Source of the DNA: a virus
Virus record (IMG/VR): IMGVR_UViG_3300037336_000053
Coordinates: 1-64,000 of that record
Length of the DNA stretch: 64,000 nucleotides
Reading direction: 5' to 3' (one strand)
Shown here: piece after piece, positions 1 to 64,000 of the stretch
Layout: the number at the start of each line of letters is the position of its first letter
Numbering within the stretch: position 1 is the first letter of the stretch
Notes under the pieces: generated by a model
Databases searched by the model: none
What the model saw: only the letters and a program-made list of their open reading frames with translations
Told to the model about the DNA's origin: nothing
Program-made: the position numbers and the translations under genes

Positions 1-2
1 AG

Positions 3-119
3 TTAAAAATACCAATTGCTGAAACTCCATTAAGTGCTCAACAAAGTAAATTCTTTAAAATAGTATATCAAAATCCTAGTAGAAATCCTGCACAACAATT
101 TGTAATTGATCCAGAATGA
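3..119 (+). CDS. 3' end of a gene entering from the left edge (..LSAQQSKFFKIVYQNPSRNPAQQFVIDPE*); partial
   Basis: Open frame from position 3 to TGA at 117-119, overlapping the next ATG (ATGA coupling). Confidence 0.7.
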   Translation, partial: LKIPIAETPLSAQQSKFFKIVYQNPSRNPAQQFVIDPE

Positions 120-1468
120 TTAATTTAAATTCCTTACCACAAGTTAAAAAAGAATTAGATGCTGTTGGCTGTGGATTTTGCCTGGCTAAATGGACACAAG
201 TAACTATGCATCTTGGATCTGGCATAACACATAGTTGTCATCATGTAGGTGCCCATAAAATTCCATTAGATGAACTTGCAGTTAATCCGAGTGCATTACA
301 TAACACTAATTTTAAAAAAGAAATTAGAAAAGAAATGCTTGCAGGCAAGCGTCCTGCCGAATGTGATTATTGTTGGCGAATTGAAGATAATACTAATAAC
401 TTTAGTGATAGAATTACTAAAAGTTCTGAAACATGGAGCCAGACTGATAAAAAGAAAATAATCACGTCAACTGGCGATGAAAATGTCTATCCACGATATG
501 TAGAAGTTAGCTTTTCAAACGTTTGTAATTTTAAATGTACATACTGCGGCCCGGCATTTAGTAGCAAATGGACTGAAGAAATAAAATTCAATGGCCCTTA
601 TATATTAAAAAATAATCATTATAATACAATTAAAGAAACAGAAGTACCTATTCTTGAAAGAGAAGAAAATCCGTATATTGAAGCATTCTGGAAATGGTTT
701 CCGGAAGCAGTAAAACACATGCATGTATTTAGAATTACAGGTGGAGAACCTTTATTAAGTAAACATACTAACCGTGTAATTCAGTATTTAATTGATAATC
801 CCCAGCCTAATTTACAATTTGCTATAAACAGTAACGCATGTCCACCGTCTTCGATATGGAAAGAGTTTGTTACTTCTATAAAAAATTTAGAGTCTTCAAA
901 ATCTATTAAATCTTTTGAATTATACACCAGTGCAGAAAGTGTTAAAGGTCAAGCCGAATACAGTAGAGATGGAATGGATTGGAAATTATTTAATTCAAAT
1001 ATTAAGTACTTTTTAGAACAGACTACTGATATTAAGATTTGTTTTATGAGTGCATTTAATATTTTAAGTTTGCCTACAATCTACAAATATGTTTGTCATA
1101 TAGAAAAATTAAAGCGAGATTTTGGCGAACGAGTAGTTATGGACTTTGCATACGTTAGACATCCACAGTTTCTTGATATTAAAATTGCAACTAAGGAAAT
1201 GGTCGAAACATATCTAAAGACTACTATAGATTTTATGATTGAACGAAGAAAAAAGAACAAACGATTTAAGATGGATGAGATTTTAAAATTAGAAAGAATA
1301 TATAACGATTGTATTGCTCATTTTAAAAAAAACATTAATGTAAATGAAGATAGATTTAGATTTGTGCAATTTGTAAATGAATACGATCGTCGTAGAAATA
1401 AAAACTTTTTAGAAATATTTCCAGAGTACAAAGAATTTTACAAGTTATGTGAGAACAGCAATGTATGA
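116..1468 (+). CDS. Radical SAM protein with N-terminal twitch/SPASM-type Cys cluster
   Basis: CNFKCTYC (CxxxCxxC), ITGGEP, N-terminal CLAKW..SCHH and CDYCW motifs. Confidence 0.9.
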   Translation: MINLNSLPQVKKELDAVGCGFCLAKWTQVTMHLGSGITHSCHHVGAHKIPLDELAVNPSALHNTNFKKEIRKEMLAGKRPAECDYCWRIEDNTNNFSDRITKSSETWSQTDKKKIITSTGDENVYPRYVEVSFSNVCNFKCTYCGPAFSSKWTEEIKFNGPYILKNNHYNTIKETEVPILEREENPYIEAFWKWFPEAVKHMHVFRITGGEPLLSKHTNRVIQYLIDNPQPNLQFAINSNACPPSSIWKEFVTSIKNLESSKSIKSFELYTSAESVKGQAEYSRDGMDWKLFNSNIKYFLEQTTDIKICFMSAFNILSLPTIYKYVCHIEKLKRDFGERVVMDFAYVRHPQFLDIKIATKEMVETYLKTTIDFMIERRKKNKRFKMDEILKLERIYNDCIAHFKKNINVNEDRFRFVQFVNEYDRRRNKNFLEIFPEYKEFYKLCENSNV

Positions 1469-2132
1469 TGTAATTTTTATAAGTTATAACGAAGTTCAAG
1501 CAGATGAAAATTGGAATATATTAAAAGCACGAATGCCTTGGGCTATACGTGTGCATGGAGTTAAAGGGATACATCAAGCACATATCGAAGCAGCAAAGAA
1601 GGCATTTACTCAAATGATATGGATTGTTGATGCTGACGCAATTATTGTAGATGATTTTGATTTTAGTTATATGCCACATCGAGATGACAGAGATGCTGTT
1701 CACGTATGGCGTAGTAAAAATCCTATTAATGATTTAGAATACGGATACGGTGGAGTAAAATTATTTCCGAGATTAGCAACTGTAAACATGGAGACAAGTA
1801 AGACAGACATGACTACTAGTATTAGTGATAAATTTGTGCTTATGGAAGAAGTTAGTAATATCACTGCATTTAATGTAGATGAATTTAGTACATGGCGTAG
1901 TGCATTTAGAGAATGTACTAAACTTGCAAGTAAAATAATAGATAGACAAAACGAGGAAGAAACAAATGAAAGACTCAAAATATGGACAACAGTGGGAGGA
2001 GATGCTCCCTTCGGCGAATATGCTATTAAAGGTGCTTGTGCTGGCAGGAAGTACGGGCTTTCTAGCGGGGCTGATCTTGGGTTGATAAACGACTTTAACT
2101 GGCTTAAGGAGAAATACAATGCAGATTGCTGA
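1461..2132 (+). CDS. Glycosyltransferase (GT-A fold)-like protein
   Basis: Starts DVIFISYNE and carries WIVDADA (DxD). ATG at 1461 overlaps the upstream stop by 8 nt (track start 1449). Confidence 0.6.
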   Translation: MYDVIFISYNEVQADENWNILKARMPWAIRVHGVKGIHQAHIEAAKKAFTQMIWIVDADAIIVDDFDFSYMPHRDDRDAVHVWRSKNPINDLEYGYGGVKLFPRLATVNMETSKTDMTTSISDKFVLMEEVSNITAFNVDEFSTWRSAFRECTKLASKIIDRQNEEETNERLKIWTTVGGDAPFGEYAIKGACAGRKYGLSSGADLGLINDFNWLKEKYNADC

Positions 2133-2880
2133 AATACTAGATAGATTAGAATTACTATACCCGGATAACTCTATCTTTAGTGATCTTAGAAAAACCTTAT
2201 TAAGTCAAGATAAGTTTGCATTGTTTAGAATTATACAAGGATTAACAGGCAGTCAATTAATTGAAGGTATGCGTAAGTATAAGGACGATGACAGTTTTAA
2301 TGCAGACTGTTTTAGCCGAGGACAACTAGAAAGCAAACTATGGTTAGTAAAAGAACTTAGTGAACTTAAAGTTGATTTAGGCACAGTATTCTTGTGTGCA
2401 GGATGGTATGCTACACTTGCTACAATGTTATTTGAAAGTAACATTAAAGTAAATAAAGTTAGAAGTTTTGACATTGATCCTAGTTGCCGAAGTATTGCTG
2501 AAACATTTAATAACCCGTGGGTTAAGGATAACTGGCAATTTAAATCATCTACAAAAGATATCATGGATATTAATTATGAGTTCGAAAACTACGAAGTAAT
2601 TAGAGCTGACGGAACAACGTGTCCTTTAGCTGATACGCCTGATACTATTATTAACACAAGTTGCGAACACATAGAAAATTTCGAAGAATGGTATTCAAAG
2701 ATTCCGGATGGCAAATTAGTAGTATTACAAAGCAACAATTACTTTGAAATAGAAGAACATGTTAATTGTGTTGTAGATTTAGATGATTTTGACAGGATGG
2801 CACCTTTAACTTCTATCCTCTATACAGGAGAATTAGAATTACCTAAATATACTAGATTTATGCGTATAGGTTACAAATAA
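2119..2880 (+). CDS. Class I SAM-dependent methyltransferase-like protein
   Basis: VFLCAGWYA motif I-like segment, RSFDIDP acidic motif II, IINTSCEH. Confidence 0.6.
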   Translation: MQIAEILDRLELLYPDNSIFSDLRKTLLSQDKFALFRIIQGLTGSQLIEGMRKYKDDDSFNADCFSRGQLESKLWLVKELSELKVDLGTVFLCAGWYATLATMLFESNIKVNKVRSFDIDPSCRSIAETFNNPWVKDNWQFKSSTKDIMDINYEFENYEVIRADGTTCPLADTPDTIINTSCEHIENFEEWYSKIPDGKLVVLQSNNYFEIEEHVNCVVDLDDFDRMAPLTSILYTGELELPKYTRFMRIGYK

Positions 2881-3842
2881 GTTATGTATTCACTAATATT
2901 CGGTTTAGACGTGTGTCTTTGTGCTGCATCAACGGATTTGTCTAATATAGGACATATAAACCTACTTACTGAATCAGCGTAGCCGACTCCTACGATTAGA
3001 GTAGGAATAACACCAAGCATTTCTTTAAGACGCTTGGTGTTACTAAGACACCCACAGAATCCTATTGACAATCCTTTGGAAACAGCACTATATGCAACAA
3101 AGGATGCAGCTATTCCTGTATCAATCATAGTGTGACAGTTCTTATCAGCATTTGGTGCTCGAAATTCGTCGCCATATGTTCTATTAGAAAACACAAAAAG
3201 ATAAGGTGCTAATACTTGGCCGTTATATACTTTTGATTTGTTATATGTTTCGGTGCAGCCATAAATTGCTTTTTTACGATTGTCGTCTGTAAAGTTTTTT
3301 ACAATAGTAAGGTTGTATCTAATTAGGTTTTGTTTGCTCGGACTACACATATGTAGTTCATCTACAATTTCATTGATTACATAAAGTTCTGGAATTTTTT
3401 CACCCCAGGCAGCAGTTTGAGACTTTGCAGCAATTGCATTTTGCCAACTACTAAAATTTGAATATGAAAGGTCAATACCGTTTTGAAGCAAATAGATAAA
3501 TTTATCTATTAATAGTCCTGCATTTTCTTTAGCTTCGTTGCTAATTTCTAATTCTAAAATATCATTTTTTAAATTTTTATAAGCAGATATTTCTGAGTGT
3601 AACGAAATTAATTGTAACTTATTTCCTTTAAAAAATCTTGCAGCTACAAATTCAATCGGTTCTCCGTTACCAATTTCTATACATTGTGCAATTGCACGTA
3701 TTACATGCGTAGAATCTCTGCGGCATTTATCTAATAATATTACTCTTTTAGGATATAGTTGTTTAACAAATGCTTCTATTTTAGTTGCAAGCATGTTGCA
3801 ACTACTTCTTATTTTATTAGCAGAGGCAAGATCGTTATTCAT
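2871..3842 (-). CDS. Nitroreductase-family protein with unknown N-terminal domain
   Basis: C-terminal half has SPSKQN, APYLFVF and IDTGIAASFVAYSAVSKGLSIGFCGC, typical of the nitroreductase fold. ATG 3842 overlaps the upstream stop by 8 nt. Confidence 0.65.
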   Translation of the reverse strand: MNNDLASANKIRSSCNMLATKIEAFVKQLYPKRVILLDKCRRDSTHVIRAIAQCIEIGNGEPIEFVAARFFKGNKLQLISLHSEISAYKNLKNDILELEISNEAKENAGLLIDKFIYLLQNGIDLSYSNFSSWQNAIAAKSQTAAWGEKIPELYVINEIVDELHMCSPSKQNLIRYNLTIVKNFTDDNRKKAIYGCTETYNKSKVYNGQVLAPYLFVFSNRTYGDEFRAPNADKNCHTMIDTGIAASFVAYSAVSKGLSIGFCGCLSNTKRLKEMLGVIPTLIVGVGYADSVSRFICPILDKSVDAAQRHTSKPNISEYITYL

Positions 3843-4524
3843 AATATTCTTTAATGTTTCCTTTAGCTCTGTATTTATCTGAAGCAAGTTCTATTTTACC
3901 TTGTGTTCTATCCGTATACACAAGGCGAAACGTAATGTTCTTTTCTTTACAAATTTGTCTTGCAGTATCTATTTGATGCTCATTAAATGCAAATACAATA
4001 AATTGCCATTTAATATTTTTTTTCATTTCGCTGCCTAACATTATTGCATCGAAAATTAGTTGTGAATTTTGATTTTTTCTATACATATGACTTGTATCTG
4101 CTAACCCGTCAAGACCAAAAAACCAAGTGATGTTAGGCCCAGATAATTCAAATGCCTCTTTATACCATTCTATATTTTTTTGATGACCGGCTGTATGTAT
4201 TTTAAATGTACAATTTGGGTATTCGTTAGTACATATTTTTAATATTTCGAAAAACTCAGGATGATATACTGGATCACTAAATTGCCCACACAAAGAAATA
4301 TCATCTTTAAAAAAGTTGCAAATTTTACGAAAATCGTCCAGAGGTAAATCAAAAGATTCTGCAATTTTTTCTTTAAGTTCGATTTTCTTTTTATGTCTAT
4401 TATGTAGACCCAAGTATGCTCTAAAGCATTGTGGACATTGTAGAGGACATCGGTATGTAAGTTCAATATTTGCATTACTTACGTACTGCTGATGATATAC
4501 ATAATTTTTGTGTAAGTTATCCAC
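3835..4524 (-). CDS. Radical SAM core domain (no fused SPASM)
   Basis: CPLQCPQC, LCGQFSDP. Likely GTG start at 4524 after an AAGGAG SD (track start 4554). Confidence 0.85.
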   Translation of the reverse strand: MDNLHKNYVYHQQYVSNANIELTYRCPLQCPQCFRAYLGLHNRHKKKIELKEKIAESFDLPLDDFRKICNFFKDDISLCGQFSDPVYHPEFFEILKICTNEYPNCTFKIHTAGHQKNIEWYKEAFELSGPNITWFFGLDGLADTSHMYRKNQNSQLIFDAIMLGSEMKKNIKWQFIVFAFNEHQIDTARQICKEKNITFRLVYTDRTQGKIELASDKYRAKGNIKEYYE

Positions 4525-4807
4525 CGCATTTCTCCTTACATTTTGTAGGAGCAAGCTCTGGATTGCTGCGAAGCATTTCGATAAAGTCTTTCCATTGTTT
4601 GCTGTTAATAATAGACTCTATGTTTTGATTATTAGCGACCTTTAATTCTTCATCATATAATCCAAATTTTTCTAATTCTTTTTGATATGCCTTACTGTCT
4701 AACCAACAACACGGGAGCATAAATCCATTAGAAGCATATGCTATGCCTCTTACACGTTTTTCTTTTTCAACATTTGCAGGGAAACATCTTGGAGATAATT
4801 TAGTCAT
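4517..4807 (-). CDS. Stand-alone SPASM/twitch Fe-S domain protein
   Basis: PRCF..YASNGFMLPCCW..KCKEKCG, the twitch/SPASM Cys pattern. ATG 4807 overlaps the upstream stop. Confidence 0.7.
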   Translation of the reverse strand: MTKLSPRCFPANVEKEKRVRGIAYASNGFMLPCCWLDSKAYQKELEKFGLYDEELKVANNQNIESIINSKQWKDFIEMLRSNPELAPTKCKEKCGG

Positions 4808-5636
4808 ATCTAACACCTAATATTTTTGTTGTACCATAAATTTCTTTTTTTATTTCTGTAGGATCGCCTATTATTTTTCCTACTACTGCAAGCCCTACAG
4901 CACATTTGGGATCGTTTTTATAAAATCCCAATTGATTAAGTTTAGGACTCATTTTTTCCCACCATGCATGATATTGTGGAACATCACCTGGGCCTTTATT
5001 AAATCCTACACTAAAGTCGGCACTATAACAAAATTGCGGCCTAATATTATCATCGCCTACAACATCATCACCGTCTTTGAAGACATCCCAAATAGGTTTT
5101 CCTTTGTGACAATAGTTAAGTCTGATATCACCAGGCTGAAAATTTAAATTCCAATGCAAGTAGTCATCATCTTCTAACGGAAAAATAGGTCTATCCTTTA
5201 ATTGTACAACTATTCTACCCGAAGCACCAAGGTCTTCCCATCTGTGTATTAATATATTGTACTCTTGTATTGCATTTTTTACATCTCGCGGAGCATCAAC
5301 ATAAAATTGATTTGGAGATTCGTTTTCTCCACGCAATACTTCAAAGTAATGATGTAACCTATTGCTGACTTGCTGCGTCATAGTACCTTCAATACGATAA
5401 TCAATTACAAGTTTATAGTTGTTTACAATATCGATGCATTCGTTTAATGATGTAACTATTCGGGCTTCGGACCATTCTTGATTTAGATTATATATGCGAT
5501 GCGGTTCTGCTACATATGTGCCTGCATCTAAATGATCTCGTAACGCTGCGGCCCATTTTTGTCCAAGGGAGTGGTTGCATTCTTTAAATTGAATAGTGAC
5601 TATATTGTTGTCTTTTTCTAAATCTAAATAGAACAT
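4800..5636 (-). CDS. Hypothetical protein (278 aa) within the radical SAM operon
   Basis: Long ORF translationally coupled at both ends. No recognised motif. Confidence 0.75.
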   Translation of the reverse strand: MFYLDLEKDNNIVTIQFKECNHSLGQKWAAALRDHLDAGTYVAEPHRIYNLNQEWSEARIVTSLNECIDIVNNYKLVIDYRIEGTMTQQVSNRLHHYFEVLRGENESPNQFYVDAPRDVKNAIQEYNILIHRWEDLGASGRIVVQLKDRPIFPLEDDDYLHWNLNFQPGDIRLNYCHKGKPIWDVFKDGDDVVGDDNIRPQFCYSADFSVGFNKGPGDVPQYHAWWEKMSPKLNQLGFYKNDPKCAVGLAVVGKIIGDPTEIKKEIYGTTKILGVRYD

Positions 5637-6145
5637 TAACCAATCTCGCCTACCTTAATATATTTAGATGCAATATCTTTAAAGTCGTTATCGTCCTTAG
5701 CTTTTGTAATACATATACCGCAGCCACAATGTGTGTTAGGACAAACCATAGTAGGTGTTCTTCCTGCTTTAAATTGTTCCTCTAACCATTCTAAGTATTT
5801 GTCTCCGTCACTTATAGTAGTAATAGGCCCCTTCTCAGGAGTAAACTTATGAACAATATCTCCAAATTTTGCTGGATCAATATTAGCTGTGGGTGCTCCT
5901 TTTAATTTTCCCATACAAGTTTGATGATGGTAGACTGCATCTCTATCTTGTTCAATATGTAAAAAGAACCAGTTTACCATGCAGTTGTAGCCTTCAAAGT
6001 TTGATTGCTCTATAAACATTGCATCCTTAACTTCGCCGTCTTGCTTAATTGTCATGCAGCGACCGCCGCAACACATCCGGCCCATTTTACGAGCATCGCC
6101 GTCTTCTACAGTGTTTTTAATTTCTATTGGTTTTGATTCAGACAT
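5636..6145 (-). CDS. Cys-rich auxiliary Fe-S domain; separately encoded C-terminal part of the adjacent radical SAM
   Basis: CCGGRC, NCMVNWFFLHIE, HHQTC and CPNTHCGCGIC. ATG 6145 has a GAGG SD 6 nt upstream. Confidence 0.7.
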   Translation of the reverse strand: MSESKPIEIKNTVEDGDARKMGRMCCGGRCMTIKQDGEVKDAMFIEQSNFEGYNCMVNWFFLHIEQDRDAVYHHQTCMGKLKGAPTANIDPAKFGDIVHKFTPEKGPITTISDGDKYLEWLEEQFKAGRTPTMVCPNTHCGCGICITKAKDDNDFKDIASKYIKVGEIG

Positions 6146-6887
6146 TTTGAGCCTCACGTTTAACACGAAGTTCTTCAACTTCTTTATTTTTAGTGTTCCA
6201 ATGATTTTTGACATAATCTAATTGTTCTGCGGTGTATACGTGACTAGTTCTACGCATTGCACCGTCCATGTCTTTAAACCACTTAGATCTAAATTTTCCA
6301 TCGTCTCCAATAGTTCTTGGAATATATTTTATATTATTTGGTTTAAGAAAATTTTCTATTAAATCTACAGTTTCGTCAAAGTAATCCATGTGCATCATTA
6401 CATTTACTTTGAGCTTTTGCGGGTTTGGTATATTCTCATGTACCCATAATAGATTTTCACGTACAAGGGCTTTTTGTTTAGTGTTGCCTTCGCAATGATA
6501 TGAAACGGTAATACTGTCCATATTATCTATTAAGAACTTTCCTCTATTTTTACTCCAGGCACCATTAGTTGTTAAGTTAAGTTTCATGTAAGGGTAATTT
6601 TCCTTAAGAAACGGCACTAATTTATAAAATGCAGGATTAATTGCAGGCTCGCCTCCTGTAAACGAAATCATAACGTCCCAGTCAACTGCATGATATTTTT
6701 TATATAAGGAATAGTACTTATGTATAAACTCGGCAGTTTTTTTGTATTCCTCAAAGTCGTTAAATGGTGCAGTAGTTGAATGCATCCACCCTGTACAATA
6801 GGTACAATCAAAGTTGCAACGTCTACCTAAGTCCCATACTATCATTTTAAGGGGCTTTTTAGCATCTGAATATATGTAATCTAACAT
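6138..6887 (-). CDS. Radical SAM core domain
   Basis: CNFDCTYC, FTGGEP, LTTNG. Confidence 0.9.
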   Translation of the reverse strand: MLDYIYSDAKKPLKMIVWDLGRRCNFDCTYCTGWMHSTTAPFNDFEEYKKTAEFIHKYYSLYKKYHAVDWDVMISFTGGEPAINPAFYKLVPFLKENYPYMKLNLTTNGAWSKNRGKFLIDNMDSITVSYHCEGNTKQKALVRENLLWVHENIPNPQKLKVNVMMHMDYFDETVDLIENFLKPNNIKYIPRTIGDDGKFRSKWFKDMDGAMRRTSHVYTAEQLDYVKNHWNTKNKEVEELRVKREAQNV

Positions 6888-6988
6888 GAAATCTCCGTTA
6901 TATAAAGTACTTATATGAACGTGTAGCCGTAAAGTATGATACTGAGCACAAATAAAGATAATTAATTAGTATAGGAGTCATTATTATC

Positions 6989-7717
6989 ATGTCAACACCA
7001 GTTCCAAAAGCCAATAGATTTAAAACAGCCAACTACTACTATAGTTTAATGACAGATCCGACGTCAATTGAACCTTCGCAAGAAGATATTAAGTGCGAAT
7101 TGCAGCTACAAGCATTATCAGATTTTGAACCTCTTAGATTTAGTGTAGATTATTACCAGTTCAAAGATGAAATAAAGGAATTTGACAACCAATGGGTAGA
7201 CTATCTACCAAGAGAAGGCATCACTAATGACAGACAAGGGCTATTACTTGTGGGTCTAGAAGGTGATAGATGTACAGATAGTCTAAGTTTACCTGAAGCT
7301 AGGCTACGTGTTAATAATCCTAGACTGAATGAAACAGATTTCACACAACCTACAGAGTTATATAAAAAATTAACTTGTTTGCATGAGATATTAGATTATT
7401 GGAAGCCTATTAATAGGTCAATGTTAATTAAAACTAATGCAGGTGGGTGGTTTCCTCCGCATAAAGATCATCCTCTTATTAACAGAAGTACTTTTAGAGT
7501 AGTTGCATTTATTGGCCCGTTTGTAGACCACGAAGCATACGAATGGGAAATGAATGGAAGACGTTGGCCTATACAACCAAATAGAGCGTATTATGTAGAC
7601 ACACGAAAAACTCATAGAACACATAGTTGGCAAAATGATTCTATTCACCTAATTATGAACATTCCTAAAACATGGGAAAATGTTATTAAGTTAATGTCAG
7701 TAACTAAGGCATACTAA
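6989..7717 (+). CDS. 2OG-Fe(II) oxygenase, aspartyl/asparaginyl beta-hydroxylase-like
   Basis: FPPHKDHP (HxD) and distal YYVDTRKTHRTHS His; AGGAG SD. Confidence 0.7.
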   Translation: MSTPVPKANRFKTANYYYSLMTDPTSIEPSQEDIKCELQLQALSDFEPLRFSVDYYQFKDEIKEFDNQWVDYLPREGITNDRQGLLLVGLEGDRCTDSLSLPEARLRVNNPRLNETDFTQPTELYKKLTCLHEILDYWKPINRSMLIKTNAGGWFPPHKDHPLINRSTFRVVAFIGPFVDHEAYEWEMNGRRWPIQPNRAYYVDTRKTHRTHSWQNDSIHLIMNIPKTWENVIKLMSVTKAY

Positions 7718-8373
7718 TGAAAATAGCAATATTTGGATGCAGTTGGAGTTCAGGTATTCAAAGTGTAGATGGTAGTAGCTGCTGGCCACACGAATTAGCT
7801 AAAATTAGTTCGGACTGGAAAATTTATAATTTTTCATCTAGCGGTACATCTTTAATTTGGAGTTTAAAAAATTTATTAGATGTAAAAGATGCTTGGAAAA
7901 ACGAAGATGTATTTTACATATTTCAGTATACTAATAGAAATAGATATACCTTTATAAACTCCAAATTTAATATATTAAACTATTTGCAAAATTGTCCTAC
8001 TCAGCATAATTACTACAAAATTTCTAATCATATAGATAAACATATTACAAAAATTAGTCCTGCTAATATAGGGAAAGGCAATAAGAACGCACATTATAAT
8101 TATTTTCAACAATGGATTACACATCACGAGGCTTACGGTCTTCCTGATTATATAAGTCATATAAATTATATACAAAATAATGTTAATTTTTCGTTTTTTC
8201 ATAGACAGACAGATATTAATGATATTGATATACTAGCAATAGAAGATATTTTAGGAAAAAATAAATTTGGTGAATACTCAAAAGACAACGGCAATCATTT
8301 TGGAATTAATGGAGCAACGTGGCAAGCTGAATATATAAAAAATGCAATTACTTCTATTGCAACAACAAATTAA
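7717..8373 (+). CDS. SGNH/GDSL hydrolase-like protein
   Basis: IFGCSWS (block I Ser), NFSSSGTS, FQYT and DNGNHF (DxxH). Confidence 0.6.
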   Translation: MKIAIFGCSWSSGIQSVDGSSCWPHELAKISSDWKIYNFSSSGTSLIWSLKNLLDVKDAWKNEDVFYIFQYTNRNRYTFINSKFNILNYLQNCPTQHNYYKISNHIDKHITKISPANIGKGNKNAHYNYFQQWITHHEAYGLPDYISHINYIQNNVNFSFFHRQTDINDIDILAIEDILGKNKFGEYSKDNGNHFGINGATWQAEYIKNAITSIATTN

Positions 8374-8390
8374 ATAAGGGACTAAGATAG

Positions 8391-9089
8391 TTGCGTACAT
8401 CTAAACAAATTAATCAAATAGAACTGACACATAGTATGCCTGTTCGGTTATTAAATGCTATATCGTCAGAGTCTATAACATCATTAATAGACTACTATAA
8501 TATTAGTAATTCTATAATACAAAAAAACACAGGACCAAAAGTCTGTGTTATCAATGAAGGCGATGACGTAATTGATAATATATTAGAATCTTTAAGAACT
8601 GAATTTGGTAATTTTAAAGTTCGTACAGCACATTATTTTGATGTATCAACTCCGCACATCGTTCATGTAGATGATGATTTTAATTATTCAAATTCGTATA
8701 AAGCATTTACGATTCCTTTACTAACTGAAGGTGCTGATTGTAATTTGGCAAAATTAATATTTTTTGATCAATACTATTACGGCGGCCCAGCAAAATTTAT
8801 TCGAAACGGTCCTGCAAATAAAGTAGAATATTATAATAAAAATTTGTATGTATATGATGATGTTAAAGGATTAAACAACAACGGTATTCCTGCAAATGTT
8901 CTATCAATGTTAAGTCATTTACGCCCGCAATGGTTAGAAGGACTTAGTATTAATTCTTACTTTCCTTGGACAATAGGATCTGTTATTGCATTTGATTCTT
9001 TACAGCTACATTGTGCAAGTAATTTCAAAGAGCAGGGTATAACACGTAAGTTGGGCATAAGTATATTTACAACGTTAGACAAGGAGTAA
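8391..9089 (+). CDS. 2OG-Fe(II) oxygenase-like protein
   Basis: PHIVHVDDD (HxD) and AFDSLQLHCAS distal His, then a conserved RKLG. Confidence 0.6.
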   Translation: MRTSKQINQIELTHSMPVRLLNAISSESITSLIDYYNISNSIIQKNTGPKVCVINEGDDVIDNILESLRTEFGNFKVRTAHYFDVSTPHIVHVDDDFNYSNSYKAFTIPLLTEGADCNLAKLIFFDQYYYGGPAKFIRNGPANKVEYYNKNLYVYDDVKGLNNNGIPANVLSMLSHLRPQWLEGLSINSYFPWTIGSVIAFDSLQLHCASNFKEQGITRKLGISIFTTLDKE

Positions 9090-9091
9090 CT

Positions 9092-9556
9092 ATGGAGTTA
9101 TGTATTAGTGAATTGCATTTACGAAAACCACCTTGGAGATTAAGAAATAAACTTATAGCAGATCATTTAGAAAAAAATAAATCAGTAATAGATATCGGCG
9201 GCGGAGCAGCAAATTTATTAAATTATTATAAACCGTCAACTTATCTTTGTATAGACGGTATGCCAATGCCCGAAGTTGATCTTGTTGTAGATTTAAACAC
9301 TGATTATCAAACACATGTATCAGCCGGATGGGACTATGCAGTTAATAGTGGTATACTCGAATATGTCGAACAAGTTGACCGGTTTCTTTTTAAACAAAAA
9401 GACCTAGCAAAAGAACATATTTTTACATGGTACCCTGATAAACTTATGGGTAGGATGAGCTTTGATCGTATAGAAGATATAATAACACAAAATTATAGTA
9501 TACAATATTCAGTGCCTTGGGGATCTCAAAAAATGTATAAGTGTACACCTTTATGA
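9092..9556 (+). CDS. Class I SAM-dependent methyltransferase
   Basis: VIDIGGGAANL motif I, SGILEYV; AAGGAG SD. Confidence 0.7.
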   Translation: MELCISELHLRKPPWRLRNKLIADHLEKNKSVIDIGGGAANLLNYYKPSTYLCIDGMPMPEVDLVVDLNTDYQTHVSAGWDYAVNSGILEYVEQVDRFLFKQKDLAKEHIFTWYPDKLMGRMSFDRIEDIITQNYSIQYSVPWGSQKMYKCTPL

Positions 9557-10578
9557 AAAAGTGTGTATATCCACAAAATATTTTAATTGTTGGCAATGAT
9601 GGATATACAGATTCGTGCCCACTTGAAACTGCAAATCTAAAATTAGAAAACATTAACGACGGAATTTTAAATGCTTGGAACAGCAGCAAGTATACTGATT
9701 TTAGAAATAACTTAGATACATATCTATCTGACAAAGAAAAGATATGCTGGCAATGTAATAAATTAGAACAGAATGGCGCAGTCAGTTTACGAACAGAAAC
9801 GCCACTGCTATCAAACTTGCCTGAACTCAAAGCAGTACAATTTAAGTTAAGCAATCGTTGTCAATTAGTGTGTGCTCATTGCGGCCCTAATCTAAGTAGT
9901 AGTTGGGGCAAGTTTGCTGGAAGTAAAGACTATGTAAAACAGTTTGAATTAGAAGATCATGTAATTGATGAACTAGCAGAGCTACTTCCTAATTTAAATT
10001 ACATAAGATTCACAGGCGGTGAGCCCTGGATGGATCCTCTTCACTGGAAAATACTAAAACGCTTATCAACTGTTGATAAGAAAAATTGCGAATTACACTA
10101 TATTACTAACGGGCTTTCAACTATACGCAAAGAGCTATGGCAAGGTTGGAAAAAAGTAAAAATAATGCTAAGTGTCGACGGATATAAAGATTCGTACGAA
10201 TGGTTTCGACGAAATGCCAAATGGAATGATTTAGTAAATGGATATAACATGCTAAAGACCATTCCCAATGTTGAAATTAAAATAAATTATTCTTTAACTC
10301 CTTGGACTATAAATTATTTAGAATCAGCAAAAGCATTCTTTAAAGAACCTATGTTAATTGTTCCTATAATGTCTCCTTATCATTGCAGCTTAGGCTCATT
10401 AAGTAGAGATGATTTTGAAAGATTAGGGTTGACATATTACGAAAAGTATAGTAATATAGTAAGTAGTAACCCTAAACCAATAACATACCTAAAAACTTGG
10501 GCAACTGAATGGGATAATAAATGGGGTACTCCTAAACTTGCAGAGAAAATACACCCATGGTTGAAACTTATAAATTAG
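9553..10578 (+). CDS. Radical SAM protein with N-terminal twitch domain
   Basis: CQLVCAHC, FTGGEP, CWQC. ATG 9553 forms an ATGA overlap with the upstream stop. Confidence 0.9.
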   Translation: MKKCVYPQNILIVGNDGYTDSCPLETANLKLENINDGILNAWNSSKYTDFRNNLDTYLSDKEKICWQCNKLEQNGAVSLRTETPLLSNLPELKAVQFKLSNRCQLVCAHCGPNLSSSWGKFAGSKDYVKQFELEDHVIDELAELLPNLNYIRFTGGEPWMDPLHWKILKRLSTVDKKNCELHYITNGLSTIRKELWQGWKKVKIMLSVDGYKDSYEWFRRNAKWNDLVNGYNMLKTIPNVEIKINYSLTPWTINYLESAKAFFKEPMLIVPIMSPYHCSLGSLSRDDFERLGLTYYEKYSNIVSSNPKPITYLKTWATEWDNKWGTPKLAEKIHPWLKLIN

Positions 10579-11162
10579 AAGATCTATCAAAAGACGAAAT
10601 TTTATCATTTGCAAAATTTGCTTCTAAGTTTACTGAAGATCCTGCACATGTTAATATGTGGCACAATAACTGGATTGATCACCCTAACACCTTGCCTTAC
10701 TTAATTTACAATAGCACCAGATTTGCCAACGGCAATGGACAGTTTTTTGTACTAAAGATAGATGGAATTGTTCAAGCAATCTCCGGCGTACACATTAGTT
10801 CGTTCGATAGTAATGTTGCATTAGGGGGTGTACGCAGTTGGATATCTCCAGAGTATAGAGCTAAGATGTTAATCGGGCATCATCTGCTGCCAGCTCAACT
10901 ACAGTGGGCAAAAGATAATAATCTAAAAACAATAGCACTAACATTTAACGATTATAATAAGCGACTTATAAATTATTTTAAGCGTTCTGGCATGGGAGTT
11001 CCTAAAGAGCGTAATCCTAATAGATTATTTTATAATGGGGTTTATGAAGTTCCGTTTAGCATTAATATACAGTATACAGAACAGTGGGCAATATATCATA
11101 AAATTGATGAGTCATACACACCTATTTGGGGGAAAATAAAATGGTTTATAGAAACAGCATAA
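10557..11162 (+). CDS. GNAT-like acetyltransferase
   Basis: RSWISPEYRAKMLIG (motif A-like) followed by LQWAKDNNLKTIALTFN. Confidence 0.55.
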   Translation: MVETYKLEDLSKDEILSFAKFASKFTEDPAHVNMWHNNWIDHPNTLPYLIYNSTRFANGNGQFFVLKIDGIVQAISGVHISSFDSNVALGGVRSWISPEYRAKMLIGHHLLPAQLQWAKDNNLKTIALTFNDYNKRLINYFKRSGMGVPKERNPNRLFYNGVYEVPFSINIQYTEQWAIYHKIDESYTPIWGKIKWFIETA

Positions 11163-11170
11163 ATACTTTT

Positions 11171-11932
11171 ATGCTAAAGTTCCTACAATCAACCACAAGT
11201 ACACTTAACTATATACAAGTTACCTGCTTGATTATTGCAGCAGTAGGATTCTTTTATGTTGACTTTACTTGGACAAACATTGTAATTTCAATTGTGTTCT
11301 TTTACTTGTTTAGTATAGTAGGTCTTAGTTTAACTTTACATAGATTTTATTCTCATAAAACTTTTATATTTAAGTATGACATTCTTCGAAAATTGTTTAC
11401 AGTAATTGCAATGCTATCTGGACGAGGTAGTCCGTTGGGTTGGGTGTATATTCATAGATTACATCATAGACACGCAGATACAGAGATAGACCCTCATGGA
11501 CCTATAAGTATAGGTTTTAGATTATTTGGATTCAAGCCAATAGATGCAGCAGAAGAAAAAACAAAAGTATTTTTAATAAAAGATATGATGACATCAGAAC
11601 ACTTGTTTTATCATAACTACTATCTTGCATTTATAATTGTATGGGCTGTATTGCTTGCAGTTGTGGGATTTGATGTATTATATTTTGCCTATGTACTTCC
11701 TTTATTAGGAATACAGTTTAGTCAAAATAGTTTTAACTATTTTGCACACAAATACGGATACAGGAATCATAATACAAAAGATGATAGCACAAATAATCTT
11801 CTATTATGGCCTTTTATTATGGGAGATGCGTGGCATAATAATCATCATAACAATTTAGCAAAGCCTACTACTAAAGAACAGTGGTGGGAATTAGATCCAG
11901 TCATAACAGTAGCAAAAATGGTGAGTAAATAA
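11171..11932 (+). CDS. Membrane acyl-lipid/acyl-CoA delta-9-type fatty acid desaturase
   Basis: Three His boxes HRFYSH, HRLHH, HNNHH, plus TM helices and WWELDP. Start placed after TAAATA at 11160-11165. Confidence 0.9.
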   Translation: MLKFLQSTTSTLNYIQVTCLIIAAVGFFYVDFTWTNIVISIVFFYLFSIVGLSLTLHRFYSHKTFIFKYDILRKLFTVIAMLSGRGSPLGWVYIHRLHHRHADTEIDPHGPISIGFRLFGFKPIDAAEEKTKVFLIKDMMTSEHLFYHNYYLAFIIVWAVLLAVVGFDVLYFAYVLPLLGIQFSQNSFNYFAHKYGYRNHNTKDDSTNNLLLWPFIMGDAWHNNHHNNLAKPTTKEQWWELDPVITVAKMVSK

Positions 11933-12702
11933 TGAAATATTTAAAGAGCAATACAATTGTTGCACAAATGGTATTATTAATATCATTAATTGGAACAATA
12001 TGGGGATACTATACATACGGAGTTGACATTAATACTGTTCTACTTCCTATCTTAGGATACTTTTTATATGTAGGGCTAGGTATAAGTGTAACATTTCACA
12101 GACAGCTCACTCATAAAGCATACAGTACATATCCATTAATTACTAAGATAGGTACATTATTAGGTACATTTTCAAATACTGGTAGTAGTATTGTATGGGT
12201 AGCAATACACATGAATCATCATAGGTTTAGTGACACTGATAAGGATCCCCATAGCCCGGCCCACAAGGGACTAAAGACATTTGCACTAGAGTATGACCTT
12301 GATACAAGCAAAGTAAAATGGAAAATGAAACATCTTATTGGTGATTCTTTTCATATGTTTTTACACAAATATTATTTTGCTGTTATTGCTACATGGAGTT
12401 TCCTTCTTTATCTAATAGGAGGCGTCCATTTAATGATATTTTTACATTGGTTTCCTATGATTATTAGTGGAGCAATGAGTAATATTGTAAACTACATAGG
12501 ACATAAACCTAATTGGTGGGGAGGATATCGTAGATACGATACAGTAGACGACAGTGTAAACAACTGGTTATGGGCAATTCCAAGTTGGGGAGAAACTTTA
12601 CATAATAATCACCACAAGCGTCCGTATAGTTGGAGCCATGGTGAGCGTTGGTACGAATTAGATATTGGAGCATGGATAGTTAAGCTGATAAAAGTTAAAT
12701 AA
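11932..12702 (+). CDS. Second delta-9-type fatty acid desaturase (tandem paralogue)
   Basis: HRQLTH, HMNHH, HNNHH, DPHSP, GETLHNNHH, WYELD. Confidence 0.9.
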   Translation: MKYLKSNTIVAQMVLLISLIGTIWGYYTYGVDINTVLLPILGYFLYVGLGISVTFHRQLTHKAYSTYPLITKIGTLLGTFSNTGSSIVWVAIHMNHHRFSDTDKDPHSPAHKGLKTFALEYDLDTSKVKWKMKHLIGDSFHMFLHKYYFAVIATWSFLLYLIGGVHLMIFLHWFPMIISGAMSNIVNYIGHKPNWWGGYRRYDTVDDSVNNWLWAIPSWGETLHNNHHKRPYSWSHGERWYELDIGAWIVKLIKVK

Positions 12703-14243
12703 TGGCACAAGTAGTTATTTTTACAGGTGCTTCTTGGACAGGCTCTAAGCGAGCTTCAATGCATAAAAAGCCCGGAACATCAATAAGTAGGCCATTAGGT
12801 GCATATCAAATAGCAGCTATACTTAGAAATAAAGGCTACACTGTACAAGTAATTGATCACTATTGGCACTTAATCTCTCAAGCAGAACTATTTGCAGAAA
12901 TATTTAAAAAATATGTCGGACCGGATACTCTATGGATAGGCTGGTCTAGTACATTTTTTACAGTAAAAGGAAAAGACACTTCTACAAACTTAATTGACGT
13001 TGGTTACCAAAGTCGAGCACAAGACTGTATCGGGTTTACAGATCGTGGAATAAATTTTATAAAGAGATGGATAAGTGAACAAAATCCTAATATTAAATTA
13101 GTATGTGGAGGTGCTCAGGCATGGCATTGGAGTAAGCAATCATTTGAATTTTTTGATTACTTTGTAACTGGATATGCAGATGCTACTGCACTACACTTAA
13201 CTGATTTTCTAGCAGGTAAAACATCTAGTATTAATACAATAAAGAACTTAAACGGATCGCAGTCTATTGTATACGATCAAAAAGGTAGTTTGTTTGATTT
13301 TAATAACCATACTCATGTGTGGGACAAATCTGATCACCTACACCGGGGAATATCTCTCCCTATAGAAATATCTAGGGGCTGTATATTTAAATGTTCCTAT
13401 TGTAGTTTTCCGTTAAACGGTAAGAAGAAAAACGACTTCATTAGAGATTCTGGAAAACTTATAGATGAATTAACATATAATTACGAAACATTTGGCACAA
13501 CACATTATATGTATGGAGATGATACACACAATGATAGTGTACAAAAACTTGAGTACCTGTATAATAATGTTTATTCAAAGCTCCCATTTAAAATAAAATT
13601 CTCAACTTATCTGCGTTTAGATTTATTAGTAGCACATTCTCATACAATCGAGTTATTAAAAGAATCAGGATTAGTTGGTACTTTCTTTGGAGTTGAAAGT
13701 TTTAATAAAGAAGCAAACAAGGTAATTGGAAAAACTGCATCAAAAGAACGCATCATGGAAAATTTGTGGAAGTGCAAGGATATTTGGAAGGATGATGTTA
13801 TTATTAATCTAGGATTAATTTTAGGACTTCCTAATGATACAATTGATACTTGTACTGAATGGCTAACTGACTCGTTACACAAAGATTCGCCAGTTGATTA
13901 TGCTGCGATTGCACCACTACAACTAAGTCCAGTTAGTAATGCAGATCCGCAATTTCAAAGTGATATGGAGTTAGATTATAAAAAATACGGTTACACATTT
14001 CATGAAAATCGTTGGACTAACAATGTAGGTATGACAGTGTACGATGCAACTCGTTTAAAAGAACAATTTGATAATTATCAATTAGAACAACATCTGTATT
14101 TAAAAAATTGGTATGATCCTCACAGAGCAACCACTTTAGGGATATCAGAAGAAAAATTTTATAATACCAGTATTAGAGACTTAGTGTCTATAGAAGAAAA
14201 AGTTGTACAAGATTATTTTAACAATTTATTGAAAGGAAGTTAG
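12702..14243 (+). CDS. B12-binding (class B) radical SAM protein
   Basis: N-terminal RPLGAYQIAAILRNKGYTVQVID cobalamin-binding-like domain; SRGCIFKCSYC; GVES. Confidence 0.85.
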   Translation: MAQVVIFTGASWTGSKRASMHKKPGTSISRPLGAYQIAAILRNKGYTVQVIDHYWHLISQAELFAEIFKKYVGPDTLWIGWSSTFFTVKGKDTSTNLIDVGYQSRAQDCIGFTDRGINFIKRWISEQNPNIKLVCGGAQAWHWSKQSFEFFDYFVTGYADATALHLTDFLAGKTSSINTIKNLNGSQSIVYDQKGSLFDFNNHTHVWDKSDHLHRGISLPIEISRGCIFKCSYCSFPLNGKKKNDFIRDSGKLIDELTYNYETFGTTHYMYGDDTHNDSVQKLEYLYNNVYSKLPFKIKFSTYLRLDLLVAHSHTIELLKESGLVGTFFGVESFNKEANKVIGKTASKERIMENLWKCKDIWKDDVIINLGLILGLPNDTIDTCTEWLTDSLHKDSPVDYAAIAPLQLSPVSNADPQFQSDMELDYKKYGYTFHENRWTNNVGMTVYDATRLKEQFDNYQLEQHLYLKNWYDPHRATTLGISEEKFYNTSIRDLVSIEEKVVQDYFNNLLKGS

Positions 14244-14245
14244 AA

Positions 14246-14692
14246 ATGATAGTGTATGTGGGATACTTCTTTGCCTGGACTTTTTTGTTGTATTGGGTAC
14301 ATAGAATAAGTCATATAGTACCTATAATGAAAACAATACATTGGGGACATCATCAATATGTTATTGAAGGACAGCCTAAATGGATGTGGCAAAACATTTT
14401 TCTATATAGTGATGATTGGATAGGAACTGCTGATTTGTTTATGACAGAAGTAATCCCTACTTTAATATTTTGTTACTTTACAGGACAGTGGTGGATATTT
14501 GCTGTATATTATATATGGACTGCCTTTATACAAGAATGGGTTGAACACAATCCTAAATTTAACTTATGGCCTTTTAGTGCAGGACAATGTCACTTAAATC
14601 ATCACAAAAATTGGAGAACAAACTATTCTATATTCTTTCCACTATGGGACATTATTTTTAAGACATATACACCAGTTAAGGAACGGAAATGA
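14246..14692 (+). CDS. Sterol desaturase / fatty acid hydroxylase family protein
   Basis: YWVHRISH, HWGHH, HLNHHKNWRTNY..WD.IF.T. Confidence 0.85.
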   Translation: MIVYVGYFFAWTFLLYWVHRISHIVPIMKTIHWGHHQYVIEGQPKWMWQNIFLYSDDWIGTADLFMTEVIPTLIFCYFTGQWWIFAVYYIWTAFIQEWVEHNPKFNLWPFSAGQCHLNHHKNWRTNYSIFFPLWDIIFKTYTPVKERK

Positions 14693-15624
14693 ATTTCTCA
14701 GAAAATAGTTGGGTTAGTTGGCAATATGATAATGGACCGCTTCATTCAAGAAGTCCGTCGGCAGATGCAATCTTTAAAACAGTGTACACACCTACCAATC
14801 AACCAATTGGTACATTGTGGGAAGAAGCAGTTAAAGGTGCTAAAACTACATTAGATTTGCATCCTGGTCTTACTCCTAGTTTATTCTTTAGTGGAGGTGT
14901 TGACAGCGAGATGATGCTTAGAGCATTTATACATATTGGAGCAAAGCCTAACATATATGTTGTGCGATTTGAAGATGATATAAACATATATGATGTTAGT
15001 TATGCAGTTGCTATTGCTAATAGCTTAGGTGTAGACATTAAAATAATCGATATGAATATTAAAAAGTTTTATGAAAATGAAGCAGAAACAGTAAGTGAAA
15101 TTGCACAATGTGACAGGCCAAGGGCATTGCCGCAAATGAAGTTTGCAGATTTTGTAGACGGTCTTCCTATACTATGTATGGCTGATGTTACTTGGCAACG
15201 AAGTAATAGTGATTATAGTAAAAAAGGTGTGTGGAAAGCATGGGAAATTGAAAGCGATTGTGCGTTTGATAGATATAATATTGGAGTAGGTCGTACAGCA
15301 ATATATCAATGGGGTCGATGGAGTCCAGGTATACTGATAGCTAATACCAGATGGAAATGGTTTCACAGACTTATAAACGATTACTATCCGGGCAAGTTAG
15401 GAAATAGTAGTACTAAGTTTGAAGGCTTTAGTGAAGAATTTCCTATGATGATTCCTCGTCGTAAAAAAGTAGGGTTTGAACAATGTGAAAATGTTATTAC
15501 GGAATTTGAAGACTTTTTAAAAGTAAAGTATAATGGATTGCCATTCCGTAGACAAAGTGAATTAACACTAGACGAAATGTGGGTAGCACTTACTGGGAAA
15601 GACTTCGCTGCCAATAACGCTTAA
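14689..15624 (+). CDS. PP-loop (adenine nucleotide alpha-hydrolase) family protein
   Basis: FFSGGVDSE PP-loop; homologous to 15590-16489. Confidence 0.65.
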   Translation: MNFSENSWVSWQYDNGPLHSRSPSADAIFKTVYTPTNQPIGTLWEEAVKGAKTTLDLHPGLTPSLFFSGGVDSEMMLRAFIHIGAKPNIYVVRFEDDINIYDVSYAVAIANSLGVDIKIIDMNIKKFYENEAETVSEIAQCDRPRALPQMKFADFVDGLPILCMADVTWQRSNSDYSKKGVWKAWEIESDCAFDRYNIGVGRTAIYQWGRWSPGILIANTRWKWFHRLINDYYPGKLGNSSTKFEGFSEEFPMMIPRRKKVGFEQCENVITEFEDFLKVKYNGLPFRRQSELTLDEMWVALTGKDFAANNA

Positions 15625-16489
15625 CTGATGTTCCTCGATGTAAGTGTTGTATTAGTTGGCTTATTTCTAAAAATATTTGATTTTCTCTATACTTGTGTTC
15701 TGGACCATTAATTATATAATCAATTTTTTCGCATCCTTGATACTTTGGATAGTAATCAATATCATACTTCCAATGCTTTCCAAAGAACAACGGTTTTATA
15801 AATAAATCCCAATAGTTAATGATACTAATAGGTTCTTCGCCTAAGTACGACAGTCCGTCGATAGAATAATACTCCCAAGCATGTAGTGCTGCTTGTACTA
15901 TATCGTCTTTGAGTATGCTTAATAATATATGTTCATCGTTGTTAAACTTAACAACAGTATGATTAACATTTAATGCATCATATGCTCTAAGTCTTGCATA
16001 CTCTACACTATTAGCAGTTTCAAACAAATAAAATTTTTTATTTTTAACACATAAATCGGGACCATCGAACCCTTCTATAAATGTACAGTCAGTTGGGAGC
16101 TGAGATAAAAACATACTATGTAATATTTGATTAGGCGGAATATCTAATTGAGAAGATAACTGCATAACTTCGTTTTTAACAGCATACGGATCAATAGTAA
16201 CTGTTATAAGATCAAAGTTATATTTTTCTTTTTGTGCTAGTACATTAGTATGCTCGTTATCGTTGTAACCTGGCATACGTAAAAATGCACAAGTTACTGG
16301 AATTTTTTCATCATAAAAGGCACGGAAAGTTGCTTGACTATCCGTGCCTCCACTGTGCGATAATATTAAATTTTTATAAGTGTAATGCAGCAACCTTGCA
16401 CGAATTTTAAATTCTTCTCTTGTAGAACCAACATTATGCGTACACGGCTTGAGATCTATGTAAAATTTATTATTATCAAAGCCATACAC
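15590..16489 (-). CDS. PP-loop (adenine nucleotide alpha-hydrolase) family protein
   Basis: SHSGGTDSQ PP-loop; convergent with and overlapping its paralogue. Confidence 0.65.
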   Translation of the reverse strand: MYGFDNNKFYIDLKPCTHNVGSTREEFKIRARLLHYTYKNLILSHSGGTDSQATFRAFYDEKIPVTCAFLRMPGYNDNEHTNVLAQKEKYNFDLITVTIDPYAVKNEVMQLSSQLDIPPNQILHSMFLSQLPTDCTFIEGFDGPDLCVKNKKFYLFETANSVEYARLRAYDALNVNHTVVKFNNDEHILLSILKDDIVQAALHAWEYYSIDGLSYLGEEPISIINYWDLFIKPLFFGKHWKYDIDYYPKYQGCEKIDYIINGPEHKYRENQIFLEISQLIQHLHRGTSVKRYWQRSLSQ

Positions 16490-16494
16490 TTATA

Positions 16495-16968
16495 TTACTT
16501 CGCTGTTTTAAGTGATGGGTCGATTAGTTCAGCAATGCCTTTAGCCCACGGCACAGTATTCCATACACGCTCATGTATATAGTACAACGCCATGTTAACT
16601 GCTGTAGCTAATCCTGCAAAAATAACAGCACTGCCCCAACTACTTGTGACTAAGAAAGGAATCAAGATATTACTTGCTGTAATTGCTACTCGCCAAGAAA
16701 TCATTTTAGCAGCAGATCTAAATTCTTTTTCTTCAAAGACTTTTTCTGGATCCGGTGTACGCAACGCATTAAAGTAGTTCCATGCTCGTTCATGTAACCA
16801 ATATAGTGTACTGTTAATAACAGTTGCCCAGCCAGCAATTTTTAAACCTACTAAAATACTACCTGTGGCTAAAAATCCGTTGACGATATGTGAAATAGTT
16901 AACAGAACCCTCCAAGAAATCATTTTAGCAATAGTTCGTGGATGCTTTTCTGTAAATTTTGTTGACAT
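16495..16968 (-). CDS. Tandem DUF2061-like membrane protein
   Basis: Two copies of AKMISWRV...Y(W/Y)(L/I)HER(A/V)WN. Confidence 0.75.
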   Translation of the reverse strand: MSTKFTEKHPRTIAKMISWRVLLTISHIVNGFLATGSILVGLKIAGWATVINSTLYWLHERAWNYFNALRTPDPEKVFEEKEFRSAAKMISWRVAITASNILIPFLVTSSWGSAVIFAGLATAVNMALYYIHERVWNTVPWAKGIAELIDPSLKTAK

Positions 16969-16998
16969 TATTTTCTCCTTGAATTATAAATGCTACTA

Positions 16999-18183
16999 TT
17001 ACTTATTCCATAGCAATGCAGCGGAATTTATTTCTGGCTCCATTTTTGAAACTTCATAGTTGTATGCATAAATTTGCAATCCATCTTCAAACCCGTGGGT
17101 TTTATTTACAAAGTTACTGGCATGATGTTTAACATACTCGATACCTTCCTTCCAAATTGAATGATGTTTAGTGCCTTTATGCCCTTCTATGTACCACGCA
17201 TCAAACTCACTGTACCAATCTAAGGTAGCTTTGTTTGCTTGCCACCAATTATTATTCCAAGTAGTGTACAGAAGCGGCCGCAGTTCTCGTTCGTGTACTT
17301 GTCTGTACAAATCAGCAGTTAGATTTTTATGAAACCAAAACTGCTGTTTATCAGGTGTTAGTTCTAACCAGCGTTTAATAATATATGCTTGCTTACAAAG
17401 GATATCTACACTTTCAGGAGCCCAGTAGAAATATTCTACTACAGCATTATCATAGTCTTTGATATGATTTTCTACAGTAATAATGTTAGTAGCACGATCG
17501 GTAAATCTTATATAATATTTGTTGTTAGTATGAATAAATGTTCTTGGTTTTTCTACACCTAATACAAGTGCAAGTTTTTTACTTTTGTCAAATTGTTTTC
17601 TCACATCGTTAAAATGTATGTAATTGAATCGTGTAACATTTAAAGGATTTAGTCCCTCACGCTTATCCATTACCCAGCTTGCATCACCTACTTCTAACCA
17701 TGAATTGAACAAATAGTCACTCATGTCAAGTATAGTTATTTTAGTTTTTGGTGCTCGTTTTTCTATTTCTTTAAGACGAGGCAAAGTTTGTAAGTAATGT
17801 TCCGCAGCAGCATTTTTAGGATCTTTATTATTTGGGTCAATTATTGTATGTTTAAGATTTGCTTTTTCCATAGTGTTTACTACAAGCTCGTCTATGTGTA
17901 GTCCTTGCCTAATAAAACTTTCTACAATGTTTTGACTGTCGGCACCACCACTATAACTTATCATAATATAGTCGTAAGAGTCGCGTAGCTGCTTAGTACG
18001 GCGGTCGTACAGTGCATCTAACGACTCAGTTGGCTCAATATGCCACGGGTATTTTTCAAATACTTCGTTGTTAAAGTGCCATTTAACTTCTTGATTTATC
18101 GACTGTGCATAGATACATGCTTTAATCTTGCTGTCAAATTCGATTGAACCTACAGTATAATATCCAAGTTTTTTGTTTATCAT
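16999..18183 (-). CDS. PP-loop family protein (asparagine-synthase-like), paralogue of 20853-22043
   Basis: SYSGGADSQ. Shares LGYY..G..F.SKI.ACI.A, YPWHIEP.ES.D.LY..R..QLR..YDYI and EYFYW with its paralogue. Start set at ATG 18183 after TATAAATA. Confidence 0.7.
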   Translation of the reverse strand: MINKKLGYYTVGSIEFDSKIKACIYAQSINQEVKWHFNNEVFEKYPWHIEPTESLDALYDRRTKQLRDSYDYIMISYSGGADSQNIVESFIRQGLHIDELVVNTMEKANLKHTIIDPNNKDPKNAAAEHYLQTLPRLKEIEKRAPKTKITILDMSDYLFNSWLEVGDASWVMDKREGLNPLNVTRFNYIHFNDVRKQFDKSKKLALVLGVEKPRTFIHTNNKYYIRFTDRATNIITVENHIKDYDNAVVEYFYWAPESVDILCKQAYIIKRWLELTPDKQQFWFHKNLTADLYRQVHERELRPLLYTTWNNNWWQANKATLDWYSEFDAWYIEGHKGTKHHSIWKEGIEYVKHHASNFVNKTHGFEDGLQIYAYNYEVSKMEPEINSAALLWNK

Positions 18184-18191
18184 TTCATATA

Positions 18192-18222
18192 TATTTATAA
18201 CCATTAACTACACAGATAAATA
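18192..18222. promoter_or_regulatory. Back-to-back T4-type late promoters (TATAAATA on minus 18192-18199; TAAATA on plus 18217-18222)
   Basis: Both motifs lie a few nt upstream of divergent start codons. T4 late consensus is TATAAATA. Confidence 0.55.
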
Positions 18223-18228
18223 GAAGTG

Positions 18229-19161
18229 ATGAACAGCCTATTTAACACTCAGTATCCAATTTTTTGTGCTGCAATGAACAAAGTTAGTGATGCTAACCTT
18301 GCTTCAGCAGTATGGGAAGCCGGGTGTATGCCTAGTTTAACATTATTTAACTACTTCATTAATCGTAAAATACATTACAACTTAATGCAACGTGATATTG
18401 ATTCTTTTTATGCTCTTTCACCTTTAGGAAAATTTGTGTTTAGTGTAGATAGCGAAACATTAACTAGTGATGATTTTTTTCAAATGATCGTTAATAATAA
18501 AATAGAGTACTTAGAAATAATCGTGCCTACATTACAAGTAAAGCATAAAATATTAACAGAAGACACAATTAAAATTCTTACAAAACTGCAACACGATTTA
18601 AAACGATATAAGGATTTAAATATAAAAGTTATCCTAAAAGGCTTAACTAGATTTGTACCGTTAGAAATAGAATTATATTTTCCTAATTTATTTGATGGAT
18701 TTATTCTAAAAGGTCCCGACGGTGCAGGAAGTGTAGTTGATAGATTAGATAATAGTACATTATTAGAAAATCAAATATCTGTCTTAGAAAAATATCCTAA
18801 TTGTTGTCTAATTACTACTGGCGGCATTTCTTCAGGTGCAGACGCAAAGCAGTATTTAGACAACGGTGCAAAATATGTAGGTATAGGAACTCTTTTTGCA
18901 TTTAGTGCTGAAAGTAGCATAAGCAACGAGTCAAAGTTAGCAGCAATAGGAAAACAAATAGAACGATTTGCAGACACAAATCAAAACGCAATAATATTTT
19001 CAGCTGATAAGTTTGAAGAATTTGATCGAAACCATACAGTAAGTTTAGAACACGGTGTTAAATCAGTCGAAGGGCATTTATTTGCAGGTACTGGTATAAA
19101 AAATATAAACAATATTAAAACAGTAAAAGAAATTGTTAAGGAAATTATAAATGGCATGTAA
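18229..19161 (+). CDS. Nitronate monooxygenase / FabK-like FMN TIM-barrel protein
   Basis: IFCAAMNKVSDANLASAVWEAGC, TGGISSG, YVGIGTLFA, FAGTGIKNI. Confidence 0.75.
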   Translation: MNSLFNTQYPIFCAAMNKVSDANLASAVWEAGCMPSLTLFNYFINRKIHYNLMQRDIDSFYALSPLGKFVFSVDSETLTSDDFFQMIVNNKIEYLEIIVPTLQVKHKILTEDTIKILTKLQHDLKRYKDLNIKVILKGLTRFVPLEIELYFPNLFDGFILKGPDGAGSVVDRLDNSTLLENQISVLEKYPNCCLITTGGISSGADAKQYLDNGAKYVGIGTLFAFSAESSISNESKLAAIGKQIERFADTNQNAIIFSADKFEEFDRNHTVSLEHGVKSVEGHLFAGTGIKNINNIKTVKEIVKEIINGM

Positions 19162-20524
19162 CTATAGTTTAGACTCGTTTTGTCCAGAGGCATGGAGCCA
19201 AATTGAAATAGATGCTGAGGGAGATTTTAAGATATGCTGTTTAGCTAACTTTGATAAAGACTTTGGTATGGCCGTTGACGACGATGGCCAAGTAATGAAT
19301 GTTATGACTCACACTATCGTTGAAGCAATGAACAGTGCAACACACAAACAGCATAGATATGAAATGAGCCAAAATCAAAAACCAAAAAGATGTCGTAGTT
19401 GTTTTGATAGCGAGGAAGCAACTAAAGGTGTAAGTGAATTTAAAGAACGCAGTCGGACAGGATTAAGTAAGCGGCAACGTGTAATACAAAATACATCTCG
19501 TACAGTACCAGAATATGTAAAATATGATCAAGCACATTCTGTTACATTAGAAGATGGAACCTTAATTAATCCTAAGATTGTCAATCTTGATATCCGTTTT
19601 GGAAATCTCTGTAATCAAAAATGCATTATGTGTAGTCCGCAACACAGTAATTTATGGTATGATGACTGGGTAGCTATAGGATACGGGGCTCCTCAATATA
19701 ATCGAAAACGTGGCGTATACAAAAAAGGCGAAGTAAAAACTTTTGAATTTTTTAAAGATGAATACGGCCGAAACAAGATGTCTGGTATGGAGCCATGGTG
19801 GGAAACTGATCGCTGGTGGAACATGTTTGAAGAAATAGCACCTAGTTTAAGGTACATTTATTTTACAGGTGGAGAACCGTTGATCGTTCCCAGTATGCAA
19901 AAATGTCTAGATATTCTCATTGATAAGGGATTTGCTAAACACATACAATTGCGATTTGACACTAATCTTAGTGTAATTAATCAAAAAGTAATTAATAAAT
20001 TTAAACACTTTAAAGATGTTTTCTTGTGTGTCAGTATAGATGATACTGGAGACCGATACAATACTATTAGATTTCCTGGAAACTTTGAACGAATTTTACA
20101 AAATATATATACACTAAAAGAAAATAACATTAATATACATTATATTAGCACCTGTGTAGGTATAGCTAGCCCATATAGTATAATACGTATGGCAGAACTT
20201 GCAGAAGAACTTAAAGTTGACACATATTTTAGATTCTTAGAAGGACCTAATTGGTTAGATATTAGAAACTATCCAGCAAATGCAAAATTAGAAATAATTG
20301 AAAATCTTAATAAGCATATGGGCTGTAGTCAAACGTATAACAAATGGGCTAAAGCTGAAATTAAACTATTAGAAAAGTATATGGACCATGGCGAAGAAAA
20401 ACATCTAAAAGAATTTATTAGGGTAATGGACTTGTTAGATAGCCAACGTAACACTGACTGGAAAACAGCTTTACCTGATGTTGCAGAGCTTTTTCAAAAA
20501 CATACCAATTTATTAATTAATTGA
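19151..20524 (+). CDS. Radical SAM protein with N-terminal twitch domain
   Basis: FCPEAW..ICC, CRSC, CNQKCIMC, FTGGEP. Confidence 0.9.
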   Translation: MACNYSLDSFCPEAWSQIEIDAEGDFKICCLANFDKDFGMAVDDDGQVMNVMTHTIVEAMNSATHKQHRYEMSQNQKPKRCRSCFDSEEATKGVSEFKERSRTGLSKRQRVIQNTSRTVPEYVKYDQAHSVTLEDGTLINPKIVNLDIRFGNLCNQKCIMCSPQHSNLWYDDWVAIGYGAPQYNRKRGVYKKGEVKTFEFFKDEYGRNKMSGMEPWWETDRWWNMFEEIAPSLRYIYFTGGEPLIVPSMQKCLDILIDKGFAKHIQLRFDTNLSVINQKVINKFKHFKDVFLCVSIDDTGDRYNTIRFPGNFERILQNIYTLKENNINIHYISTCVGIASPYSIIRMAELAEELKVDTYFRFLEGPNWLDIRNYPANAKLEIIENLNKHMGCSQTYNKWAKAEIKLLEKYMDHGEEKHLKEFIRVMDLLDSQRNTDWKTALPDVAELFQKHTNLLIN

Positions 20525-20813
20525 TGGTGTCCTTATTTAAGAGTACAATTTCCCAACCTGTATTATGTTCTATTTCTAATGCTAACTCTTTTGCCCATTC
20601 TGGCTGAGCAACTATAGCAGTTATATCTACTGCCCATTTGCTTTCTAATGTCATTACTAGTTTACTAGAATCTGAAAATGTCATTTCTCTAAATTGTGTA
20701 CACATCTCGGTATCGATGTAATTTTCTTTCACCCATGCAGTAAACGCAGCAGTAGGAGTATACCATTCTGCTTCGGTATGTGGTCTCATAAAAGTTCTTG
20801 TATATTTTCTCAT
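20517..20813 (-). CDS. Small hypothetical protein (98 aa)
   Basis: AGGAG SD and TAAATA upstream on the minus strand. Confidence 0.7.
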   Translation of the reverse strand: MRKYTRTFMRPHTEAEWYTPTAAFTAWVKENYIDTEMCTQFREMTFSDSSKLVMTLESKWAVDITAIVAQPEWAKELALEIEHNTGWEIVLLNKDTIN

Positions 20814-20831
20814 TTGTTTGTCTCCTACATT

Positions 20832-20847
20832 TATTTATCACTAAATA
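20832..20847. promoter_or_regulatory. Back-to-back late-type TAAATA promoters
   Basis: TAAATA on minus (20832-20837) and on plus (20842-20847), between divergent genes. Confidence 0.5.
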
Positions 20848-20852
20848 TCTTT

Positions 20853-22043
20853 ATGATAGATCACAAAGAACTAGGTTACTATACGTGTAACGGTAAAGTA
20901 TTTTCAAGTAAAATACATGCATGTATCCATGCAACACAAACAAAGCAACCATTAACTTGGCACTTCAACGATGAAGTGTTTGACAAGTATCCGTGGCATA
21001 TTGAACCTGAAGAAAGCATTGATGAATTATATTTTTGTCGTGCTAAACAGTTGCGTGAAAAATACGATTATATATGTTTGGCATTTAGTGGCGGCGGCGA
21101 TAGTAATAATATTTTAGAAGCGTTTCTACGTCAAGGACTTTTTATTGATGAAGTAGTTACTAATGTAATGGATGATAAAAATAAATTAACCATTGCTAAT
21201 ACTGCGATTGCATCTAATTGGAATGAAGGTGCAGAATATAAACTTCAAACTGAAGGACGCTTAAAAGAGCTAAAGAAGCGATCTCCTAATACTATTATTA
21301 GTGTAATAGATCTAAGCCAAGGGTTATTTGATTTATTTAATAGCTACGGTGATGCCGGCTGGATTGAAAAAACTAGAGAGCGTATGAACCCCAGTGGGTT
21401 TATGCGTCATAACTTTTTACATATGAAAGAAATTCGTAAAAGGTTTGACAAGGATAAAAAAATATGTATGTTATTGGGCATTGAAAAACCGAGAACATAT
21501 ATTAAAGGAAATACATTTAGAATGTGCTTTAGTGACAAAGCATGTAACATTGCAACAGTATCAGAATTTACAGGCGATTACACTAACACTGCAATTGAAT
21601 ATTTTTATTGGCACCCAGATGCAGCACCTATTATTGCAAAACAATGTCATATTATCAAGCGTTGGTTAGAATATAATCCGAAATATTTAAATCTATGGAA
21701 GCCCAAAGATGTTAGCGAAATATGGAGCAACCATAGAAAGTATCACGAACGCATACTAAGGCCACTATTATACAATTCAACGTGGCACGATAATTACTGG
21801 CAATCTGATAAAAGTACTAAAGATTGGTACAGTGAAATTGATGATTGGTTTTGGACTCAGCATAAAGATAGTAATGCACATGCTATTTGGAGAGCAGGAT
21901 TAGACTATGTTAAAACTAATGCAAGCGATTGGATGATGGCCGGAGACAACGAAGGCCTTAAAGGATTCCTTAAAGCCTACAATATAGGTGAAATGAAAAT
22001 GGTCATGACTAATAAGGAGATTGTATATGCCACAACCATGTAA
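20853..22043 (+). CDS. PP-loop family protein (asparagine-synthase-like), paralogue of 16999-18183
   Basis: AFSGGGDSN. Start at ATG 20853 (MIDHKELGYY) matches the paralogue's MINKKLGYY. The track start at 20694 runs antisense to a real gene. Confidence 0.7.
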   Translation: MIDHKELGYYTCNGKVFSSKIHACIHATQTKQPLTWHFNDEVFDKYPWHIEPEESIDELYFCRAKQLREKYDYICLAFSGGGDSNNILEAFLRQGLFIDEVVTNVMDDKNKLTIANTAIASNWNEGAEYKLQTEGRLKELKKRSPNTIISVIDLSQGLFDLFNSYGDAGWIEKTRERMNPSGFMRHNFLHMKEIRKRFDKDKKICMLLGIEKPRTYIKGNTFRMCFSDKACNIATVSEFTGDYTNTAIEYFYWHPDAAPIIAKQCHIIKRWLEYNPKYLNLWKPKDVSEIWSNHRKYHERILRPLLYNSTWHDNYWQSDKSTKDWYSEIDDWFWTQHKDSNAHAIWRAGLDYVKTNASDWMMAGDNEGLKGFLKAYNIGEMKMVMTNKEIVYATTM

Positions 22044-22968
22044 AGTTACAGAAGATGTAGCTGTATTTAAAATATATTGGACACTTACTGACTTCTGCAA
22101 TCATCATTGTTACTATTGTCCATCCCAGCTTAATAGCGGAGATTATGCAACTGGTAGGAAATTAGGATTTCCTACAGATCAAGAAATTGAAAAATTCTTA
22201 GATAATTTACCTACACTAATAGGCAACAGAAAATTTCAATTAGCAATAGGCGGCGGTGAGCCAACACTTCATCCTATGTTACCTGCTATTATAAAAAAAG
22301 TAAAAGAAATAACACCCAATGCTAATATTTCTATAGTAACAAATGGTACAAGAAATTCTAATTTTTGGAAAACTATATTACCTTTAAATTCTATTACGAT
22401 GTCATTGCACCCTGAATATATTGAATTAAAAGACAGAATGTTAGAAAATGCAAAAATTATTAAAGAGTCGGGTACACTTATAGTATTTAATTTATCATTA
22501 GATCCTACTAGATGGGATATAGTAAAAGATCTGTATGAAACATTTTCAGAAAAATTTCCAGGAGTAGTATTGCCTAAAGTTTTAAATTATCTAGGTACTC
22601 CTACAAGAGGAAACTATGAATATTCAAAAGAACAATGGGAAGATATTAAAAAATGGACAGCTGAAAATTGGCAACCTCGTTCTAATACGATTACAACAAA
22701 ACTTCACTTTGATGATAATACTGCACAGCTATTTAATTTAGCTAAATGGACAATAAATGGGTGGAACAAATATAAAGGCTGGGAATGCGATTCTGGATAT
22801 AACGGAGTAAACATTAGACCCAACGGTAAGGTTATTAATTCTTTATGTAATGTAGAAACGTTAGGTAGAATAGATTCTTTTAAATTAAAAGATAAACCTT
22901 TAATTTGTCCATATGAATACTGTGCTTGTCCGATAGATTTGTTTATGACTAAACGTAAATTAGTTTAA
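22027..22968 (+). CDS. Radical SAM protein
   Basis: DFCNHHCYYC, GGGEPTLHP, VTNG, C-terminal C..G...CPYEYCACP cluster. Confidence 0.9.
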   Translation: MPQPCKVTEDVAVFKIYWTLTDFCNHHCYYCPSQLNSGDYATGRKLGFPTDQEIEKFLDNLPTLIGNRKFQLAIGGGEPTLHPMLPAIIKKVKEITPNANISIVTNGTRNSNFWKTILPLNSITMSLHPEYIELKDRMLENAKIIKESGTLIVFNLSLDPTRWDIVKDLYETFSEKFPGVVLPKVLNYLGTPTRGNYEYSKEQWEDIKKWTAENWQPRSNTITTKLHFDDNTAQLFNLAKWTINGWNKYKGWECDSGYNGVNIRPNGKVINSLCNVETLGRIDSFKLKDKPLICPYEYCACPIDLFMTKRKLV

Positions 22969-24465
22969 ATCTACCCATATACTACCTGTGTAGCCCTGAA
23001 ACTTAGTTAGTGTTGTGTTGAATATCATCATACCGGCTTCTGGAGCAGTTACAACAGCATCACGAGCAGTATTATCTGCATATACAGCAAGTTTAACAGC
23101 ACCGTTAAATTCAGTGTGACTGTCTGCACGGAATGATGCATTAGTGCTTGATCCGCCTGCTTGAGTAGTTGTCTTAACATCAATACTGGTTGGCATAATA
23201 CCAGTACTTACTGTACCGTCAACTCGTGCAGTAATATATGCACTGTCTACATAGCTTGTTCCGTCATGTGCACCAAATGATAATCTATGTATTGCATCAC
23301 CGTCGACGACTGTTAGCGGAGTGTCATATGTTCCACGTGATCTACGCATTAGTAGTCTTGGCCCATCACTAGTTATATTACTATTACCTAGCGAATAGAA
23401 TGGAATACCGGTAGGAGCAGTAGTTCTACCATTGTGTATGCCGTTAGTTACAAAAGTTCCTGCGTAATCAATATGTGCTCTAACAATAGGAGTTCCTGCA
23501 TTACTTGATGTAATAAATTCTAAACGACCAGGAGCAACACTAGCACCGGGTGTACCGTCTGGATCAATTCTACCTACTATTTGTGCAGCACCTGCGGCTG
23601 CTGATAAATCATACCAGCTAATAGCACCAACAGTATCCCCTGCTAATAAGTTTGAAGGAGAAGCTTGCGTTCCTCTACTTCTTGATATTGAAAAGTAATG
23701 TCCGTCGGTACCATCATAGTATCCGAATGCTCTTAACGGTGTTTCGAGTCCAGTTGTTGCTTCACCAACAACTAAGTTTGACTGAACAGAAGTAAGGGCC
23801 GATAAAGATCCTGTAATATTTTCACCTGGAATAGTTCCGTTTGTTCCGTTGACTAACAATGTACTATTGTCAGAAAATATCGAACCTGTTAAATCACCAT
23901 CTACGTTTCCAGTTAAGTTACCTGTTACGTTTATAGTAGCAGTTCCAGCAAGTTGTGCAGCAGCAATAACCCCAGTTGATGCATCAAATACTACAGTACT
24001 ATCGTCTGCAATAAGATCGCCTTGAATTCTTCCAACAGTAAGTTGGTTTTCTACATTAAGTTGACTAATCCATGCTTCGTTAAACTGTTTAGTAGGCGAT
24101 CCTAAATTCCAAGTAATGTCAGTATCAGGAACAAGATGTCCTTGTATTGCTCCACCAAACACAACAATATCACTACCAATACCGTCACCTAGGTTAATAT
24201 TTCCTGTAGCAGTAATTGTACCTGTAATGTTAATATTACCAGTACCTGTAATGTTATGACTGTTTAGATCTAAGTCACCACCTAGTTGCGGAGTAGTATC
24301 AGCTAATACAGAATCAATTGTTCCTGAAATGCTAGTAATACCTCCAGCAGTAGAACCGTCACCTACGTATAGCTGTTTTGTGTCTGTTGTATATACTAAT
24401 TCACCTGCTAAGGGGGTGATTCCTAATCTTTCTGTATTAGTACCGCGTCTTACTTGTAAGGCCAT
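22960..24465 (-). CDS. Tail fibre / virion structural protein
   Basis: N-terminal ALQVRRGT..GELVYTTDTKQLYVGDG (Mtd/hyaluronidase-type N-domain), PQLGGDLDLN, G/T-rich repeats, two SRG..P....GD domains; AGGAG SD and TAAATA at 24496-24501. Confidence 0.8.
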   Translation of the reverse strand: MALQVRRGTNTERLGITPLAGELVYTTDTKQLYVGDGSTAGGITSISGTIDSVLADTTPQLGGDLDLNSHNITGTGNINITGTITATGNINLGDGIGSDIVVFGGAIQGHLVPDTDITWNLGSPTKQFNEAWISQLNVENQLTVGRIQGDLIADDSTVVFDASTGVIAAAQLAGTATINVTGNLTGNVDGDLTGSIFSDNSTLLVNGTNGTIPGENITGSLSALTSVQSNLVVGEATTGLETPLRAFGYYDGTDGHYFSISRSRGTQASPSNLLAGDTVGAISWYDLSAAAGAAQIVGRIDPDGTPGASVAPGRLEFITSSNAGTPIVRAHIDYAGTFVTNGIHNGRTTAPTGIPFYSLGNSNITSDGPRLLMRRSRGTYDTPLTVVDGDAIHRLSFGAHDGTSYVDSAYITARVDGTVSTGIMPTSIDVKTTTQAGGSSTNASFRADSHTEFNGAVKLAVYADNTARDAVVTAPEAGMMIFNTTLTKFQGYTGSIWVDLN

Positions 24466-24518
24466 CTATTAACTCCTGGATAATATTGTTACTAGTATTT
24501 ATGCCTTTGACTGAAAGA

Positions 24519-24830
24519 TTACTTACGCTTCTTCATAAATAATGCTGTACGCTTTTTAATATCGTACTTAACTTTCTCAGTATCTAGTCTAAAATCAATA
24601 CTATCGATAACATCTTCGTATTGCTCGAATAGTTCTTCTAGAGCCAATTCGATGTCTACGTTCTTTTTTTCGCGAGATCTTTTAACATCAATTTCCCAGA
24701 TCTTTCCATCTTTAAACTTGACATTAATGCTGTGCAAATATTCAATTGGTACAACATCAACATTAATTTCGCTAAAAACCTCAGGCCATGTATCAACAAC
24801 ACCTGGTGGAAGTTTCTTACCCTTAGGCAC
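24519..24830 (-). CDS. Hypothetical protein
   Basis: Probable GTG start at 24830 overlapping the upstream stop; WPEVFSEI, FKDGKIWE. Confidence 0.6.
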   Translation of the reverse strand: MPKGKKLPPGVVDTWPEVFSEINVDVVPIEYLHSINVKFKDGKIWEIDVKRSREKKNVDIELALEELFEQYEDVIDSIDFRLDTEKVKYDIKKRTALFMKKRK

Positions 24831-25452
24831 TCTCGGCAGTTTTCTTAGTTGTTTTTTTGGTAGGAGCAAGTTCTTCTGCTTCGCTGCGTAACCGCTGTGC
24901 CTCTTTAAACATTGCATCAGCTTGCGAGCGTAGTTGTTTAGCTAAACTTTCGTCATCCAAAATACCATCATTAGTTGTAACCGCTTCGTCCATTGCTGCC
25001 ATACTTGGTGTAACATACGCATCAGCTGCATTAGCTACACCCGTATTTGCTACTTGTGGTTTAGCACCACCTAGTGCAAGATCTGCAACAGTTACACCTT
25101 TTTGTTGGGCAATAATGTTATTAAGTTCTGCTAAGTTAATAGATGCATTGTTATTAGGGGTCATTTCTACCAAGTTAGTAGCAACTTTTTGCATTCTACC
25201 TGTGGTGTGGAAACGGGCAAGCATATTACTACCATCGGACAATTGTGATCTTGCCATTGCTTCGCCAAGTTCGTATGCATCTTGTGCAGTAGCTGAATTA
25301 ATTAAATTAATAAGCGAGTCATGATCAGCTGCGTCTAAACTTTCAGTCAATACTATGACACAGTTTTCTGGTTCACCGGGTACTACTCGATATACTACGC
25401 CGCATTTTTTTCTAGTTTTAGCAATACGACCTACGTGTTTTGTATCAGCCAT
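24823..25452 (-). CDS. Hypothetical phage protein (209 aa)
   Basis: Long ORF with AGGAG SD, coupled in the operon. Confidence 0.75.
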   Translation of the reverse strand: MADTKHVGRIAKTRKKCGVVYRVVPGEPENCVIVLTESLDAADHDSLINLINSATAQDAYELGEAMARSQLSDGSNMLARFHTTGRMQKVATNLVEMTPNNNASINLAELNNIIAQQKGVTVADLALGGAKPQVANTGVANAADAYVTPSMAAMDEAVTTNDGILDDESLAKQLRSQADAMFKEAQRLRSEAEELAPTKKTTKKTAESA

Positions 25453-25454
25453 TG

Positions 25455-25658
25455 TTATTCTCCTTTAGGTGCTTCTTGTTGTGCCGCAACTGCTGCCAAG
25501 AATGATTCTAGTTTATTGTAAATGGTGCCAACTGCTACCATTTCGCTTGTCTTAAATGCACCGCGCTGACTTGCTACGTCAATAACTTGTTTAATTGTAG
25601 TTAAGTCATTAACTGTTAGCTCTGGGGTAGCTGCTGCTTCTTTAACTTCTTCGGACAT
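25455..25658 (-). CDS. Small hypothetical protein
   Basis: AGGAG SD; ELTVNDL..IIDVASQRGAFK..EM pattern. Confidence 0.7.
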   Translation of the reverse strand: MSEEVKEAAATPELTVNDLTTIKQVIDVASQRGAFKTSEMVAVGTIYNKLESFLAAVAAQQEAPKGE

Positions 25659-25691
25659 AATTTTTCTCCTGTTATGTAATCTATATTATAT

Positions 25692-25970
25692 TTAATTGTA
25701 TTTCAAATACGGACACGCCAAAGTGAAATAAGAAATTTCTTTAGCTTCCTCAAATCCAACTTTAGTCATGTTCTCAATACTGTTGCTACTAGATACTGCA
25801 ACAGCCTTGCCTACATAAAATCTACCTTTAAGATGTTGTTCTATCCATTTAACTAGACTTTGGTCTAAGTTGTATCTTGTAGGCAAAAGAATGTATTCAA
25901 AATGCGGAGCAGGTAAATTTGCTCTCCGTATTTCAAAAAAGTTTAATGCATTGGCTTCTTTTAGTTTCAA
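25692..25970 (-). CDS. Hypothetical protein
   Basis: TTG start overlapping the upstream stop; fills the gap in the operon. Confidence 0.6.
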   Translation of the reverse strand: MKLKEANALNFFEIRRANLPAPHFEYILLPTRYNLDQSLVKWIEQHLKGRFYVGKAVAVSSSNSIENMTKVGFEEAKEISYFTLACPYLKYN

Positions 25971-27256
25971 GCCGTTTCCTCGTAATGTGCTGTTAGTCCA
26001 AACGGTGCCTGCAAGTTCTTATCACTATGACTATGGATAATAAAGATAGTATCGCAATACGATTCATCACCCCAGCTATTCCAAGGATATCCATCTGTAA
26101 ACATAATGAACTTCTTAGGTTGAATATCATTATATTTCATGTACTCCCAGTTAGCATCAAAATCAGTACCGCCGCCGCCAATAATTTCGTAGGATGACAA
26201 ATCATCGCCGCCGTCTGCACTAAAGTCTTGCTCGTTATAGACCTTAGTATCAAAGCACCACAATTTAATGTTGTAGTCTTTGTATTCGTCCATAATGCCT
26301 TTAATTTCGCTTAGGAAGTCCTTTGCTTGATCGTTACCGATTGAGCCACTCATATCAAGTGCAATACAAATATCAATAGTTTCATCAAAGTTCATTCCTG
26401 GCAAAATGGCACCAGTCATTTGTCCTTTACGGCTTGGCCGGCTAAAGGTGTAATCGTTGCGTATAGTACTTTGGATTTGTTGACGCAGTATTTCGCGCCA
26501 GTTCATCTTAGGCTCAGTAAGCTCTTTGATCATACGCTGTACTTCGCCTGGTGTATTACCTGCACCTGATGATTGAGCCGCCGAAATCATGTTTTCTTTG
26601 ATCTCGTCTTTGATCTTTTTCAGTTCTTCTTTAGAATATGTAGGACGGCTTTTGCTTTCTTTACCGTCGGCTCCGCTACCGCCAGGCTTGCCGTCTTTGC
26701 CGTCTTCACCTTCCCAGTCGATATGCTCGTCTAGTAGTTCGCCAAGTTGTTTAAGAAACTCTTCACCTTTATTCTTAGCGTCTTCAAAGATGTCGTCATA
26801 TACGTCTTCTGAAGACCATTTGTCGTATTTAAAGTCTTGGTAGCAGTCAATAAATGTTGGCTTAGTACCAATACGATCTCGCACAAGCAAATTATTTACA
26901 ATATAGTCTGCGGCAATATTATAAATTTTTGGAATACGGTCTTGTCTACGAGTTAAGTGGTCAAAGACGCAGTGTAGAATCTCGTGTGCAATAACAAACT
27001 CAATTTCTTTGTTTGACATTGCATTAAAGAATTGAGTATTAAAATACAAGTTACGTCCGTCTACGGCAGCAGTACCTAACCAATCATCTGCACTTTTGAT
27101 CTGCAAACGAGTTGCCATATTACCAAAAAATGGATGACGTAACAGCAATCCAACACGAGCTACAATGATACGATCAAGTACATCAACTCGCATCAATCTA
27201 AGTTGTTCTTCAGTAAGCTCTTTAGGTTGCCAATTTTTCTTGCCTGTGACGCTCAT
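25967..27256 (-). CDS. VWA-domain / DUF2201-type putative metallopeptidase
   Basis: AHEILH (HExxH), NIAADY, DMSGSI (MIDAS DxSxS), GGGTDF, FTDG. Confidence 0.85.
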   Translation of the reverse strand: MSVTGKKNWQPKELTEEQLRLMRVDVLDRIIVARVGLLLRHPFFGNMATRLQIKSADDWLGTAAVDGRNLYFNTQFFNAMSNKEIEFVIAHEILHCVFDHLTRRQDRIPKIYNIAADYIVNNLLVRDRIGTKPTFIDCYQDFKYDKWSSEDVYDDIFEDAKNKGEEFLKQLGELLDEHIDWEGEDGKDGKPGGSGADGKESKSRPTYSKEELKKIKDEIKENMISAAQSSGAGNTPGEVQRMIKELTEPKMNWREILRQQIQSTIRNDYTFSRPSRKGQMTGAILPGMNFDETIDICIALDMSGSIGNDQAKDFLSEIKGIMDEYKDYNIKLWCFDTKVYNEQDFSADGGDDLSSYEIIGGGGTDFDANWEYMKYNDIQPKKFIMFTDGYPWNSWGDESYCDTIFIIHSHSDKNLQAPFGLTAHYEETA

Positions 27257-27286
27257 TTTGCATTCCTTTTTAACTGTTATGTATGT

Positions 27287-27315
27287 ATTATATATTACTT
27301 TACAGGAAAAGTCAA
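27287..27315 (-). promoter_or_regulatory. Sigma70-type promoter
   Basis: TTGACT-17 nt-TATAAT on the minus strand. Confidence 0.7.
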
Positions 27316-27318
27316 GTG

Positions 27319-27346
27319 AAAATGGACGTTTTTATTGAGAACGCCC
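27319..27346 (-). terminator. Probable intrinsic terminator after the AAA ATPase gene
   Basis: GGGCGTT-loop-AACGTCC followed by ATTTT on the minus strand. Confidence 0.45.
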
Positions 27347-27360
27347 AAACTCTTTTATGG

Positions 27361-28446
27361 TTACGCTTGTTGAGCGGCAGTAATATACTTACCATAACGT
27401 GTATGAAACTCGTCAAAGCACTCAGTTTCATCTGGGTCAATAGGCAAAGCATACTGTGTAAGAGCAAGTTTAATACCCATAACAACTAGCTCAGTCTCAA
27501 AGTTATCCATTGCAAAGCGCAGGAAGTTATTTACTTTGGCATCAAACTTTTTATCGTTCTTGTCGCATGCTTCTTTAAGCTCATAGCACAAAGACACAGT
27601 TAAAGAGTACATAGCACTAATTTCTTTTGACTTCATCTCTTTAACTTTGCCCTCTAAAATATCAGTAGGATTAGGCATTGTTGCCGACACTCGACGATGT
27701 GCCATAAATTTTACAGCAAGACCTTCGCCTACTGCGCCACTAACTAAATCAGTAGTAGTGGTGTCATCGTCATCATCTTCAAGCAATTCACTAACAAACG
27801 TCCATGAACGAGGAGTAGCAAACGAACGACTTGGGCTCTTAGGATCAAAGTCGTACAAGTCTTTCTTTGCAAACGTCAAGTAACCTACAACATCGCGGTG
27901 TACTTTGTTATCAACTGCCCACTGGAACCAGTCATCAAATGATACTGCAAGTTCTAAGTGTACAAAGCGGTTAGCCAACGGAGCAGGCATACGGTACGTA
28001 ACGCCCTTATCAGCTTCACGGTTACCAGCGGCAATAATAAGAACATTATCTGGTAATGTATACTGTCCAACTTTGCGATTCAAAATCAACTGATATGCTG
28101 CCGCTTGTACACTAGGAGCCGCTGAGTTCATTTCGTCTAGGAAAAGAATAATGAATTTATATTTAGATGCCATTTCAGCATCTGGCAACTCGCTAGGAGC
28201 ACCCCAAACCATTTTGTGCTGATTTGGATCAAAGTACGGAATACCTTTGATGTCTGTAGGTTCCCAAAGGCTCAAACGAATATCAATAACTTTGGCTTCC
28301 ATTTGTTCACCAATCTGATGAACAATATCTGATTTACCAATACCTGGAGGACCCCAAAGGAACAACGGACGCTTTTTCTTAAAAGCACGTACAATGCTTT
28401 TCTTTGCGCTGTTAGGAGTAACGGTACGAAGTGTGGAGATTTCCAT
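27361..28446 (-). CDS. MoxR-like AAA+ ATPase
   Basis: GPPGIGKS (Walker A), LFLDEMN (Walker B), AAGNR, PLANRF. Confidence 0.9.
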   Translation of the reverse strand: MEISTLRTVTPNSAKKSIVRAFKKKRPLFLWGPPGIGKSDIVHQIGEQMEAKVIDIRLSLWEPTDIKGIPYFDPNQHKMVWGAPSELPDAEMASKYKFIILFLDEMNSAAPSVQAAAYQLILNRKVGQYTLPDNVLIIAAGNREADKGVTYRMPAPLANRFVHLELAVSFDDWFQWAVDNKVHRDVVGYLTFAKKDLYDFDPKSPSRSFATPRSWTFVSELLEDDDDDTTTTDLVSGAVGEGLAVKFMAHRRVSATMPNPTDILEGKVKEMKSKEISAMYSLTVSLCYELKEACDKNDKKFDAKVNNFLRFAMDNFETELVVMGIKLALTQYALPIDPDETECFDEFHTRYGKYITAAQQA

Positions 28447-28494
28447 TTTGTGTTCCTTAAAGGGTTATAAGTGCTTGTGTCTAACTATGTATAT

Positions 28495-28523
28495 ATAATA
28501 ACACTGATAACAGCAAAGGTCAA
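28495..28523 (-). promoter_or_regulatory. Sigma70-type promoter
   Basis: TTGACC-17 nt-TATTAT on the minus strand. Confidence 0.6.
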
Positions 28524-28927
28524 CCACTATTGGAGTCTAAATCGTCTTTTTTATGTCTGTTTAGGGCCTTTGTTAGGCCATACTTGCGTATATCGCCGCT
28601 AAACAGGTGTAATTCCATGGCTTTTTTCTCGTTTGTAACAATAATGCCATGCCTACCTAAGTAATACGGACAGTCGATAAAGTTGTCCATCCAAATTATT
28701 ACATTAGTAGTAAGCTCAAAATCTCTAGGATACGGAACTTCATAGGTAGTAAGTTCTATATCTTCTGTAATAAAGCGAAAGCCTTCATCAGTAAGACGCA
28801 GCCCGCCTGTATCTTTTGCTCGTGTGTTCTTCCACCACACCGGAAAATACTCCTTTACAGCAGACTCACCGATACTTTTGTCAGCAGCCTTAAGGAATAT
28901 TTTAGTGTATGTTTCTTTCCAGTTCAT
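28520..28927 (-). CDS. Hypothetical protein
   Basis: ORF coupled by an ATGA overlap; GGLRLTDEG, CPYY. Confidence 0.7.
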   Translation of the reverse strand: MNWKETYTKIFLKAADKSIGESAVKEYFPVWWKNTRAKDTGGLRLTDEGFRFITEDIELTTYEVPYPRDFELTTNVIIWMDNFIDCPYYLGRHGIIVTNEKKAMELHLFSGDIRKYGLTKALNRHKKDDLDSNSG

Positions 28928-29211
28928 TCGAAGATCGTTTCGCCTGTGGTAAGTTTAACCACAGAAAATTCGTCACTATTAAACAAATTGTTTAATTTTT
29001 TGGCTAGATTAAATGCATGCCCAGGATTTGAGAAGCTGGTCTTTTTATACTTAGGTCCTGGATAGCTAGTAAGCATATTTGCACTTTTAAGATTAAAAGG
29101 CTGATTTTGGAAAAACACAGCCCAAATGGCATCAGAATGTAAGACTTGTTCAGTTTTATAAGTCTTTTTATCTACATGTTCTTTTAATATGGTAGGCTTG
29201 GGTCTGCTCAT
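28924..29211 (-). CDS. Hypothetical protein
   Basis: MSRPKP..GPKYKKTSFSNPGHA; AAGGA SD and TAAATA at 29241-29246. Confidence 0.7.
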   Translation of the reverse strand: MSRPKPTILKEHVDKKTYKTEQVLHSDAIWAVFFQNQPFNLKSANMLTSYPGPKYKKTSFSNPGHAFNLAKKLNNLFNSDEFSVVKLTTGETIFE

Positions 29212-29264
29212 ATACGTTGTCCTTTAGTTAACTACGCATATATTTATCTCTTTTTAGAGTAGAT

Positions 29265-29507
29265 TTACCACTTGCTTCCGCCATCCATATTAATTTGAAT
29301 CACATCGTCCGCACCGCTATTCTTACGTGCAAGCAACTGCTCAAGGTCGCCGTTTAATCTTGCCATAACTTCGCCTAGAGTAAATGCAAGGCGTCGAGCT
29401 TGATCAATATTCATCTTCAGCTCTTTTTGGTTAGATGCATCAGCGCCCTTAACTTGACTAATAAACTGCTGAATAGGATTAGTGTTTAAAGGTTCAACGG
29501 TTGACAC
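29265..29507 (-). CDS. Hypothetical protein
   Basis: ORF in the operon, overlapping the upstream stop. Confidence 0.65.
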   Translation of the reverse strand: MSTVEPLNTNPIQQFISQVKGADASNQKELKMNIDQARRLAFTLGEVMARLNGDLEQLLARKNSGADDVIQINMDGGSKW

Positions 29508-29952
29508 AGCTTAACTCCTGACGCATCTCAATTTCACTTTTGAATGGACCTTTAGTAGTGTAACGTTCTACTGTAATAAGTTTAGGACAAAAGCTCTTAA
29601 CCCAACCTTTTTCAAACTGAATAATATAGTATCCTGCACAGTACAAACTCTTGCTCTTATCGCTTTTAGTAAACAAAGGAAGTTTACGTTTTACGTCAAA
29701 CATAGGGTTAAAAGGAGTTGAGTTAGTTGCATAACCGTGTACTTCTTTTGTACTGATTTCAGTTATTGCTAACTCAGTCCAACTTAGTTTTTGATCTAAT
29801 GCTTTAGTAAGTTGGTTTTCAGTATGATAAAATTTAGTACCTGTCGGAGTACTTAAAATATACTGATCCTCATTTAAACTAATAGTGCCAAATTTAACAC
29901 CTTTGTCTTCAACAATCCAAAACTTATTTTTAATAATTTCTTTTGCATTCAT
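29494..29952 (-). CDS. Hypothetical protein
   Basis: ATG at 29952 forms an ATGA overlap with the RNase H stop (track start 30021 lies inside that gene). Confidence 0.7.
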   Translation of the reverse strand: MNAKEIIKNKFWIVEDKGVKFGTISLNEDQYILSTPTGTKFYHTENQLTKALDQKLSWTELAITEISTKEVHGYATNSTPFNPMFDVKRKLPLFTKSDKSKSLYCAGYYIIQFEKGWVKSFCPKLITVERYTTKGPFKSEIEMRQELSCVNR

Positions 29953-30938
29953 ACCGGATACCTCGCATTTAATGGCTCTGCATAATAAGTAGCTTGATCT
30001 GCAATACGTTGCATATCCCACTTAGCACAGAATTTCATAAGACGCATGCCTACTTGATCTACTGTCTTAGGCACAGCATGCTCTTTAATTGTAGTAGTAA
30101 TTAGTTCTTTAATGTGTTCGGGTTGTGCAGTTAAGTCACACAGTACTACATTACGCTGATAATCATCTAGCACACGATGTTCGACACCTTCATGATCAGT
30201 CCAACGCTGTAGCATCATGTTATTCCAGTTAAAGCCTTTTGTAACTTTATCTTCAAACGCTTCTGTAAGGCCAACTTTGTTCTTAGTGCCTTTTGTACGC
30301 ACACCGGGATATGCACTAAACACATTATCACTAGTGTCGCCACGCATACACTTTTCAAAAATTTGCCACTTAGGATTAGGAGCAGGTTTTACTTCTTTGG
30401 TCTTCTTGTCAATAATAGGCTCACGCTTCTTATCGTCAAAGTATCCTTTGTGTGTAATAATTGTATTACTCACACCGTTGTACTGCTGTACATTAGGTGC
30501 AATAAGTTGTGCAAAGTCGCCATCTGTACTAATAATAATATGAGTGTCATTCGGGTGCATTTGTACCCAACCTGCAATAAGATCATCTGCTTCTAGTTGC
30601 TTGTGTTGCATAACAGTACAGTTAGTCTTTTCTGTAACAAAGTTTTTAAACTCGTCAAAGATTTCCCAAAACGCTGTATCTTCTGCAGATTCAGTAGGAG
30701 TAAGTTTATCACGTGCAACTTGTCTGTTACGCTTGTAAGGAGCATAAAAGTCCTTACGCCAGCTACGACCTTCTAAACAGAACACAACGTGATCTGCTTT
30801 AAAGTCAGTCCATGCTTTCTTTACACTGTTTAGCGTAATGTGTAGTGCCATGCCTACCTTTGTGTCGATATCGCCGCGTACTACGTGACGAGCTCTAAAG
30901 AACGTATTTGCTGTGTCTACCAGAATGTATGTACTCAT
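29949..30938 (-). CDS. rnh: T4-type RNase H / 5'-3' exonuclease (FEN1-like)
   Basis: LVDTAN, EADDLI, STDGDFAQL, GDTSDNV: conserved acidic 5'-nuclease motifs. Confidence 0.85.
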   Translation of the reverse strand: MSTYILVDTANTFFRARHVVRGDIDTKVGMALHITLNSVKKAWTDFKADHVVFCLEGRSWRKDFYAPYKRNRQVARDKLTPTESAEDTAFWEIFDEFKNFVTEKTNCTVMQHKQLEADDLIAGWVQMHPNDTHIIISTDGDFAQLIAPNVQQYNGVSNTIITHKGYFDDKKREPIIDKKTKEVKPAPNPKWQIFEKCMRGDTSDNVFSAYPGVRTKGTKNKVGLTEAFEDKVTKGFNWNNMMLQRWTDHEGVEHRVLDDYQRNVVLCDLTAQPEHIKELITTTIKEHAVPKTVDQVGMRLMKFCAKWDMQRIADQATYYAEPLNARYPV

Positions 30939-30964
30939 ATTATATATGTGCCTTTAGTGTTATC

Positions 30965-30993
30965 ATTATAGCATATGATTGATAGAATGTCAA
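30965..30993 (-). promoter_or_regulatory. Perfect consensus sigma70 promoter
   Basis: TTGACA-17 nt-TATAAT on the minus strand, upstream of the RNase H gene. Confidence 0.8.
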
Positions 30994-31383
30994 TCATGAT
31001 ACTTCGCTTTTGCTTTTATTAATAGGCACTACGTTAATGTACCCCATTTCTCGCGCTGTGTTAAGACCTTCTTCGCCTAACACTTGCATAGCAATAGTTC
31101 GAAACCATCCATCTACAATCTGTTCGTTTGACTCACCGCTATAACCAGCATCAAGTAGTTCTTCAATAAACTGATTATTCCAATCAAGCTCAAAGAAACC
31201 GTTCTTAATATTCTTTGGATTAATTTGTGTATCTAACACAGCAACCCATGCTTCGCCTTTAGCAGTAGCAGCTTCTTTTTCTTTAGCAAGAATTGCTCTG
31301 CGTAAATATTCATTAGTAGATTCTACAGGCATTTCTTGTTGTACTTTTTCTTCTCTGCCTAGTAGCTTATTGAGCCATTTCAT
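30994..31383 (-). CDS. Hypothetical protein
   Basis: AAGGA SD; GFFELDWN..FI..L..AGY.G pattern. Confidence 0.7.
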   Translation of the reverse strand: MKWLNKLLGREEKVQQEMPVESTNEYLRRAILAKEKEAATAKGEAWVAVLDTQINPKNIKNGFFELDWNNQFIEELLDAGYSGESNEQIVDGWFRTIAMQVLGEEGLNTAREMGYINVVPINKSKSEVS

Positions 31384-31455
31384 ATGTGTTTCCTTAGTTT
31401 ATCGATTTGTTCATCTTTGTGTACGCCCTGCCTAAGGGCGTTAAGCGCATCGTCA

Positions 31456-32328
31456 TCAAGTCCCCCAGGCATTTCCGAATAAGCTAATGTGGAGTCTCGG
31501 AGTGAATCGGTATCCTTTTGCCATAGCAAGTTTTGCAACTTCTTGTACGGTAAGGTTATAACCTTCTGTACGACCGCCCATCGGCATAAGATATACTGGA
31601 ACATTGATCCCAATTTTTCTGTAAGCCTCGACAGCTCGATCAACTTCTTCAACGTCAACGCTGTCAGCAACAACAAATTTAAAATACATGTCAGCATTAA
31701 GTATAGAGCGGTAATTGGCAGCAACAGCAGGCTTAATAGCGTCTGTCCAAGATTCACCAGATACGGAGAGCTTGGGCGAACAACTAAACGTTGTTTTAAA
31801 TCTTGCCTGATTCTTAAGGTAATCGGCAAACTCCGTGTGTAAAAATTGTGTAGTGTTTGTTTCAAATGTAACATTCTTTAAGTCCTTCATTCTAGGATGC
31901 TCAAACAACTCAATATACAAACGCTGCCAAGCAAGTAGCGGTTCACCGCCAGTGAGAATCAAATGGACATCCTGTCCATTATCCATAGTCCACTTACCTT
32001 CTGGAGTAAGCGACAGTATATGTTCTACAACTTCGTCGATAGTCTTGTCCATTACAAGATGTTTGAACTCAGGATAGATACTTGCGTAAGTGTCGCAGCC
32101 AGTAAACACCAGCGGCAAGTCTTCAAATACTTTTGCAGTTAGATGCACACCGGAGTCAATAAGTTTTTTAACTTCTGGATTATATTTAGCTTTAGGAGTA
32201 CCACGAGGAAGTCCAAAGTTTTGACAACGGAAGTTGCAACCATATGTACGTAGGAATACACTAGGTACACCTACATATGCACCTTCGCCTTGTATACTGT
32301 AAAAGGCTTCGCTATATCTCAATTTCAT
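31456..32328 (-). CDS. queE: 7-carboxy-7-deazaguanine synthase QueE (radical SAM, split Cys motif)
   Basis: YSEAFYSIQGEG...VFLRTYGCNFRC...GCDT, LTGGEP, FETN, CSPK, PRLH; adjacent to folE. Confidence 0.85.
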   Translation of the reverse strand: MKLRYSEAFYSIQGEGAYVGVPSVFLRTYGCNFRCQNFGLPRGTPKAKYNPEVKKLIDSGVHLTAKVFEDLPLVFTGCDTYASIYPEFKHLVMDKTIDEVVEHILSLTPEGKWTMDNGQDVHLILTGGEPLLAWQRLYIELFEHPRMKDLKNVTFETNTTQFLHTEFADYLKNQARFKTTFSCSPKLSVSGESWTDAIKPAVAANYRSILNADMYFKFVVADSVDVEEVDRAVEAYRKIGINVPVYLMPMGGRTEGYNLTVQEVAKLAMAKGYRFTPRLHISLFGNAWGT

Positions 32329-33017
32329 CGTGCAAACTCCTGTTGCAGTTTAATATTGTCAAAGAATTCTTTCTTTGTACCAGCATCGTGTTTAAAGCTA
32401 CCTTCAAGTACAGTAGTTTGTGTAAGACTACTATTTGCCATGATGCCGCGATTCTCACAGCATCCGTGTGTTGCTTGAATATACACTCCTAAGTTACTAG
32501 TACCTGTAGCAGCTTTAATCTCACGTGCGATGTCATTACACAGTTCTTCTTGTAATGTACCACGTCTAGCACACCACTGTGCAATACGAGTATATTTGCT
32601 AAGACCAATTAACTTTTGAGAAGCAATAATGCCAATATAAGCAATGCCACTAACGGGCTGGTGATGATGACTGCACATGCTACGCAACTCACTGCGAACA
32701 ACCAACATGCCTTCATATCTATCCTTGCTGTCATTTGGGAACGCCGTTGCACTAGGCATAGGATCATAACGTCCGCTCATAATCTCATTGTAGTACATTT
32801 TAGCAAGGCGCTTTGCAGTACCTTTGCTGTTAGGATCATTTTCACGATCAATTAGCAGTGTGTCAAGTACACTTTCAAATGCTTGTGCAGCTTCGTTGAT
32901 AAGGATGTCTTTTGTATCATTGGAAATATATTCGCTGATGTTATCGCCTGCCCAAAAGCGTTTATTTTCCGAGTGCATCTTCTCACGAAGCACTTGAGAT
33001 AAGTTTTTTTCTGTCAT
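32325..33017 (-). CDS. folE: GTP cyclohydrolase I FolE
   Basis: RSMCSHHHQP, GLSKYTRI, LQEEL, HGCCENRG. Confidence 0.95.
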   Translation of the reverse strand: MTEKNLSQVLREKMHSENKRFWAGDNISEYISNDTKDILINEAAQAFESVLDTLLIDRENDPNSKGTAKRLAKMYYNEIMSGRYDPMPSATAFPNDSKDRYEGMLVVRSELRSMCSHHHQPVSGIAYIGIIASQKLIGLSKYTRIAQWCARRGTLQEELCNDIAREIKAATGTSNLGVYIQATHGCCENRGIMANSSLTQTTVLEGSFKHDAGTKKEFFDNIKLQQEFAR

Positions 33018-33060
33018 TTATTTCTCCGAGTTATTGACGTGGATGTCTTATATACTATTA

Positions 33061-33089
33061 AGTATACACTGTTATTTAGGCTTTGTCAA
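33061..33089 (-). promoter_or_regulatory. Sigma70 promoter with a late-type TAAATA nested in the spacer
   Basis: TTGACA-aagccTAAATAacagtg-TATACT (17-nt spacer). Confidence 0.7.
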
Positions 33090-33432
33090 GTAGTTTCTTA
33101 TAATTTCCTTTTTCAGGAATTACGTGCCTTACGCCACCTCGAGGATCCGCCATGTCCTCTTTGCGTCGTGGAATCAAATGTACATGAGCATATTCTACAG
33201 TTTGTCCTGCCGCTTCGCCTACATTCTGTCCTATGTTAAACGCTTCACAATATCCACGTTCTGTCCAATCGTATCCCCACTTGTATGCTGCTTCCCAGCA
33301 TTTTACAAGATGTTGCCAATCTTCTACTTTAGGAACAAAAAGAACGTGACCTTCTGTTACCGGAAAGTCGTCCTTATATACTGTAAAGTCTTTTGTATCT
33401 ACTAATACTTCAGTCCAAGGTTTAGTATTCAT
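33076..33432 (-). CDS. HIT family nucleotide hydrolase
   Basis: FPVTEGHVLFVPK, GEAAGQTV, HVHLIPR histidine triad. Confidence 0.9.
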   Translation of the reverse strand: MNTKPWTEVLVDTKDFTVYKDDFPVTEGHVLFVPKVEDWQHLVKCWEAAYKWGYDWTERGYCEAFNIGQNVGEAAGQTVEYAHVHLIPRRKEDMADPRGGVRHVIPEKGNYKKLLDKA

Positions 33433-33979
33433 TAACAGTTTCCCAAGGATAAACTAACCAAACGTCATCTTCTGCTTTGTTAATTTCGTGACAAGTATAA
33501 TCTACGGTGCCGTTAAACCCACTTGCTAGATTATCTGTAAGTGTAGCAAAGCGAACATTCTTATGCCAAACTGTATTCCAAGTTTCTTCATCGGGCAAAC
33601 AACTGCTCTGCCAATCTTCTTTGATCCAGTTAAATGTAGCACCGCTATCGTTGATATCATCTACAATAAGAATATTCTTACGTAGTGACAGGTCCCATCT
33701 TGCACCAGTAATGCCGGTTTCTTCAGCATTATTATATCCAAACGCTTCCTCGCTCATCCAAAGATTACTCTCAGGTCCGCATTCACTATCGCGCAAACTA
33801 ACTTTAAGTGCTTCGCAGCGAACTTTAAGCATGTTACTAATGATAGTAGCAGGAATATTGCCGCCACGAGTAATTCCTACAATATAATCAGGACGCCAGT
33901 TGTCTGCATACATGCTAGTAACAATCTGTACGCACATCTTTTCAATGTCTTGCCAACTGTAATAATGTTTCTTAATCAT
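33422..33979 (-). CDS. Type I phosphoribosyltransferase (Gpt/Hpt-like)
   Basis: IVGITRGG, ILIVDDINDSGAT (PRPP-binding loop), WLVYPWE. Confidence 0.9.
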   Translation of the reverse strand: MIKKHYYSWQDIEKMCVQIVTSMYADNWRPDYIVGITRGGNIPATIISNMLKVRCEALKVSLRDSECGPESNLWMSEEAFGYNNAEETGITGARWDLSLRKNILIVDDINDSGATFNWIKEDWQSSCLPDEETWNTVWHKNVRFATLTDNLASGFNGTVDYTCHEINKAEDDVWLVYPWETVNEY

Positions 33980-34275
33980 TTCATGCTCTCCAGTGTTGCA
34001 ATTTTAGCAATCTTATCACCAAAATCATCGTCCTTGTGAATAATGTAAGTAGTTGTATTAGTACGATCTTTTACCCGATCATATGTTCGAAACTCTACCA
34101 CACGTCCGCCTATTGCACTAAACACTCTAAAGTTTAGTATAGGGTCAGCATCGCACACAGTTGCTTCAGTATCACGCGAACATGTTACCGTGACACGACC
34201 AACTGTGCATTTTTCTTCTTCATAATCGCTACCTTGCCTTGCCCAGCTAGCTACTAGTTTTTTAAACCATCTCAT
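33976..34275 (-). CDS. Hypothetical protein
   Basis: ORF coupled by an ATGA overlap. Confidence 0.65.
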   Translation of the reverse strand: MRWFKKLVASWARQGSDYEEEKCTVGRVTVTCSRDTEATVCDADPILNFRVFSAIGGRVVEFRTYDRVKDRTNTTTYIIHKDDDFGDKIAKIATLESMK

Positions 34276-34655
34276 TTAGATTCCTTAATTGCATCAAATG
34301 TTTTATACTTTGCAAGTTGCGACTCATACGCATCTTTTAGTTCTTTTAGCTTAGGATACTTTGCTTCCATATCTACGTGTTGCTTTAATAATAACACAGA
34401 GTCACGCAGTTCGTCAAGTTCTTTCATAACATCTCTGCCTTGAACAACAAGAGGAATATCAATCTGCACCGTATTAGGATCTAACGAGTCTCTTATAGTC
34501 AGATTACCAGTAATAGCACTAGCACTACTATACGTTCCGGTTAACACACCAGTATTAGTACAACTAATATACCCGCTCAGAGCAGACATTTTTTGTGCTG
34601 CTGATCCGGACAAGAGTCCAATGGTGTTAGAACTGGAATTAGTGTTCGAGCTCAT
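34272..34655 (-). CDS. Hypothetical protein
   Basis: S/T-rich N-terminus and coiled-coil C-terminus (YPKLKELKDAY). Confidence 0.6.
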   Translation of the reverse strand: MSSNTNSSSNTIGLLSGSAAQKMSALSGYISCTNTGVLTGTYSSASAITGNLTIRDSLDPNTVQIDIPLVVQGRDVMKELDELRDSVLLLKQHVDMEAKYPKLKELKDAYESQLAKYKTFDAIKESK

Positions 34656-35103
34656 ATTTTTCCTTCAAGTATTGTTCATGTTGTACCCAAGCACCGTCTT
34701 TGACAAAGCCCCATTCTCTTAGTTTAGGACCAGGTACAAACAAAGTCCAAGGCTCAATACCAGGCTCAAGTTCAATGCTATGAAGAGACTTAGGACTGCT
34801 AAACCTAAAATGCCCCGGTCGTCTCCACAATTTACCTGCTGGAGTATGTTCCCAATACCCGCCGCTAAGAATAAAAGTAAAGTAAGGCCAAGGATGATCA
34901 TGTAAGTCATCTAAATCTCCTTTATGAAAGTTATGTAAAAAGACATTAAACGGAAACCATGTACGCTCTTTTAAGAAAAGATAATAGCGTGTTAAGTACG
35001 GCTCGTTGTGGTAACGGTCCATAATCACACGCTTGCGATCTACACGTTCTAGCAGTTTAAGAAAGATTGTGCCAATAGATATATTATCCTTTAATTGTGT
35101 CAT
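34639..35103 (-). CDS. Cupin-fold protein
   Basis: HNFHKGDLDDLHDHPW..ILSGGYWE..HSIEL..WTLF cupin metal motifs. Confidence 0.75.
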   Translation of the reverse strand: MTQLKDNISIGTIFLKLLERVDRKRVIMDRYHNEPYLTRYYLFLKERTWFPFNVFLHNFHKGDLDDLHDHPWPYFTFILSGGYWEHTPAGKLWRRPGHFRFSSPKSLHSIELEPGIEPWTLFVPGPKLREWGFVKDGAWVQHEQYLKEKYELEH

Positions 35104-36181
35104 ACAATGCTGCTCCACTAAAAAATTCTTTGTTTAGTTTAGTAACTTGTTTAGCTAGACTAACTGCAAAGTCATCGTAATTTTCCATGTACTCTACAAT
35201 ACGTGCAATTACTTTGTCTTTGTGATACAAGTAAGCGTCATAGTCTTCAGTCCATTCGCTTGGGTATAAGAATTCTGGAACAGCCATTTCACTGTAGCTT
35301 AGTCTATTCGGCACCATAGGAATAGCATTTACTAATGCACCTTCATACCAACTAATACCTAGTGTTTCTTGTAGGTTAGCACTAAACACAAGTTTAGCTT
35401 CCCCTAGCAAGTTATGATATTCATTCTTTGTAAGCTGTTGCTCTTGACAAACAACAAACTCATATTGTGGCAGGAGCTGTGCCAAGTCTCTAAAAATATC
35501 AACTTGCTTCTCAGGAGCAACACGATGTGGAAACAAGATCAAGTCTCGCTTCTCCATACCTTTATATTGTGTTAAGCTATCTTTAAGATACTCCATAGGC
35601 CATCCTACACGAACAATTTTACCACCGTCGTAGATTTCTTCCCAGTCATCGTCGTACCAAGGATTCTCTACCATCATGCCGCCGTGCAGTAATTCATCAA
35701 AGAACATCCGAACATGGAACTCTGTAGCAAAGAAGTTATTGTCGTACACATGATACATACTCTTCTCAGCATGTCTTACCCAGGGCTTATTGCCAATTAG
35801 CCTACCAAGAAAATCATGAGGATCATAACTACCAGCATGCCATAAGCCACCGATTCTGATATCAACGCCCAAGAGCTCAGCCATGTAACGAAGCTGGATA
35901 ACAGTTGGGTTCCAAGCATCCGTATATAGAAAATAGTCTCCATTCTTTACCTCACCTTTGCAAAACATTTCACCAATGATTTCTAATTGCTTACTCTTAT
36001 AAACATTAGTACCACCAAAATTAAGAAACGCCCCAGGCGTAGTTGCCTGAGGAGTATTTCCGCCGCTAATAACTTTAACATCTTCATTAGTAGCATGCCG
36101 CATTTGCTTAGGCAAATACTCTTTCCACTGTTTAGTGTAGCGGGTATCTACTGCTTCAATGTCTACTATGAAGATTGTCAT
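35084..36181 (-). CDS. GT-B fold glycosyltransferase
   Basis: WHAGSYDP, FPHRVAPEKQ, NLQETLGISWYEG (E-x7-E donor-binding motif). Confidence 0.75.
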   Translation of the reverse strand: MTIFIVDIEAVDTRYTKQWKEYLPKQMRHATNEDVKVISGGNTPQATTPGAFLNFGGTNVYKSKQLEIIGEMFCKGEVKNGDYFLYTDAWNPTVIQLRYMAELLGVDIRIGGLWHAGSYDPHDFLGRLIGNKPWVRHAEKSMYHVYDNNFFATEFHVRMFFDELLHGGMMVENPWYDDDWEEIYDGGKIVRVGWPMEYLKDSLTQYKGMEKRDLILFPHRVAPEKQVDIFRDLAQLLPQYEFVVCQEQQLTKNEYHNLLGEAKLVFSANLQETLGISWYEGALVNAIPMVPNRLSYSEMAVPEFLYPSEWTEDYDAYLYHKDKVIARIVEYMENYDDFAVSLAKQVTKLNKEFFSGAALYDTIKG

Positions 36182-36427
36182 TTAGTTACCTCGATTGCTT
36201 TCAAACCTTGGGTTAGGACGGCGTGTGCGACGATTGGGATCGTAGCTTGCGCCTGCACGAGATTTTGCTCGCAGCCAACCTTGGTGTTTGTTGTACGCAA
36301 TCCAAGTTGGTGACTCGTTGCTATACATGTCTTTTTCATCAAAGACTTTTGCTTCAAAGCGACAGTAGTCACGGAATTTATCCAAGTCGTCAAATACCTT
36401 GCGGATAATAGGATTCTCAATTGACAT
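36182..36427 (-). CDS. Small basic hypothetical protein
   Basis: Start at ATG 36427 after the dpdL-like stop; FDDLDKFRDYCRFE. Confidence 0.65.
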   Translation of the reverse strand: MSIENPIIRKVFDDLDKFRDYCRFEAKVFDEKDMYSNESPTWIAYNKHQGWLRAKSRAGASYDPNRRTRRPNPRFESNRGN

Positions 36428-36440
36428 AGTTTTTACCTTT

Positions 36441-36920
36441 TTAATTCTTAGGATAAAAGTTTGAACAGCCGTTTTCGCCATCTTCGGCAACATCAATCTC
36501 TACAAATCGGCCGGGATACTTTGTAGAAATTTCTCTGTACAAGTCATCTGCGATCATTTCGCAGCTCTTGTGATTTAGTTGTAGTACAGATGTAGAGCTA
36601 TCTACTTCAGCATACAACCGTTCCATCCAACGTTTAAATTGGATAAACTCAATATCGCGATCGTTATGGAACACTTCGATGCGAACTTTAAAATGGAAAA
36701 TATGGCGATGCGGAACGCCAAGGAATGATACATCATCCCATCCGCCTGTTGCTAGTTTAGGATTAGTGTCTGCACCAGGGTACATATGTACCCCCTCTTT
36801 AGAGAACGTGACCCAGATACTACGATCTGCTTTATTCATTGCGTTTTCTGTTGCCATTTTTGCGTCTTCTTCCTTCATTCTGCGTCCCATATAATTATGA
36901 TACGATTCGTGTTGTGTCAT
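36441..36920 (-). CDS. dpdL: QueD-like T-fold protein, probable CDG decarboxylase DpdL
   Basis: LGVPHRHIF matches the LxxxHRHxF signature I recall for DpdL; DRDIEFI, SCEMIA, EDGENG; sits in the folE/queE/TGT cluster. Confidence 0.65.
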   Translation of the reverse strand: MTQHESYHNYMGRRMKEEDAKMATENAMNKADRSIWVTFSKEGVHMYPGADTNPKLATGGWDDVSFLGVPHRHIFHFKVRIEVFHNDRDIEFIQFKRWMERLYAEVDSSTSVLQLNHKSCEMIADDLYREISTKYPGRFVEIDVAEDGENGCSNFYPKN

Positions 36921-36926
36921 AGTATT

Positions 36927-36955
36927 ATTATACTTTCTTTAGTTAGTGTTGTCAA
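36927..36955 (-). promoter_or_regulatory. Perfect consensus sigma70 promoter (likely leaderless dpdL mRNA)
   Basis: TTGACA-17 nt-TATAAT; the ATG lies 6 nt downstream of the -10. Confidence 0.75.
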
Positions 36956-37616
36956 GTGTTTTTTTTGAACAGTTGTCAAAATGCCATCTTTTCATAGGAC
37001 TATTGCCACCTGTTTTACCACAGTGCGGGCAAGTTACAGTATCTTGTGCAATACCTTTTAGAGCATCTGAACGTTTTTGATTAGATACAGGATCTTGTGT
37101 TTTACCCTGCTTTGCTTTAGAAATCTTTAGTTTAGTTGCTTCACTATGATGCTTACCTTCCATACCAGATTTTACAGAACCATATCGTTCAATCTTTGTC
37201 TGAATAATCTTTCGTTTAGTTTCTTCGCTTAACACTTTACCTGTATGTGCTTCAGATAGACGCTGTCTGTGTTCTTTTGATTTCGTTTTGCCTTTATGCG
37301 AAGGAGGACGACAGTCTGTGAGTATATTCATAAGTATTCCAGACTCGTCAATACGCCTACCATACTTTGCAATAAGTGTTTCTTCTAAAGTGTAAGCAGA
37401 TTCTTCGTCCATATCTTTCTGTATGATTTCAATAGCAGGTATTAAACCGTTGTCAAGTATACTTTTGATTTTCATATCCTTCATATGATTATCTGTAGAA
37501 CGACCATTCTTTACAGCACGGAGATGATCCAAATGCCTTTTGTTGTCCCACTTACCTTTACCTATATAAAACGGTTCCATTGTTTCTGGGTCTTTATAGC
37601 AATAAACATAATACAT
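36939..37616 (-). mobile_element. Free-standing GIY-YIG-type homing endonuclease with NUMOD3 repeats
   Basis: YYVYCY..PFYIGKG..R..H, E..LI..YGR, NUMOD3 (SEETKRKI, HSEATKLKISKAK), C-terminal CPHCGK..HFDNC; TAAATA upstream. Confidence 0.8.
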
Positions 37617-37661
37617 ATGTTTATTTAGCAAAACTTACCCTTATTATTCTAAAACTGACTC

Positions 37662-37904
37662 TTATAATCCTAAACCTGCAAGGAATGCTCGTAGCTTCTT
37701 ACCTGTATCGTGTTCGTCGCCTTCACGATAACCATCTTCCATATAACGAAGAAACTCTTGATGCGTCATACCTGTGTCCTGCACTTTCTTGCCGTCGTAT
37801 TCTTTGCGGAATGTAACCCAAATACTTTTAGTAGGTTCTGTCATAGTTCTTTCTTCTCTTATTTTGCGTAGTATGTAGTTGTGATAGTTTTCTTGCTCAT
37901 ACAT
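37662..37904 (-). pseudogene. Truncated duplicate of the dpdL-like 5' end fused to unrelated sequence
   Basis: YHNYILRKIREE..KSIWVTFRKE versus YHNYMGRRMKEE..RSIWVTFSKE in 36441-36920; the similarity stops right after TFxKE. Confidence 0.65.
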
Positions 37905-37906
37905 TA

Positions 37907-37935
37907 ATTATACGCTCACTTTAACACTTTGTCAA
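37907..37935 (-). promoter_or_regulatory. Perfect consensus sigma70 promoter
   Basis: TTGACA-17 nt-TATAAT. Confidence 0.75.
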
Positions 37936-38437
37936 GGCCATATTCGCGCCAGTCAGTAAATTTATCACGGTCCATCAAATTATGCAGGTTATGGCACCAA
38001 ACGCCCGGATTAGTTGCACGAAACCCTTTGTCGTCAATCTTGACCATTGTGTTGTAGTTCCATTGTTTAACGTAAGGAACAACTACACGAAGCTGCGGAA
38101 TAAAATAATTGTTCTCAATCAGCCCGCCGTCCATAAACCATTCTAAGTTAATAGTGCTCGGAATATCTAGACTACAAAAGATACCTTCATCTAAAAACAG
38201 TTGAATTAATTTATCCCATGCTTCAAAGTCTTCCGCCGCAACAGGATTGTAACTGTGATTAGCACCAAAAAAGATATGCTCGCATTGTTCTTCTTTGTAG
38301 TACTTCATAACTTCATTGTAGTCTTGAATACCAGTAACAAACAATGTCTTCATTCCAAATGCAGGAGTCTTTTCAACTTCTACACCTGTAAAGAATGTAA
38401 TACTGTCTGCTGTGCCTGTGTCGTAATCACGTTTCAT
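37916..38437 (-). CDS. Hypothetical protein in the deazaguanine cluster
   Basis: FFTGVEVEKTPAFGMKTLFV, HIFFGANHSY, KIDDKGF.ATNPGVWCH. Confidence 0.75.
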   Translation of the reverse strand: MKRDYDTGTADSITFFTGVEVEKTPAFGMKTLFVTGIQDYNEVMKYYKEEQCEHIFFGANHSYNPVAAEDFEAWDKLIQLFLDEGIFCSLDIPSTINLEWFMDGGLIENNYFIPQLRVVVPYVKQWNYNTMVKIDDKGFRATNPGVWCHNLHNLMDRDKFTDWREYGLDKVLK

Positions 38438-38438
38438 A

Positions 38439-39029
38439 TTACGCTCTGAACTCAAAAAGTCGGTTGCTTGTATTAGTTGAAAGTTTTTTTATATGTTTCA
38501 TTGCTCCTTCGGTAATACGATATTGGTATTGTCCACTGGTTTGCCTCTCAAAATAGCCCAAATGATTGTTGTAACGAATGTATTTAGGCATATTCTTTGG
38601 ATTGCTAGATTTAAGCATAGATTGTCCGTACTCCCATGCTTCTTTAAGTTTAGATTGTATTTCGTTACATGTAAAATCATAAACTTTTGCTTCAGTAACT
38701 ACGTTGTCACCAGTAAGTATATTTTCATCATATTCAACACGGTATTGCCGTTGAATCTTATTTCTAATATTACTATATTCCCAAGAAGTATTTATAATAT
38801 CTACAGGTAGCATAGCACCTACTGTATGACCGCTTGTGCTACTTCTCAAACGGCTTTTAATTTCTAGTCCATACTTGGGAAGATCTATACCTTTTCCTCG
38901 ATTAACTTTGTAACCTTTATCTTCAAGATCGTTTTCAATCCATCTTCCAATATTACCATTATACTGTTTCATTGGAATAACTGTTCCGGGTTTTATTGCA
39001 CTATTAAGTGATATTACTTTTATCATCAT
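38439..39029 (-). CDS. PD-(D/E)XK nuclease, MutH/Sau3AI-like
   Basis: GNIGRWIE..GIDLPKYGLEIKSR resembles the G.iG..iE..pD..gvElK core of MutH/Sau3AI-type endonucleases. Confidence 0.5.
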   Translation of the reverse strand: MMIKVISLNSAIKPGTVIPMKQYNGNIGRWIENDLEDKGYKVNRGKGIDLPKYGLEIKSRLRSSTSGHTVGAMLPVDIINTSWEYSNIRNKIQRQYRVEYDENILTGDNVVTEAKVYDFTCNEIQSKLKEAWEYGQSMLKSSNPKNMPKYIRYNNHLGYFERQTSGQYQYRITEGAMKHIKKLSTNTSNRLFEFRA

Positions 39030-39235
39030 TCTAAACCTTTTTGTATCAAATATGCATTAATACAATGCATCTCATCTTTAAGCCAAAGTTTCATAGTTTT
39101 CATTCTACGAATTTCGTCTTGTTTTGTAACATCAGTATAACTTGCTTCTATTTCGTTGTCAAGTTCTCTATGCCTAATTTTTAGTTCTTCGTAATGCTGC
39201 TTGAGTCTATCTTCGTCATTTTCATAATTGTCCAT
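39026..39235 (-). CDS. DUF465-like small coiled-coil protein
   Basis: LKIRHRELDNEI..RRMKTMKLWLKDE. Confidence 0.65.
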   Translation of the reverse strand: MDNYENDEDRLKQHYEELKIRHRELDNEIEASYTDVTKQDEIRRMKTMKLWLKDEMHCINAYLIQKGLE

Positions 39236-40781
39236 TTTCCAAGTCCTCTAACAAGTGTGTTTGATCTTCAGTAAAACAACCATCTTCTAGTTCTTCTACT
39301 TCTGGTTCAACAACATCAAACAATGCTCCAAAGTAAGTACTAGAGTTTACAGTCTTTTTACCAATGGCTCCGCGAGTGCCCGGAATTGACATCCAAAACT
39401 TAGAGTTATTGTCAATTAAGGCGTTTGCTTCTTCTCTTGTAGTTGCTGCAAATATTGTTTCAACAACGTCTCTAAAAAAGACCCTGTCAAATTGCTCTTG
39501 TACAAGCATTCTCGGTACAACTCCAGCATCGTATTGTCTATTGGCTTCTTGAACTGCATTGATGTGACTCCAAACATTATGACCCATTTGAATGGCATAT
39601 GAAAAACTATCCCAAGATGTTCTTCCTTCTTTGCCAATCTTATTTAAGTCGCCCGGCTTGTAAATGCATACATCACTGACTTTCATTTCTGCTGTAATAG
39701 GACTATCTTCAAAGTTTTTAAAGATGCCATCTTGCAATACTGCTTGTTTAAAAGTTCTAGTATCGATTGAATACTTCTTATCATCAATGCTAGGCACCAT
39801 TCGGTAAGTCCACTTACCTCTATCAGGAGTTTCATTTTGAACGTAGATCTGTCCATTAGCTGTTGCTAAGAACGGACTTGCACAGTCAAATGTAAGCATC
39901 ATAGTGGGGTTATAGTACTTGCGTATAGCCCGCTGTACGTCCGTAAGCAAACATGCCCACTCTAGCTTGCTTGTGCCTAGAAAGTGCATTACATCGTGTA
40001 TACCGCTTTGTAACAAGCCATCAAAGTGCATAGAAACAATGCGTTTAAGAACCAAGTGTACGTCACACATGTTTTGACCGCCCATCGACCACCCATTAAA
40101 GTGATTGTCCGGATACTTGGCTGGATCGCAATAGTCTTTCATTTGCTCGTACCAGTCATCTGCATCTGCATGATTCTCACCTTGTAGTACGTTTAAGAAC
40201 TTACAAGCACCAGTGCGGTGTTTCATCCAGTAGTCGTTATTAATACGTGTTGCTTTAACTGCTTCGTTGTATGTGCTAATGCCAGTAGCTTTTGCACCTT
40301 CAGGGCTACGAGCAACCCAAGCCGGGATATCAAGTACCATGCCATAGTCCATGTAAGCGTCCATCCAACGCAATACACCGTCTCGTTTCTTTTGAGCTTT
40401 AGGACAATTAGGATCTTTCCAATCACCTTCCCAAACACCCTTACCAATCTGGAATCCACCTGAATCGCCCAGCAACCAAGTGTTTTCACGGTCCCTATTA
40501 CGTACCATATCTTCTTTAGCTACAAACTTAGTCGTATCTAAATCAGCATGTCCTGCAGAGTAAAGCGTCCACTTGTATGTGAACGCTCCTTCTTGTGCGT
40601 TTAGATAGTTAAGACTTTCTATACCGTTAGCAAAATTAGCAGGGATACGGTCATCAGGAACATACGGACCTTTAACAGGATCAGGATGACGTTGTTTGCC
40701 TACATAAGTCGCATAGAAGCCACTAAGTGCAGGTAAGAAATGTGCGTAATCGTTTTGTGTCGCAGTTAAGTCTTTATTCAT
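39222..40781 (-). CDS. dpdA: tRNA-guanine transglycosylase-fold protein, probable DNA/deazaguanine transglycosylase (DpdA family)
   Basis: LGDSGGFQ, MVLDIP, NVLQG, GWSMGG, HFLGT, TFDCAS: TGT barrel motifs; lacks the tRNA-TGT Zn site; next to folE/queE. Start at ATG 40781. Confidence 0.7.
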   Translation of the reverse strand: MNKDLTATQNDYAHFLPALSGFYATYVGKQRHPDPVKGPYVPDDRIPANFANGIESLNYLNAQEGAFTYKWTLYSAGHADLDTTKFVAKEDMVRNRDRENTWLLGDSGGFQIGKGVWEGDWKDPNCPKAQKKRDGVLRWMDAYMDYGMVLDIPAWVARSPEGAKATGISTYNEAVKATRINNDYWMKHRTGACKFLNVLQGENHADADDWYEQMKDYCDPAKYPDNHFNGWSMGGQNMCDVHLVLKRIVSMHFDGLLQSGIHDVMHFLGTSKLEWACLLTDVQRAIRKYYNPTMMLTFDCASPFLATANGQIYVQNETPDRGKWTYRMVPSIDDKKYSIDTRTFKQAVLQDGIFKNFEDSPITAEMKVSDVCIYKPGDLNKIGKEGRTSWDSFSYAIQMGHNVWSHINAVQEANRQYDAGVVPRMLVQEQFDRVFFRDVVETIFAATTREEANALIDNNSKFWMSIPGTRGAIGKKTVNSSTYFGALFDVVEPEVEELEDGCFTEDQTHLLEDLENGQL

Positions 40782-40783
40782 TT

Positions 40784-41125
40784 TTAAACAATGTTCCTTA
40801 TTATTACTATGGAACTTATAGCAATCCATAGGGTATTGAATGCAACTAGCGTTGGCAATAGTTTTCTTTCGCTAGCCCAAATCAACATTACTGATGTTAG
40901 TAGTGTTACAAAATGTAACTGCCATATCTCTAAATTGAACACTAGACTCGGAATAATCACTAATGTTTTTGCTAACCAGGATACTGCTTCAACAATATTG
41001 TAACTTGACCAGTATCCTGGTTTAAACCAGTAACTGTAACATTCTTTAATATTTTTCCAACCTACACGGTGATAAGTTGTAAGCGTTATAGCTAAAAATG
41101 TTACAATTATTAAAAGTTCTAGCAT
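40784..41125 (-). CDS. Small membrane protein
   Basis: About four hydrophobic segments. Confidence 0.65.
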   Translation of the reverse strand: MLELLIIVTFLAITLTTYHRVGWKNIKECYSYWFKPGYWSSYNIVEAVSWLAKTLVIIPSLVFNLEIWQLHFVTLLTSVMLIWASERKLLPTLVAFNTLWIAISSIVIIRNIV

Positions 41126-41868
41126 TATTTGCTCTGCGCTGGAAGGATGTAGTTGTATTTTGCCATACCTGAATCAACACTAATCATCATAGCACCCTGA
41201 TCACTAATGCTCATAGTAGTAGTACCGCTTAGATTTAAAATACTTTGAACAGCGGCAACTGGCCAACTCCAAGTGTGCGACAGTTTACCTTTTATTGCAT
41301 TTTGAAATACAAACTCACCTGCGTGTGTGCTTGCATCGCCAAAGCTAAACACCAAGTCAGTTGCACTGCCTGTTGCAGTAGTCTTAACATTAAATGTAGG
41401 TTCCTCACTATGAGCAGCACTCTGTAACTTCATACGTCCAATTGCTGCTACGCTAGGCTGAAATTCAACTTGCCATGTTGCACCTTTAAATGTAACCGTC
41501 TTAAGTTTTTCGTCAATGATTGCTCGGTTCATAAAGCGATAATCATTTTCAAAGTCACCAGTTGAGTTTTCAAAGTGAATATGTGTAGGAATAGTTTCGC
41601 CATTGCGTACTGCTTTGACTACTTCAATCTTTGCATCTTTTTGATACTCGGGATTTTTTAAGTGTAGTGCAAGTTTGTCCAAATTGGGCATACCAAATAT
41701 ACCATCAAATTCTGTTACTGGTGTATGTGCCGTTGCAGTCATAATAACTGAACGATCATCTGCCATACTTTCAACGACTGTGCTAGTAGTATCAGCAGTT
41801 ACTTTAACTAATGATAAAGACCCTAGTGCGTGTGTATGTGCTACTACGTCTTGTAAAATATCTTTCAT
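41125..41868 (-). CDS. Probable sliding clamp (gp45-like)
   Basis: 247 aa, FGMPNLDKL, C-terminal ISVDSG..YNYILPA; lies near polB. Confidence 0.6.
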   Translation of the reverse strand: MKDILQDVVAHTHALGSLSLVKVTADTTSTVVESMADDRSVIMTATAHTPVTEFDGIFGMPNLDKLALHLKNPEYQKDAKIEVVKAVRNGETIPTHIHFENSTGDFENDYRFMNRAIIDEKLKTVTFKGATWQVEFQPSVAAIGRMKLQSAAHSEEPTFNVKTTATGSATDLVFSFGDASTHAGEFVFQNAIKGKLSHTWSWPVAAVQSILNLSGTTTMSISDQGAMMISVDSGMAKYNYILPAQSK

Positions 41869-42626
41869 GCGATTTCTCCTGTGTTAAGTTTTATTATAGT
41901 GCCTAATTCTTTGTTTGTCAAGAACTCTTTTATCATATATTTAGGTTTATATCCTAAGGCTTTCATTTTTTCTAAATTTGCACATGTAAATGTTCTTTCA
42001 TGTAGAGTATTTAGGCGGATAGGCAAGCCAGGAGCCAAGTCCTGAACTCTAATTGGATCACCTGAACCAATATCTATTATACCATTAACGTGCGTCTTTT
42101 TAATCAGTATTTCAATTGCATCGCAAATATCGTTAATGTGTACAAAATCTCTGTGGTGTTGAGTTACGTATTCTAATGTACCATTAAATAGTTTATCAAA
42201 GAACATGTTCTTTCTAGGTAAGTCGGAATACACAGTGTGGAATCGCATACCTAAAGTATCAGTATACCGTGTTGCTAATTTTTCCAGTATGTACTTAGAT
42301 GCCGCATAAGGGTTCAAATCGGGCTCGTACGCACTGCTTGAGCTTGCATACAATATGCGAGCGTTACTATAGCGTTCAAACAGTCTACGGCTTGCTTCTA
42401 CATTGTTTAACCAATAAGCACCCGGGTCATTTAGGCTTTCACGAACACCGCTTTTTCCTGCTAGATGTATTACAAGATCGACATGATTCGGAAAGTCACA
42501 AGTAAGCAAGTTGGTACCTGCTTGCAAGTCTATACAGTGTATAACTTCTACATCATTGTTATTTGTTAATCGTGCAAGTAATGCAGTACCTATAAAGCCC
42601 CTGTGACCCGTTAGCAAAATTTTCAT
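41865..42626 (-). CDS. NAD-dependent nucleotide-sugar epimerase/dehydratase
   Basis: TGHRGFIG (GxxGxxG), HLAG, YASSSS, YAASK (YxxxK). Confidence 0.9.
   Translation of the reverse strand: MKILLTGHRGFIGTALLARLTNNNDVEVIHCIDLQAGTNLLTCDFPNHVDLVIHLAGKSGVRESLNDPGAYWLNNVEASRRLFERYSNARILYASSSSAYEPDLNPYAASKYILEKLATRYTDTLGMRFHTVYSDLPRKNMFFDKLFNGTLEYVTQHHRDFVHINDICDAIEILIKKTHVNGIIDIGSGDPIRVQDLAPGLPIRLNTLHERTFTCANLEKMKALGYKPKYMIKEFLTNKELGTIIKLNTGEIA
41893..41921 (-). promoter_or_regulatory. Perfect consensus sigma70 promoter
   Basis: TTGACA-17 nt-TATAAT inside the 3' end of the epimerase gene, facing the clamp gene. Confidence 0.75.
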
Positions 42627-43336
42627 TTCGCTGCTACCTTTGCTTCTTGAAAATATTGTAACAGTTCAAATGTTTCTTGCCAGCGTTTTACAGGCTTTGC
42701 TACGTCTACTTCTAACGACAGCGGATAATCATTACCAGCAGGATCCATTCTATCACCAAAGAAGTAAAGTTTATCTTCAACTTCAAAGTCCTCAACAATT
42801 TGTGCTTTGTCCGCACCTAGTGGAGCAATATCAATACCAGTTTCGCCTCCTACCGTTGCTTGTAGTGTAGGAAATAATCCATTAAACTCTTGAGCAATAA
42901 TATTACGTTCGTCGAATAGAACATCATATATAACGTAATCTGCTCGTTGTTCTTTGTCAGCGCTACGTCCAACTATGCTAAAGTTAACAAGCCCAGGGCG
43001 ATGTTCGAAGTGTAATCCTGTACGAGTACAATAGGTACTTTCGGTTAGCTTATTAGATAACCATTCGTGTGCATCTTCGGGAAGTGTCCAATCATTAGTA
43101 TGAATATTCACACCTTTCTCCCAAACATCATTGCCGTTACAGTTATAAATCCTCATCACAGCATCACAAACATCAGGACCAACCTGTTCTAATGTTTTAG
43201 CATAGTCGCTACCTGTAACTAGATAAACTTCGTTTGCATAACAAAAGTCTATAAAGTATCCTTGAAACTCACTATTCATACCACTGCGACTTGGCGTTAA
43301 TGTTCCGTCAACATCAAATATAAACTTATTACCCAC
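42623..43336 (-). CDS. HAD-IIB phosphomannomutase (eukaryote-type PMM)
   Basis: FDVDGTLT, VTGSD, FSIVGR, GGETGIDI, FFGD. Confidence 0.8.
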   Translation of the reverse strand: MGNKFIFDVDGTLTPSRSGMNSEFQGYFIDFCYANEVYLVTGSDYAKTLEQVGPDVCDAVMRIYNCNGNDVWEKGVNIHTNDWTLPEDAHEWLSNKLTESTYCTRTGLHFEHRPGLVNFSIVGRSADKEQRADYVIYDVLFDERNIIAQEFNGLFPTLQATVGGETGIDIAPLGADKAQIVEDFEVEDKLYFFGDRMDPAGNDYPLSLEVDVAKPVKRWQETFELLQYFQEAKVAAK

Positions 43337-43739
43337 GATCAGCTACTCTCTTTCTTAAATCACTTGAACTAAAACGATGATCTCGTTTATTAAAGTATAA
43401 TTTAATATCTCTTTTACGGCAAATGTCTTTACCAGTAAAATCCTTATCTCTATACTCCTCTCCTAATATTCTAACATGAATATGATACATTGTCAAGATA
43501 TCTTCTAGGTCTTGTTCGGTGCCATAAGGAATAATTTCATTTACATATCCTACTGCTTTAAGTTGCGTATAGCGCTCGACAATAGTCTGTATAGGGGAAT
43601 TTTTATCTAGACGATCAACGCTAGGATCCACTTGTAATCCGCAGATCAAATAATCGCACTGTTCTTTTGCTTCACGTAACATTTGTACATGCCCGGCGTG
43701 AAGTAAATCAAAAGTTGATGCGGTGAAACCTACCTTCAT
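43329..43739 (-). CDS. Glycerol-3-phosphate cytidylyltransferase (TagD)-like
   Basis: TFDLLHAGH (HxGH), RDHRFSSSDLR. Confidence 0.85.
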   Translation of the reverse strand: MKVGFTASTFDLLHAGHVQMLREAKEQCDYLICGLQVDPSVDRLDKNSPIQTIVERYTQLKAVGYVNEIIPYGTEQDLEDILTMYHIHVRILGEEYRDKDFTGKDICRKRDIKLYFNKRDHRFSSSDLRKRVADRG

Positions 43740-43843
43740 TGCATCTGCTCCACTAGTCCTTTTAACATTTCGATTAGCTCTTCAATAGTATTTAGGTCCT
43801 GATCGCTCTCGGTATCAATTTCTATTTCTAATTTTATTTTCAT
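43736..43843 (-). CDS. 35-aa hypothetical protein (MKIKLEIEIDTESDQDLNTIEELIEMLKGLVEQMQ); not in the ORF track
   Basis: Fills the gap exactly, starts 2 nt after the polB stop and ends in an ATGA overlap. Confidence 0.6.
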   Translation of the reverse strand: MKIKLEIEIDTESDQDLNTIEELIEMLKGLVEQMQ

Positions 43844-43844
43844 T

Positions 43845-44837
43845 TTAGTCTCCAAAGTCAAACAAACTATTGAACGTGTTATGACTCTTAGTATCCTCTA
43901 ATGGATAGTTAAGCACACCGATCAAATTATCTAACTTATTATCAATAATTGTTTCTGCCATTGCTGCATCATCAAACGGAAGTTCTTTAAACCATTCAGG
44001 CATACGCAGCTCGTCTGTCGGATAAGCAACACTAGTGTACCCTAATGGATTCTGCTTGAGCTTACAAACAATAACTTTCATACCATCAACAATCTCCTGC
44101 GAGTATTTGTCACCATTCATACGCTTGAGTGTATTCCAGTTAATACTTGCCCTAACGTGTCCAGGCATATTAGCCTTGCCGGCTTTTTCTTCTAAGCGAC
44201 GATAATGTCCAACTTTGTTTGCACGTTTCGGACTACCTTTCTCCCAACCTGGCCGTTCACTAAATGCTAAACGAAATTGAGTAATACGTTCTAGCACATC
44301 AGTTTGCGGCTTATCTGTAAGTACCATAAGCAACAGCTCGCTTAAAAACTCTTGCATAAACACAGGAGTATCACTTCTACGTAAGTCTAAGCCCATGGCT
44401 TTTACTTTACCAGCTTTACCGTCTACGTCACTGCGGAAACCTTCTGTATCAATTACTAGAGCTGCATAACGCTTCTTAGTAATAAACAATCCGCTTTCTG
44501 CAACAATTTCACGACCTGCTGCAATAACAACACTTCGACTCTTTGGGCAATGGAATGATTTTGCCATCATATCTGGGAAGGTTATATTAGCTGCTTCTGA
44601 TACTTGATCGTAAAGTGTAATAACATTCTCTTTAGTCCAAGGAATATTGCCTGCCTTAATTTCATTTTGTAAAGTAGGCCAAGCACTAAAGTAGACCGAA
44701 TCTGTGTTATGAACCAAATGTCCATTTGCAAAGAAAAACGGATCGTCTTCGGCAATGCTTATATCATATACGTACTGGTCGCCTGTGTTTGGTATCTTTT
44801 CTACGCTTGCTACTCGTTGTCTTATTACTTCAGCCAT
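43845..44837 (-). CDS. polB: Family B DNA polymerase C-terminal fragment, preceded by a split-intein C-half
   Basis: After VHN comes TDSVYF, then KKRYAA, KAMGLDLRRSDTP and the thumb domain; AGGTG SD before ATG 44837. Confidence 0.9.
   Translation of the reverse strand: MAEVIRQRVASVEKIPNTGDQYVYDISIAEDDPFFFANGHLVHNTDSVYFSAWPTLQNEIKAGNIPWTKENVITLYDQVSEAANITFPDMMAKSFHCPKSRSVVIAAGREIVAESGLFITKKRYAALVIDTEGFRSDVDGKAGKVKAMGLDLRRSDTPVFMQEFLSELLLMVLTDKPQTDVLERITQFRLAFSERPGWEKGSPKRANKVGHYRRLEEKAGKANMPGHVRASINWNTLKRMNGDKYSQEIVDGMKVIVCKLKQNPLGYTSVAYPTDELRMPEWFKELPFDDAAMAETIIDNKLDNLIGVLNYPLEDTKSHNTFNSLFDFGD
44706..44837 (-). mobile_element. Split intein C-half (44 aa), Thr+1
   Basis: YVYDISI (block F), FFANGHLVHN/T (block G). 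Confidence 0.9.
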
Positions 44838-45769
44838 GTTATGCACCTTTGAATTATTGTTTTAGGATCAGCCAAATACTCTGACTCCCATATGATTAGT
44901 GTGTCTATGTTACGCTTATCTTTTAATGCTTGAATCTTCTTTGCATCTTTTTCCCATACGTGTCTTGCTAATAACTCAGATTGTGGATGATACCAGTTTT
45001 CAGCGTATTTGTTAGGATTGCAATGCCAGTAGTCGCCATTAAATTCTATTGCTTTGTCATTGTGTACAATGTCATAAAAGTTCGGCTTGTCATTTGCCCA
45101 AATGCAATATTGTTTCGTTTTGTAATAATAGCGCAATTCTTCTTCCAGTGCAGACATTATTTCATCAGCAAACTGCTTTTCTAAATTACTTGAATATTTT
45201 TCTGACTGTTTATAATTAGCAATTATATCTAGTGCTACTGCTTCATCACAGTTGTTTCTTTCCATTACTACATCTAGTGAGTGTGACTTTATTCTACACA
45301 CTTCATTGTACATGTCTGTACCAGTTGTAGTACCAAACTTTTCTATGAAATATTCCTTTGTGTTTGTGTATGCCTGTCTATCGCAATATGATTGCCATTT
45401 AATAGCACCTGTCACTTCACCGTGCCGTTCTATTAAGTTTTTTAATGTAACAGCTCTTGATTTATTATATTCATCAAAGTCGGCTTCGGTCCATCCATGT
45501 TTCTCTTGTTTGTATTGCAGCGTATTAGAATACGCTTGTTTTCTTTTATAATCATCCCATGCAGCTTGACCCTGCACTGTTCCGTATTTCTTTTGCATAT
45601 TAACCAGTGTGCAGGCTGTTGACTTAGCAAACTCATCGTCTACTAGTTTAGCATGGGGATATGCGATTTTGTATTCTTTACCGTTCTTAAACTTTCCAGT
45701 ACATTTATAAAAAAAATGTGTCCACTGTAATCTTTTTGCGACTGTGCCGCACTCTATACATTTTGGCAT
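44825..45769 (-). mobile_element. Free-standing Vsr/DUF559-like homing endonuclease between the polB halves
   Basis: IEFNGDYWH..IIWESE nuclease core, N-terminal C2 knuckle and repeated K(Y/H/F)G..G..W/Y motifs; own SD and TAAATA. Confidence 0.75.
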
Positions 45770-45834
45770 GACTATGGTGATACTCCTATCGTTGTATGCT
45801 TGCTATACTTATTTAACATCATAGTCAAAAAACC

Positions 45835-48006
45835 CTACTTAGCAAGAGTAATAACTAAATCATTTTCTTGTAAATCTGTTGCCTTTATTTCCAGTAAGAA
45901 CCCATCTCGGTCTATCATTAAACTGTGATCTTCTGTTACTGTAACCGACGTTCCGTCTTCCATTGTTACCTTGTATAATTGCTTAGAAGTTTTATGACGC
46001 ATAACATAGTTCATTTTAGAAATAGTAATTTTATCATTTAATGCATGGAATCCAAGTGTTGTAATGTCCGAGTCGTTAAACATTGCATATTCCTTTCCAC
46101 TAGGATGTAATACTTTATCCTCAACTGCATCAAACAAATCTTCAATTGCAATCATGCCATTTGATGTGTTAATCATCGAATCACCGGTAACGCTATCACC
46201 ATAGATAACAGCATCACCAACGTGATCGTAAACTCCAGTAATAACTTTATTAACTTCTGCACTCATATGCTTAACAATAGTACGACCAGTAAGTGTAGTT
46301 GACTGTCCAATACGCTTATCAAAGAAGCGGCAACCAGGGTTAAGAATAGCACCATACAAACTGTTAAGCAAAATCTTCTTAACTAGCTGACGTTTATCCC
46401 AATACTCAATCTCTGCCTTATTACCTGCATCCTTAGCTTTCTTCAGCTTTGCTTGTAACTCTTTACGTTCACCATACCAACGCTTTAGAATACCTGGAAT
46501 AACACCTTCAAACTCTTGTGTAAAGATTGTACCATTGCTACTAAGCATCCATGGATTATTACTGTCAAATACTAGTTTGTAAATCTCTGCTCCGCTCATT
46601 ACTTCAGACTGGCCGTTTTCAAACTCAATAGTAAGTGCAACATCTTTACGTTTGGCCATAACAGCATCGTATTCTTCTGTTGCAAAGCGACCTTCCCAAC
46701 TACCGGCGAAGCTCTGTTTCTTAAGACCCATGTCTTCTGCTACACGAGCTTCTGATATGTCTGGACGAATTTGTCCTACAAGAGTTTCTGGAGCCATATT
46801 TAACGCACGAATCACTGAAGGGTACAGTGAGTTCAAGTCCATTGACCCAATCCACTTGTGCAAGCCCTTCTTAGGGAACGCAACATATGCGCCAGCAGCT
46901 TGTGTATTTTCTTCGTCGTCTCTATTCTTACGATTAGGAACTTGCAAGCCCCTGTGATGCGCTTCGTTAATAATACCCTGTTCAGTAACAGCAACGGCAC
47001 CCATTGTAGTTTGAATAAGCACTGTATTCTCGTGTGCAATAGTATTGCTTAATTCAATAAAGCGCAGTTTCCTATCCAGCTTGTCCAGCAGCGCAGTATC
47101 TTGAATGTTATATTCAATAAACTTTTTAAAGTCATTGTTATAAAGTTGATCCAATGTACCTTCGTATGCTGTCTTGTTTTCACCTACTTCAATTTCACCA
47201 ATAGCATCTAGTCGATAGCTGTGGCGTTCTTCATAGGTATACTTACGATACAAGTTTAAACTGTCCAAGTGTACACGACCAATCAAGTCATATGTTTCGC
47301 TTTCTTTACCAAACTTTTCGTAAATGCGCTTCTTAGGCAACTGACCCCACAAGCAAAACCGTCTTGTGTCATCTTTACTTAATACACGAGCTACACGATT
47401 GACAGTGTAGGGAATATCATAGCCTTCGCTGTTCCAACCACTTATTACGTCGCTGTCTTCAATAATTGTTAAGAACGTGTCTAACATGTCCTTTTCTTTA
47501 GCAAACAGCATTACGTTAGGAATATCTTTAAGCAACTCAGTCGCAGCTTCCATTGTAAGTGTTTTAGGAGGCACTGCTAAACACACCATTGTTTCTAGCC
47601 ACTGCAAATAAACGGAGATAGACGTAATGCCCATAAACGGATCGCTAGGATCTGCAAAGCCGCGCTCTGGGTCAAAGTCTGTCTCAATGTCGAAAAATGC
47701 AATATTTAGTTTAGGTGCGTCTTGGTTAAGGTAGTTTTCACTTAGACACTGAAAGATTGGATTAATGTCGCTTTCAAACAGCGTTTTGTCTCGATTGATT
47801 GCAATTTCCTTGCGGAAGTCTTTTGTATTCTTAGATACAATACGACTCAACGGATCACCGTACACGCTCTTGTACTTGCCCTTTTGATCCTTATAGTAAA
47901 ATGTATATTTTACAGGTTGTTCACGGAATATTCTAGCTCCGTCTTTTCGTTCAACTATCTTGATCAGATCATGATCACGGTCGAAAAATGCGTCTACATA
48001 ACTCAA
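45835..48006 (-). CDS. polB: Family B DNA polymerase N-terminal fragment (exonuclease + palm) fused to a split-intein N-half
   Basis: FDIETD (ExoI), GWNSEGYD, YNIQD, DLNSLYPS (motif A), KILLNSLYG (motif B), YGD; TTG start with GGAGG SD. Confidence 0.95.
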   Translation of the reverse strand: MSYVDAFFDRDHDLIKIVERKDGARIFREQPVKYTFYYKDQKGKYKSVYGDPLSRIVSKNTKDFRKEIAINRDKTLFESDINPIFQCLSENYLNQDAPKLNIAFFDIETDFDPERGFADPSDPFMGITSISVYLQWLETMVCLAVPPKTLTMEAATELLKDIPNVMLFAKEKDMLDTFLTIIEDSDVISGWNSEGYDIPYTVNRVARVLSKDDTRRFCLWGQLPKKRIYEKFGKESETYDLIGRVHLDSLNLYRKYTYEERHSYRLDAIGEIEVGENKTAYEGTLDQLYNNDFKKFIEYNIQDTALLDKLDRKLRFIELSNTIAHENTVLIQTTMGAVAVTEQGIINEAHHRGLQVPNRKNRDDEENTQAAGAYVAFPKKGLHKWIGSMDLNSLYPSVIRALNMAPETLVGQIRPDISEARVAEDMGLKKQSFAGSWEGRFATEEYDAVMAKRKDVALTIEFENGQSEVMSGAEIYKLVFDSNNPWMLSSNGTIFTQEFEGVIPGILKRWYGERKELQAKLKKAKDAGNKAEIEYWDKRQLVKKILLNSLYGAILNPGCRFFDKRIGQSTTLTGRTIVKHMSAEVNKVITGVYDHVGDAVIYGDSVTGDSMINTSNGMIAIEDLFDAVEDKVLHPSGKEYAMFNDSDITTLGFHALNDKITISKMNYVMRHKTSKQLYKVTMEDGTSVTVTEDHSLMIDRDGFLLEIKATDLQENDLVITLAK
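45838..46194 (-). mobile_element. Split intein N-half (119 aa), Ser1
   Basis: YGD/SVTGDS (block A) and VTVTEDHSL (block B TxxH), then stop. Confidence 0.9.
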
Positions 48007-48068
48007 TTAAATGCCTCCTGTTGCTTGTGGCCAACTAACCTTAAACCTGTTCTTAAAGTGAACGACTC

Positions 48069-48290
48069 TTATAATATTAAGCCTATAACATATATAGCAG
48101 TTAAGCCTATATTAAACCATAGGAGTGAATTTTCTTTCCATAAGTATCCGACTACAATCCATAGTGCATTACCTACAATAAAGAAGTAATGATGTAGATA
48201 TAGTTCAGGTACAAAACTGGCAAGGCAAGCTGCAATCAATACGATTACAGTGCTTACCCAAGCCAGCCACTGGTAAGGCTTTACCACCAT
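48069..48290 (-). CDS. Small 3-TM membrane protein
   Basis: Three hydrophobic segments. Confidence 0.65.
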   Translation of the reverse strand: MVVKPYQWLAWVSTVIVLIAACLASFVPELYLHHYFFIVGNALWIVVGYLWKENSLLWFNIGLTAIYVIGLIL

Positions 48291-48562
48291 GTTGCTGCTA
48301 CTCCGTATCCAAATATGTTAACTATTGCAAAGTACCCTGTTAGTAGCATCACCCACGCTGCACCTCTACGTACTGCTGCATAGCATTGAGTAATACTACC
48401 AACAAAGAATCCTGGGTATACCATCATCATATTAGGATCTTTAGCATTAACCGCAAGAGTTAAACTTGCACCTACAGTAAAGATAAAACTTACAAGTTCA
48501 AAATAGAACGCAGTTTTGTCACTAGTATAACTGGATATCCAAAATTCTTTTATTTTCTGCAT
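48281..48562 (-). CDS. Small 3-TM membrane protein
   Basis: Three hydrophobic segments; coupled to both neighbours. Confidence 0.65.
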   Translation of the reverse strand: MQKIKEFWISSYTSDKTAFYFELVSFIFTVGASLTLAVNAKDPNMMMVYPGFFVGSITQCYAAVRRGAAWVMLLTGYFAIVNIFGYGVAATWW

Positions 48563-48822
48563 TACTTGTCAACACCGACTGTAGCAACAAGTGTTTCAAG
48601 GTCTTCAAAATAGTCTGCATGCTTTTCCCAGTCACGTTTCTGTGCAACTTTAATTGCTTTATTAATTAATGCTGGTTTGATGTTTAGTTCTTCTGCTACT
48701 GCTTTAACAGTATCTTTAAGACCTTCTTGTAAGTCTTCAATTTCTTGTAGCACTGTTACGCCTTCTTGAACAAGACGCTCAAGTTTTGCTTTTTCTTCTG
48801 CACCATAGGTACGATCACTCAT
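48562..48822 (-). CDS. DsbA/GapR-like small dsDNA-binding protein
   Basis: IEDLQEGLKDTVKAVAEELNIKPALINKAIK pattern. Confidence 0.5.
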   Translation of the reverse strand: MSDRTYGAEEKAKLERLVQEGVTVLQEIEDLQEGLKDTVKAVAEELNIKPALINKAIKVAQKRDWEKHADYFEDLETLVATVGVDK

Positions 48823-48855
48823 AGATTACTCCTAAATAAATGTTATTACTTGTTA

Positions 48856-48884
48856 AGTATACAGGATTATTTAGGCGTTGTCAA
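48856..48884 (-). promoter_or_regulatory. Sigma70 promoter with nested TAAATA (twin of 33061-33089)
   Basis: TTGACA-acgccTAAATAatcctg-TATACT. Confidence 0.7.
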
Positions 48885-48888
48885 GTGT

Positions 48889-49488
48889 TTATTTTATAAA
48901 AGCGCCGATTCTGCCATGGACATCTGGATATTCACGATATGTGTATCCGTCGGGCGGTGTTGTGTCTTCGCCCTTCCAGACTGGAATAAAATGTTCAGTG
49001 TGTTCGTCGAAGTCTTCGTTGCGTCTAAGATGCACTTCGATTAGTTTGCCGCCTATAAATTCACAGTTGATCCATTTGTGTGGGTGAGATATAGAGTGCA
49101 ACATCTTGGGGAAAGGAATCACGTCATCTGTTCGAATCCATTCGTCCCAATGAGTAAATGTATCATCACTCTTTCGACCTTCTACACATAATTCTTGTGT
49201 ACCGTAAAAGTAGTCTATGCTGAGATGTCTACCTTCAAACCACTCACACCAGAAGTAACCGTAGGGCAAATTGCAAGTGTCTTTCTCAAGCCACATTTTT
49301 TCTGCACCCAGGCCTAGTCCCAGCATATTAACACAAGGGCGAACAATATAAAAGCCCGGATGCGGAACATCAAGACCCACTGGTCCACAGTTATATCGCA
49401 TTTTTCTACTTACAATTAGTTTGTCCATTACCCAAATTAAATCTGGGTCAATAGTCTGCCAAACAAAATCTTCGGCACTGTCTTCCAT
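48889..49488 (-). CDS. Hypothetical phage protein (possibly ATP-grasp-like)
   Basis: YIVRPCVN, FWCEWFEGRHLSIDY, INCEFIGGKLIEVHLR. Confidence 0.6.
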   Translation of the reverse strand: MEDSAEDFVWQTIDPDLIWVMDKLIVSRKMRYNCGPVGLDVPHPGFYIVRPCVNMLGLGLGAEKMWLEKDTCNLPYGYFWCEWFEGRHLSIDYFYGTQELCVEGRKSDDTFTHWDEWIRTDDVIPFPKMLHSISHPHKWINCEFIGGKLIEVHLRRNEDFDEHTEHFIPVWKGEDTTPPDGYTYREYPDVHGRIGAFIK

Positions 49489-49489
49489 A

Positions 49490-51448
49490 CTACATCTTAA
49501 CGCAGTTGTCTACAGTCTTGCCGTCCTTTTGTTTAGTGCCCATACGCTTGTAGCCCTTCCAGCATACCTTGCCGTCAACACCTTTTTGTTTTTCTTCGTC
49601 TAGCGTAGTATAACTAGGATTTCCGCATTCGCTACATGTTACATTAGTTCTTTTTTTTAAAGTTTTGTAAACACGTTCTGCAAGTTTTGCTGTGTAGTTT
49701 GATTCAACTACATCTTTTGCTCTAGTTAGAACGTTTGCTGTTGAGTTTGATTCTGCAAACTTCATATCATAATCTAGTGCATGATATACACTACTGATAT
49801 AGTCTGCTGCTTTAGTAATCTTTGCCTGCTGCCATCCTTCGATGCCTTCTGCTTCAGATACTGTTTTAAGCATATCGTGTAATTTAATAGCGTACTTTGC
49901 TAGTTTATATAGATCAGCACGAGCCATTTGCACTTCGTGATCACGCTCTGCTGCACTTGCTAAATCGCCTAGGCCTTCTTTAACTGTTTTCTTTTTCTTG
50001 TCAGCAACTGCCTTCTTCTCGATCTTGTATGTGCGGGGATTGACACGATATTGACTCATGTCCTCACCTTCAGCATCACGCTGTCTTAATTCCTTGTGAG
50101 CTGCATCAAGGTTCTGTTCGTGTGCTTCTTTTGCACGGCGATTGCGAGCTGAGTCGCTTTGGTCACCCTCCGCCATACCTTGCCCACTAGACATTGCATA
50201 GTCTATGTCGTCGGGATGTAAATATCCGCTTTTTAAATCAGACATAATTTGCGCTTTTTCTTCTTCTCGGCGTTTTGTAAGCATGTGCCTTGCACCAAGC
50301 CAATCTAAATAATCTTCTACCATGTCATCAACTGGGTTATTTGTATTTCTGCCCCCCACCACACCTTGCTCGTCATTGCTTTGCCAAACTACATTATCGG
50401 TTGAGTCTTTGACTTCAATAGTGGCATACACATACTGCGGAAAGTCTTCTAACCAGTCTTCGCTCCAGAGTATGGCATCATCCTCACGACGGAATTTTTT
50501 AGTTTTGGTTCTTGATTTAGGACGCTCACCAGTGTTGACCACTGCGGTGAACGGACCGTTGAATCCACTACCAAACGAACCTTCCGCCACACCCTGTGAT
50601 TCCTCTAGTTCCCATACCACGCCACCGTTGTCATCTTTTATTTCCATCTGGAGGGTTGGATATTGGTCGTGTGTGTCAGCATAGTCTTCTGCCCAGGCCA
50701 CAGCATCATCTTCACGCTTAAACTTTTTGGTCTTGGTCTTGGTTGGTGGCTTCTCGCCGGTGTTGACATATAGAGTAAACACCCTGCCATATCCTGAACC
50801 AAACGAACCTTTCGCCACACCTGTCTTTGGCTCAAATACTGTAGGGTAATTAGTCTTGCGATTGAATACGCCCACTGTATCACCTTGACTATTTTTAGCA
50901 ATAATACTGTCTACTGCTCCGCTGCCTTCTTGACGATTTCTAAATTTGACATCGGCACCGTGATCTTTGCGAACTTGATTGGCCCATTGTCTGACTCCAC
51001 CACCAACGCCGCCCTCTGCCACTTTATCAGTATATGCGCCGCCTTTAAACTTACTAACACTTTTAGCATCGTGCTCTTTAGCTTGACGTCTGGCATCAGC
51101 ATCATCCTTAGCAGTAAACTTCATCTTTGAACCATCTGAATGTGTCATTTGATACTTGTGTTTCACACCTTTGTGTTCCGCCACACCATCTAAAGCACTG
51201 GTAATTTTGTTTATCTGCTCAGGAGTTGCTCTATTGCCCACAGTAGTAAACTGATCGTGGGTTGTTTCCCAATCCGAGCCTTCTTTGACTTCTTCGGAAT
51301 ACTTGTCGTATTTTTTTCTAATAGGATCAAGACTTTTACCTTCTTTACCAGCTTTAGCTAGTGCTTGCATGCCTTCTTTGCCATACTTCTCATGGCCCTT
51401 AGCAGCACGGCTCATAGTCTTATCAGCTTCTTTAACTTGTTTTATCAT
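49490..51448 (-). CDS. Modular putative internal-head polyprotein with GVAEG-delimited cassettes
   Basis: Repeated (G)VAEG-like junctions, two 76-aa paralogous modules, C-terminal DHEVQMAR.. and CWKGYKRMG..NCV modules; late promoter at 51476-51481. Confidence 0.7.
   Translation of the reverse strand: MIKQVKEADKTMSRAAKGHEKYGKEGMQALAKAGKEGKSLDPIRKKYDKYSEEVKEGSDWETTHDQFTTVGNRATPEQINKITSALDGVAEHKGVKHKYQMTHSDGSKMKFTAKDDADARRQAKEHDAKSVSKFKGGAYTDKVAEGGVGGGVRQWANQVRKDHGADVKFRNRQEGSGAVDSIIAKNSQGDTVGVFNRKTNYPTVFEPKTGVAKGSFGSGYGRVFTLYVNTGEKPPTKTKTKKFKREDDAVAWAEDYADTHDQYPTLQMEIKDDNGGVVWELEESQGVAEGSFGSGFNGPFTAVVNTGERPKSRTKTKKFRREDDAILWSEDWLEDFPQYVYATIEVKDSTDNVVWQSNDEQGVVGGRNTNNPVDDMVEDYLDWLGARHMLTKRREEEKAQIMSDLKSGYLHPDDIDYAMSSGQGMAEGDQSDSARNRRAKEAHEQNLDAAHKELRQRDAEGEDMSQYRVNPRTYKIEKKAVADKKKKTVKEGLGDLASAAERDHEVQMARADLYKLAKYAIKLHDMLKTVSEAEGIEGWQQAKITKAADYISSVYHALDYDMKFAESNSTANVLTRAKDVVESNYTAKLAERVYKTLKKRTNVTCSECGNPSYTTLDEEKQKGVDGKVCWKGYKRMGTKQKDGKTVDNCVKM
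50366..50821 (-). repeat. Two tandem 228-bp (76-aa) paralogous modules
   Basis: GVA(K/E)GSFGSG..VNTGE.P...KTKKF.REDDA..W.ED..; units start at 50821 and 50593. Confidence 0.9.
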
Positions 51449-51478
51449 TGTAATCTCCAGAATACTTATTATGTATAT

Positions 51479-51697
51479 TTATCGTTTGATGGTCGAGCCA
51501 CCCATTAAATTGTTTGATAGCTCAAGTGCATTTTTAGCAGTACCGTCTGCATTTTTCTTTTGTGGAGCTTCTGGAGTACCATTTTTACCAGTTTTAATCT
51601 TCTGACGTGCGGCAGGAGGGTTAGCAACTGTTGCTATAGCACCTGCACTTGTAGCGCCTGCTGTTGTTGTTTCATTTACGATATCTGATATTTTCAT
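51479..51697 (-). CDS. Small putative internal-head protein
   Basis: MKISDIVNE tag; ETTTAGATSAGAIATVANP. Confidence 0.6.
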   Translation of the reverse strand: MKISDIVNETTTAGATSAGAIATVANPPAARQKIKTGKNGTPEAPQKKNADGTAKNALELSNNLMGGSTIKR

Positions 51698-52410
51698 TTC
51701 TTTTTAGCCCTGCCAGCTTTCATATTAGCAAGCCAATGTGCCATCTTTTGCTTTTCGCCACTGCTGTTCTTAGCAGTCTTTCTTAAACTGCTAACACTTG
51801 CTTTAGTATTTACACCACTACGCTTGGCCAATCCCTTACGTCCTGGCTTCTTGCCATCTGCAAAGTTTTCATTGTGTGCCGCTTCTGCATAGTATTCGTT
51901 ATCAGGAGATGCATCATCAGTGCTGTCGGGCCACCAGTCTAATTCAAACTGTTCTCCAGCATCAAACATGTCGTGCATAGAGTTAATACGGTTTTCGTAT
52001 TCTAGTTTTGACGGCTCAACGTTGCCTTCTACTACATCAATAACATATTGTATTGTTACTGCATTGGCAGTCAATGTAGCACAGCGTCCGCCTACTTCAC
52101 CTTTGAGGTGATCTACTAAAATGCTTTCACTACTTCTTGCTAGATCATCTGTTAGATTATGAGGCACTTTCATGTCAACATATGAATAAACATAATCGTA
52201 ATGTGGCGATGGAGATGTGTGTAATATAAATTCATCTAATACCACAACTCTTTTAAATCCATCCTTGTTATACCAAACAGCTCTTTTAAAAGTTAACTCG
52301 TCTGGTGCTCCAAAGAACTTTGTAAGATGTTTTACATAGTCAACTGGTTCATCATTTTTCCATTGCGATAACGCAGTCGGCGATTCGGCTAAAATTTCAT
52401 GTATTTTCAT
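51694..52410 (-). CDS. Putative internal-head protein (two modules)
   Basis: MKIHEILAE tag; C-terminal basic ENFADGKKPGRKG..MAHWLANMKAG module. Confidence 0.6.
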   Translation of the reverse strand: MKIHEILAESPTALSQWKNDEPVDYVKHLTKFFGAPDELTFKRAVWYNKDGFKRVVVLDEFILHTSPSPHYDYVYSYVDMKVPHNLTDDLARSSESILVDHLKGEVGGRCATLTANAVTIQYVIDVVEGNVEPSKLEYENRINSMHDMFDAGEQFELDWWPDSTDDASPDNEYYAEAAHNENFADGKKPGRKGLAKRSGVNTKASVSSLRKTAKNSSGEKQKMAHWLANMKAGRAKKK

Positions 52411-53576
52411 AAACTTGCTACAATTGTTTTATAATCGTCAAAGTTACTTTCACGATCTTCTAGGCCGCGCAAGCCCGGATTAATAGGCTTAGTAACATCT
52501 CTAACATTACTAAAGTCATCAACATTCGGTTGTACTCTAAGTTTCCAGTACCAAATAGCAATTTTTGCAGCAACAGACGGTTTTTCTGCTAGCTTAGGAT
52601 TATTCACTAGATCTATGCCAATTGCGTTTCCGGCAATACCGTAGTTATATCTGCCGGTGATTTGAATGTATCCGCGACCTTTGTACTTTGCGCCATCACC
52701 TGCTTTAGTATTACCTAATATTTTGGCTTTCCTAGGAGCATACTTAGGATCATACTTGCGGAAGTCTAAACTGCCACCATATTCTACCATGCTCTTAAAG
52801 TCGTGACTTTCATGAGCAACTTGCGATAAGAATGCAGCAAGTTCTGTACCTTTAATTCCAGCAGCGGTAGCAGTTTTAATTAAAAACTTTTCGTGTGCAT
52901 TGATCGTAATAGGTTCATCTTTTTTAACTTGAGGCTTTTTGGCCTGTGGGGTTTCTTCTTCAGCAGTATCCGGAACTTTTACCATTTGACCTAATTGCAG
53001 TTTGGTATTTTGATCAAACCCATTTAGCTTGTATAGTACTGCTGGAGTAGTATCATTTTGTCTAGCAATAGAATAAACAGTATCACCTTTCTCAACAGGT
53101 TGTTGGACAATGTTGCCAGCATTGGCGCCTAAGGTGGCAGCTCCTAGTGTAGCTCCTGCTACCCAATCTTTCCATCCTTCCTCTACATCAAATTCTTTGC
53201 CTTTAAGTTTAGTACCTGTATATTGTTGTACAATTTTCCAAACTTCTTTGTCTTTCTTTTGCTTAATCAGTTGTTTAACTTGTGTAACTAAATCACTAGG
53301 CGCAGTTGAGAAAAATTTCATCAACTCCATTATACCTATGTTACCTTCATAAGACGCTTCTAGTTGTCTTATACGACTTTCACTAAGTCCTAGATTAAAT
53401 AGCACATTAGTTGACTTGCCTTTTACCTTTTTGCTTAGTGTAGGCGGACGTCCGTCTTTGTCTACGGTGTTGCCAAACTTAGCTGCTTGAGTTTTGATTT
53501 CACCAGAGCCCACATCTACAGTAGTGTTAACACCTTTTACAATTCTGCCATCTTCAAATATTTCACGTAATCTCAT
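52407..53576 (-). CDS. LysM + GH19 peptidoglycan hydrolase with N-terminal head-protein modules
   Basis: LysM VEKGDTVYSIARQ; GH19 FLSQVAHES, GDGAKYKGRGYIQITGRYNY, AIWYW; MRLREIFE tag. Confidence 0.85.
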   Translation of the reverse strand: MRLREIFEDGRIVKGVNTTVDVGSGEIKTQAAKFGNTVDKDGRPPTLSKKVKGKSTNVLFNLGLSESRIRQLEASYEGNIGIMELMKFFSTAPSDLVTQVKQLIKQKKDKEVWKIVQQYTGTKLKGKEFDVEEGWKDWVAGATLGAATLGANAGNIVQQPVEKGDTVYSIARQNDTTPAVLYKLNGFDQNTKLQLGQMVKVPDTAEEETPQAKKPQVKKDEPITINAHEKFLIKTATAAGIKGTELAAFLSQVAHESHDFKSMVEYGGSLDFRKYDPKYAPRKAKILGNTKAGDGAKYKGRGYIQITGRYNYGIAGNAIGIDLVNNPKLAEKPSVAAKIAIWYWKLRVQPNVDDFSNVRDVTKPINPGLRGLEDRESNFDDYKTIVASL

Positions 53577-53782
53577 TTCTTGCGTCCTCTAAATTGCTCA
53601 CCTGTTAGGTAGGGTTTGGAGAACCAAAGTTGAAACCATTCTTTATCACCTGGGCGTATATTTTCTTTGCGTTGTATCTCAGCTTTTTCGGTTCCAGTAA
53701 TACTTATGTTACTGCCACCGTATGGAGTTAGCCCTTTGAACTCGTTGATGCCGGCAAGTTTTTTAAGGGTATCTAAATCCAT
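53573..53782 (-). CDS. Small hypothetical protein
   Basis: LKKLAGI, IRPGDKEWFQLWFSKP; coupled at both ends. Confidence 0.65.
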   Translation of the reverse strand: MDLDTLKKLAGINEFKGLTPYGGSNISITGTEKAEIQRKENIRPGDKEWFQLWFSKPYLTGEQFRGRKK

Positions 53783-54375
53783 TACTTCTTGACCACACCT
53801 TCCGCTGGTACTGCATCTCTAATACCCATACCTTGTCTAACAGCAGCATACATTTCATCTGCAACTTCTTGTTGTGGCACACCTTGTTTAAATGATTCTA
53901 AATCACCTTCAGCAGCCGCAGCTCGCATCTTACTTGCACTCATGCCCTCGGCACCATCTGCATCTGGATCACGTTCGCCTGCACTTACTACTTTAATTGA
54001 TTTAAAATTATATTCTTTACCGTTGTAATCGTTTAATAGTTTTTCAAAACTTGCAACACGATCGCTACCTGCAACATAGATTAAATTATCATAACCTAGT
54101 GCGTCAATTTTTTGTAGTGCTTGTATAATAGTTTTAACTTCAGGATTACCAATTGTAACCTCTGGAAAGAAAAACTTTGCATAGCGTAGTTTATCCTCAA
54201 ATGCTAGTGGATCTGTTTTAGGCTTTTGACTTTGGCTTAAAAAAATATAAGGATCACCACCTTGTGATACAACCGCATCTACTAGTTTAGCATGCCCGAT
54301 AGTAGGTGGGTTCATACGACCAAATGCCATTACCGCAGTTGTTTCGGGTGCTTCAAATATTTCTCTTAATCTCAT
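53782..54375 (-). CDS. Cytidylyltransferase-like (HxGH) nucleotidyltransferase
   Basis: FGRMNPPTIGH, VAGSDR, GMSASKMR; MRLREIFE tag. Confidence 0.8.
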   Translation of the reverse strand: MRLREIFEAPETTAVMAFGRMNPPTIGHAKLVDAVVSQGGDPYIFLSQSQKPKTDPLAFEDKLRYAKFFFPEVTIGNPEVKTIIQALQKIDALGYDNLIYVAGSDRVASFEKLLNDYNGKEYNFKSIKVVSAGERDPDADGAEGMSASKMRAAAAEGDLESFKQGVPQQEVADEMYAAVRQGMGIRDAVPAEGVVKK

Positions 54376-54716
54376 TTGTAGTCACCTTGTTTAATTTCGT
54401 CTATACCTTCACCAAATAGTTTGTCAAGTAGTGCATCTCTGTCTGCTTGACTAAACACATCCTCTGGTGAATGTCCTAGATCATATTCTGCACAGTAGCG
54501 ATTAATACCTTTTTCAACTACTGGACCTAAATGCTTTTTACGATCAATGTCTTTGCCTGCACGGTGTAGATCAGCAATACGACTCATTACAGGAAAAAGT
54601 TCTTTGCGATAAAACTGTGGATCATTACGCATCCAAACACTAGTGTCATCGACTAGATCATAACCTAGGTCTTTATCGTCTTTTTGATCTATCTCAGTCA
54701 CTTCAAATATTTTCAT
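54372..54716 (-). CDS. Hypothetical protein with N-terminal tag
   Basis: MKIFEVTE tag; AGGAG SD. Confidence 0.7.
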   Translation of the reverse strand: MKIFEVTEIDQKDDKDLGYDLVDDTSVWMRNDPQFYRKELFPVMSRIADLHRAGKDIDRKKHLGPVVEKGINRYCAEYDLGHSPEDVFSQADRDALLDKLFGEGIDEIKQGDYK

Positions 54717-54717
54717 G

Positions 54718-54900
54718 TTATTCTCCTACAACATCTGCTGTTGCAATAATCTCTTTAGTAAAGTTTTCAACGCCATACTTATTGATGGCATTTTTAATAC
54801 CTATACCCATATAGGAATCATTTACATTTTTAGTAGCGTGTCTACTAATGTAATATTTTCCATTTATATGGTTAGTTATTTTATAGATAGTGTAATGCAT
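54718..54900 (-). pseudogene. Truncated Seg-like GIY-YIG endonuclease remnant
   Basis: YTIYKITNHINGKYYISRH..SYMG..IKNAINKYGVENFTKEI, then stop at about 60 aa; YIG changed to YIS, small deletion in the GSG motif, no catalytic Glu/Asn region. Confidence 0.75.
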
Positions 54901-55463
54901 TACCAAGCCCTACAACTCCAATATCTCGCAGATGTACGTGGCCCAGGATTATCGCAATTATGTCTAGCACGGAAACTTCTTCTACGTGCTGGGTTTGATT
55001 TCTTAATACGCATATTAGGATCACCAAAGTTAACTTTAACTATGTTGCCCTTAGGATTCTTTACGTATACTTTAAACTTCTTAACATCGCCTTGCATAGG
55101 TTTACCTAGCGAAACTTTACGGCCTTGATATTCTGCTTCGTCTAGCTCGTCATCTTCGTTAAACCACATGTCACCAAATTCTTCATAGAAGTCATTGCCA
55201 TCTAGAGTAATTTCTTCTACAACTTCTTCATCAACGGGAAATTCAATATCAAAGTCGTCACATCCACATTCAAACATATAGTTTGCTAGGTTGTGTGCAT
55301 ACTCGTCTGCTTCTTCGTTTGTTAATTGTCTTGGCAATGGAATTTGATATACACTTGCACCCTGTGCAGTTTCGTATAATTCGCTACCTGGGAAAATACT
55401 TTCATCTAAACTTTCGTTTAAACTATTATTTTTTTCCATTACTATATATACAAAATGTTTCAT
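54900..55463 (-). CDS. Putative internal-head protein (acidic domain + basic C-terminal module)
   Basis: LNES/LDES/LDEA sites; EAEYQGRKV..KVNFGDPNM..SFRARHNC..YWSCRAW module. Confidence 0.65.
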   Translation of the reverse strand: MKHFVYIVMEKNNSLNESLDESIFPGSELYETAQGASVYQIPLPRQLTNEEADEYAHNLANYMFECGCDDFDIEFPVDEEVVEEITLDGNDFYEEFGDMWFNEDDELDEAEYQGRKVSLGKPMQGDVKKFKVYVKNPKGNIVKVNFGDPNMRIKKSNPARRRSFRARHNCDNPGPRTSARYWSCRAW

Positions 55464-55465
55464 AA

Positions 55466-56896
55466 TTAAATTCCTGTATTACCGTTAAGCGCATATATTG
55501 CGGCAGCAAGTCTATTTATTGCATCAGTTATATCTGCAGGATTAGGATCGGCCCAATGTGCATCTGTGCTTACTGCAAAATCTTGTGTATATGATGCTAA
55601 TCTATCTAGCGCAACATCTACTGTTGAAGGCGTACTGCCGTCCCATACTACTCCTGCGTTTGCAGGATATGGTATTGACGCATTGTGTGTAATCTCGCCT
55701 GTTCCAGCATCATAACCAAGTATGGTTGTACCAACTGCACTTCTAATTGGTTTAACTACAAAACTATCTTCTTGGGTATTGTTTAATATTGAACCTGTTG
55801 CGTTTATTATAATACTATTATCTGCTTGACTAGTCTGGCCTGCATAGAAGCCAATTGCTATTGCGCGAGCACCTTGCCCAGTTTGACCTGCATAGAAGCC
55901 AATTGCTATTGCGTGAGCATCTTGCCCAGTTTGACCTGCATTTGCACCTATGGCTACAGTTGCAGCACCTTGATCTGTTTTTCCTGCCAGATCACCAACT
56001 GCTACCGCTTGTCCGCCTTGATTAGAATTACCTGAGCTCCTACCAACGGCAATGCTATATATACCTTGTGATGTTTCGCCTGCGGCTGTACCGATGGCAA
56101 TTGCACCAGCATTCTGACCAGTTAAACCGGCTTGTGTGCCAATTGCAACGGCTTCAGCAAGTTGATCAGTCATACCTGCTTGGTAACCGATGGCTACACC
56201 GTTTGTCCCTTGACTAGTATTTCCTGAACTGATGCCAATTGCTATTGCACTTGCACCTTGAGTTGTTTGCCCTGCCGTGTAGCCAATTCCGATTGCCGCA
56301 ATGCCCTGGTTAGTATCGCCTGCACCAAATCCAAGTGCAATGCCATATGTACCTTGGTTAGTAAAACCTGCACTATTGCCTAATGCTATATTATTGTCGC
56401 TTGTTCTTAAACTTGCTGTTTCAATGTCGCCAACAATCTTACTATTAACACCGTCAACTAGTAATGTACTATCATCTCCAAACACACTACCTGTAACATC
56501 GCCATCAACGTTGCCAGCTAAGGTTCCGTTAAATATTTTGTTAGTTGCATCTACTATTTGTGTGCTGCTATCGTTTGAGAATACACTACCCACATGGTCG
56601 CCTTGCGTATTACCTACAAAAAGATTACCGCTGAGTGCAGACAAGTCTGGCTTGTTAGTTAAGTCGTCGTAGTCCCCGCTAAACTGTGTGTCGTCTAAGT
56701 ACGCAGACAAGTCTACACTATTACCGTCACTAATACTAAGCATGTCGCCTACTAGAGCAAGTGTTTGTGCGTCTGTGTTTAAATTTCTTGCGTATACTTC
56801 ATCAAAGTTGTCATTAACTTTGTCAAACGCAGAACGAATACTTTCACCGTCTCCAGTTAATTCACCTGTTCCTAAATTGATCGTTTGCTTTGTCAT
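55466..56896 (-). CDS. Fibre-like virion protein with YadA-head-like repeats
   Basis: INLGTG..DGESIRSAFDKVNDNF N-terminus; twelve 16-aa IAIG..AG.T.Q repeats. Confidence 0.8.
   Translation of the reverse strand: MTKQTINLGTGELTGDGESIRSAFDKVNDNFDEVYARNLNTDAQTLALVGDMLSISDGNSVDLSAYLDDTQFSGDYDDLTNKPDLSALSGNLFVGNTQGDHVGSVFSNDSSTQIVDATNKIFNGTLAGNVDGDVTGSVFGDDSTLLVDGVNSKIVGDIETASLRTSDNNIALGNSAGFTNQGTYGIALGFGAGDTNQGIAAIGIGYTAGQTTQGASAIAIGISSGNTSQGTNGVAIGYQAGMTDQLAEAVAIGTQAGLTGQNAGAIAIGTAAGETSQGIYSIAVGRSSGNSNQGGQAVAVGDLAGKTDQGAATVAIGANAGQTGQDAHAIAIGFYAGQTGQGARAIAIGFYAGQTSQADNSIIINATGSILNNTQEDSFVVKPIRSAVGTTILGYDAGTGEITHNASIPYPANAGVVWDGSTPSTVDVALDRLASYTQDFAVSTDAHWADPNPADITDAINRLAAAIYALNGNTGI
55814..56389 (-). 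repeat. 12 x 48-bp (16-aa) coding repeat; near-identical 48-bp tandem pair at 55839-55934
   Basis: Units (I/V)(A/G)(I/L/V)GxxAGxTxQxxxx. The two units at 55839 and 55887 differ at only 2 nt. Confidence 0.9.
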
Positions 56897-56907
56897 CTAT
56901 TACGCCC

Positions 56908-57312
56908 TTAATGGTTTAATCTTATACTGTTAACTGTGCCGTCGGTCCAATTACTAACATATGCTCTTACCCAAACATAGTTTCCAGTAAAATTATAGTT
57001 TTTAGTATTAGTTGTAACACTAGTATATTCTATAGATGTAATACTTTGAGTTGCAACTAAACCAGTAGTGTCAACACTTTGTCTACCGGAGTCTAAAACT
57101 AAAGTAAACCAGTCAGCTTCTACTGGGTTAGTTGCAAGTGTTCCTTGCATAGCCACTTTCCCAATAAACCCTGCTAGGTCTACTTGTACTGTATGGAAAC
57201 CATCACTACGTCCGTAGTAACCGTCGCCTTTGAATTTCTCCCCAGTGATGACAGTATTTGCACTGTCTCCTGGGTGCGTATTTGCTGATAAGATTGTTTC
57301 ACTGTTTGCCAT
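56908..57312 (-). CDS. Hypothetical virion protein
   Basis: TAAATA at 57318-57323 just before ATG 57312; GDGYYG..DGFHTVQ, NFTGNYVWVRA. Confidence 0.7.
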   Translation of the reverse strand: MANSETILSANTHPGDSANTVITGEKFKGDGYYGRSDGFHTVQVDLAGFIGKVAMQGTLATNPVEADWFTLVLDSGRQSVDTTGLVATQSITSIEYTSVTTNTKNYNFTGNYVWVRAYVSNWTDGTVNSIRLNH

Positions 57313-57316
57313 ATAA

Positions 57317-57985
57317 CTATTTATCAATATTTGTATTGTATACTAATTTGTCTATTCGCGACAGTTTACCAACAAATAAATTTAATAGTTGTATTATCTT
57401 ATCATCTCTAGCATAAAAATACATACCTCGAACGTAACCTCCGCGTTCGATAGTTTCTAAACACGTATTACCTGCTTTAACTTTGTCAGAATTATTTCTA
57501 ATCCAGTTGGCTAAATTTTTATCACAAGAATACCCCAATGTAACTTTATATAGATAGTCGGCAGGGCGATTAACTAAAATAATATTTTTATCCAGTATAG
57601 ATACGTTACCAGCTTTGGGTTCCCATAGTTCTTTAGAAGATTTAATCTTTAAAGCTAGCATCGCTAACCAATCGTAATTATGTGAGTATATTTGCATATA
57701 TGGATTAGATATACGAAGTTTAAAATCACGTTGTTTACAAAACTCTATGTAAATATTTTTAGCTTCAAAGAATGTATCAAGGTCAACTGGATACTTATAT
57801 CCATACGAGCCCCTAACAAGGGGCTCGTTTGAATCGTATTTTTGTTGTAATACATCTAGTTCTTCTTTCGCATTTGAAAGATTTTTATCTCTAAACAAAT
57901 ACGAAAGTCCGTTTACTACAACTAGTTTATATAGATACTCGTCATAAAACAGTTTAGTAGTTTCACACTTGATCAACAGTTTCAT
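57317..57985 (-). CDS. Hypothetical protein
   Basis: Start at ATG 57985 inside the clpA 3' end; KLFYDEYLYKL. Confidence 0.65.
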   Translation of the reverse strand: MKLLIKCETTKLFYDEYLYKLVVVNGLSYLFRDKNLSNAKEELDVLQQKYDSNEPLVRGSYGYKYPVDLDTFFEAKNIYIEFCKQRDFKLRISNPYMQIYSHNYDWLAMLALKIKSSKELWEPKAGNVSILDKNIILVNRPADYLYKVTLGYSCDKNLANWIRNNSDKVKAGNTCLETIERGGYVRGMYFYARDDKIIQLLNLFVGKLSRIDKLVYNTNIDK

Positions 57986-60203
57986 TAACTTCCACCTTGA
58001 GTACAATAGCATTGTCAACTACATCAATAGTCAAATTGCCTCCGTCTTTAAGTTTTCCAAACAGTAGTTCTCTTGCAAGTGGCATTTTAATTTCTTTATC
58101 AATAACACGTTGCAACGGACGAGCACCCATCTTAGGATCAAATCCTTTGTCTACTAAGTAGTCAAGTGTTTCGTCAGTAATAGAGATTTTAACACGTTTG
58201 TCTTTAACTTGGTCTTTAAGTTCAACAAGGAACTTACCAACAATTTTAAGCATGATCTCTTTACCAAGTTTAGCAAATGTAATCACACCGTCTAAACGAT
58301 TGCGGAACTCTGGACTAAAGAATTTCTTAAGAGCTTTATCTTCGTAAGAATTATCTTGGAAGTCTCCGCCGAAGCCGATGCTATTCTTCTCTGAATCAGC
58401 AGCACCTAAGTTAGTAGTAAGGATTAGTACACAGTTACGTGCGTCTGCTTCTTTACCATTAGATCCTGTGATCTTACCATTGTCCATAATTTGCAACAAA
58501 ATTTGACTAACATCAGGGTGTGCTTTTTCAATCTCGTCTAGTAGTAATACACAGTTAGGATTTTCTTGCAACTTAACAATAAGTTGTCCTGCACTATCTT
58601 CGTGACCAACATATCCTGGAGGCGACCCAATCAGCTTACTTACACTGTGTTTCTCTTGATATTCACTCATATCAAAGCGTACAAGTTTAACACCTAGGTT
58701 AGTAGCAAGTGCTTTTGCAGTTTCAGTTTTACCTGTACCAGTTGGACCCATAAACACAAAACTACCAATAGGCTTGTCTGCTGATTTTAACCCTGCTTGT
58801 GCAACAAGAATCTTATCAACAATACTTTCAACTGCCTTATCTTGCCCGTATACTTGACGTTTGATGTTACGTTCAAGATTAGCAAGATTTTCAGTTTCTC
58901 TTTCGCTTACTTGTTCTTCAGGCAAGTTAACTGCTTTAGCAAGTTCGTATTGGATCTCAAATGCATCCACAATTTTATCACCGATTACTTCTTTCAGATT
59001 AAAACGTGAACATGCTTGGTCTATTAAATCAATTGCTTTATCAGGCAGCTTCTTATCTGCTTGATATTTTACTGAAAGTTTAATTGCTTCGTCAATCGCT
59101 GCTTCAGTAATAGTAGTTTTATGATAGTCTTCGTAATACTTTTTAAGACCAAGCAAGATATCTTTAGTCACACTTGCTGTAGGCTCATCAACTGTAACAC
59201 GTTGGAATCGACGCATCAATGCACGATCCTTTTCAAAGTACTTGCGATATTCTTCCCAAGTGGTAGATGCAACAACTTTAATGTTACCTTTGCTCAATGC
59301 AGGTTTTAACATGTTAGCAAGGTCATTAGCACTATTACCTCCGCCCGCGCCTGCTCCGCTAATCATGTGTGCTTCGTCAATAAACATAATAGTTTTGCCT
59401 TTTTTCTTTAAGGCTTGAAGGACTAGTTTAAAACGTTCTTCAAAGTCACCACGATATTTACTACCAGCAAGCATACTACCAATGTCTAGATTATAAACAT
59501 TGTAGTCTTGTAGGAATGCAGGAACAGTTTTCTGTTCAATATTAAATGCTAGGCCTTCTGCAATAGCAGTTTTACCTACACCCGGATCACCAACTAGCAA
59601 TACGTTGTTTTTATTACGACGACCTAATGCAAGAGCAATTGCATCCAATTCTTCTTTACGTCCAATAACTGGATCAATAGTTTTCTTTTTAACTTCGTCG
59701 TTGAGATTAGTTGTAAATGATCGCAGAGCTTTAGCTGCTGCACCGCTCATTTCTTCTTCTTCTTCGACTTCCACTTCGCTACTTAGATAGCTAGCAAACT
59801 TATCCTTGACAATACCTGCTTGATCACAGTAGAATGCTGCGTGGGATTTCTTCTCACTGATAATGCTTAACATCACATCGCTTAGTTCAATATGACTACG
59901 ACCATTAAACAGCGTCTGTGTAAACGCACGATTCAAACAGCGTTCGACAGTTTGTGTCTTCTTAGGTTTAAATTTTTCAACTTCTGTTTTAATGTCGTCG
60001 CAACTATTTTTTAGATAATGTTCTAGATTAGATTTTAGATAATCAGGATCAGCACCGAACCCTTTAACTAGATTGTAAAAGTTTTCACTGCACAACATTG
60101 AGAACAACAAATGCTCTAGTGTAACATATTCATGTTTTAATTTCTGAGCATCTTTGACAGCCTTATCAAATACTAGTTGTAGATCTTTACTTGGTTCAAC
60201 CAT
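57963..60203 (-). CDS. clpA: ATP-dependent Clp protease ATP-binding subunit ClpA
   Basis: HEYVTLEHLL N-domain, two Walker A motifs (GDPGVGKT, GPTGTGKT), RFDMSEY, IGSPPGYVG, GARPLQR. Confidence 0.95.
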   Translation of the reverse strand: MVEPSKDLQLVFDKAVKDAQKLKHEYVTLEHLLFSMLCSENFYNLVKGFGADPDYLKSNLEHYLKNSCDDIKTEVEKFKPKKTQTVERCLNRAFTQTLFNGRSHIELSDVMLSIISEKKSHAAFYCDQAGIVKDKFASYLSSEVEVEEEEEMSGAAAKALRSFTTNLNDEVKKKTIDPVIGRKEELDAIALALGRRNKNNVLLVGDPGVGKTAIAEGLAFNIEQKTVPAFLQDYNVYNLDIGSMLAGSKYRGDFEERFKLVLQALKKKGKTIMFIDEAHMISGAGAGGGNSANDLANMLKPALSKGNIKVVASTTWEEYRKYFEKDRALMRRFQRVTVDEPTASVTKDILLGLKKYYEDYHKTTITEAAIDEAIKLSVKYQADKKLPDKAIDLIDQACSRFNLKEVIGDKIVDAFEIQYELAKAVNLPEEQVSERETENLANLERNIKRQVYGQDKAVESIVDKILVAQAGLKSADKPIGSFVFMGPTGTGKTETAKALATNLGVKLVRFDMSEYQEKHSVSKLIGSPPGYVGHEDSAGQLIVKLQENPNCVLLLDEIEKAHPDVSQILLQIMDNGKITGSNGKEADARNCVLILTTNLGAADSEKNSIGFGGDFQDNSYEDKALKKFFSPEFRNRLDGVITFAKLGKEIMLKIVGKFLVELKDQVKDKRVKISITDETLDYLVDKGFDPKMGARPLQRVIDKEIKMPLARELLFGKLKDGGNLTIDVVDNAIVLKVEVNETVDQV

Positions 60204-60705
60204 TTGCATGTTCCTTTATTAATTTCTTTTGTTTCTTTTTAGCCATTGATAATTTTAATTTACTTGTTCTATCAGTAAATTCAATTCCTTGAAGATGATC
60301 ATATTCGTGTAAGAAGCAACGTGCATCTATCCCACTAAACTGTAGTATACACTCTTTTGCATCAATGTCAAGAAACTGCGCCACCAAACGTTTAGGTCTA
60401 TTAACATTTAATATTAATCCTATGTGACTTAAACATCCTTCTTTCCCTGTAACTGTGTCTTCGCTAATTTCTAATATAACAGGATTAATTACTGCAAAAG
60501 GTTTAGTAACTTCTGCATGTTCAACGGGTCTCATAACAAAAATCTGTGCATCTAATCCAACTTGATTAGCAGCAAGCCCGAGGCCATTCTTTGCCATCAT
60601 TATTTGACACATCTCTCCGGTAATTTGTTTAGCATCCATTGTTTCAAATTCAAAAGGTTTTACAGCCTTGTTTAAAAAATCATTAGGAGAGCTTATTAAT
60701 TTCAT
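60196..60705 (-). CDS. def: Peptide deformylase
   Basis: [21 protein letters not shown]. Confidence 0.95.
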
Positions 60706-61525
60706 CTTTTATATCCTTTAGTCTTTGTAATATTTCTTCGTCTTTTATTTTTGGAATGTCTGCTTCAACTTTGATATGTGCATTACCTGGCCTTCTTGTA
60801 TTTACATTAGGCACACCTTGTCCTGATATACTAAAGACTGTTCCGGGCTTAGTTCCTTTTGGTATAGTTAAACTAAAATGCTTATTTGCAGGGGTTGATA
60901 TTTCTATGTTAGTTCCTAACATTAAATCAAATACAGAAATGTTTTCTGTTGTAATAATATTATCATTATCTCTAGTCCACTTTGGATGAGGTTGAACTTT
61001 AATATTAAGAACTAAGTTTCCTCTTGGCACTTGCGGGAAACTATCATCTCCCATACCACCAAATCGAACACTATCATTTTGTTTCACGCCTGGCGGAACA
61101 GCAGCATCTAGTATTTCTGTTTTTCCGCTAGGAAGTCTATATTGTATGTTAACAGCTTTTCCAGTAAACAATTCTTCAAATGTCAGTCTATATTCTATTG
61201 TAACATCTCTATTGCGGGGTTGTCTACTCTGTTGGCCACCAAACCCAGGATTTGTGCTATATTGACGGAACAAATCTTCAAACGAACCTGTATTACCCCC
61301 AGCATTAAATCCTCGACTATTATTAAATTTAGGTTGAGGATTGTCGTATTCTGAACGTTTTTGCAGATCACTTAGTGTAGCATACGCTTCTTGAATTTGT
61401 TTGAACTTAGTATCATCACCGCCATTGCGATCAGGATGGTGCTGCATCGCAAGTTTGCGATATGCTTTTTTTATTTCTTCTGGAGTAGCGTTGCGAGCAA
61501 CACCTAAAAGTTTGTAATAGTCCAT
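60683..61525 (-). CDS. dnaJ: DnaJ/CbpA-type co-chaperone (no Zn finger)
   Basis: J-domain with HPD, G/F-rich linker and DnaJ_C domain. Confidence 0.9.
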
Positions 61526-61568
61526 GCAATTACTTATCGTACGGACTATTACATTTAGTTAGTAATGA

Positions 61569-61904
61569 TTACTTGTTTGTCATTGCTTCTTTAGCATAGA
61601 ACGCTGCTACAATTGCCGCAACAGATACAAAGTAAGTAGGTGCCATTGACCCTAGTACTGTTGCAGCCTGATCTAAGCCTGCAAATACTGCTGCTACAAC
61701 TGCAAACGGGTATAGTAGCATACCAAATAATGCAAACCATGCCATGTTACGCTGTGCATCACGCATAGCATCTTGATCTTCTAAACGCTTGCGTTTAAAC
61801 TCTAGATCCATTGCTGCTTTAGCTTTGGTAATATGTCCATCACCGTTTGCATCCATAGTGGTTGCAACTTCACTGTCTATTGTAATTGTTTTCTTCTCAG
61901 CCAT
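61569..61904 (-). CDS. Membrane protein with a degenerate EF-hand
   Basis: DANGDGHIT loop plus two to three TM helices. Confidence 0.6.
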   Translation of the reverse strand: MAEKKTITIDSEVATTMDANGDGHITKAKAAMDLEFKRKRLEDQDAMRDAQRNMAWFALFGMLLYPFAVVAAVFAGLDQAATVLGSMAPTYFVSVAAIVAAFYAKEAMTNK

Positions 61905-62185
61905 TATTTCTTTTCCTCGAGTTTGTTAAGACGTGCTTCGAGCTCGTCGATCTTTTTAGTAACATGAGGATATTTTTGACGCCACGCATCTTCAGGTTGG
62001 TCAAACCAAGTCAAACCGTATCGATCTCTTAAGAAATCTAATAGTTGATCAAACTTAGCATAGCACCATAAGCCTGCTCTAGTGTCTTTAAAATAAGCTA
62101 AGAATGCCGCTCCAAGAAGTGATCCTAGTATTGCTGTGTATATCCAGAGAGTATCTCCAAATATCCTATCGATCATTTCAATCAT
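61904..62185 (-). CDS. Small membrane-anchored hypothetical protein
   Basis: N-terminal TM helix, C-terminal coiled coil. Confidence 0.65.
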   Translation of the reverse strand: MIEMIDRIFGDTLWIYTAILGSLLGAAFLAYFKDTRAGLWCYAKFDQLLDFLRDRYGLTWFDQPEDAWRQKYPHVTKKIDELEARLNKLEEKK

Positions 62186-62266
62186 TAATCGCCCCCATTG
62201 CTAACGTATAACGCCCTCACGTTATATGCTATTATTTAGTTGTTATTATACTCTAAAACTTTTACC

Positions 62267-62851
62267 TTAGCTGATCAATTCATATCGTGCAGTTGCTTTA
62301 TTAAACATCACCAACCCCTGTTTCACTAGGGCAAAGACAATACTCTCAGATTCGGCATGTAGTTTATTGTGTTCTGCTACGCTGGTCAGAAACAAATTTT
62401 CTATTTTATTATTTTTTTTATCGCCATCGATGTGATGTACTATTTCTCCGCGGGCGAGTCCTCGTTCTAGATAACATTCCATTACAAACAAGTGTTCCCG
62501 TATACACCTATATCCACCTTTTCTATAGGGATAATCTTTGCCTATATAAACTTCTGGATATCCATCTTTACCATTAACCACCTTCCCTAAGTTAGGTATA
62601 AATTTATTCACAACTTTTGAATCGTATCCTGCAACACTAGCGAGTTTATTTAATCCCACTTTGCTAATACAGGTTTTACAATATGCTTTCACATTGGTAT
62701 CATACTTTCCATTTCGTGCTTTGGAAAATTCTATAGTACAATTATCACACTTCCAATGCGTTAAAGTTTTAGTTCGAGTATATTCTGTAAGTTTGGCAAA
62801 CTTACTTTTTTTTGTATAGGCATTAGTTTCTGTGGTTTCAAATAGGAACAT
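62267..62851 (-). mobile_element. Free-standing HNH homing endonuclease
   Basis: EHLFVME..VHHIDGDKKNNKIENL; N-terminal CxxC..CxxC; AAGGAG SD and TAAATA at 62870-62875. Confidence 0.85.
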
Positions 62852-62918
62852 GTACATTCTCCTTCATTTTATTTAGCCTTACGAAGGAAAAACATAACTT
62901 TTATCTTTCATTCGGCTT

Positions 62919-63245
62919 TTAAATACGAAAGCTACTACCACAACCACAACGATCGCGTTCGTTTGGGTTTGAGAAATCAAACCCTTCATTTAATCCATTA
63001 CGTATCCAATCTACTGTCATACCATCTAAGTATGCTAGTCCTTTGGCATCTATTAACACTACAAATTCAGGCTGAGCAAAATTGGTTACGCCTGCTTCTG
63101 CTTCATACACATCTACATACTCAAAAGTATACGCCAACCCACTACATCCTGTAGTTTTAACACCTAGTCTAACTCCGTCACCGTGTCCACGATGTTTAAG
63201 AAGCTGTGTTATTTTTTGCTTAGCCTTGTCTGTTAAGGTAATCAT
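62919..63245 (-). CDS. iscA: Fe-S cluster assembly A-type carrier IscA
   Basis: GVKTTGCSGLAY, FSNPNE..CGCGSSF. Confidence 0.95.
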   Translation of the reverse strand: MITLTDKAKQKITQLLKHRGHGDGVRLGVKTTGCSGLAYTFEYVDVYEAEAGVTNFAQPEFVVLIDAKGLAYLDGMTVDWIRNGLNEGFDFSNPNERDRCGCGSSFRI

Positions 63246-63272
63246 TCACGGCTGCCTTATGCGTTAGTGTTA

Positions 63273-64000
63273 TCAATGCTTGGCTCGGTAATCTGCCACC
63301 GCTGCTTTGATAGCGTCTTCTGCAAGAATACTACAGTGTATCTTAACAGGAGGCAGTGATAGCTCTTCTGCCAGTTCGCTGTTCTTGATCGCGCCTGCCT
63401 GATCTAGAGTCATACCTTTGACCATTTCAGTAATCAAACTGCTGGAGGCAATGGCTGAACCACAATTATGTGAACCTACTCGTTCTGAGAAAAACACATG
63501 AGCGCCGTCTTCCAATTTAAGATCGTATACCACAACCTTCTTATCATCCCGTTCGCACCCTCTTAGTTGATTGTGATGAGTAACCGCTGACACTGACACA
63601 ATTTTCATGCCATTGTGGATAAAGTTTTGTACCTGTTTCAACGAGGTATCAATTTCTTCTACAGCTAAAAATAAGGAGTCATATCCGGCTGAAGCTAATT
63701 GTTGCTTACGATTTACCACATAATCGGATTCATCAGATCGATCCTGCATAAATTTTGGCATATTTTTAGTGTATACTTCGATGCATTTTTTCTTGCCAGG
63801 AACAACAAAGTCTGGACTAACTGGCCCAGTACTTGATTGTATCCATACTTTACCTGAACACCATTTTGCAGCTACGTTATTTTTTTCAAACAAGTTAATA
63901 TATTTTTGTTCTATGCTAGTTGGGACGGAACGGTCTATATTCGCCATACCTTGTCTCCATTTATCCACATATACAGGATTTCCCCAATTTTTTCTGGAGG
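63273..64000 (-). CDS. iscU: IscU Fe-S scaffold, 3' part (runs off the window edge), interrupted by an intein
   Basis: After SHN comes CGSAIASSSL..LPPVKIHCSILAEDAIKAA, which is near-identical to proteobacterial IscU. The frame is open to position 64000. Confidence 0.9.
   Translation of the reverse strand, partial: SRKNWGNPVYVDKWRQGMANIDRSVPTSIEQKYINLFEKNNVAAKWCSGKVWIQSSTGPVSPDFVVPGKKKCIEVYTKNMPKFMQDRSDESDYVVNRKQQLASAGYDSLFLAVEEIDTSLKQVQNFIHNGMKIVSVSAVTHHNQLRGCERDDKKVVVYDLKLEDGAHVFFSERVGSHNCGSAIASSSLITEMVKGMTLDQAGAIKNSELAEELSLPPVKIHCSILAEDAIKAAVADYRAKH
63465..64000 (-). mobile_element. Intein (C-terminal part) with a Vsr/DUF559-like endonuclease domain, Cys+1
   Basis: VVYDLKLEDGAHVFF (block F), SHN/C (block G), PDFVVPGKKKCIEVY nuclease motif. 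Confidence 0.85.

Follow-up and report, generated by a model that had tools for sequence, protein, structure and literature searches.

Known systems and their relation to the locus

To our knowledge, every sugar-decorated base known in DNA is a pyrimidine: glucosyl-hmC, base J, arabinosyl-hmC and glycosylated 5-hydroxycytosine. In phage T4, hmC is glucosylated by alpha- and beta-glucosyltransferases of GT-B fold, which attach the sugar to the hydroxyl of a hydroxymethyl-pyrimidine synthesized ahead of replication. The sugar of mannosyl- and galactosyl-queuosine, found in vertebrate tRNA, sits on the cyclopentenediol hydroxyl of queuosine. Free bases have been considered as acceptors too: HuiG of the huimycin pathway is proposed to attach a sugar at N2 of a free 7-deazapurine base (PMC7439116), and a 2026 preprint describes PF13439 glycosyltransferases (GT4 N-terminal domain) in the huimycin BGC family. 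A close comparison among phages is the dDG system of phiST (Cui et al. 2023, PMC10516641), from a report whose main text makes no mention of glycosyltransferases.

The window considered here is a 64,000-nucleotide stretch of virus DNA (positions 1-64,000 of IMG/VR record IMGVR_UViG_3300037336_000053, described as a large marine phage). It has in common with the phiST system the precursor genes FolE, QueD and QueE, a DpdL with an LxxxHRHxF motif, the lack of QueC, a transglycosylase of the TGT superfamily and a location in the replication block. The transglycosylase is much longer, however, at 519 aa here and roughly 420-450 aa for proteins of the ACP17 type, compared with 259 aa for phiST DpdA3, and a GT-B glycosyltransferase (GT) always accompanies the long form, whereas phiST, MA9V-3 and D479 have no GT. 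As in T4, a phage GT-B enzyme is encoded together with genes for a non-canonical base and has a presumed role in restriction evasion, but the base would here be a 7-deazapurine lacking a hydroxyl and inserted by base exchange, and neither T4 AGT nor BGT appears in the list of top structural matches to the window GT. The huimycin and dapiramicin clusters likewise encode a glycosyltransferase with the 7-deazaguanine precursor genes FolE, QueD and QueE; these are actinomycete secondary metabolites built on a preQ0 scaffold (QueC is present), with no DpdA and with a product outside DNA. Glycosylated queuosine offers the precedent of a sugar on a 7-deazaguanine derivative already within nucleic acid, although in eukaryotic RNA; queuosine itself could not be made here, since the window phage lacks QueC, QueF and QueA. 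In the bacterial Dpd system (DpdA/DpdB/DpdC; PMC10164549), a TGT-like DpdA inserts the deazaguanine and requires a partner protein. That partner is the DpdB ATPase and the bases are preQ0 and ADG, in contrast to the GT-B enzyme and other base proposed here, and replacement is probably extensive in this phage rather than sparse.

Organization of the locus

The genes of the stretch are listed below with the matches, motifs or counts on which each assignment draws.

31456..32328, minus strand: QueE, radical-SAM 7-carboxy-7-deazaguanine synthase (phrog_2076, E 1.6e-53; PF04055 a weak match)
32325..33017, minus strand: FolE, GTP cyclohydrolase I (PF01227, E 2.4e-37)
33076..33432, minus strand: HIT-family nucleotide hydrolase/transferase, optional (PF01230)
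33422..33979, minus strand: type I purine phosphoribosyltransferase (PRTase), Gpt/XGPRT-like (PF00156, NF006613)
33976..34275, minus strand: g99, optional ORF (8/54 related loci)
34272..34655, minus strand: g127, optional ORF with a low-complexity N terminus (15/54 related loci)
34639..35118, minus strand: cupin-like protein of a cysteine-dioxygenase-like phage family, optional (phrog_4786)
35084..36181, minus strand: GT-B, GT4-like, predicted retaining-type glycosyltransferase, 365 aa (predicted structure, structural matches, conserved motifs)
36182..36496, minus strand: g104, small basic protein, pI 10.2, abutting the GT start
36441..36920, minus strand: DpdL, QueD-like T-fold paralogue, proposed CDG decarboxylase (motif and phiST homology)
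37916..38455, minus strand: g179, conserved protein, core in the clade (homologue beside DpdA in ACP17)
39222..40829, minus strand: g535, long DpdA-like protein of the TGT superfamily (TGT motifs and a chain of profiles)
41865..43739, minus strand: three-gene nucleotide-sugar module (Pfam, PHROG and NCBIfam matches, all below curated cut-offs)
41865-42626, minus strand: HldD/GalE-like short epimerase of that module
42623-43336, minus strand: PMM/HAD-IIB protein of that module
43329-43739, minus strand: RfaE-domain-II-like nucleotidyltransferase of that module

The genes from dpdL through g104, GT, the cupin-like gene, g127, g99, PRTase and HIT to folE and queE form a packed run in which neighbors overlap by 4-35 nt or abut; QueD is encoded elsewhere on the window contig. 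Sigma-70-like sites, as consensus matches only, precede dpdL (12/12) and folE (11/12). A sequence-only reading had singled out HIT, PRTase, cupin and GT as lying between dpdL and folE. All four are indeed there, on the minus strand, but g104, g127 and g99 had been omitted, and the cupin is a candidate assignment. The likely start of g104 is an internal ATG near 36427, and the gene is kept in 64/67 related IMG/VR loci; neither it nor g127 and g99 matched any family in Pfam, PHROG or NCBIfam. The nucleotide-sugar module is also well kept, its nucleotidyltransferase being found in 46, the PMM/HAD-IIB protein in 43 and the epimerase in 38 of 49 related loci, and it is a possible source of the GT donor.

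The glycosyltransferase

We are confident in assigning the 365-aa protein, on the strength of its structural model, as a GT-B, GT4-like retaining glycosyltransferase, with activity that is predicted. The AF2 model (pLDDT 93.9, pTM 0.92) consists of two Rossmann-like domains separated by a cleft, the arrangement expected of GT-B. Foldseek matched it to glycogen synthase and BshA at E 2e-10, and VIA gave Z 22-26 over ~300 aligned residues, the matches being GT4/GT5 enzymes (sucrose-phosphate synthase 26.2, BshA 25.2, MshA 24.6). Its profile matches GT4 C-domains in the PDB, with an R-x4-K/E-x7-E stretch aligned to chains 8xsg and 2f9f. Among 60 diverse homologues (27-52% identity), R220 and K225 are each at least 90% conserved, E280 is invariant and E272 nearly so; these we take to be equivalent to the diphosphate-binding R-x4-K pair and the E-x7-E residues of MshA/PimA. 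Model, structural matches and C-domain profile together bear out the earlier GT-B call, although searches of Pfam (including Glycos_transf_1 and Glyco_transf_4), PHROG and NCBIfam returned no match.

The protein belongs to a separate, divergent subfamily that comprises 1158 clusters at 50% identity. In metagenomes the family amounts to >8000 clusters at 90% identity and is found on 425 IMG/VR contigs. The protein is acidic (pI 5.05), and the residues that its N-domain conserves across the 60 homologues are often acidic or aromatic and seldom basic.

DpdL, the long DpdA and g179

DpdL carries the sequence LGVPHRHIF, which fits the LxxxHRHxF motif that defines the family (PMC10516641) and that stands in place of the CxxxHGH of QueD. 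It is homologous to phiST DpdL (CGPG_00067; phmmer E 6e-13, tblastn E 1e-7), and tblastn matched it to 28 phage records; a Pfam search gave no match. Its activity is a prediction in the literature also (PMC10516641).

The likely start of g535 is at 40781, giving 519 aa, and its motifs make it a candidate DNA guanine transglycosylase. DSGGFQ (D106), LQG, HxLGxSK and FDCxSP (D299) are invariant, with G105-D106-S-G-G-F-Q111 and D299, S302 and P303 unchanged even in 27%-identical members, and the DSGGFQ and FDC motifs align with DSGGFQ and MFDCVMP of Escherichia coli Tgt. Homology to TGT is reached by an indirect chain: hhalign of the g535 family against the ACP17 ASD50403 family gave a probability of 85.8 (E 5.4e-6), and of the latter against E. 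coli Tgt 92.9 (E 3.6e-7), whereas the direct comparison was weak (probability 5.5). ESM Atlas pointed to a viral cluster in which 22% of the members carry PF01702. A Pfam search of g535 gave no match, and PF01702 itself had none at E up to 10 in the genomes of the window phage, ACP17, PAC2, Phosso or phiST; the published DpdA3 likewise had no Pfam match and needed HHpred (PMC10516641). No sequence similarity was detectable between g535 and phiST DpdA3. The AF2 model of g535 is poor (pLDDT 50.7, from a shallow alignment), with an alternation of strand and helix over residues 120-300 that is compatible with a TIM-barrel. Both types of long DpdA conserve the Asp that binds N1/N2 in TGT, which argues against the insertion of an N2-glycosylated base. 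The neighboring g179 is homologous to ACP17 ASD50402 (phmmer E 1.5e-10) and had no match in Pfam, PHROG, NCBIfam or the PDB.

Distribution of the module

The GT is a core gene of the deazaguanine module, and the lineage of large phages that carries this module is abundant in metagenomes. GT was found in 80/80 related loci, and each of the 67 related IMG/VR loci covering the stretch had g535, g179, dpdL and GT. Whole-genome profile searches of 12 lineages of cultured dpdL phages found both GT and long DpdA in 6 and neither in the other 6, which include phiST, in counts that take no account of the shared ancestry of modules. In at least eight lineages GT adjoins dpdL and/or DpdA, with the gene order rearranged, and ranking the lineages by identity to the window gives one order for GT and DpdL alike. 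The linkage of GT to dpd clusters in other genomes, on which the sequence-only reading had staked its proposal, is found in Phosso, the PA5oct group, ACP17, BUDD/X1, BCSR5, BUCT-ZZ01 and a metagenomic clade; that of the cupin is not, no homologue of it having been detected in the other GT-bearing loci examined. Phosso keeps GT grouped with dpdL and folE, at a distance of 170 kb from its DpdA-like gene. A search for QueC found none on the contig of the window and none in four complete genomes that bear GT.

A T4-type system was also considered. ACP17 and BUCT-ZZ01 both carry GT and lack the thymidylate-synthase-like (PF00303) gene, which unties GT from hydroxymethyl-pyrimidines, and this candidate was rejected.

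PRTase, HIT and the cupin-like protein

The identities proposed earlier for HIT and PRTase held, both being above the Pfam cut-off: PF01230 at E 1.9e-10 (41.6 bits, cut-off 21.5) and PF00156 at E 6.4e-10 (39 bits, cut-off 26.3), respectively. The best NCBIfam match of the PRTase is to xanthine PRTase NF006613 (E 2.8e-10, far under the equivalog cut-off), and its acidic PRPP-binding loop is ILIVDDINDSGAT. All 54 related loci carry the gene, which is core to the clade but accessory in the wider comparison of lineages: it lies within the cluster in four lineages, with homologues in PA5oct and BUCT-ZZ01 among others, and was not found in the complete genomes of ACP17, Phosso or BUDD, all of which bear GT. 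In the HIT motif, AHVHLIPR, the second and third His are kept and the first position is Tyr/Ala.

The cupin-like protein matches phrog_4786, 'cysteine dioxygenase' (E 1.8e-35), and has a G-x5-HxH pattern followed by a later His, and the ESM Atlas gave a lead to CDO_I with a score of only 0.79-0.83. The cupin identity given earlier is tentative; Pfam and NCBIfam searches gave no match. Its family comprises 98 phage records scattered among unrelated phages, mostly of Mycobacterium, Gordonia and Burkholderia. HIT is found in 35/54 and the cupin-like gene in 32/54 related loci, the two together in 30.

Proposed pathway and alternatives

The reading we prefer, to which we give a little less than an even chance, is that the locus represents a distinct subclass of 7-deazaguanine DNA-modification modules, in which the long DpdA has GT as an integral partner and the base bears a sugar. 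In the pathway that we infer, including its acceptor, donor, order of steps and PRTase role, FolE, QueD and QueE would make 7-carboxy-7-deazaguanine (CDG), which DpdL, as the proposed decarboxylase, would convert to 7-deazaguanine. The long TGT-like DpdA (39222-40781) would replace guanine in DNA with this base, and GT would most likely transfer a sugar from an NDP-sugar, perhaps supplied in this clade by the upstream nucleotide-sugar module, to deazaguanine as the free base or within DNA. As 7-deazaguanine has no obvious hydroxyl acceptor, an N-, C- or ester-type linkage would be required. The Gpt-like PRTase may salvage the guanine released by DpdA to GMP/GTP, thereby supplying FolE, with nucleotide activation an equally plausible role; HIT and the cupin-like gene would be optional cargo, and the cupin-like protein is probably outside the pathway. 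In virion DNA, a 7-deazaguanine bearing a sugar would then take the place of plain dDG. The wider proposition, that phages with the pair of long DpdA and GT-B enzyme replace guanine by glycosylated 7-deazaguanine, is possible but on balance doubtful. The only dpdL phages that have been measured, phiST and VP1, carry plain dDG, and the closest glycosyltransferases of solved structure use small metabolites as acceptors instead of DNA; the acidity of the window GT likewise speaks against the preferred reading.

The measured dDG and the nearest structures also lend weight to a simpler explanation, in which the DNA contains plain dDG as in phiST and GT glycosylates a non-DNA target (a phage or host protein, part of the envelope or a small metabolite), co-traveling in a conserved block of replication genes. 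GT4 enzymes usually serve envelope or metabolite synthesis, the nearest structures are those of BshA, MshA and sucrose-phosphate synthase, and GT relatives occur in stretches with no dpd genes in 17 kb (PhiXhv-12) or no dpdL in the 7 kb seen (a metagenomic locus). Set against it are the perfect match in presence and absence of GT and long DpdA over the 12 dpdL lineages, the persistence of adjacency to dpdL or DpdA despite differing gene order and the arrangement in Phosso, and we consider it unlikely, though far from negligible. A soluble product outside DNA, either a pterin glycoside (from FolE and a PTPS-like DpdL) or a free deazapurine glycoside such as huimycin (PMC7439116), is improbable. 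It would suit a DpdL that is a PTPS/QueD paralogue of predicted activity and the acidic, aromatic N-domain of GT, and the tetrahydrobiopterin glucosyltransferase BGluT is among the structural matches (Z 21.3); this match is, however, well under the top ones, no exporter or regulator genes were seen, and GT follows the type of DNA transglycosylase and not merely FolE or DpdL. Still less probable is that the GT-B protein is a structural or accessory subunit of the long DpdA, loosely like DpdB for bacterial DpdA. Its strict co-occurrence with long DpdA and the failure of DpdA and DpdL alone in E. coli (PMC10516641) would fit, but the R-x4-K and E-x7-E residues of the donor site are invariant or nearly so, and such conservation is not expected of a pseudo-enzyme.

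PRTases make deazapurine nucleotides in toyocamycin and tubercidin biosynthesis, and this precedent counts for the scheme of the sequence-only reading, in which the PRTase would make a deazaguanine nucleotide for replication, HIT would edit the pool, and the cupin would introduce a hydroxyl to which GT adds a sugar, as in T4. The four genes do form part of a single packed run, the PRTase is of purine type and clusters with the module in several lineages, and cupin and HIT often occur together. We nevertheless judge this scheme very improbable. The conserved TGT-like DpdA in the cluster favors post-replicative base exchange and, with the absence of the PRTase from ACP17, Phosso and BUDD, weakens the pre-replicative route. 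Close relatives that keep GT lack the cupin in 22/54 cases and HIT in 19/54, no homologue of either was detected in the GT-bearing loci examined from other lineages, and cupin-family members are scattered among unrelated phages; neither the cupin as pathway hydroxylase nor HIT as pathway member is supported by this pattern.

Implications

The place of GT in a deazaguanine gene set and its recurrence in at least eight lineages suggest that phages may carry a sugar-decorated purine. If so, the preferred reading of a glycosylated 7-deazaguanine would provide what is, as far as is known, the first such purine reported in natural DNA and a new chemical class of DNA hypermodification, probably made by a new enzyme reaction on an acceptor without a hydroxyl. 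In agreement with the sequence-only reading, the literature searched described no glycosylated deazaguanine in DNA, and the accessible literature contained no report of base chemistry for any GT-bearing phage. The modification could explain why dpdL and dpdA of ACP17 yielded no dDG in E. coli, a result for which missing enzymes were suggested (PMC10516641). PA5oct DNA resists G-site restriction enzymes and is known only as G-modified (PMC12191111). Carriers include the therapy-relevant PA5oct group and very abundant large phages of metagenomes, and the modification would bear on how PA5oct-like therapeutic phages meet restriction, CRISPR and glycosylase-based defenses. As metagenomes are rich in members of the GT family, the modification would be widespread, and since several cultured phages carry the module, the question is directly testable.

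Other relatives of the glycosyltransferase

In PhiXhv-12, a more distant relative of GT is encoded alongside GlmS and a BshB-like deacetylase, and no dpd genes occur within the 17 kb inspected. In metagenomic locus L089, where no dpdL was seen in 7 kb, a GT relative is accompanied by a second GT4, an ATP-grasp protein, a PRTase and a NUDIX protein; this PRTase is Pfam-annotated and matches that of PA5oct at E 4e-4.

The deazaguanine gene array

Positions 31456-43739 form a single minus-strand array of closely packed genes, listed here in order of transcription.

Genes of the array (coordinates, strand, product)
43329-43739, -, RfaE-domain-II-like nucleotidyltransferase (first transcribed)
42623-43336, -, PMM/HAD-IIB protein
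41865-42626, -, short NAD epimerase
41125-41868, -, sliding clamp (homologues annotated as clamps in Phosso and PA5oct)
40784-41125, -, small hydrophobic ORF
39222-40829, -, g535, long TGT-like DpdA
39026-39235, -, DUF465 protein
38439-39029, -, g196
37916-38455, -, g179
37662-37904, -, g80
36939-37631, -, GIY-YIG/NUMOD3 homing endonuclease
36441-36920, -, dpdL, QueD paralogue (proposed CDG decarboxylase)
36182-36496, -, g104
35084-36181, -, GT, GT-B glycosyltransferase-like protein
34639-35118, -, cupin-like gene
34272-34655, -, g127
33976-34275, -, g99
33422-33979, -, PRTase
33076-33432, -, HIT
32325-33017, -, FolE
31456-32328, -, QueE (last transcribed)

The HIT, PRTase, cupin and GT genes that the sequence-only reading had placed between dpdL and folE are indeed located there, although three small ORFs of the same run had gone unmentioned. 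Adjacent genes of this run abut or overlap by 4-35 nt. Sigma-70-like sites, which are consensus matches only, lie immediately upstream of dpdL (perfect) and between HIT and folE (11/12). The dpdL product shows the LxxxHRHxF signature published for DpdL and has a match to phiST DpdL. QueD is encoded at 95425-95808 of the 123-kb contig, on which no QueC was found, and a megablast search of phage records with this region returned no near-identical DNA. No PDB or family match was obtained for g179.

The homing endonuclease immediately upstream of dpdL (window 36939-37904) is present in only 2/67 relatives. Beyond it, g80 repeats approximately the N-terminal 40 residues of DpdL (phmmer E 1e-6); like dpdL, it has its own perfect sigma-70-like site. 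Relatives without the endonuclease have a single gene to which both g80 and dpdL map. The basic, 196-aa g196 (38439-39029), for which no family match was found, occurs in just 10/67 relatives. The family B DNA polymerase (43845-48006) is divided into two ORFs, with intein-splicing-domain matches at the break and a 314-aa ORF between them; the PA5oct polymerase is split in a similar way, with a homing endonuclease. At 25967-28446, a MoxR-type AAA ATPase adjoins a DUF2201 metallopeptidase/VWA protein, a pair conserved in phages.

A DpdA-like transglycosylase

Judged by motifs and profiles, a DpdA-like transglycosylase, g535, is encoded in the same cluster as GT. The motifs DSGGFQ, LQG, HxLGxSK and FDCxSP are kept in all relatives of g535, including those only 27% identical, and align with DSGGFQ, IIQG, LMGVGKP and MFDCVMP of E. 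coli Tgt. The g535 profile matches the family of the long DpdA of phage ACP17, ASD50403 (probability 85.8, E 5e-6), and that family in turn aligns with E. coli Tgt (probability 92.9, E 3.6e-7). One member of the ASD50403 family bears the JGI name 'tRNA-guanine family transglycosylase', and its BUDD gene is annotated 'queuine tRNA-ribosyltransferase'; the ESM Atlas gave the same transglycosylase lead for g535.

There was no family match for g535, its profile found no sequence in the PDB, and direct hhalign gave no significant result against phiST DpdA3, the short type, or one individual ACP17 protein. A PF01702 scan of five genomes, a published DpdA3 phage among them, gave no match; a profile of the ASD50403 family retrieved no TGT chain from the PDB with HMMER, and Pfam TGT matched 1/35 of its members (E 0.006). 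The AF2 model of g535 was too poor in quality for a fold search.

The glycosyltransferase

The 365-aa GT has no match in Pfam, PHROG or NCBIfam, and as a single-sequence query against the PDB it returned noise only. By sequence clustering it is a member of a large family of its own, comprising 1158 clusters at 50% identity, more than 8000 at 90% identity (TARA samples included) and 425 IMG/VR contigs. A locus search with P0207 found nothing among viral contigs, and four distant representatives lie on contigs too short for gene context.

An AlphaFold model built from a 60-sequence alignment (pLDDT 93.9) has a GT-B fold nearest to retaining GT4/GT5/GT20 enzymes (Foldseek E 2e-10), with VIA Z scores of 26.2 for sucrose-phosphate synthase, 25.2 for BshA and 24.6 for MshA. 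The C-domain of the family profile aligns with GT4 chains of the PDB, and R220, K225, E272 and E280 are conserved; these we take to be the donor-site signatures R-x4-K and E-x7-E known from GT4 enzymes such as MshA and PimA. Because of the modelled fold, the profile alignment and these residues, GT looks like an active NDP-sugar transferase.

Distribution across phage lineages

Linkage of GT to dpd clusters in other genomes, whose absence would have refuted the sequence-only reading, was found across lineages: every entry below has a GT family member next to dpdL, a long DpdA or both.

Gene arrangements in other lineages
Sinorhizobium phage Phosso: dpdL-GT-x-folE
PA5oct group: g535-type DpdA, GT, dpdL, then PRTase and queE
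Acidovorax phage ACP17: g179-like, DpdA, GT, dpdL, queE
Xanthomonas phages BUDD and X1: GT-DpdA-dpdL-queE
Burkholderia phage BCSR5: GT beside dpdL and/or long DpdA
Synechococcus phage BUCT-ZZ01: DpdA-dpdL-GT; an annotated XGPRT adjoins queE
Metagenomic clade (GT just 28% identical): polB-dpdL-GT-x-DpdA-like; a second GT paralogue adjoins folE

Whole-genome profile searches, in which positive controls were detected with every profile, found neither GT nor long DpdA in phiST, MA9V-3, D479, Bakedbeans, Ahp1 or RHph_I1_18; for DpdA they covered all but MA9V-3 and phiST, whose neighbourhoods show the short type only. In phiST, MA9V-3 and D479, a short phiST-type DpdA3 takes the place of the long one. 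Thus, of 12 cultured dpdL lineages, 6 have GT together with long DpdA and 6 have neither, a split with a chance probability of 1/924, which is optimistic given the shared descent of modules.

In the metagenomic clade, the second GT lies directly beside folE (L097:1572-2636, L098:4736-5953), so that its deazaguanine region holds two paralogues.

Conservation within the clade and the accessory enzymes

A gene-by-gene comparison covered 80 IMG/VR loci whose GT is 77-100% identical. Where GT and g535 are both present (n=67), dpdL and g179 occur in 67, DUF465 in 65 and g104 in 64. Loci spanning GT to folE (n=54) contain PRTase in all 54, HIT in 35, cupin in 32, g127 in 15 and g99 in 8; the minimal arrangement is GT-PRTase-FolE. 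The cupin-like and HIT genes (33076-35118 in the window, compared with L005-L084) are gained or lost together, with both in 30 of the 54, cupin alone in 2, HIT alone in 5 and neither in 17, a pattern that may stem from two sub-clades or from a functional pair.

The cupin had been proposed as a hydroxylase of the pathway. Being optional, it is not counted as such here, and no homologue was detected at the other GT-bearing loci compared; its family, phrog_4786, spans 98 phage records, chiefly Mycobacterium, Gordonia, Burkholderia, Caulobacter and Xylella phages. HIT retains its nucleophile His (AHVHLIPR) and is likewise optional and restricted to the window clade, which speaks against its suggested membership of the pathway.

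The PRTase is of the purine type (its top NCBIfam match is xanthine PRTase), and in the window clade, PA5oct and BUCT-ZZ01 its gene is part of the cluster. No PF00156 gene was found in ACP17, Phosso or BUDD, so GT does not need it. Each exchange by DpdA frees a guanine, and GTP is the starting point of the pathway; a simple role would thus be salvage of the released guanine to GMP. Deazapurine activation, as in toyocamycin and tubercidin biosynthesis, is possible.

The closest resemblance of the three sugar genes upstream is to the ADP-heptose branch (RfaE domain II, HAD-IIB protein, HldD), all under curated cut-offs. Among loci spanning polymerase to g535 (n=49), the nucleotidyltransferase occurs in 46, PMM/HAD in 43 and the epimerase in 38. 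These enzymes could supply an activated sugar to GT in the window clade; other GT-bearing phages are mostly without them, and there host NDP-sugars would have to serve.

Proposed function and alternatives

We tentatively favour, at a little short of even confidence, a GT that functions within the long-DpdA deazaguanine module and adds a sugar to deazaguanine, its putative acceptor. The sugar could be attached at N2, at C7/C8 or to the CDG carboxylate, either before or after the base enters DNA; the TGT Asp that contacts N1/N2 is conserved, which speaks against insertion of a base glycosylated at N2. Conserved acidic and aromatic residues of the GT N-domain, together with the BshA/MshA-like neighbours, fit a small acceptor. 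Isoelectric point was dropped as an indicator of DNA versus small-molecule acceptors because DpdA-like proteins are acidic too. In E. coli, ACP17 dpdL and dpdA expressed without GT yielded no dDG, and missing enzymes were suggested as the reason (PMC10516641). PA5oct DNA is known only to be G-modified: it resists cleavage at five restriction sites that contain G, sensors of modified G target it, and only QueE and a PTPS have been noted there (PMC12191111). Literature searches found no report of glycosylated deazaguanine in DNA. Huimycin biosynthesis, in which a glycosyltransferase was proposed to act on a free 7-deazapurine, is a precedent (PMC7439116).

The principal alternative, that the DNA carries plain 2'-deoxy-7-deazaguanine (dDG) while GT serves another acceptor, is unlikely, though it deserves serious attention. 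Every G of phiST DNA is replaced by dDG, with DpdL and DpdA3 predicted there and no mention of a glycosyltransferase in the main text (PMC10516641), and Vibrio phage VP1, whose genome is not public, shows full dDG substitution; against it stands the joint occurrence of GT with the long DpdA. That GT makes a soluble glycoside, such as a free deazapurine glycoside like huimycin, is improbable.

The complete scheme of the sequence-only reading, with all four enzymes in one hypermodification pathway, is very improbable: the observation is real and the interpretation holds for GT only. A non-catalytic partner role is the least credible of all in view of the conserved donor-site residues; complex prediction of GT with g535 (score 0.00) is evidence in neither direction. 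The proposed system is directly testable in cultured phages carrying the module.

Related loci

DpdL forms the C-terminal part of longer proteins in Vibrio phage Bakedbeans (gp176, 383 aa, L105:8260-9411) and MA9V-3 (293 aa, L108:8491-9372), which suggests fusions to another domain. In PAC2, of the PA5oct group, a 170-aa protein between dpdL and PRTase (L002:10806-11318) matches the N-terminal half only of the Pfam NAD-epimerase domain (E 1.8e-7) and may be a further cluster-specific enzyme.

A 36%-identical GT family member (L089:845-6333) is accompanied by a canonical GT4 glycosyltransferase, a PurT-like ATP-grasp enzyme, a Pfam-annotated PRTase and a NUDIX hydrolase, with no dpdL within 7 kb of sequence; this cluster may represent a different nucleotide- or base-decorating pathway. 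In Xanthomonas phage PhiXhv-12 (L109:5669-8903), a distant GT relative occurs with GlmS and a BshB-like deacetylase, in what looks like a phage-encoded amino-sugar small-molecule pathway.

Follow-up and report, generated by a model that had tools for sequence, protein, structure and literature searches.

An ORF of 652 aa on the minus strand of the window, as we call the 64,000-nt stretch of viral DNA analyzed here, was found to be a chain of seven pieces (49490–51448, stop codon included), namely five internal cassettes between a head and a tail piece, joined in frame at a short junction that is conserved at silent positions. The explanation that we favor, with a probability of about 55%, is that the ORF encodes a capsid-loaded polyprotein cut after Glu, in which the junction word would also be the place where recombination occurs in frame; cleavage, packaging, injection and an anti-defense role are all predictions drawn from sequence. 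We found no published description of a cassette polyprotein with a DNA-fixed junction: a full-text literature search for GVAEG returned no phage paper, and neither polyproteins of this kind nor the phage clade itself turned up in the literature searched.

The six in-frame junctions described in the initial annotation were all present on the minus strand, where every feature given below also lies, and its modules of 54, 68, 76, 76 and 62 aa were confirmed, together with end pieces of 87 aa (head) and 229 aa (tail). The head piece (aa 1–87, 51188–51448) belongs to a family, F7, common to the related genes P0002 and P0004, and is followed by junction 1 (aa 88, 51173–51187), which reads GGT GTG GCG GAA CAC (GVAEH). 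Cassette 1 (51026–51187) has 54 aa, is basic (pI 9.7) and belongs to family F2, found also in P0004, P0036 and P0056, but in different places along the chain. Junction 2 (aa 142, 51011–51025), AAA GTG GCA GAG GGC (KVAEG), introduces cassette 2 (50822–51025; 68 aa, basic, pI 10.1), which is found too as a single-cassette gene (P0134 and P0136), and junction 3 (aa 210, 50807–50821), GGT GTG GCG AAA GGT (GVAKG), from which Glu has been lost, introduces cassette 3 (50594–50821). Cassette 3 and cassette 4 (50366–50593), the latter preceded by junction 4 (aa 286, 50579–50593) with GGT GTG GCG GAA GGT (canonical QGVAEG), are acidic, count 76 aa each and represent paralogues a and b of the commonest cassette family; they share 53% identity and the other cassettes were each assigned to a separate family, in agreement with the earlier view that two modules are paralogous and the rest unrelated. 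Junction 5 (aa 362, 50351–50365), GGT GTG GTG GGG GGC (GVVGG), has lost both Ala and Glu and introduces cassette 5 (50180–50365; 62 aa, acidic), missing in the 72%-identical relative P0002. Finally, junction 6 (aa 424, 50165–50179), GGT ATG GCG GAG GGT (GMAEG), leads into the tail piece (49493–50179), which holds a helical module of wide distribution (~aa 470–566) and a C-terminal Cys-rich motif present in cyanomyophages as well. That junctions devoid of Glu keep the DNA pattern had been put forward as a sign of nucleotide-level conservation; the loss of Glu at two junctions (GVAKG and GVVGG) is real, but the argument is weak, as these junctions are one or two point mutations off the consensus.

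A Pfam search with the ORF returned no family, and Pfam and PHROGs searches on the ORF and several relatives gave nothing informative, only DUF3008 and DUF6321 in other members. The ORF has more than 1520 partial homologues, in a large, metagenomic family; a close relative is absent from the phage-isolate collection, in which only the last ~34 aa match hypothetical proteins of cyanomyophages, themselves without leaders. The source phage is a large uncultured marine T4-type phage of roughly 350 kb, and the contig bearing the ORF spans 123 kb and is ~35% complete. An AF2 model of cassette 4 (pLDDT 75) displays a strand-strand-helix-strand-strand arrangement in which junction residues 1–11 are disordered. 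A fold search with the commonest cassette gave nothing significant: AcrIF9 (Z 4.5) and the T4 antitoxin Dmd (Z 5.1; 55 aa aligned with an rmsd of 2.5) are among many tied small alpha/beta folds, and we assign no function on this basis.

The junctions follow a consensus word, CAAGGTGTGGCGGAAGG, which encodes a Gln-Gly-Val-Ala-Glu-Gly linker and in which ~17 nt are fixed. Searching with GGTRTGGCGGARGG at up to three mismatches, we found 15 matches in the window versus 3.8 expected, a number reached by none of 100 shuffles, and at up to two mismatches five of the seven matches in the window are junctions of the 652-aa ORF. The 123-kb contig has three exact copies of the 11-nt core GGTRTGGCGGA, all of them within this ORF, and no orphan or free cassettes marked by the word were found elsewhere in that contig. 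The preference for GC-rich codons at the junctions noticed in the initial annotation was borne out: GTG accounts for 12% of Val codons and GCG for 7% of Ala codons in the long ORFs of the contig, and within the 652-aa ORF GCG is used for four of five Ala codons at junctions versus 1 of 53 outside them. Conservation at silent positions, likewise proposed earlier, holds over 69 distinct and unrelated junction contexts, where GGT is found in 64/69 (93%), GTG in 53/58 (91%) and GCG in 55/69 (80%), against background frequencies of 0.40, 0.21 and 0.077, respectively, in the same genes. In these contexts the Glu codon (GAA or GAG) shows no bias and conservation stops at ~17 nt; third codon positions do vary somewhat inside orthologous junctions (GCA, GTA). 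The conserved protein motif NVLFNLGLAES of the neighboring family is written in ordinary AT-rich codons. Across viral contigs, it is the GTG/GCG word, and not its GTA/GCA synonym, that flags cassette arrays: comparing these two fixed synonymous words by the make-up of the matches listed rather than by totals, we found among those matches 88 preceded by Gln for GTG/GCG, with arrays at 51/120 loci, versus 5 preceded by Gln for GTA/GCA, with arrays at 4/119 loci. The word is absent from the close relatives G002 and G003 and from the nearest isolate, Sinorhizobium phage Phosso. As a length for homologous recombination, 14–17 nt is short.

Such a codon bias might instead serve the mRNA or its translation, either through ribosome pausing between cassettes, at rare GCG and GTG codons and Shine-Dalgarno (SD)-like GGAGG or GGAAGG stretches, which would assist folding, or through internal starts at GTG or ATG, which would permit separate synthesis of the cassettes. 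The second junction codon is indeed a potential start codon, GTG or ATG, in 64 of the 69 contexts (GTA in the remaining 5), GCG is the rarest Ala codon and GGAGG occurs at 19/69 junctions. Nevertheless, the positions upstream of the GTG display no conserved purine-rich SD sequence (<0.5 bit from −15 to −5), a lack that led us to reject internal starts, and the SD-like part sits downstream of the putative start; moreover, GGT, the commonest Gly codon, is equally fixed, which selection for slow codons does not predict. We regard a translational role as very unlikely.

To what extent cassettes move at the junctions is apparent from 79 related genes, which contain 184 internal cassettes in 151 families (median 72 aa), joined in all cases at (Q)G-V/M-A-E-(G). 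Cassettes of the 652-aa ORF recur among them in different orders and contexts, and, as had been anticipated, the relatives show gain, loss and reordering, and also duplication, of cassettes precisely at the junction motif. In strain L002, which is 99% identical, the two cassettes between junctions 2 and 4 are replaced by one unrelated cassette, the swapped block being bounded precisely by these two junctions and flanked by sequences 99.1–99.8% identical to the window. Between such genes, 65% of 98 internal ends of DNA homology are no more than 12 nt away from a junction, compared with 5% for random positions. The swap in L002 could stem from crossovers in the long homologous flanks, not in the 17-nt word.

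Based on these observations, we propose that the ~17-nt word may act as a patch of short homology, such that any two copies, be they in one gene or in different phages infecting the same cell, could recombine and thereby delete, duplicate, insert or swap whole cassettes, each exchange keeping both the reading frame and the cut sites. Because each new joint would be born with the canonical word, fast turnover alone could maintain the rare GTG and GCG codons with no dedicated enzyme. Recombination at short homologies through the machinery of the phage itself accounts for the data as well as, or better than, the integron-like mechanism suggested in the initial annotation, of which only the analogy survives: the conserved DNA is limited to ~17 nt, no tyrosine recombinase (PF00589) was detected on the incomplete 123-kb contig whereas the control genomes were all positive, no integrase is listed among the neighbors of nine other arrays, and no inverted repeats or attC-like palindromes were found in 49400–51500. 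It is quite improbable in our opinion that the word belongs to a true site-specific system, being seen by a dedicated nuclease or recombinase or acting as a Chi-like hotspot, with integron-like capture of cassettes. In its favor, conservation at silent sites is very marked and breaks off sharply at ~17 nt, and some arrays have genes of homing-endonuclease type (NUMOD3, GIY-YIG, TnsA-like) at most a few kb away; against it, these genes differ between loci, the word is non-palindromic without conserved flanks, it is confined to polyprotein genes, and the integrase is lacking as described above. There is a small chance that the 17-nt word goes beyond passive microhomology and is a hotspot of recombination or a site recognized by a specialized phage enzyme, within an in-frame "protein integron" by which giant T4-type phages would build up and trade libraries of capsid-delivered effectors, for instance anti-defense ones; one sequence would then carry two codes, a DNA recombination site and a protein protease site.

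Integron arrays consist of unrelated cassettes divided by a conserved boundary that is the site of exchange, and in polymorphic-toxin loci the boundary is in frame and coding, as with pre-toxin motifs such as VENN in CdiA. The locus described here has no integrase, attC, attI, immunity genes or orphan cassettes, and, while integron cassettes are separate promoterless ORFs, here the cassettes are fused in a single reading frame and translated as one chain whose boundary is a predicted protease site. Another parallel is the modular shuffling at PeSLs (promoter-early stem-loops) in T4-type phages (Arbiol et al. 2010, PMC2839356), a system that its authors liken to integrons, and in which a short conserved repeat between accessory genes likewise provides homology for the insertion, deletion and replacement of cassettes. 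As in that system, exchange is bounded by the repeat, given the L002 swap between two junctions and the clustering of homology ends. However, PeSLs are intergenic regulatory elements of ~100 bp (a sigma-70-like promoter and a stem-loop terminator) that move whole genes, whereas the junction word, ~17 nt long and coding in frame for a peptide motif, serves to move modules of a protein.

The T4 prohead protease gp21 cleaves after L/I-X-E (PMC9026906), and the junctions, with V or M at P3 and Glu at P1, are compatible with this rule. Over hundreds of junctions, Glu is retained in ~90% and P3 is always aliphatic or Met. Relatives have a capsid protein whose predicted maturation site reads YLAE|S or YLSE|A, and IAE and VAE sites occur in their scaffold protein. 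Peptidase_S77 and gp23 are encoded on the same contigs as arrays in four relatives (G001, G006, G009 and G010), and both are present in G002, the DNA polymerase of which shares 84% identity with that of the source phage; on the 123-kb contig itself, which is 35% complete, neither Peptidase_S77 nor other head genes were found. The proposal that the junction is a site for a T4-type head protease is supported by the motif, by the gene content of array contigs and by the leaders of neighboring genes (see below).

The same data bear on the possibility that the chain stays uncut as beads on a string, packaged or not, with GVAEG as a mere flexible inter-domain linker and shuffling as a real process that involves no protease. 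Two of the six junctions of the 652-aa gene have lost Glu and the gene has not decayed, suggesting that cutting at every joint is not essential, and the disorder in the AF2 model is expected of any linker. Nonetheless, we consider an uncut chain unlikely, given the near-invariance of Glu and P3, the association of arrays with the S77 protease and with leaders resembling the T4 capsid-targeting sequence (CTS), and the layout of single-cassette genes. These are organized as leader-GVAE-cassette-GVAE-short basic tail, the tail comprising two to four residues, an arrangement that is pointless for a mere linker and sensible only if both junctions are trimmed. A further reading is that another protease cuts the chain in the cytoplasm and that the cassettes act in the producing cell, with neither packaging nor injection. 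A large Clp/Lon-type ATP-dependent protease is encoded nearby on the contig (57963–60209), which makes a candidate available; it is of the AAA+ type, however, and AAA+ proteases are not sequence-specific endoproteases. The agreement of the junction with the gp21 rule also speaks against this reading, as do the CTS-like leaders and late-promoter-like sites, which suggest prohead loading, and we find it highly improbable.

In the capsid-loading model, the ORF would belong to a hypervariable "capsid cargo" operon, and at least five of its seven pieces would be small, independently folding cassettes separated by a disordered linker, (Q)G-V/M-A-E|G. The chain would be produced late, taken into the prohead like the T4 internal proteins and cut after each junction Glu by a T4-type Peptidase_S77 head protease, yielding proteins of 6–9 kDa that would remain in the head and enter the cell together with the DNA; in the source phage, the two junctions without Glu would leave two cassette pairs fused. 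If true, these phages would fill the capsid with a varying repertoire of small proteins by means of a simple grammar, in which a leader is followed by alternating cut sites and cassettes and the DNA word permits exchange of whole cassettes without breaking the frame or the cut sites. The system would also constitute a new route to fast evolution of the functions of the first minute of infection, such as counter-defense and host takeover, give access to no fewer than 151 families of small proteins that are as yet unexplored, illustrate clearly how a short natural sequence can be under both DNA- and protein-level selection, and supply a design rule for packaging foreign proteins into T4-type capsids.

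The multiply processed head and inner-body proteins of the giant phages phiKZ, 201phi2-1 and SPN3US form conserved paralogue families and not exchangeable arrays of unrelated cassettes, and we know of no DNA-level junction word reported for them. In these three phages, a gp21-related protease cleaves many head-internal or ejection proteins behind the Glu of short motifs (PMC9026906, PMC5694885, PMC7411985). The motif there is S/A-X-E, unlike the V/M-A-E seen here. The products predicted for the 652-aa ORF are small, the cassettes spanning 54–76 aa, as is T4 IPI*, given as ~76 aa in the initial annotation. T4 IPI, IPII, IPIII and Alt carry a CTS that is removed by the gp21 prohead protease (PMC9026906, PMC8442874), and the system described here resembles them in its putative short leaders, which end N-terminally in aliphatic-x-Glu, in the cleavage after Glu predicted for a Peptidase_S77 enzyme and in a non-essential, highly variable locus. 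It differs in that T4 cargo proteins are encoded by separate genes, each cut once or twice, while here up to 10 unrelated cassettes per chain are separated by a repeated, near-identical predicted site, in that the DNA of this site is fixed at silent positions, and in that the system is known from sequence alone.

The T4 CTS is MKTYQEFIAE (PMC8442874), and many relatives of the polyprotein open with clear CTS-like leaders, for example MKSFNQFIAEG. The N terminus of the 652-aa ORF, MIKQVKE (51428–51448), is a possible short leader ending in V-K-E that fits the T4 CTS less well than do the leaders of neighboring genes. An ATAAATA resembling the core of T4 late promoters lies 28 nt upstream of its ATG (51476–51482) and is a weak sign of late expression, the window containing 13 copies of ATAAATA versus 35 expected. 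CTS-like leaders are found on five adjacent genes, also on the minus strand, encoding proteins of 72 aa (51479–51697, MKISDIVNE), 238 aa (51694–52410, MKIHEILAE), 389 aa (52407–53576, MRLREIFE; LysM and GH19 lysozyme), 197 aa (53782–54375, MRLREIFE; cytidylyltransferase-like, with a C-terminal PAE|GVVKK) and 114 aa (54372–54716, MKIFEVTE). Four of these leaders are the only matches of a regular-expression scan over 123 kb, and the fifth, MKIFEVTE, was read by eye outside the scan matches. As with Alt, the neighboring enzymes, a lysozyme and a nucleotidyltransferase, are apparently addressed to the head.

The ORF at 49490-51448 on the minus strand encodes a protein of 652 aa, and its translation confirms in every detail what the initial annotation had observed. 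Six in-frame junctions lie exactly where they had been placed (GVAEH at aa 88, KVAEG at 142, GVAKG at 210, GVAEG at 286, GVVGG at 362 and GMAEG at 424) and delimit pieces of 87, 54, 68, 76, 76, 62 and 229 aa, in which the five modules described from the sequence are recovered at the same sizes, followed by the last piece. The two 76-aa pieces share 53% identity and the others have no mutual similarity, in agreement with the claim of two paralogous modules among otherwise unrelated ones. The rare codons GTG and GCG (12% of Val and 7% of Ala codons in the long ORFs of the contig) are indeed kept at the junctions, where GCG encodes 4 of 5 Ala residues, against 1 of 53 elsewhere in this ORF. Allowing up to three mismatches, the junction DNA pattern occurs 15 times in the window, with 3.8 occurrences expected; the exact 11-nt core has three copies in the whole 123-kb contig, all of them within the polyprotein ORF, and no other ORF of the contig carries the motif at the protein level.

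Silent-site conservation of this junction word was analyzed in a codon census of 69 junctions whose flanking sequence is distinct on both sides, using the same ORFs as background. Gly is encoded by GGT in 64 of 69 junctions (background 0.40), Val by GTG in 53 of 58 (0.21) and Ala by GCG in 55 of 69 (0.077); Glu shows no bias, with GAA at 50 of 69 (0.78). Conservation at synonymous sites is thus borne out in 69 distinct contexts, with binomial P values of 1e-20 to 1e-48 that overstate the independence of the junctions. The conserved DNA is CAAGGTGTGGCGGAAGG, and information content is at background level on either side. As an internal control, NVLFNLGLAES, a conserved motif of the neighbouring lysozyme family, is coded by ordinary AT-rich synonymous codons. 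Among the matches listed on viral contigs, Gln precedes the GTG/GCG word in 88 of 160, compared with 5 of 124 for the synonymous GTA/GCA word, and an ORF with at least two junctions is found at 51 of 120 listed loci for the former, compared with arrays at 4 of 119 for the latter. Orthologous copies of the 76-aa cassette vary slightly at junction third positions (GCA, GTA), so that the word is strongly favoured, yet not immutable. A codon bias acting on the mRNA, through pausing or internal starts, is very unlikely to account for this pattern, given that a conserved SD is absent upstream and that the fixed GGT, a common codon, would be left unexplained.

A word-indexed search with the polyprotein returned more than 1520 proteins, most of which align at 60-95% identity over just 8-30% of the query; the best 120 contain GVAEG 74 times and GMAEG 14 times, with at most six per protein. 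When related proteins were split at each motif and the resulting fragments were clustered, cassettes recurred in other orders and with other partners. The 54-aa cassette is present twice in the metagenomic protein P0004, the 76-aa cassette changes position in proteins ranging from 95 to 1042 aa, and P0002, 72% identical to the polyprotein, lacks the 62-aa cassette as its sole missing piece. In all fetched loci together, two or more junctions occur in 79 distinct genes, whose 184 internal cassettes (median length 72 aa) fall into 151 families. In a further metagenomic relative, P0112, a cytidylyltransferase that starts with the leader MFLRQLFE is fused to a downstream cargo gene, whose own leader persists internally (MRSKEFTPAEKPRNFVAKNA...), indicating that polyproteins can also grow by joining neighbouring leader-bearing genes.

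Cassettes are exchanged at this DNA-fixed junction. The contig L002 is 99.8% identical to the polyprotein gene over nt 1-440 and 99.1% identical over nt 853-1959, and carries a single unrelated 62-aa cassette in place of two cassettes (aa 147-285); homology stops inside KVAEG on the left and restarts at CA(A/G)GGTGTGGCGGAAGG on the right. Across 18 polyprotein genes, counting DNA matches of at least 85% identity, 65% of 98 internal homology ends fall within 12 nt of the G-V/M-A-E core, compared with 5% of random positions. Together with the clustering of the pieces, these data show that relatives gain, lose, duplicate and reorder modules exactly at the motif, as had been proposed. A swap of the L002 type between close strains can come from crossovers in long flanking homology; yet unrelated cassettes invariably meet precisely at the motif, which must therefore be where their joints arose. 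In P0003 and P0122, two 99% relatives, a deletion fuses residue 32 of the head piece straight to the second 76-aa cassette, and this joint (...LAKTEGSFGSG) is non-canonical, so rearrangements outside the junction word also happen.

The integron-like mechanism proposed in the initial annotation is so far unsupported. A dedicated site-specific enzyme acting on the junction word would agree with conservation sharply bounded to 17 nt, and has a low probability: no integrase was found on the incomplete contig, no palindromes in 49400-51500 and no orphan cassettes in a search of the contig for the junction-word core, nor does any nuclease consistently neighbour nine other arrays. Three defining features of an integron were looked for at this locus, namely an integrase, palindromic sites flanking the cassettes and cassettes as separate ORFs, and none was found. 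We therefore reject an integron for the polyprotein. The word may rather serve as in-frame microhomology for T4-type recombination, which is very active and for which small homology patches suffice (PMC2839356). Recombination would give each new joint the canonical word; under rapid cassette turnover, junctions would then stay canonical even without selection at the DNA level, and old joints would drift, as may be the case for KVAEG and GVVGG in this gene. This proposed explanation fits the data. The closest known process in evolutionary mechanism is PeSL-mediated modular shuffling; PeSLs are regulatory elements of about 100 bp located between genes (PMC2839356), and the junction word is thus not a PeSL. 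The junction motifs of polymorphic toxins offer a looser parallel. A full-text literature search gave no phage paper with the junction motif, and further searches turned up no work that deals with such polyproteins or with phages of this clade.

The source contig, from a marine phage, measures 123,362 bp (IMG/VR; the window is its first 64 kb) with a CheckV completeness of 35%, pointing to a full genome near 350 kb. It encodes a T4-type family B DNA polymerase, apparently in two ORFs (45835-48006 and 43845-44846, minus strand), split by an intein at the YGDTDS motif (Pfam Intein_splicing). This polymerase is 84-85% identical to those of three related phage contigs found via the polyprotein (G002, G003 and G004) and 69% identical to that of a fourth, G001. 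No head genes were found on the 123-kb contig, 35% complete; in G001 and G002, a gene for a Peptidase_S77 (T4 gp21) prohead protease precedes those for a scaffold protein and a major capsid protein of the gp23 type. Peptidase_S77 is also present on three more contigs with multi-junction arrays, one of them 300 kb long and 81% complete. Judged by its capsid protein, Sinorhizobium phage Phosso (469 kb, 73% identity) is the closest isolate, and the junction word is absent from it. These polymerase and head-gene relationships assign the polyprotein gene to giant T4-related phages of an uncultured clade. About 6.5 kb upstream of the cargo operon lies a gene for a Clp/Lon-like ATP-dependent protease of 748 aa (57963-60209, minus strand; phrog_4871, E 5e-249).

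The case for reading the junction as a head-protease site is circumstantial. T4 gp21 cleaves after L/I-X-E and its giant-phage relatives after S/A-X-E (PMC9026906); at P3 the junctions carry Val or Met, occasionally Leu, and about 90% of them keep the Glu at P1. In the relatives' capsid protein, aligned to T4-type gp23 with its known site LTE/AEIGG, YLAE/S or YLSE/A is the only aliphatic-x-Glu just before the conserved mature N-terminus, and the scaffold protein contains several IAE and VAE sites. Immediately upstream of the polyprotein lie five genes that start with MKISDIVNE, MKIHEILAE, MRLREIFE (in two genes, for a LysM-GH19 lysozyme and a cytidylyltransferase) and MKIFEVTE, leaders that resemble the T4 capsid-targeting sequence MKTYQEFIAE (PMC8442874). 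A regex scan of the 123-kb contig recovered four of the five and no other match; MKIFEVTE was read by eye. Many family members likewise open with such a leader, for example MKSFNQFIAE-G. The single-cassette genes P0134, P0136, P0139 and P0160 consist of a leader, Q-GVAE, a cassette, Q-GVAE and 2-4 basic tail residues, and a lone cassette flanked by two junctions is hard to explain unless both get trimmed. An uncut GVAEG linker is unlikely, as it would leave both these terminal junctions and the invariant Glu unexplained; processing in the cytoplasm by another protease is less likely still, with nothing pointing to it. In an AF2 model (pLDDT 75), the 76-aa cassette is a compact strand-strand-helix-strand-strand fold whose first 11 residues, corresponding to the junction, are disordered.

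Cutting by the head protease and capsid delivery, which we consider well motivated, would proceed as follows: the chain would be expressed late and loaded into the prohead along with its leader-bearing neighbours, and the S77 protease would cleave following each junction Glu. Predicted products are basic (6.1 and 7.3 kDa) and acidic (8.5, 8.6 and 7.1 kDa), and in this phage no cut would be made at GVAKG and GVVGG, giving two fused pairs. In function, the closest known system is the T4 IP/Alt cargo; as cleavage and packaging are predicted and the contig lacks the head module, we do not claim membership for the polyprotein. The interpretation in the initial annotation is thus partly supported, and an anti-defence function of the cassettes is so far unsupported. 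Among the best compact fold matches of the commonest cassette, the 76-aa domain (50366-50593, minus strand; model md570eb01bc44), are T4 antitoxin Dmd (Z 5.1) and the anti-CRISPR AcrIF9 (Z 4.5), which tie with many unrelated small folds and are leads at most.

ATAAATA is the core of T4-type late promoters. It occurs 13 times on both strands of the window, compared with about 35 expected, and one copy (51476) lies 28 nt upstream of the polyprotein ATG, a pattern consistent with a late promoter core avoided elsewhere. Copies just upstream of gene starts on the minus strand are at 24496, 51476, 55513 and 57318. The cytidylyltransferase-like gene ends in PAE/GVVKK (53782-53810, minus strand), encoded by GCGGAAGGTGTGG, a permuted junction word; this resembles a terminal cut site followed by a few basic residues, the arrangement of the single-cassette genes. 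The 72-aa neighbour (51479-51697, minus strand) has TTTAGATSAGAIATV after its leader, closely like SATAGATSAGNVATL, the predicted mature N-terminus of the relatives' gp23-type capsid protein (L060:1150-2319); the motif, also found after the leader in P0081 and P0093, may be a second prohead-interaction signal. Finally, a 226-aa protein of Cyanophage S-RIM32 (L319, 150311-150991), without a leader and two genes downstream of a cytidyltransferase, shares the Cys-rich motif at the polyprotein C-terminus (CWKGYKRMGTK...DNCVKM), which suggests an old accessory locus held in common.
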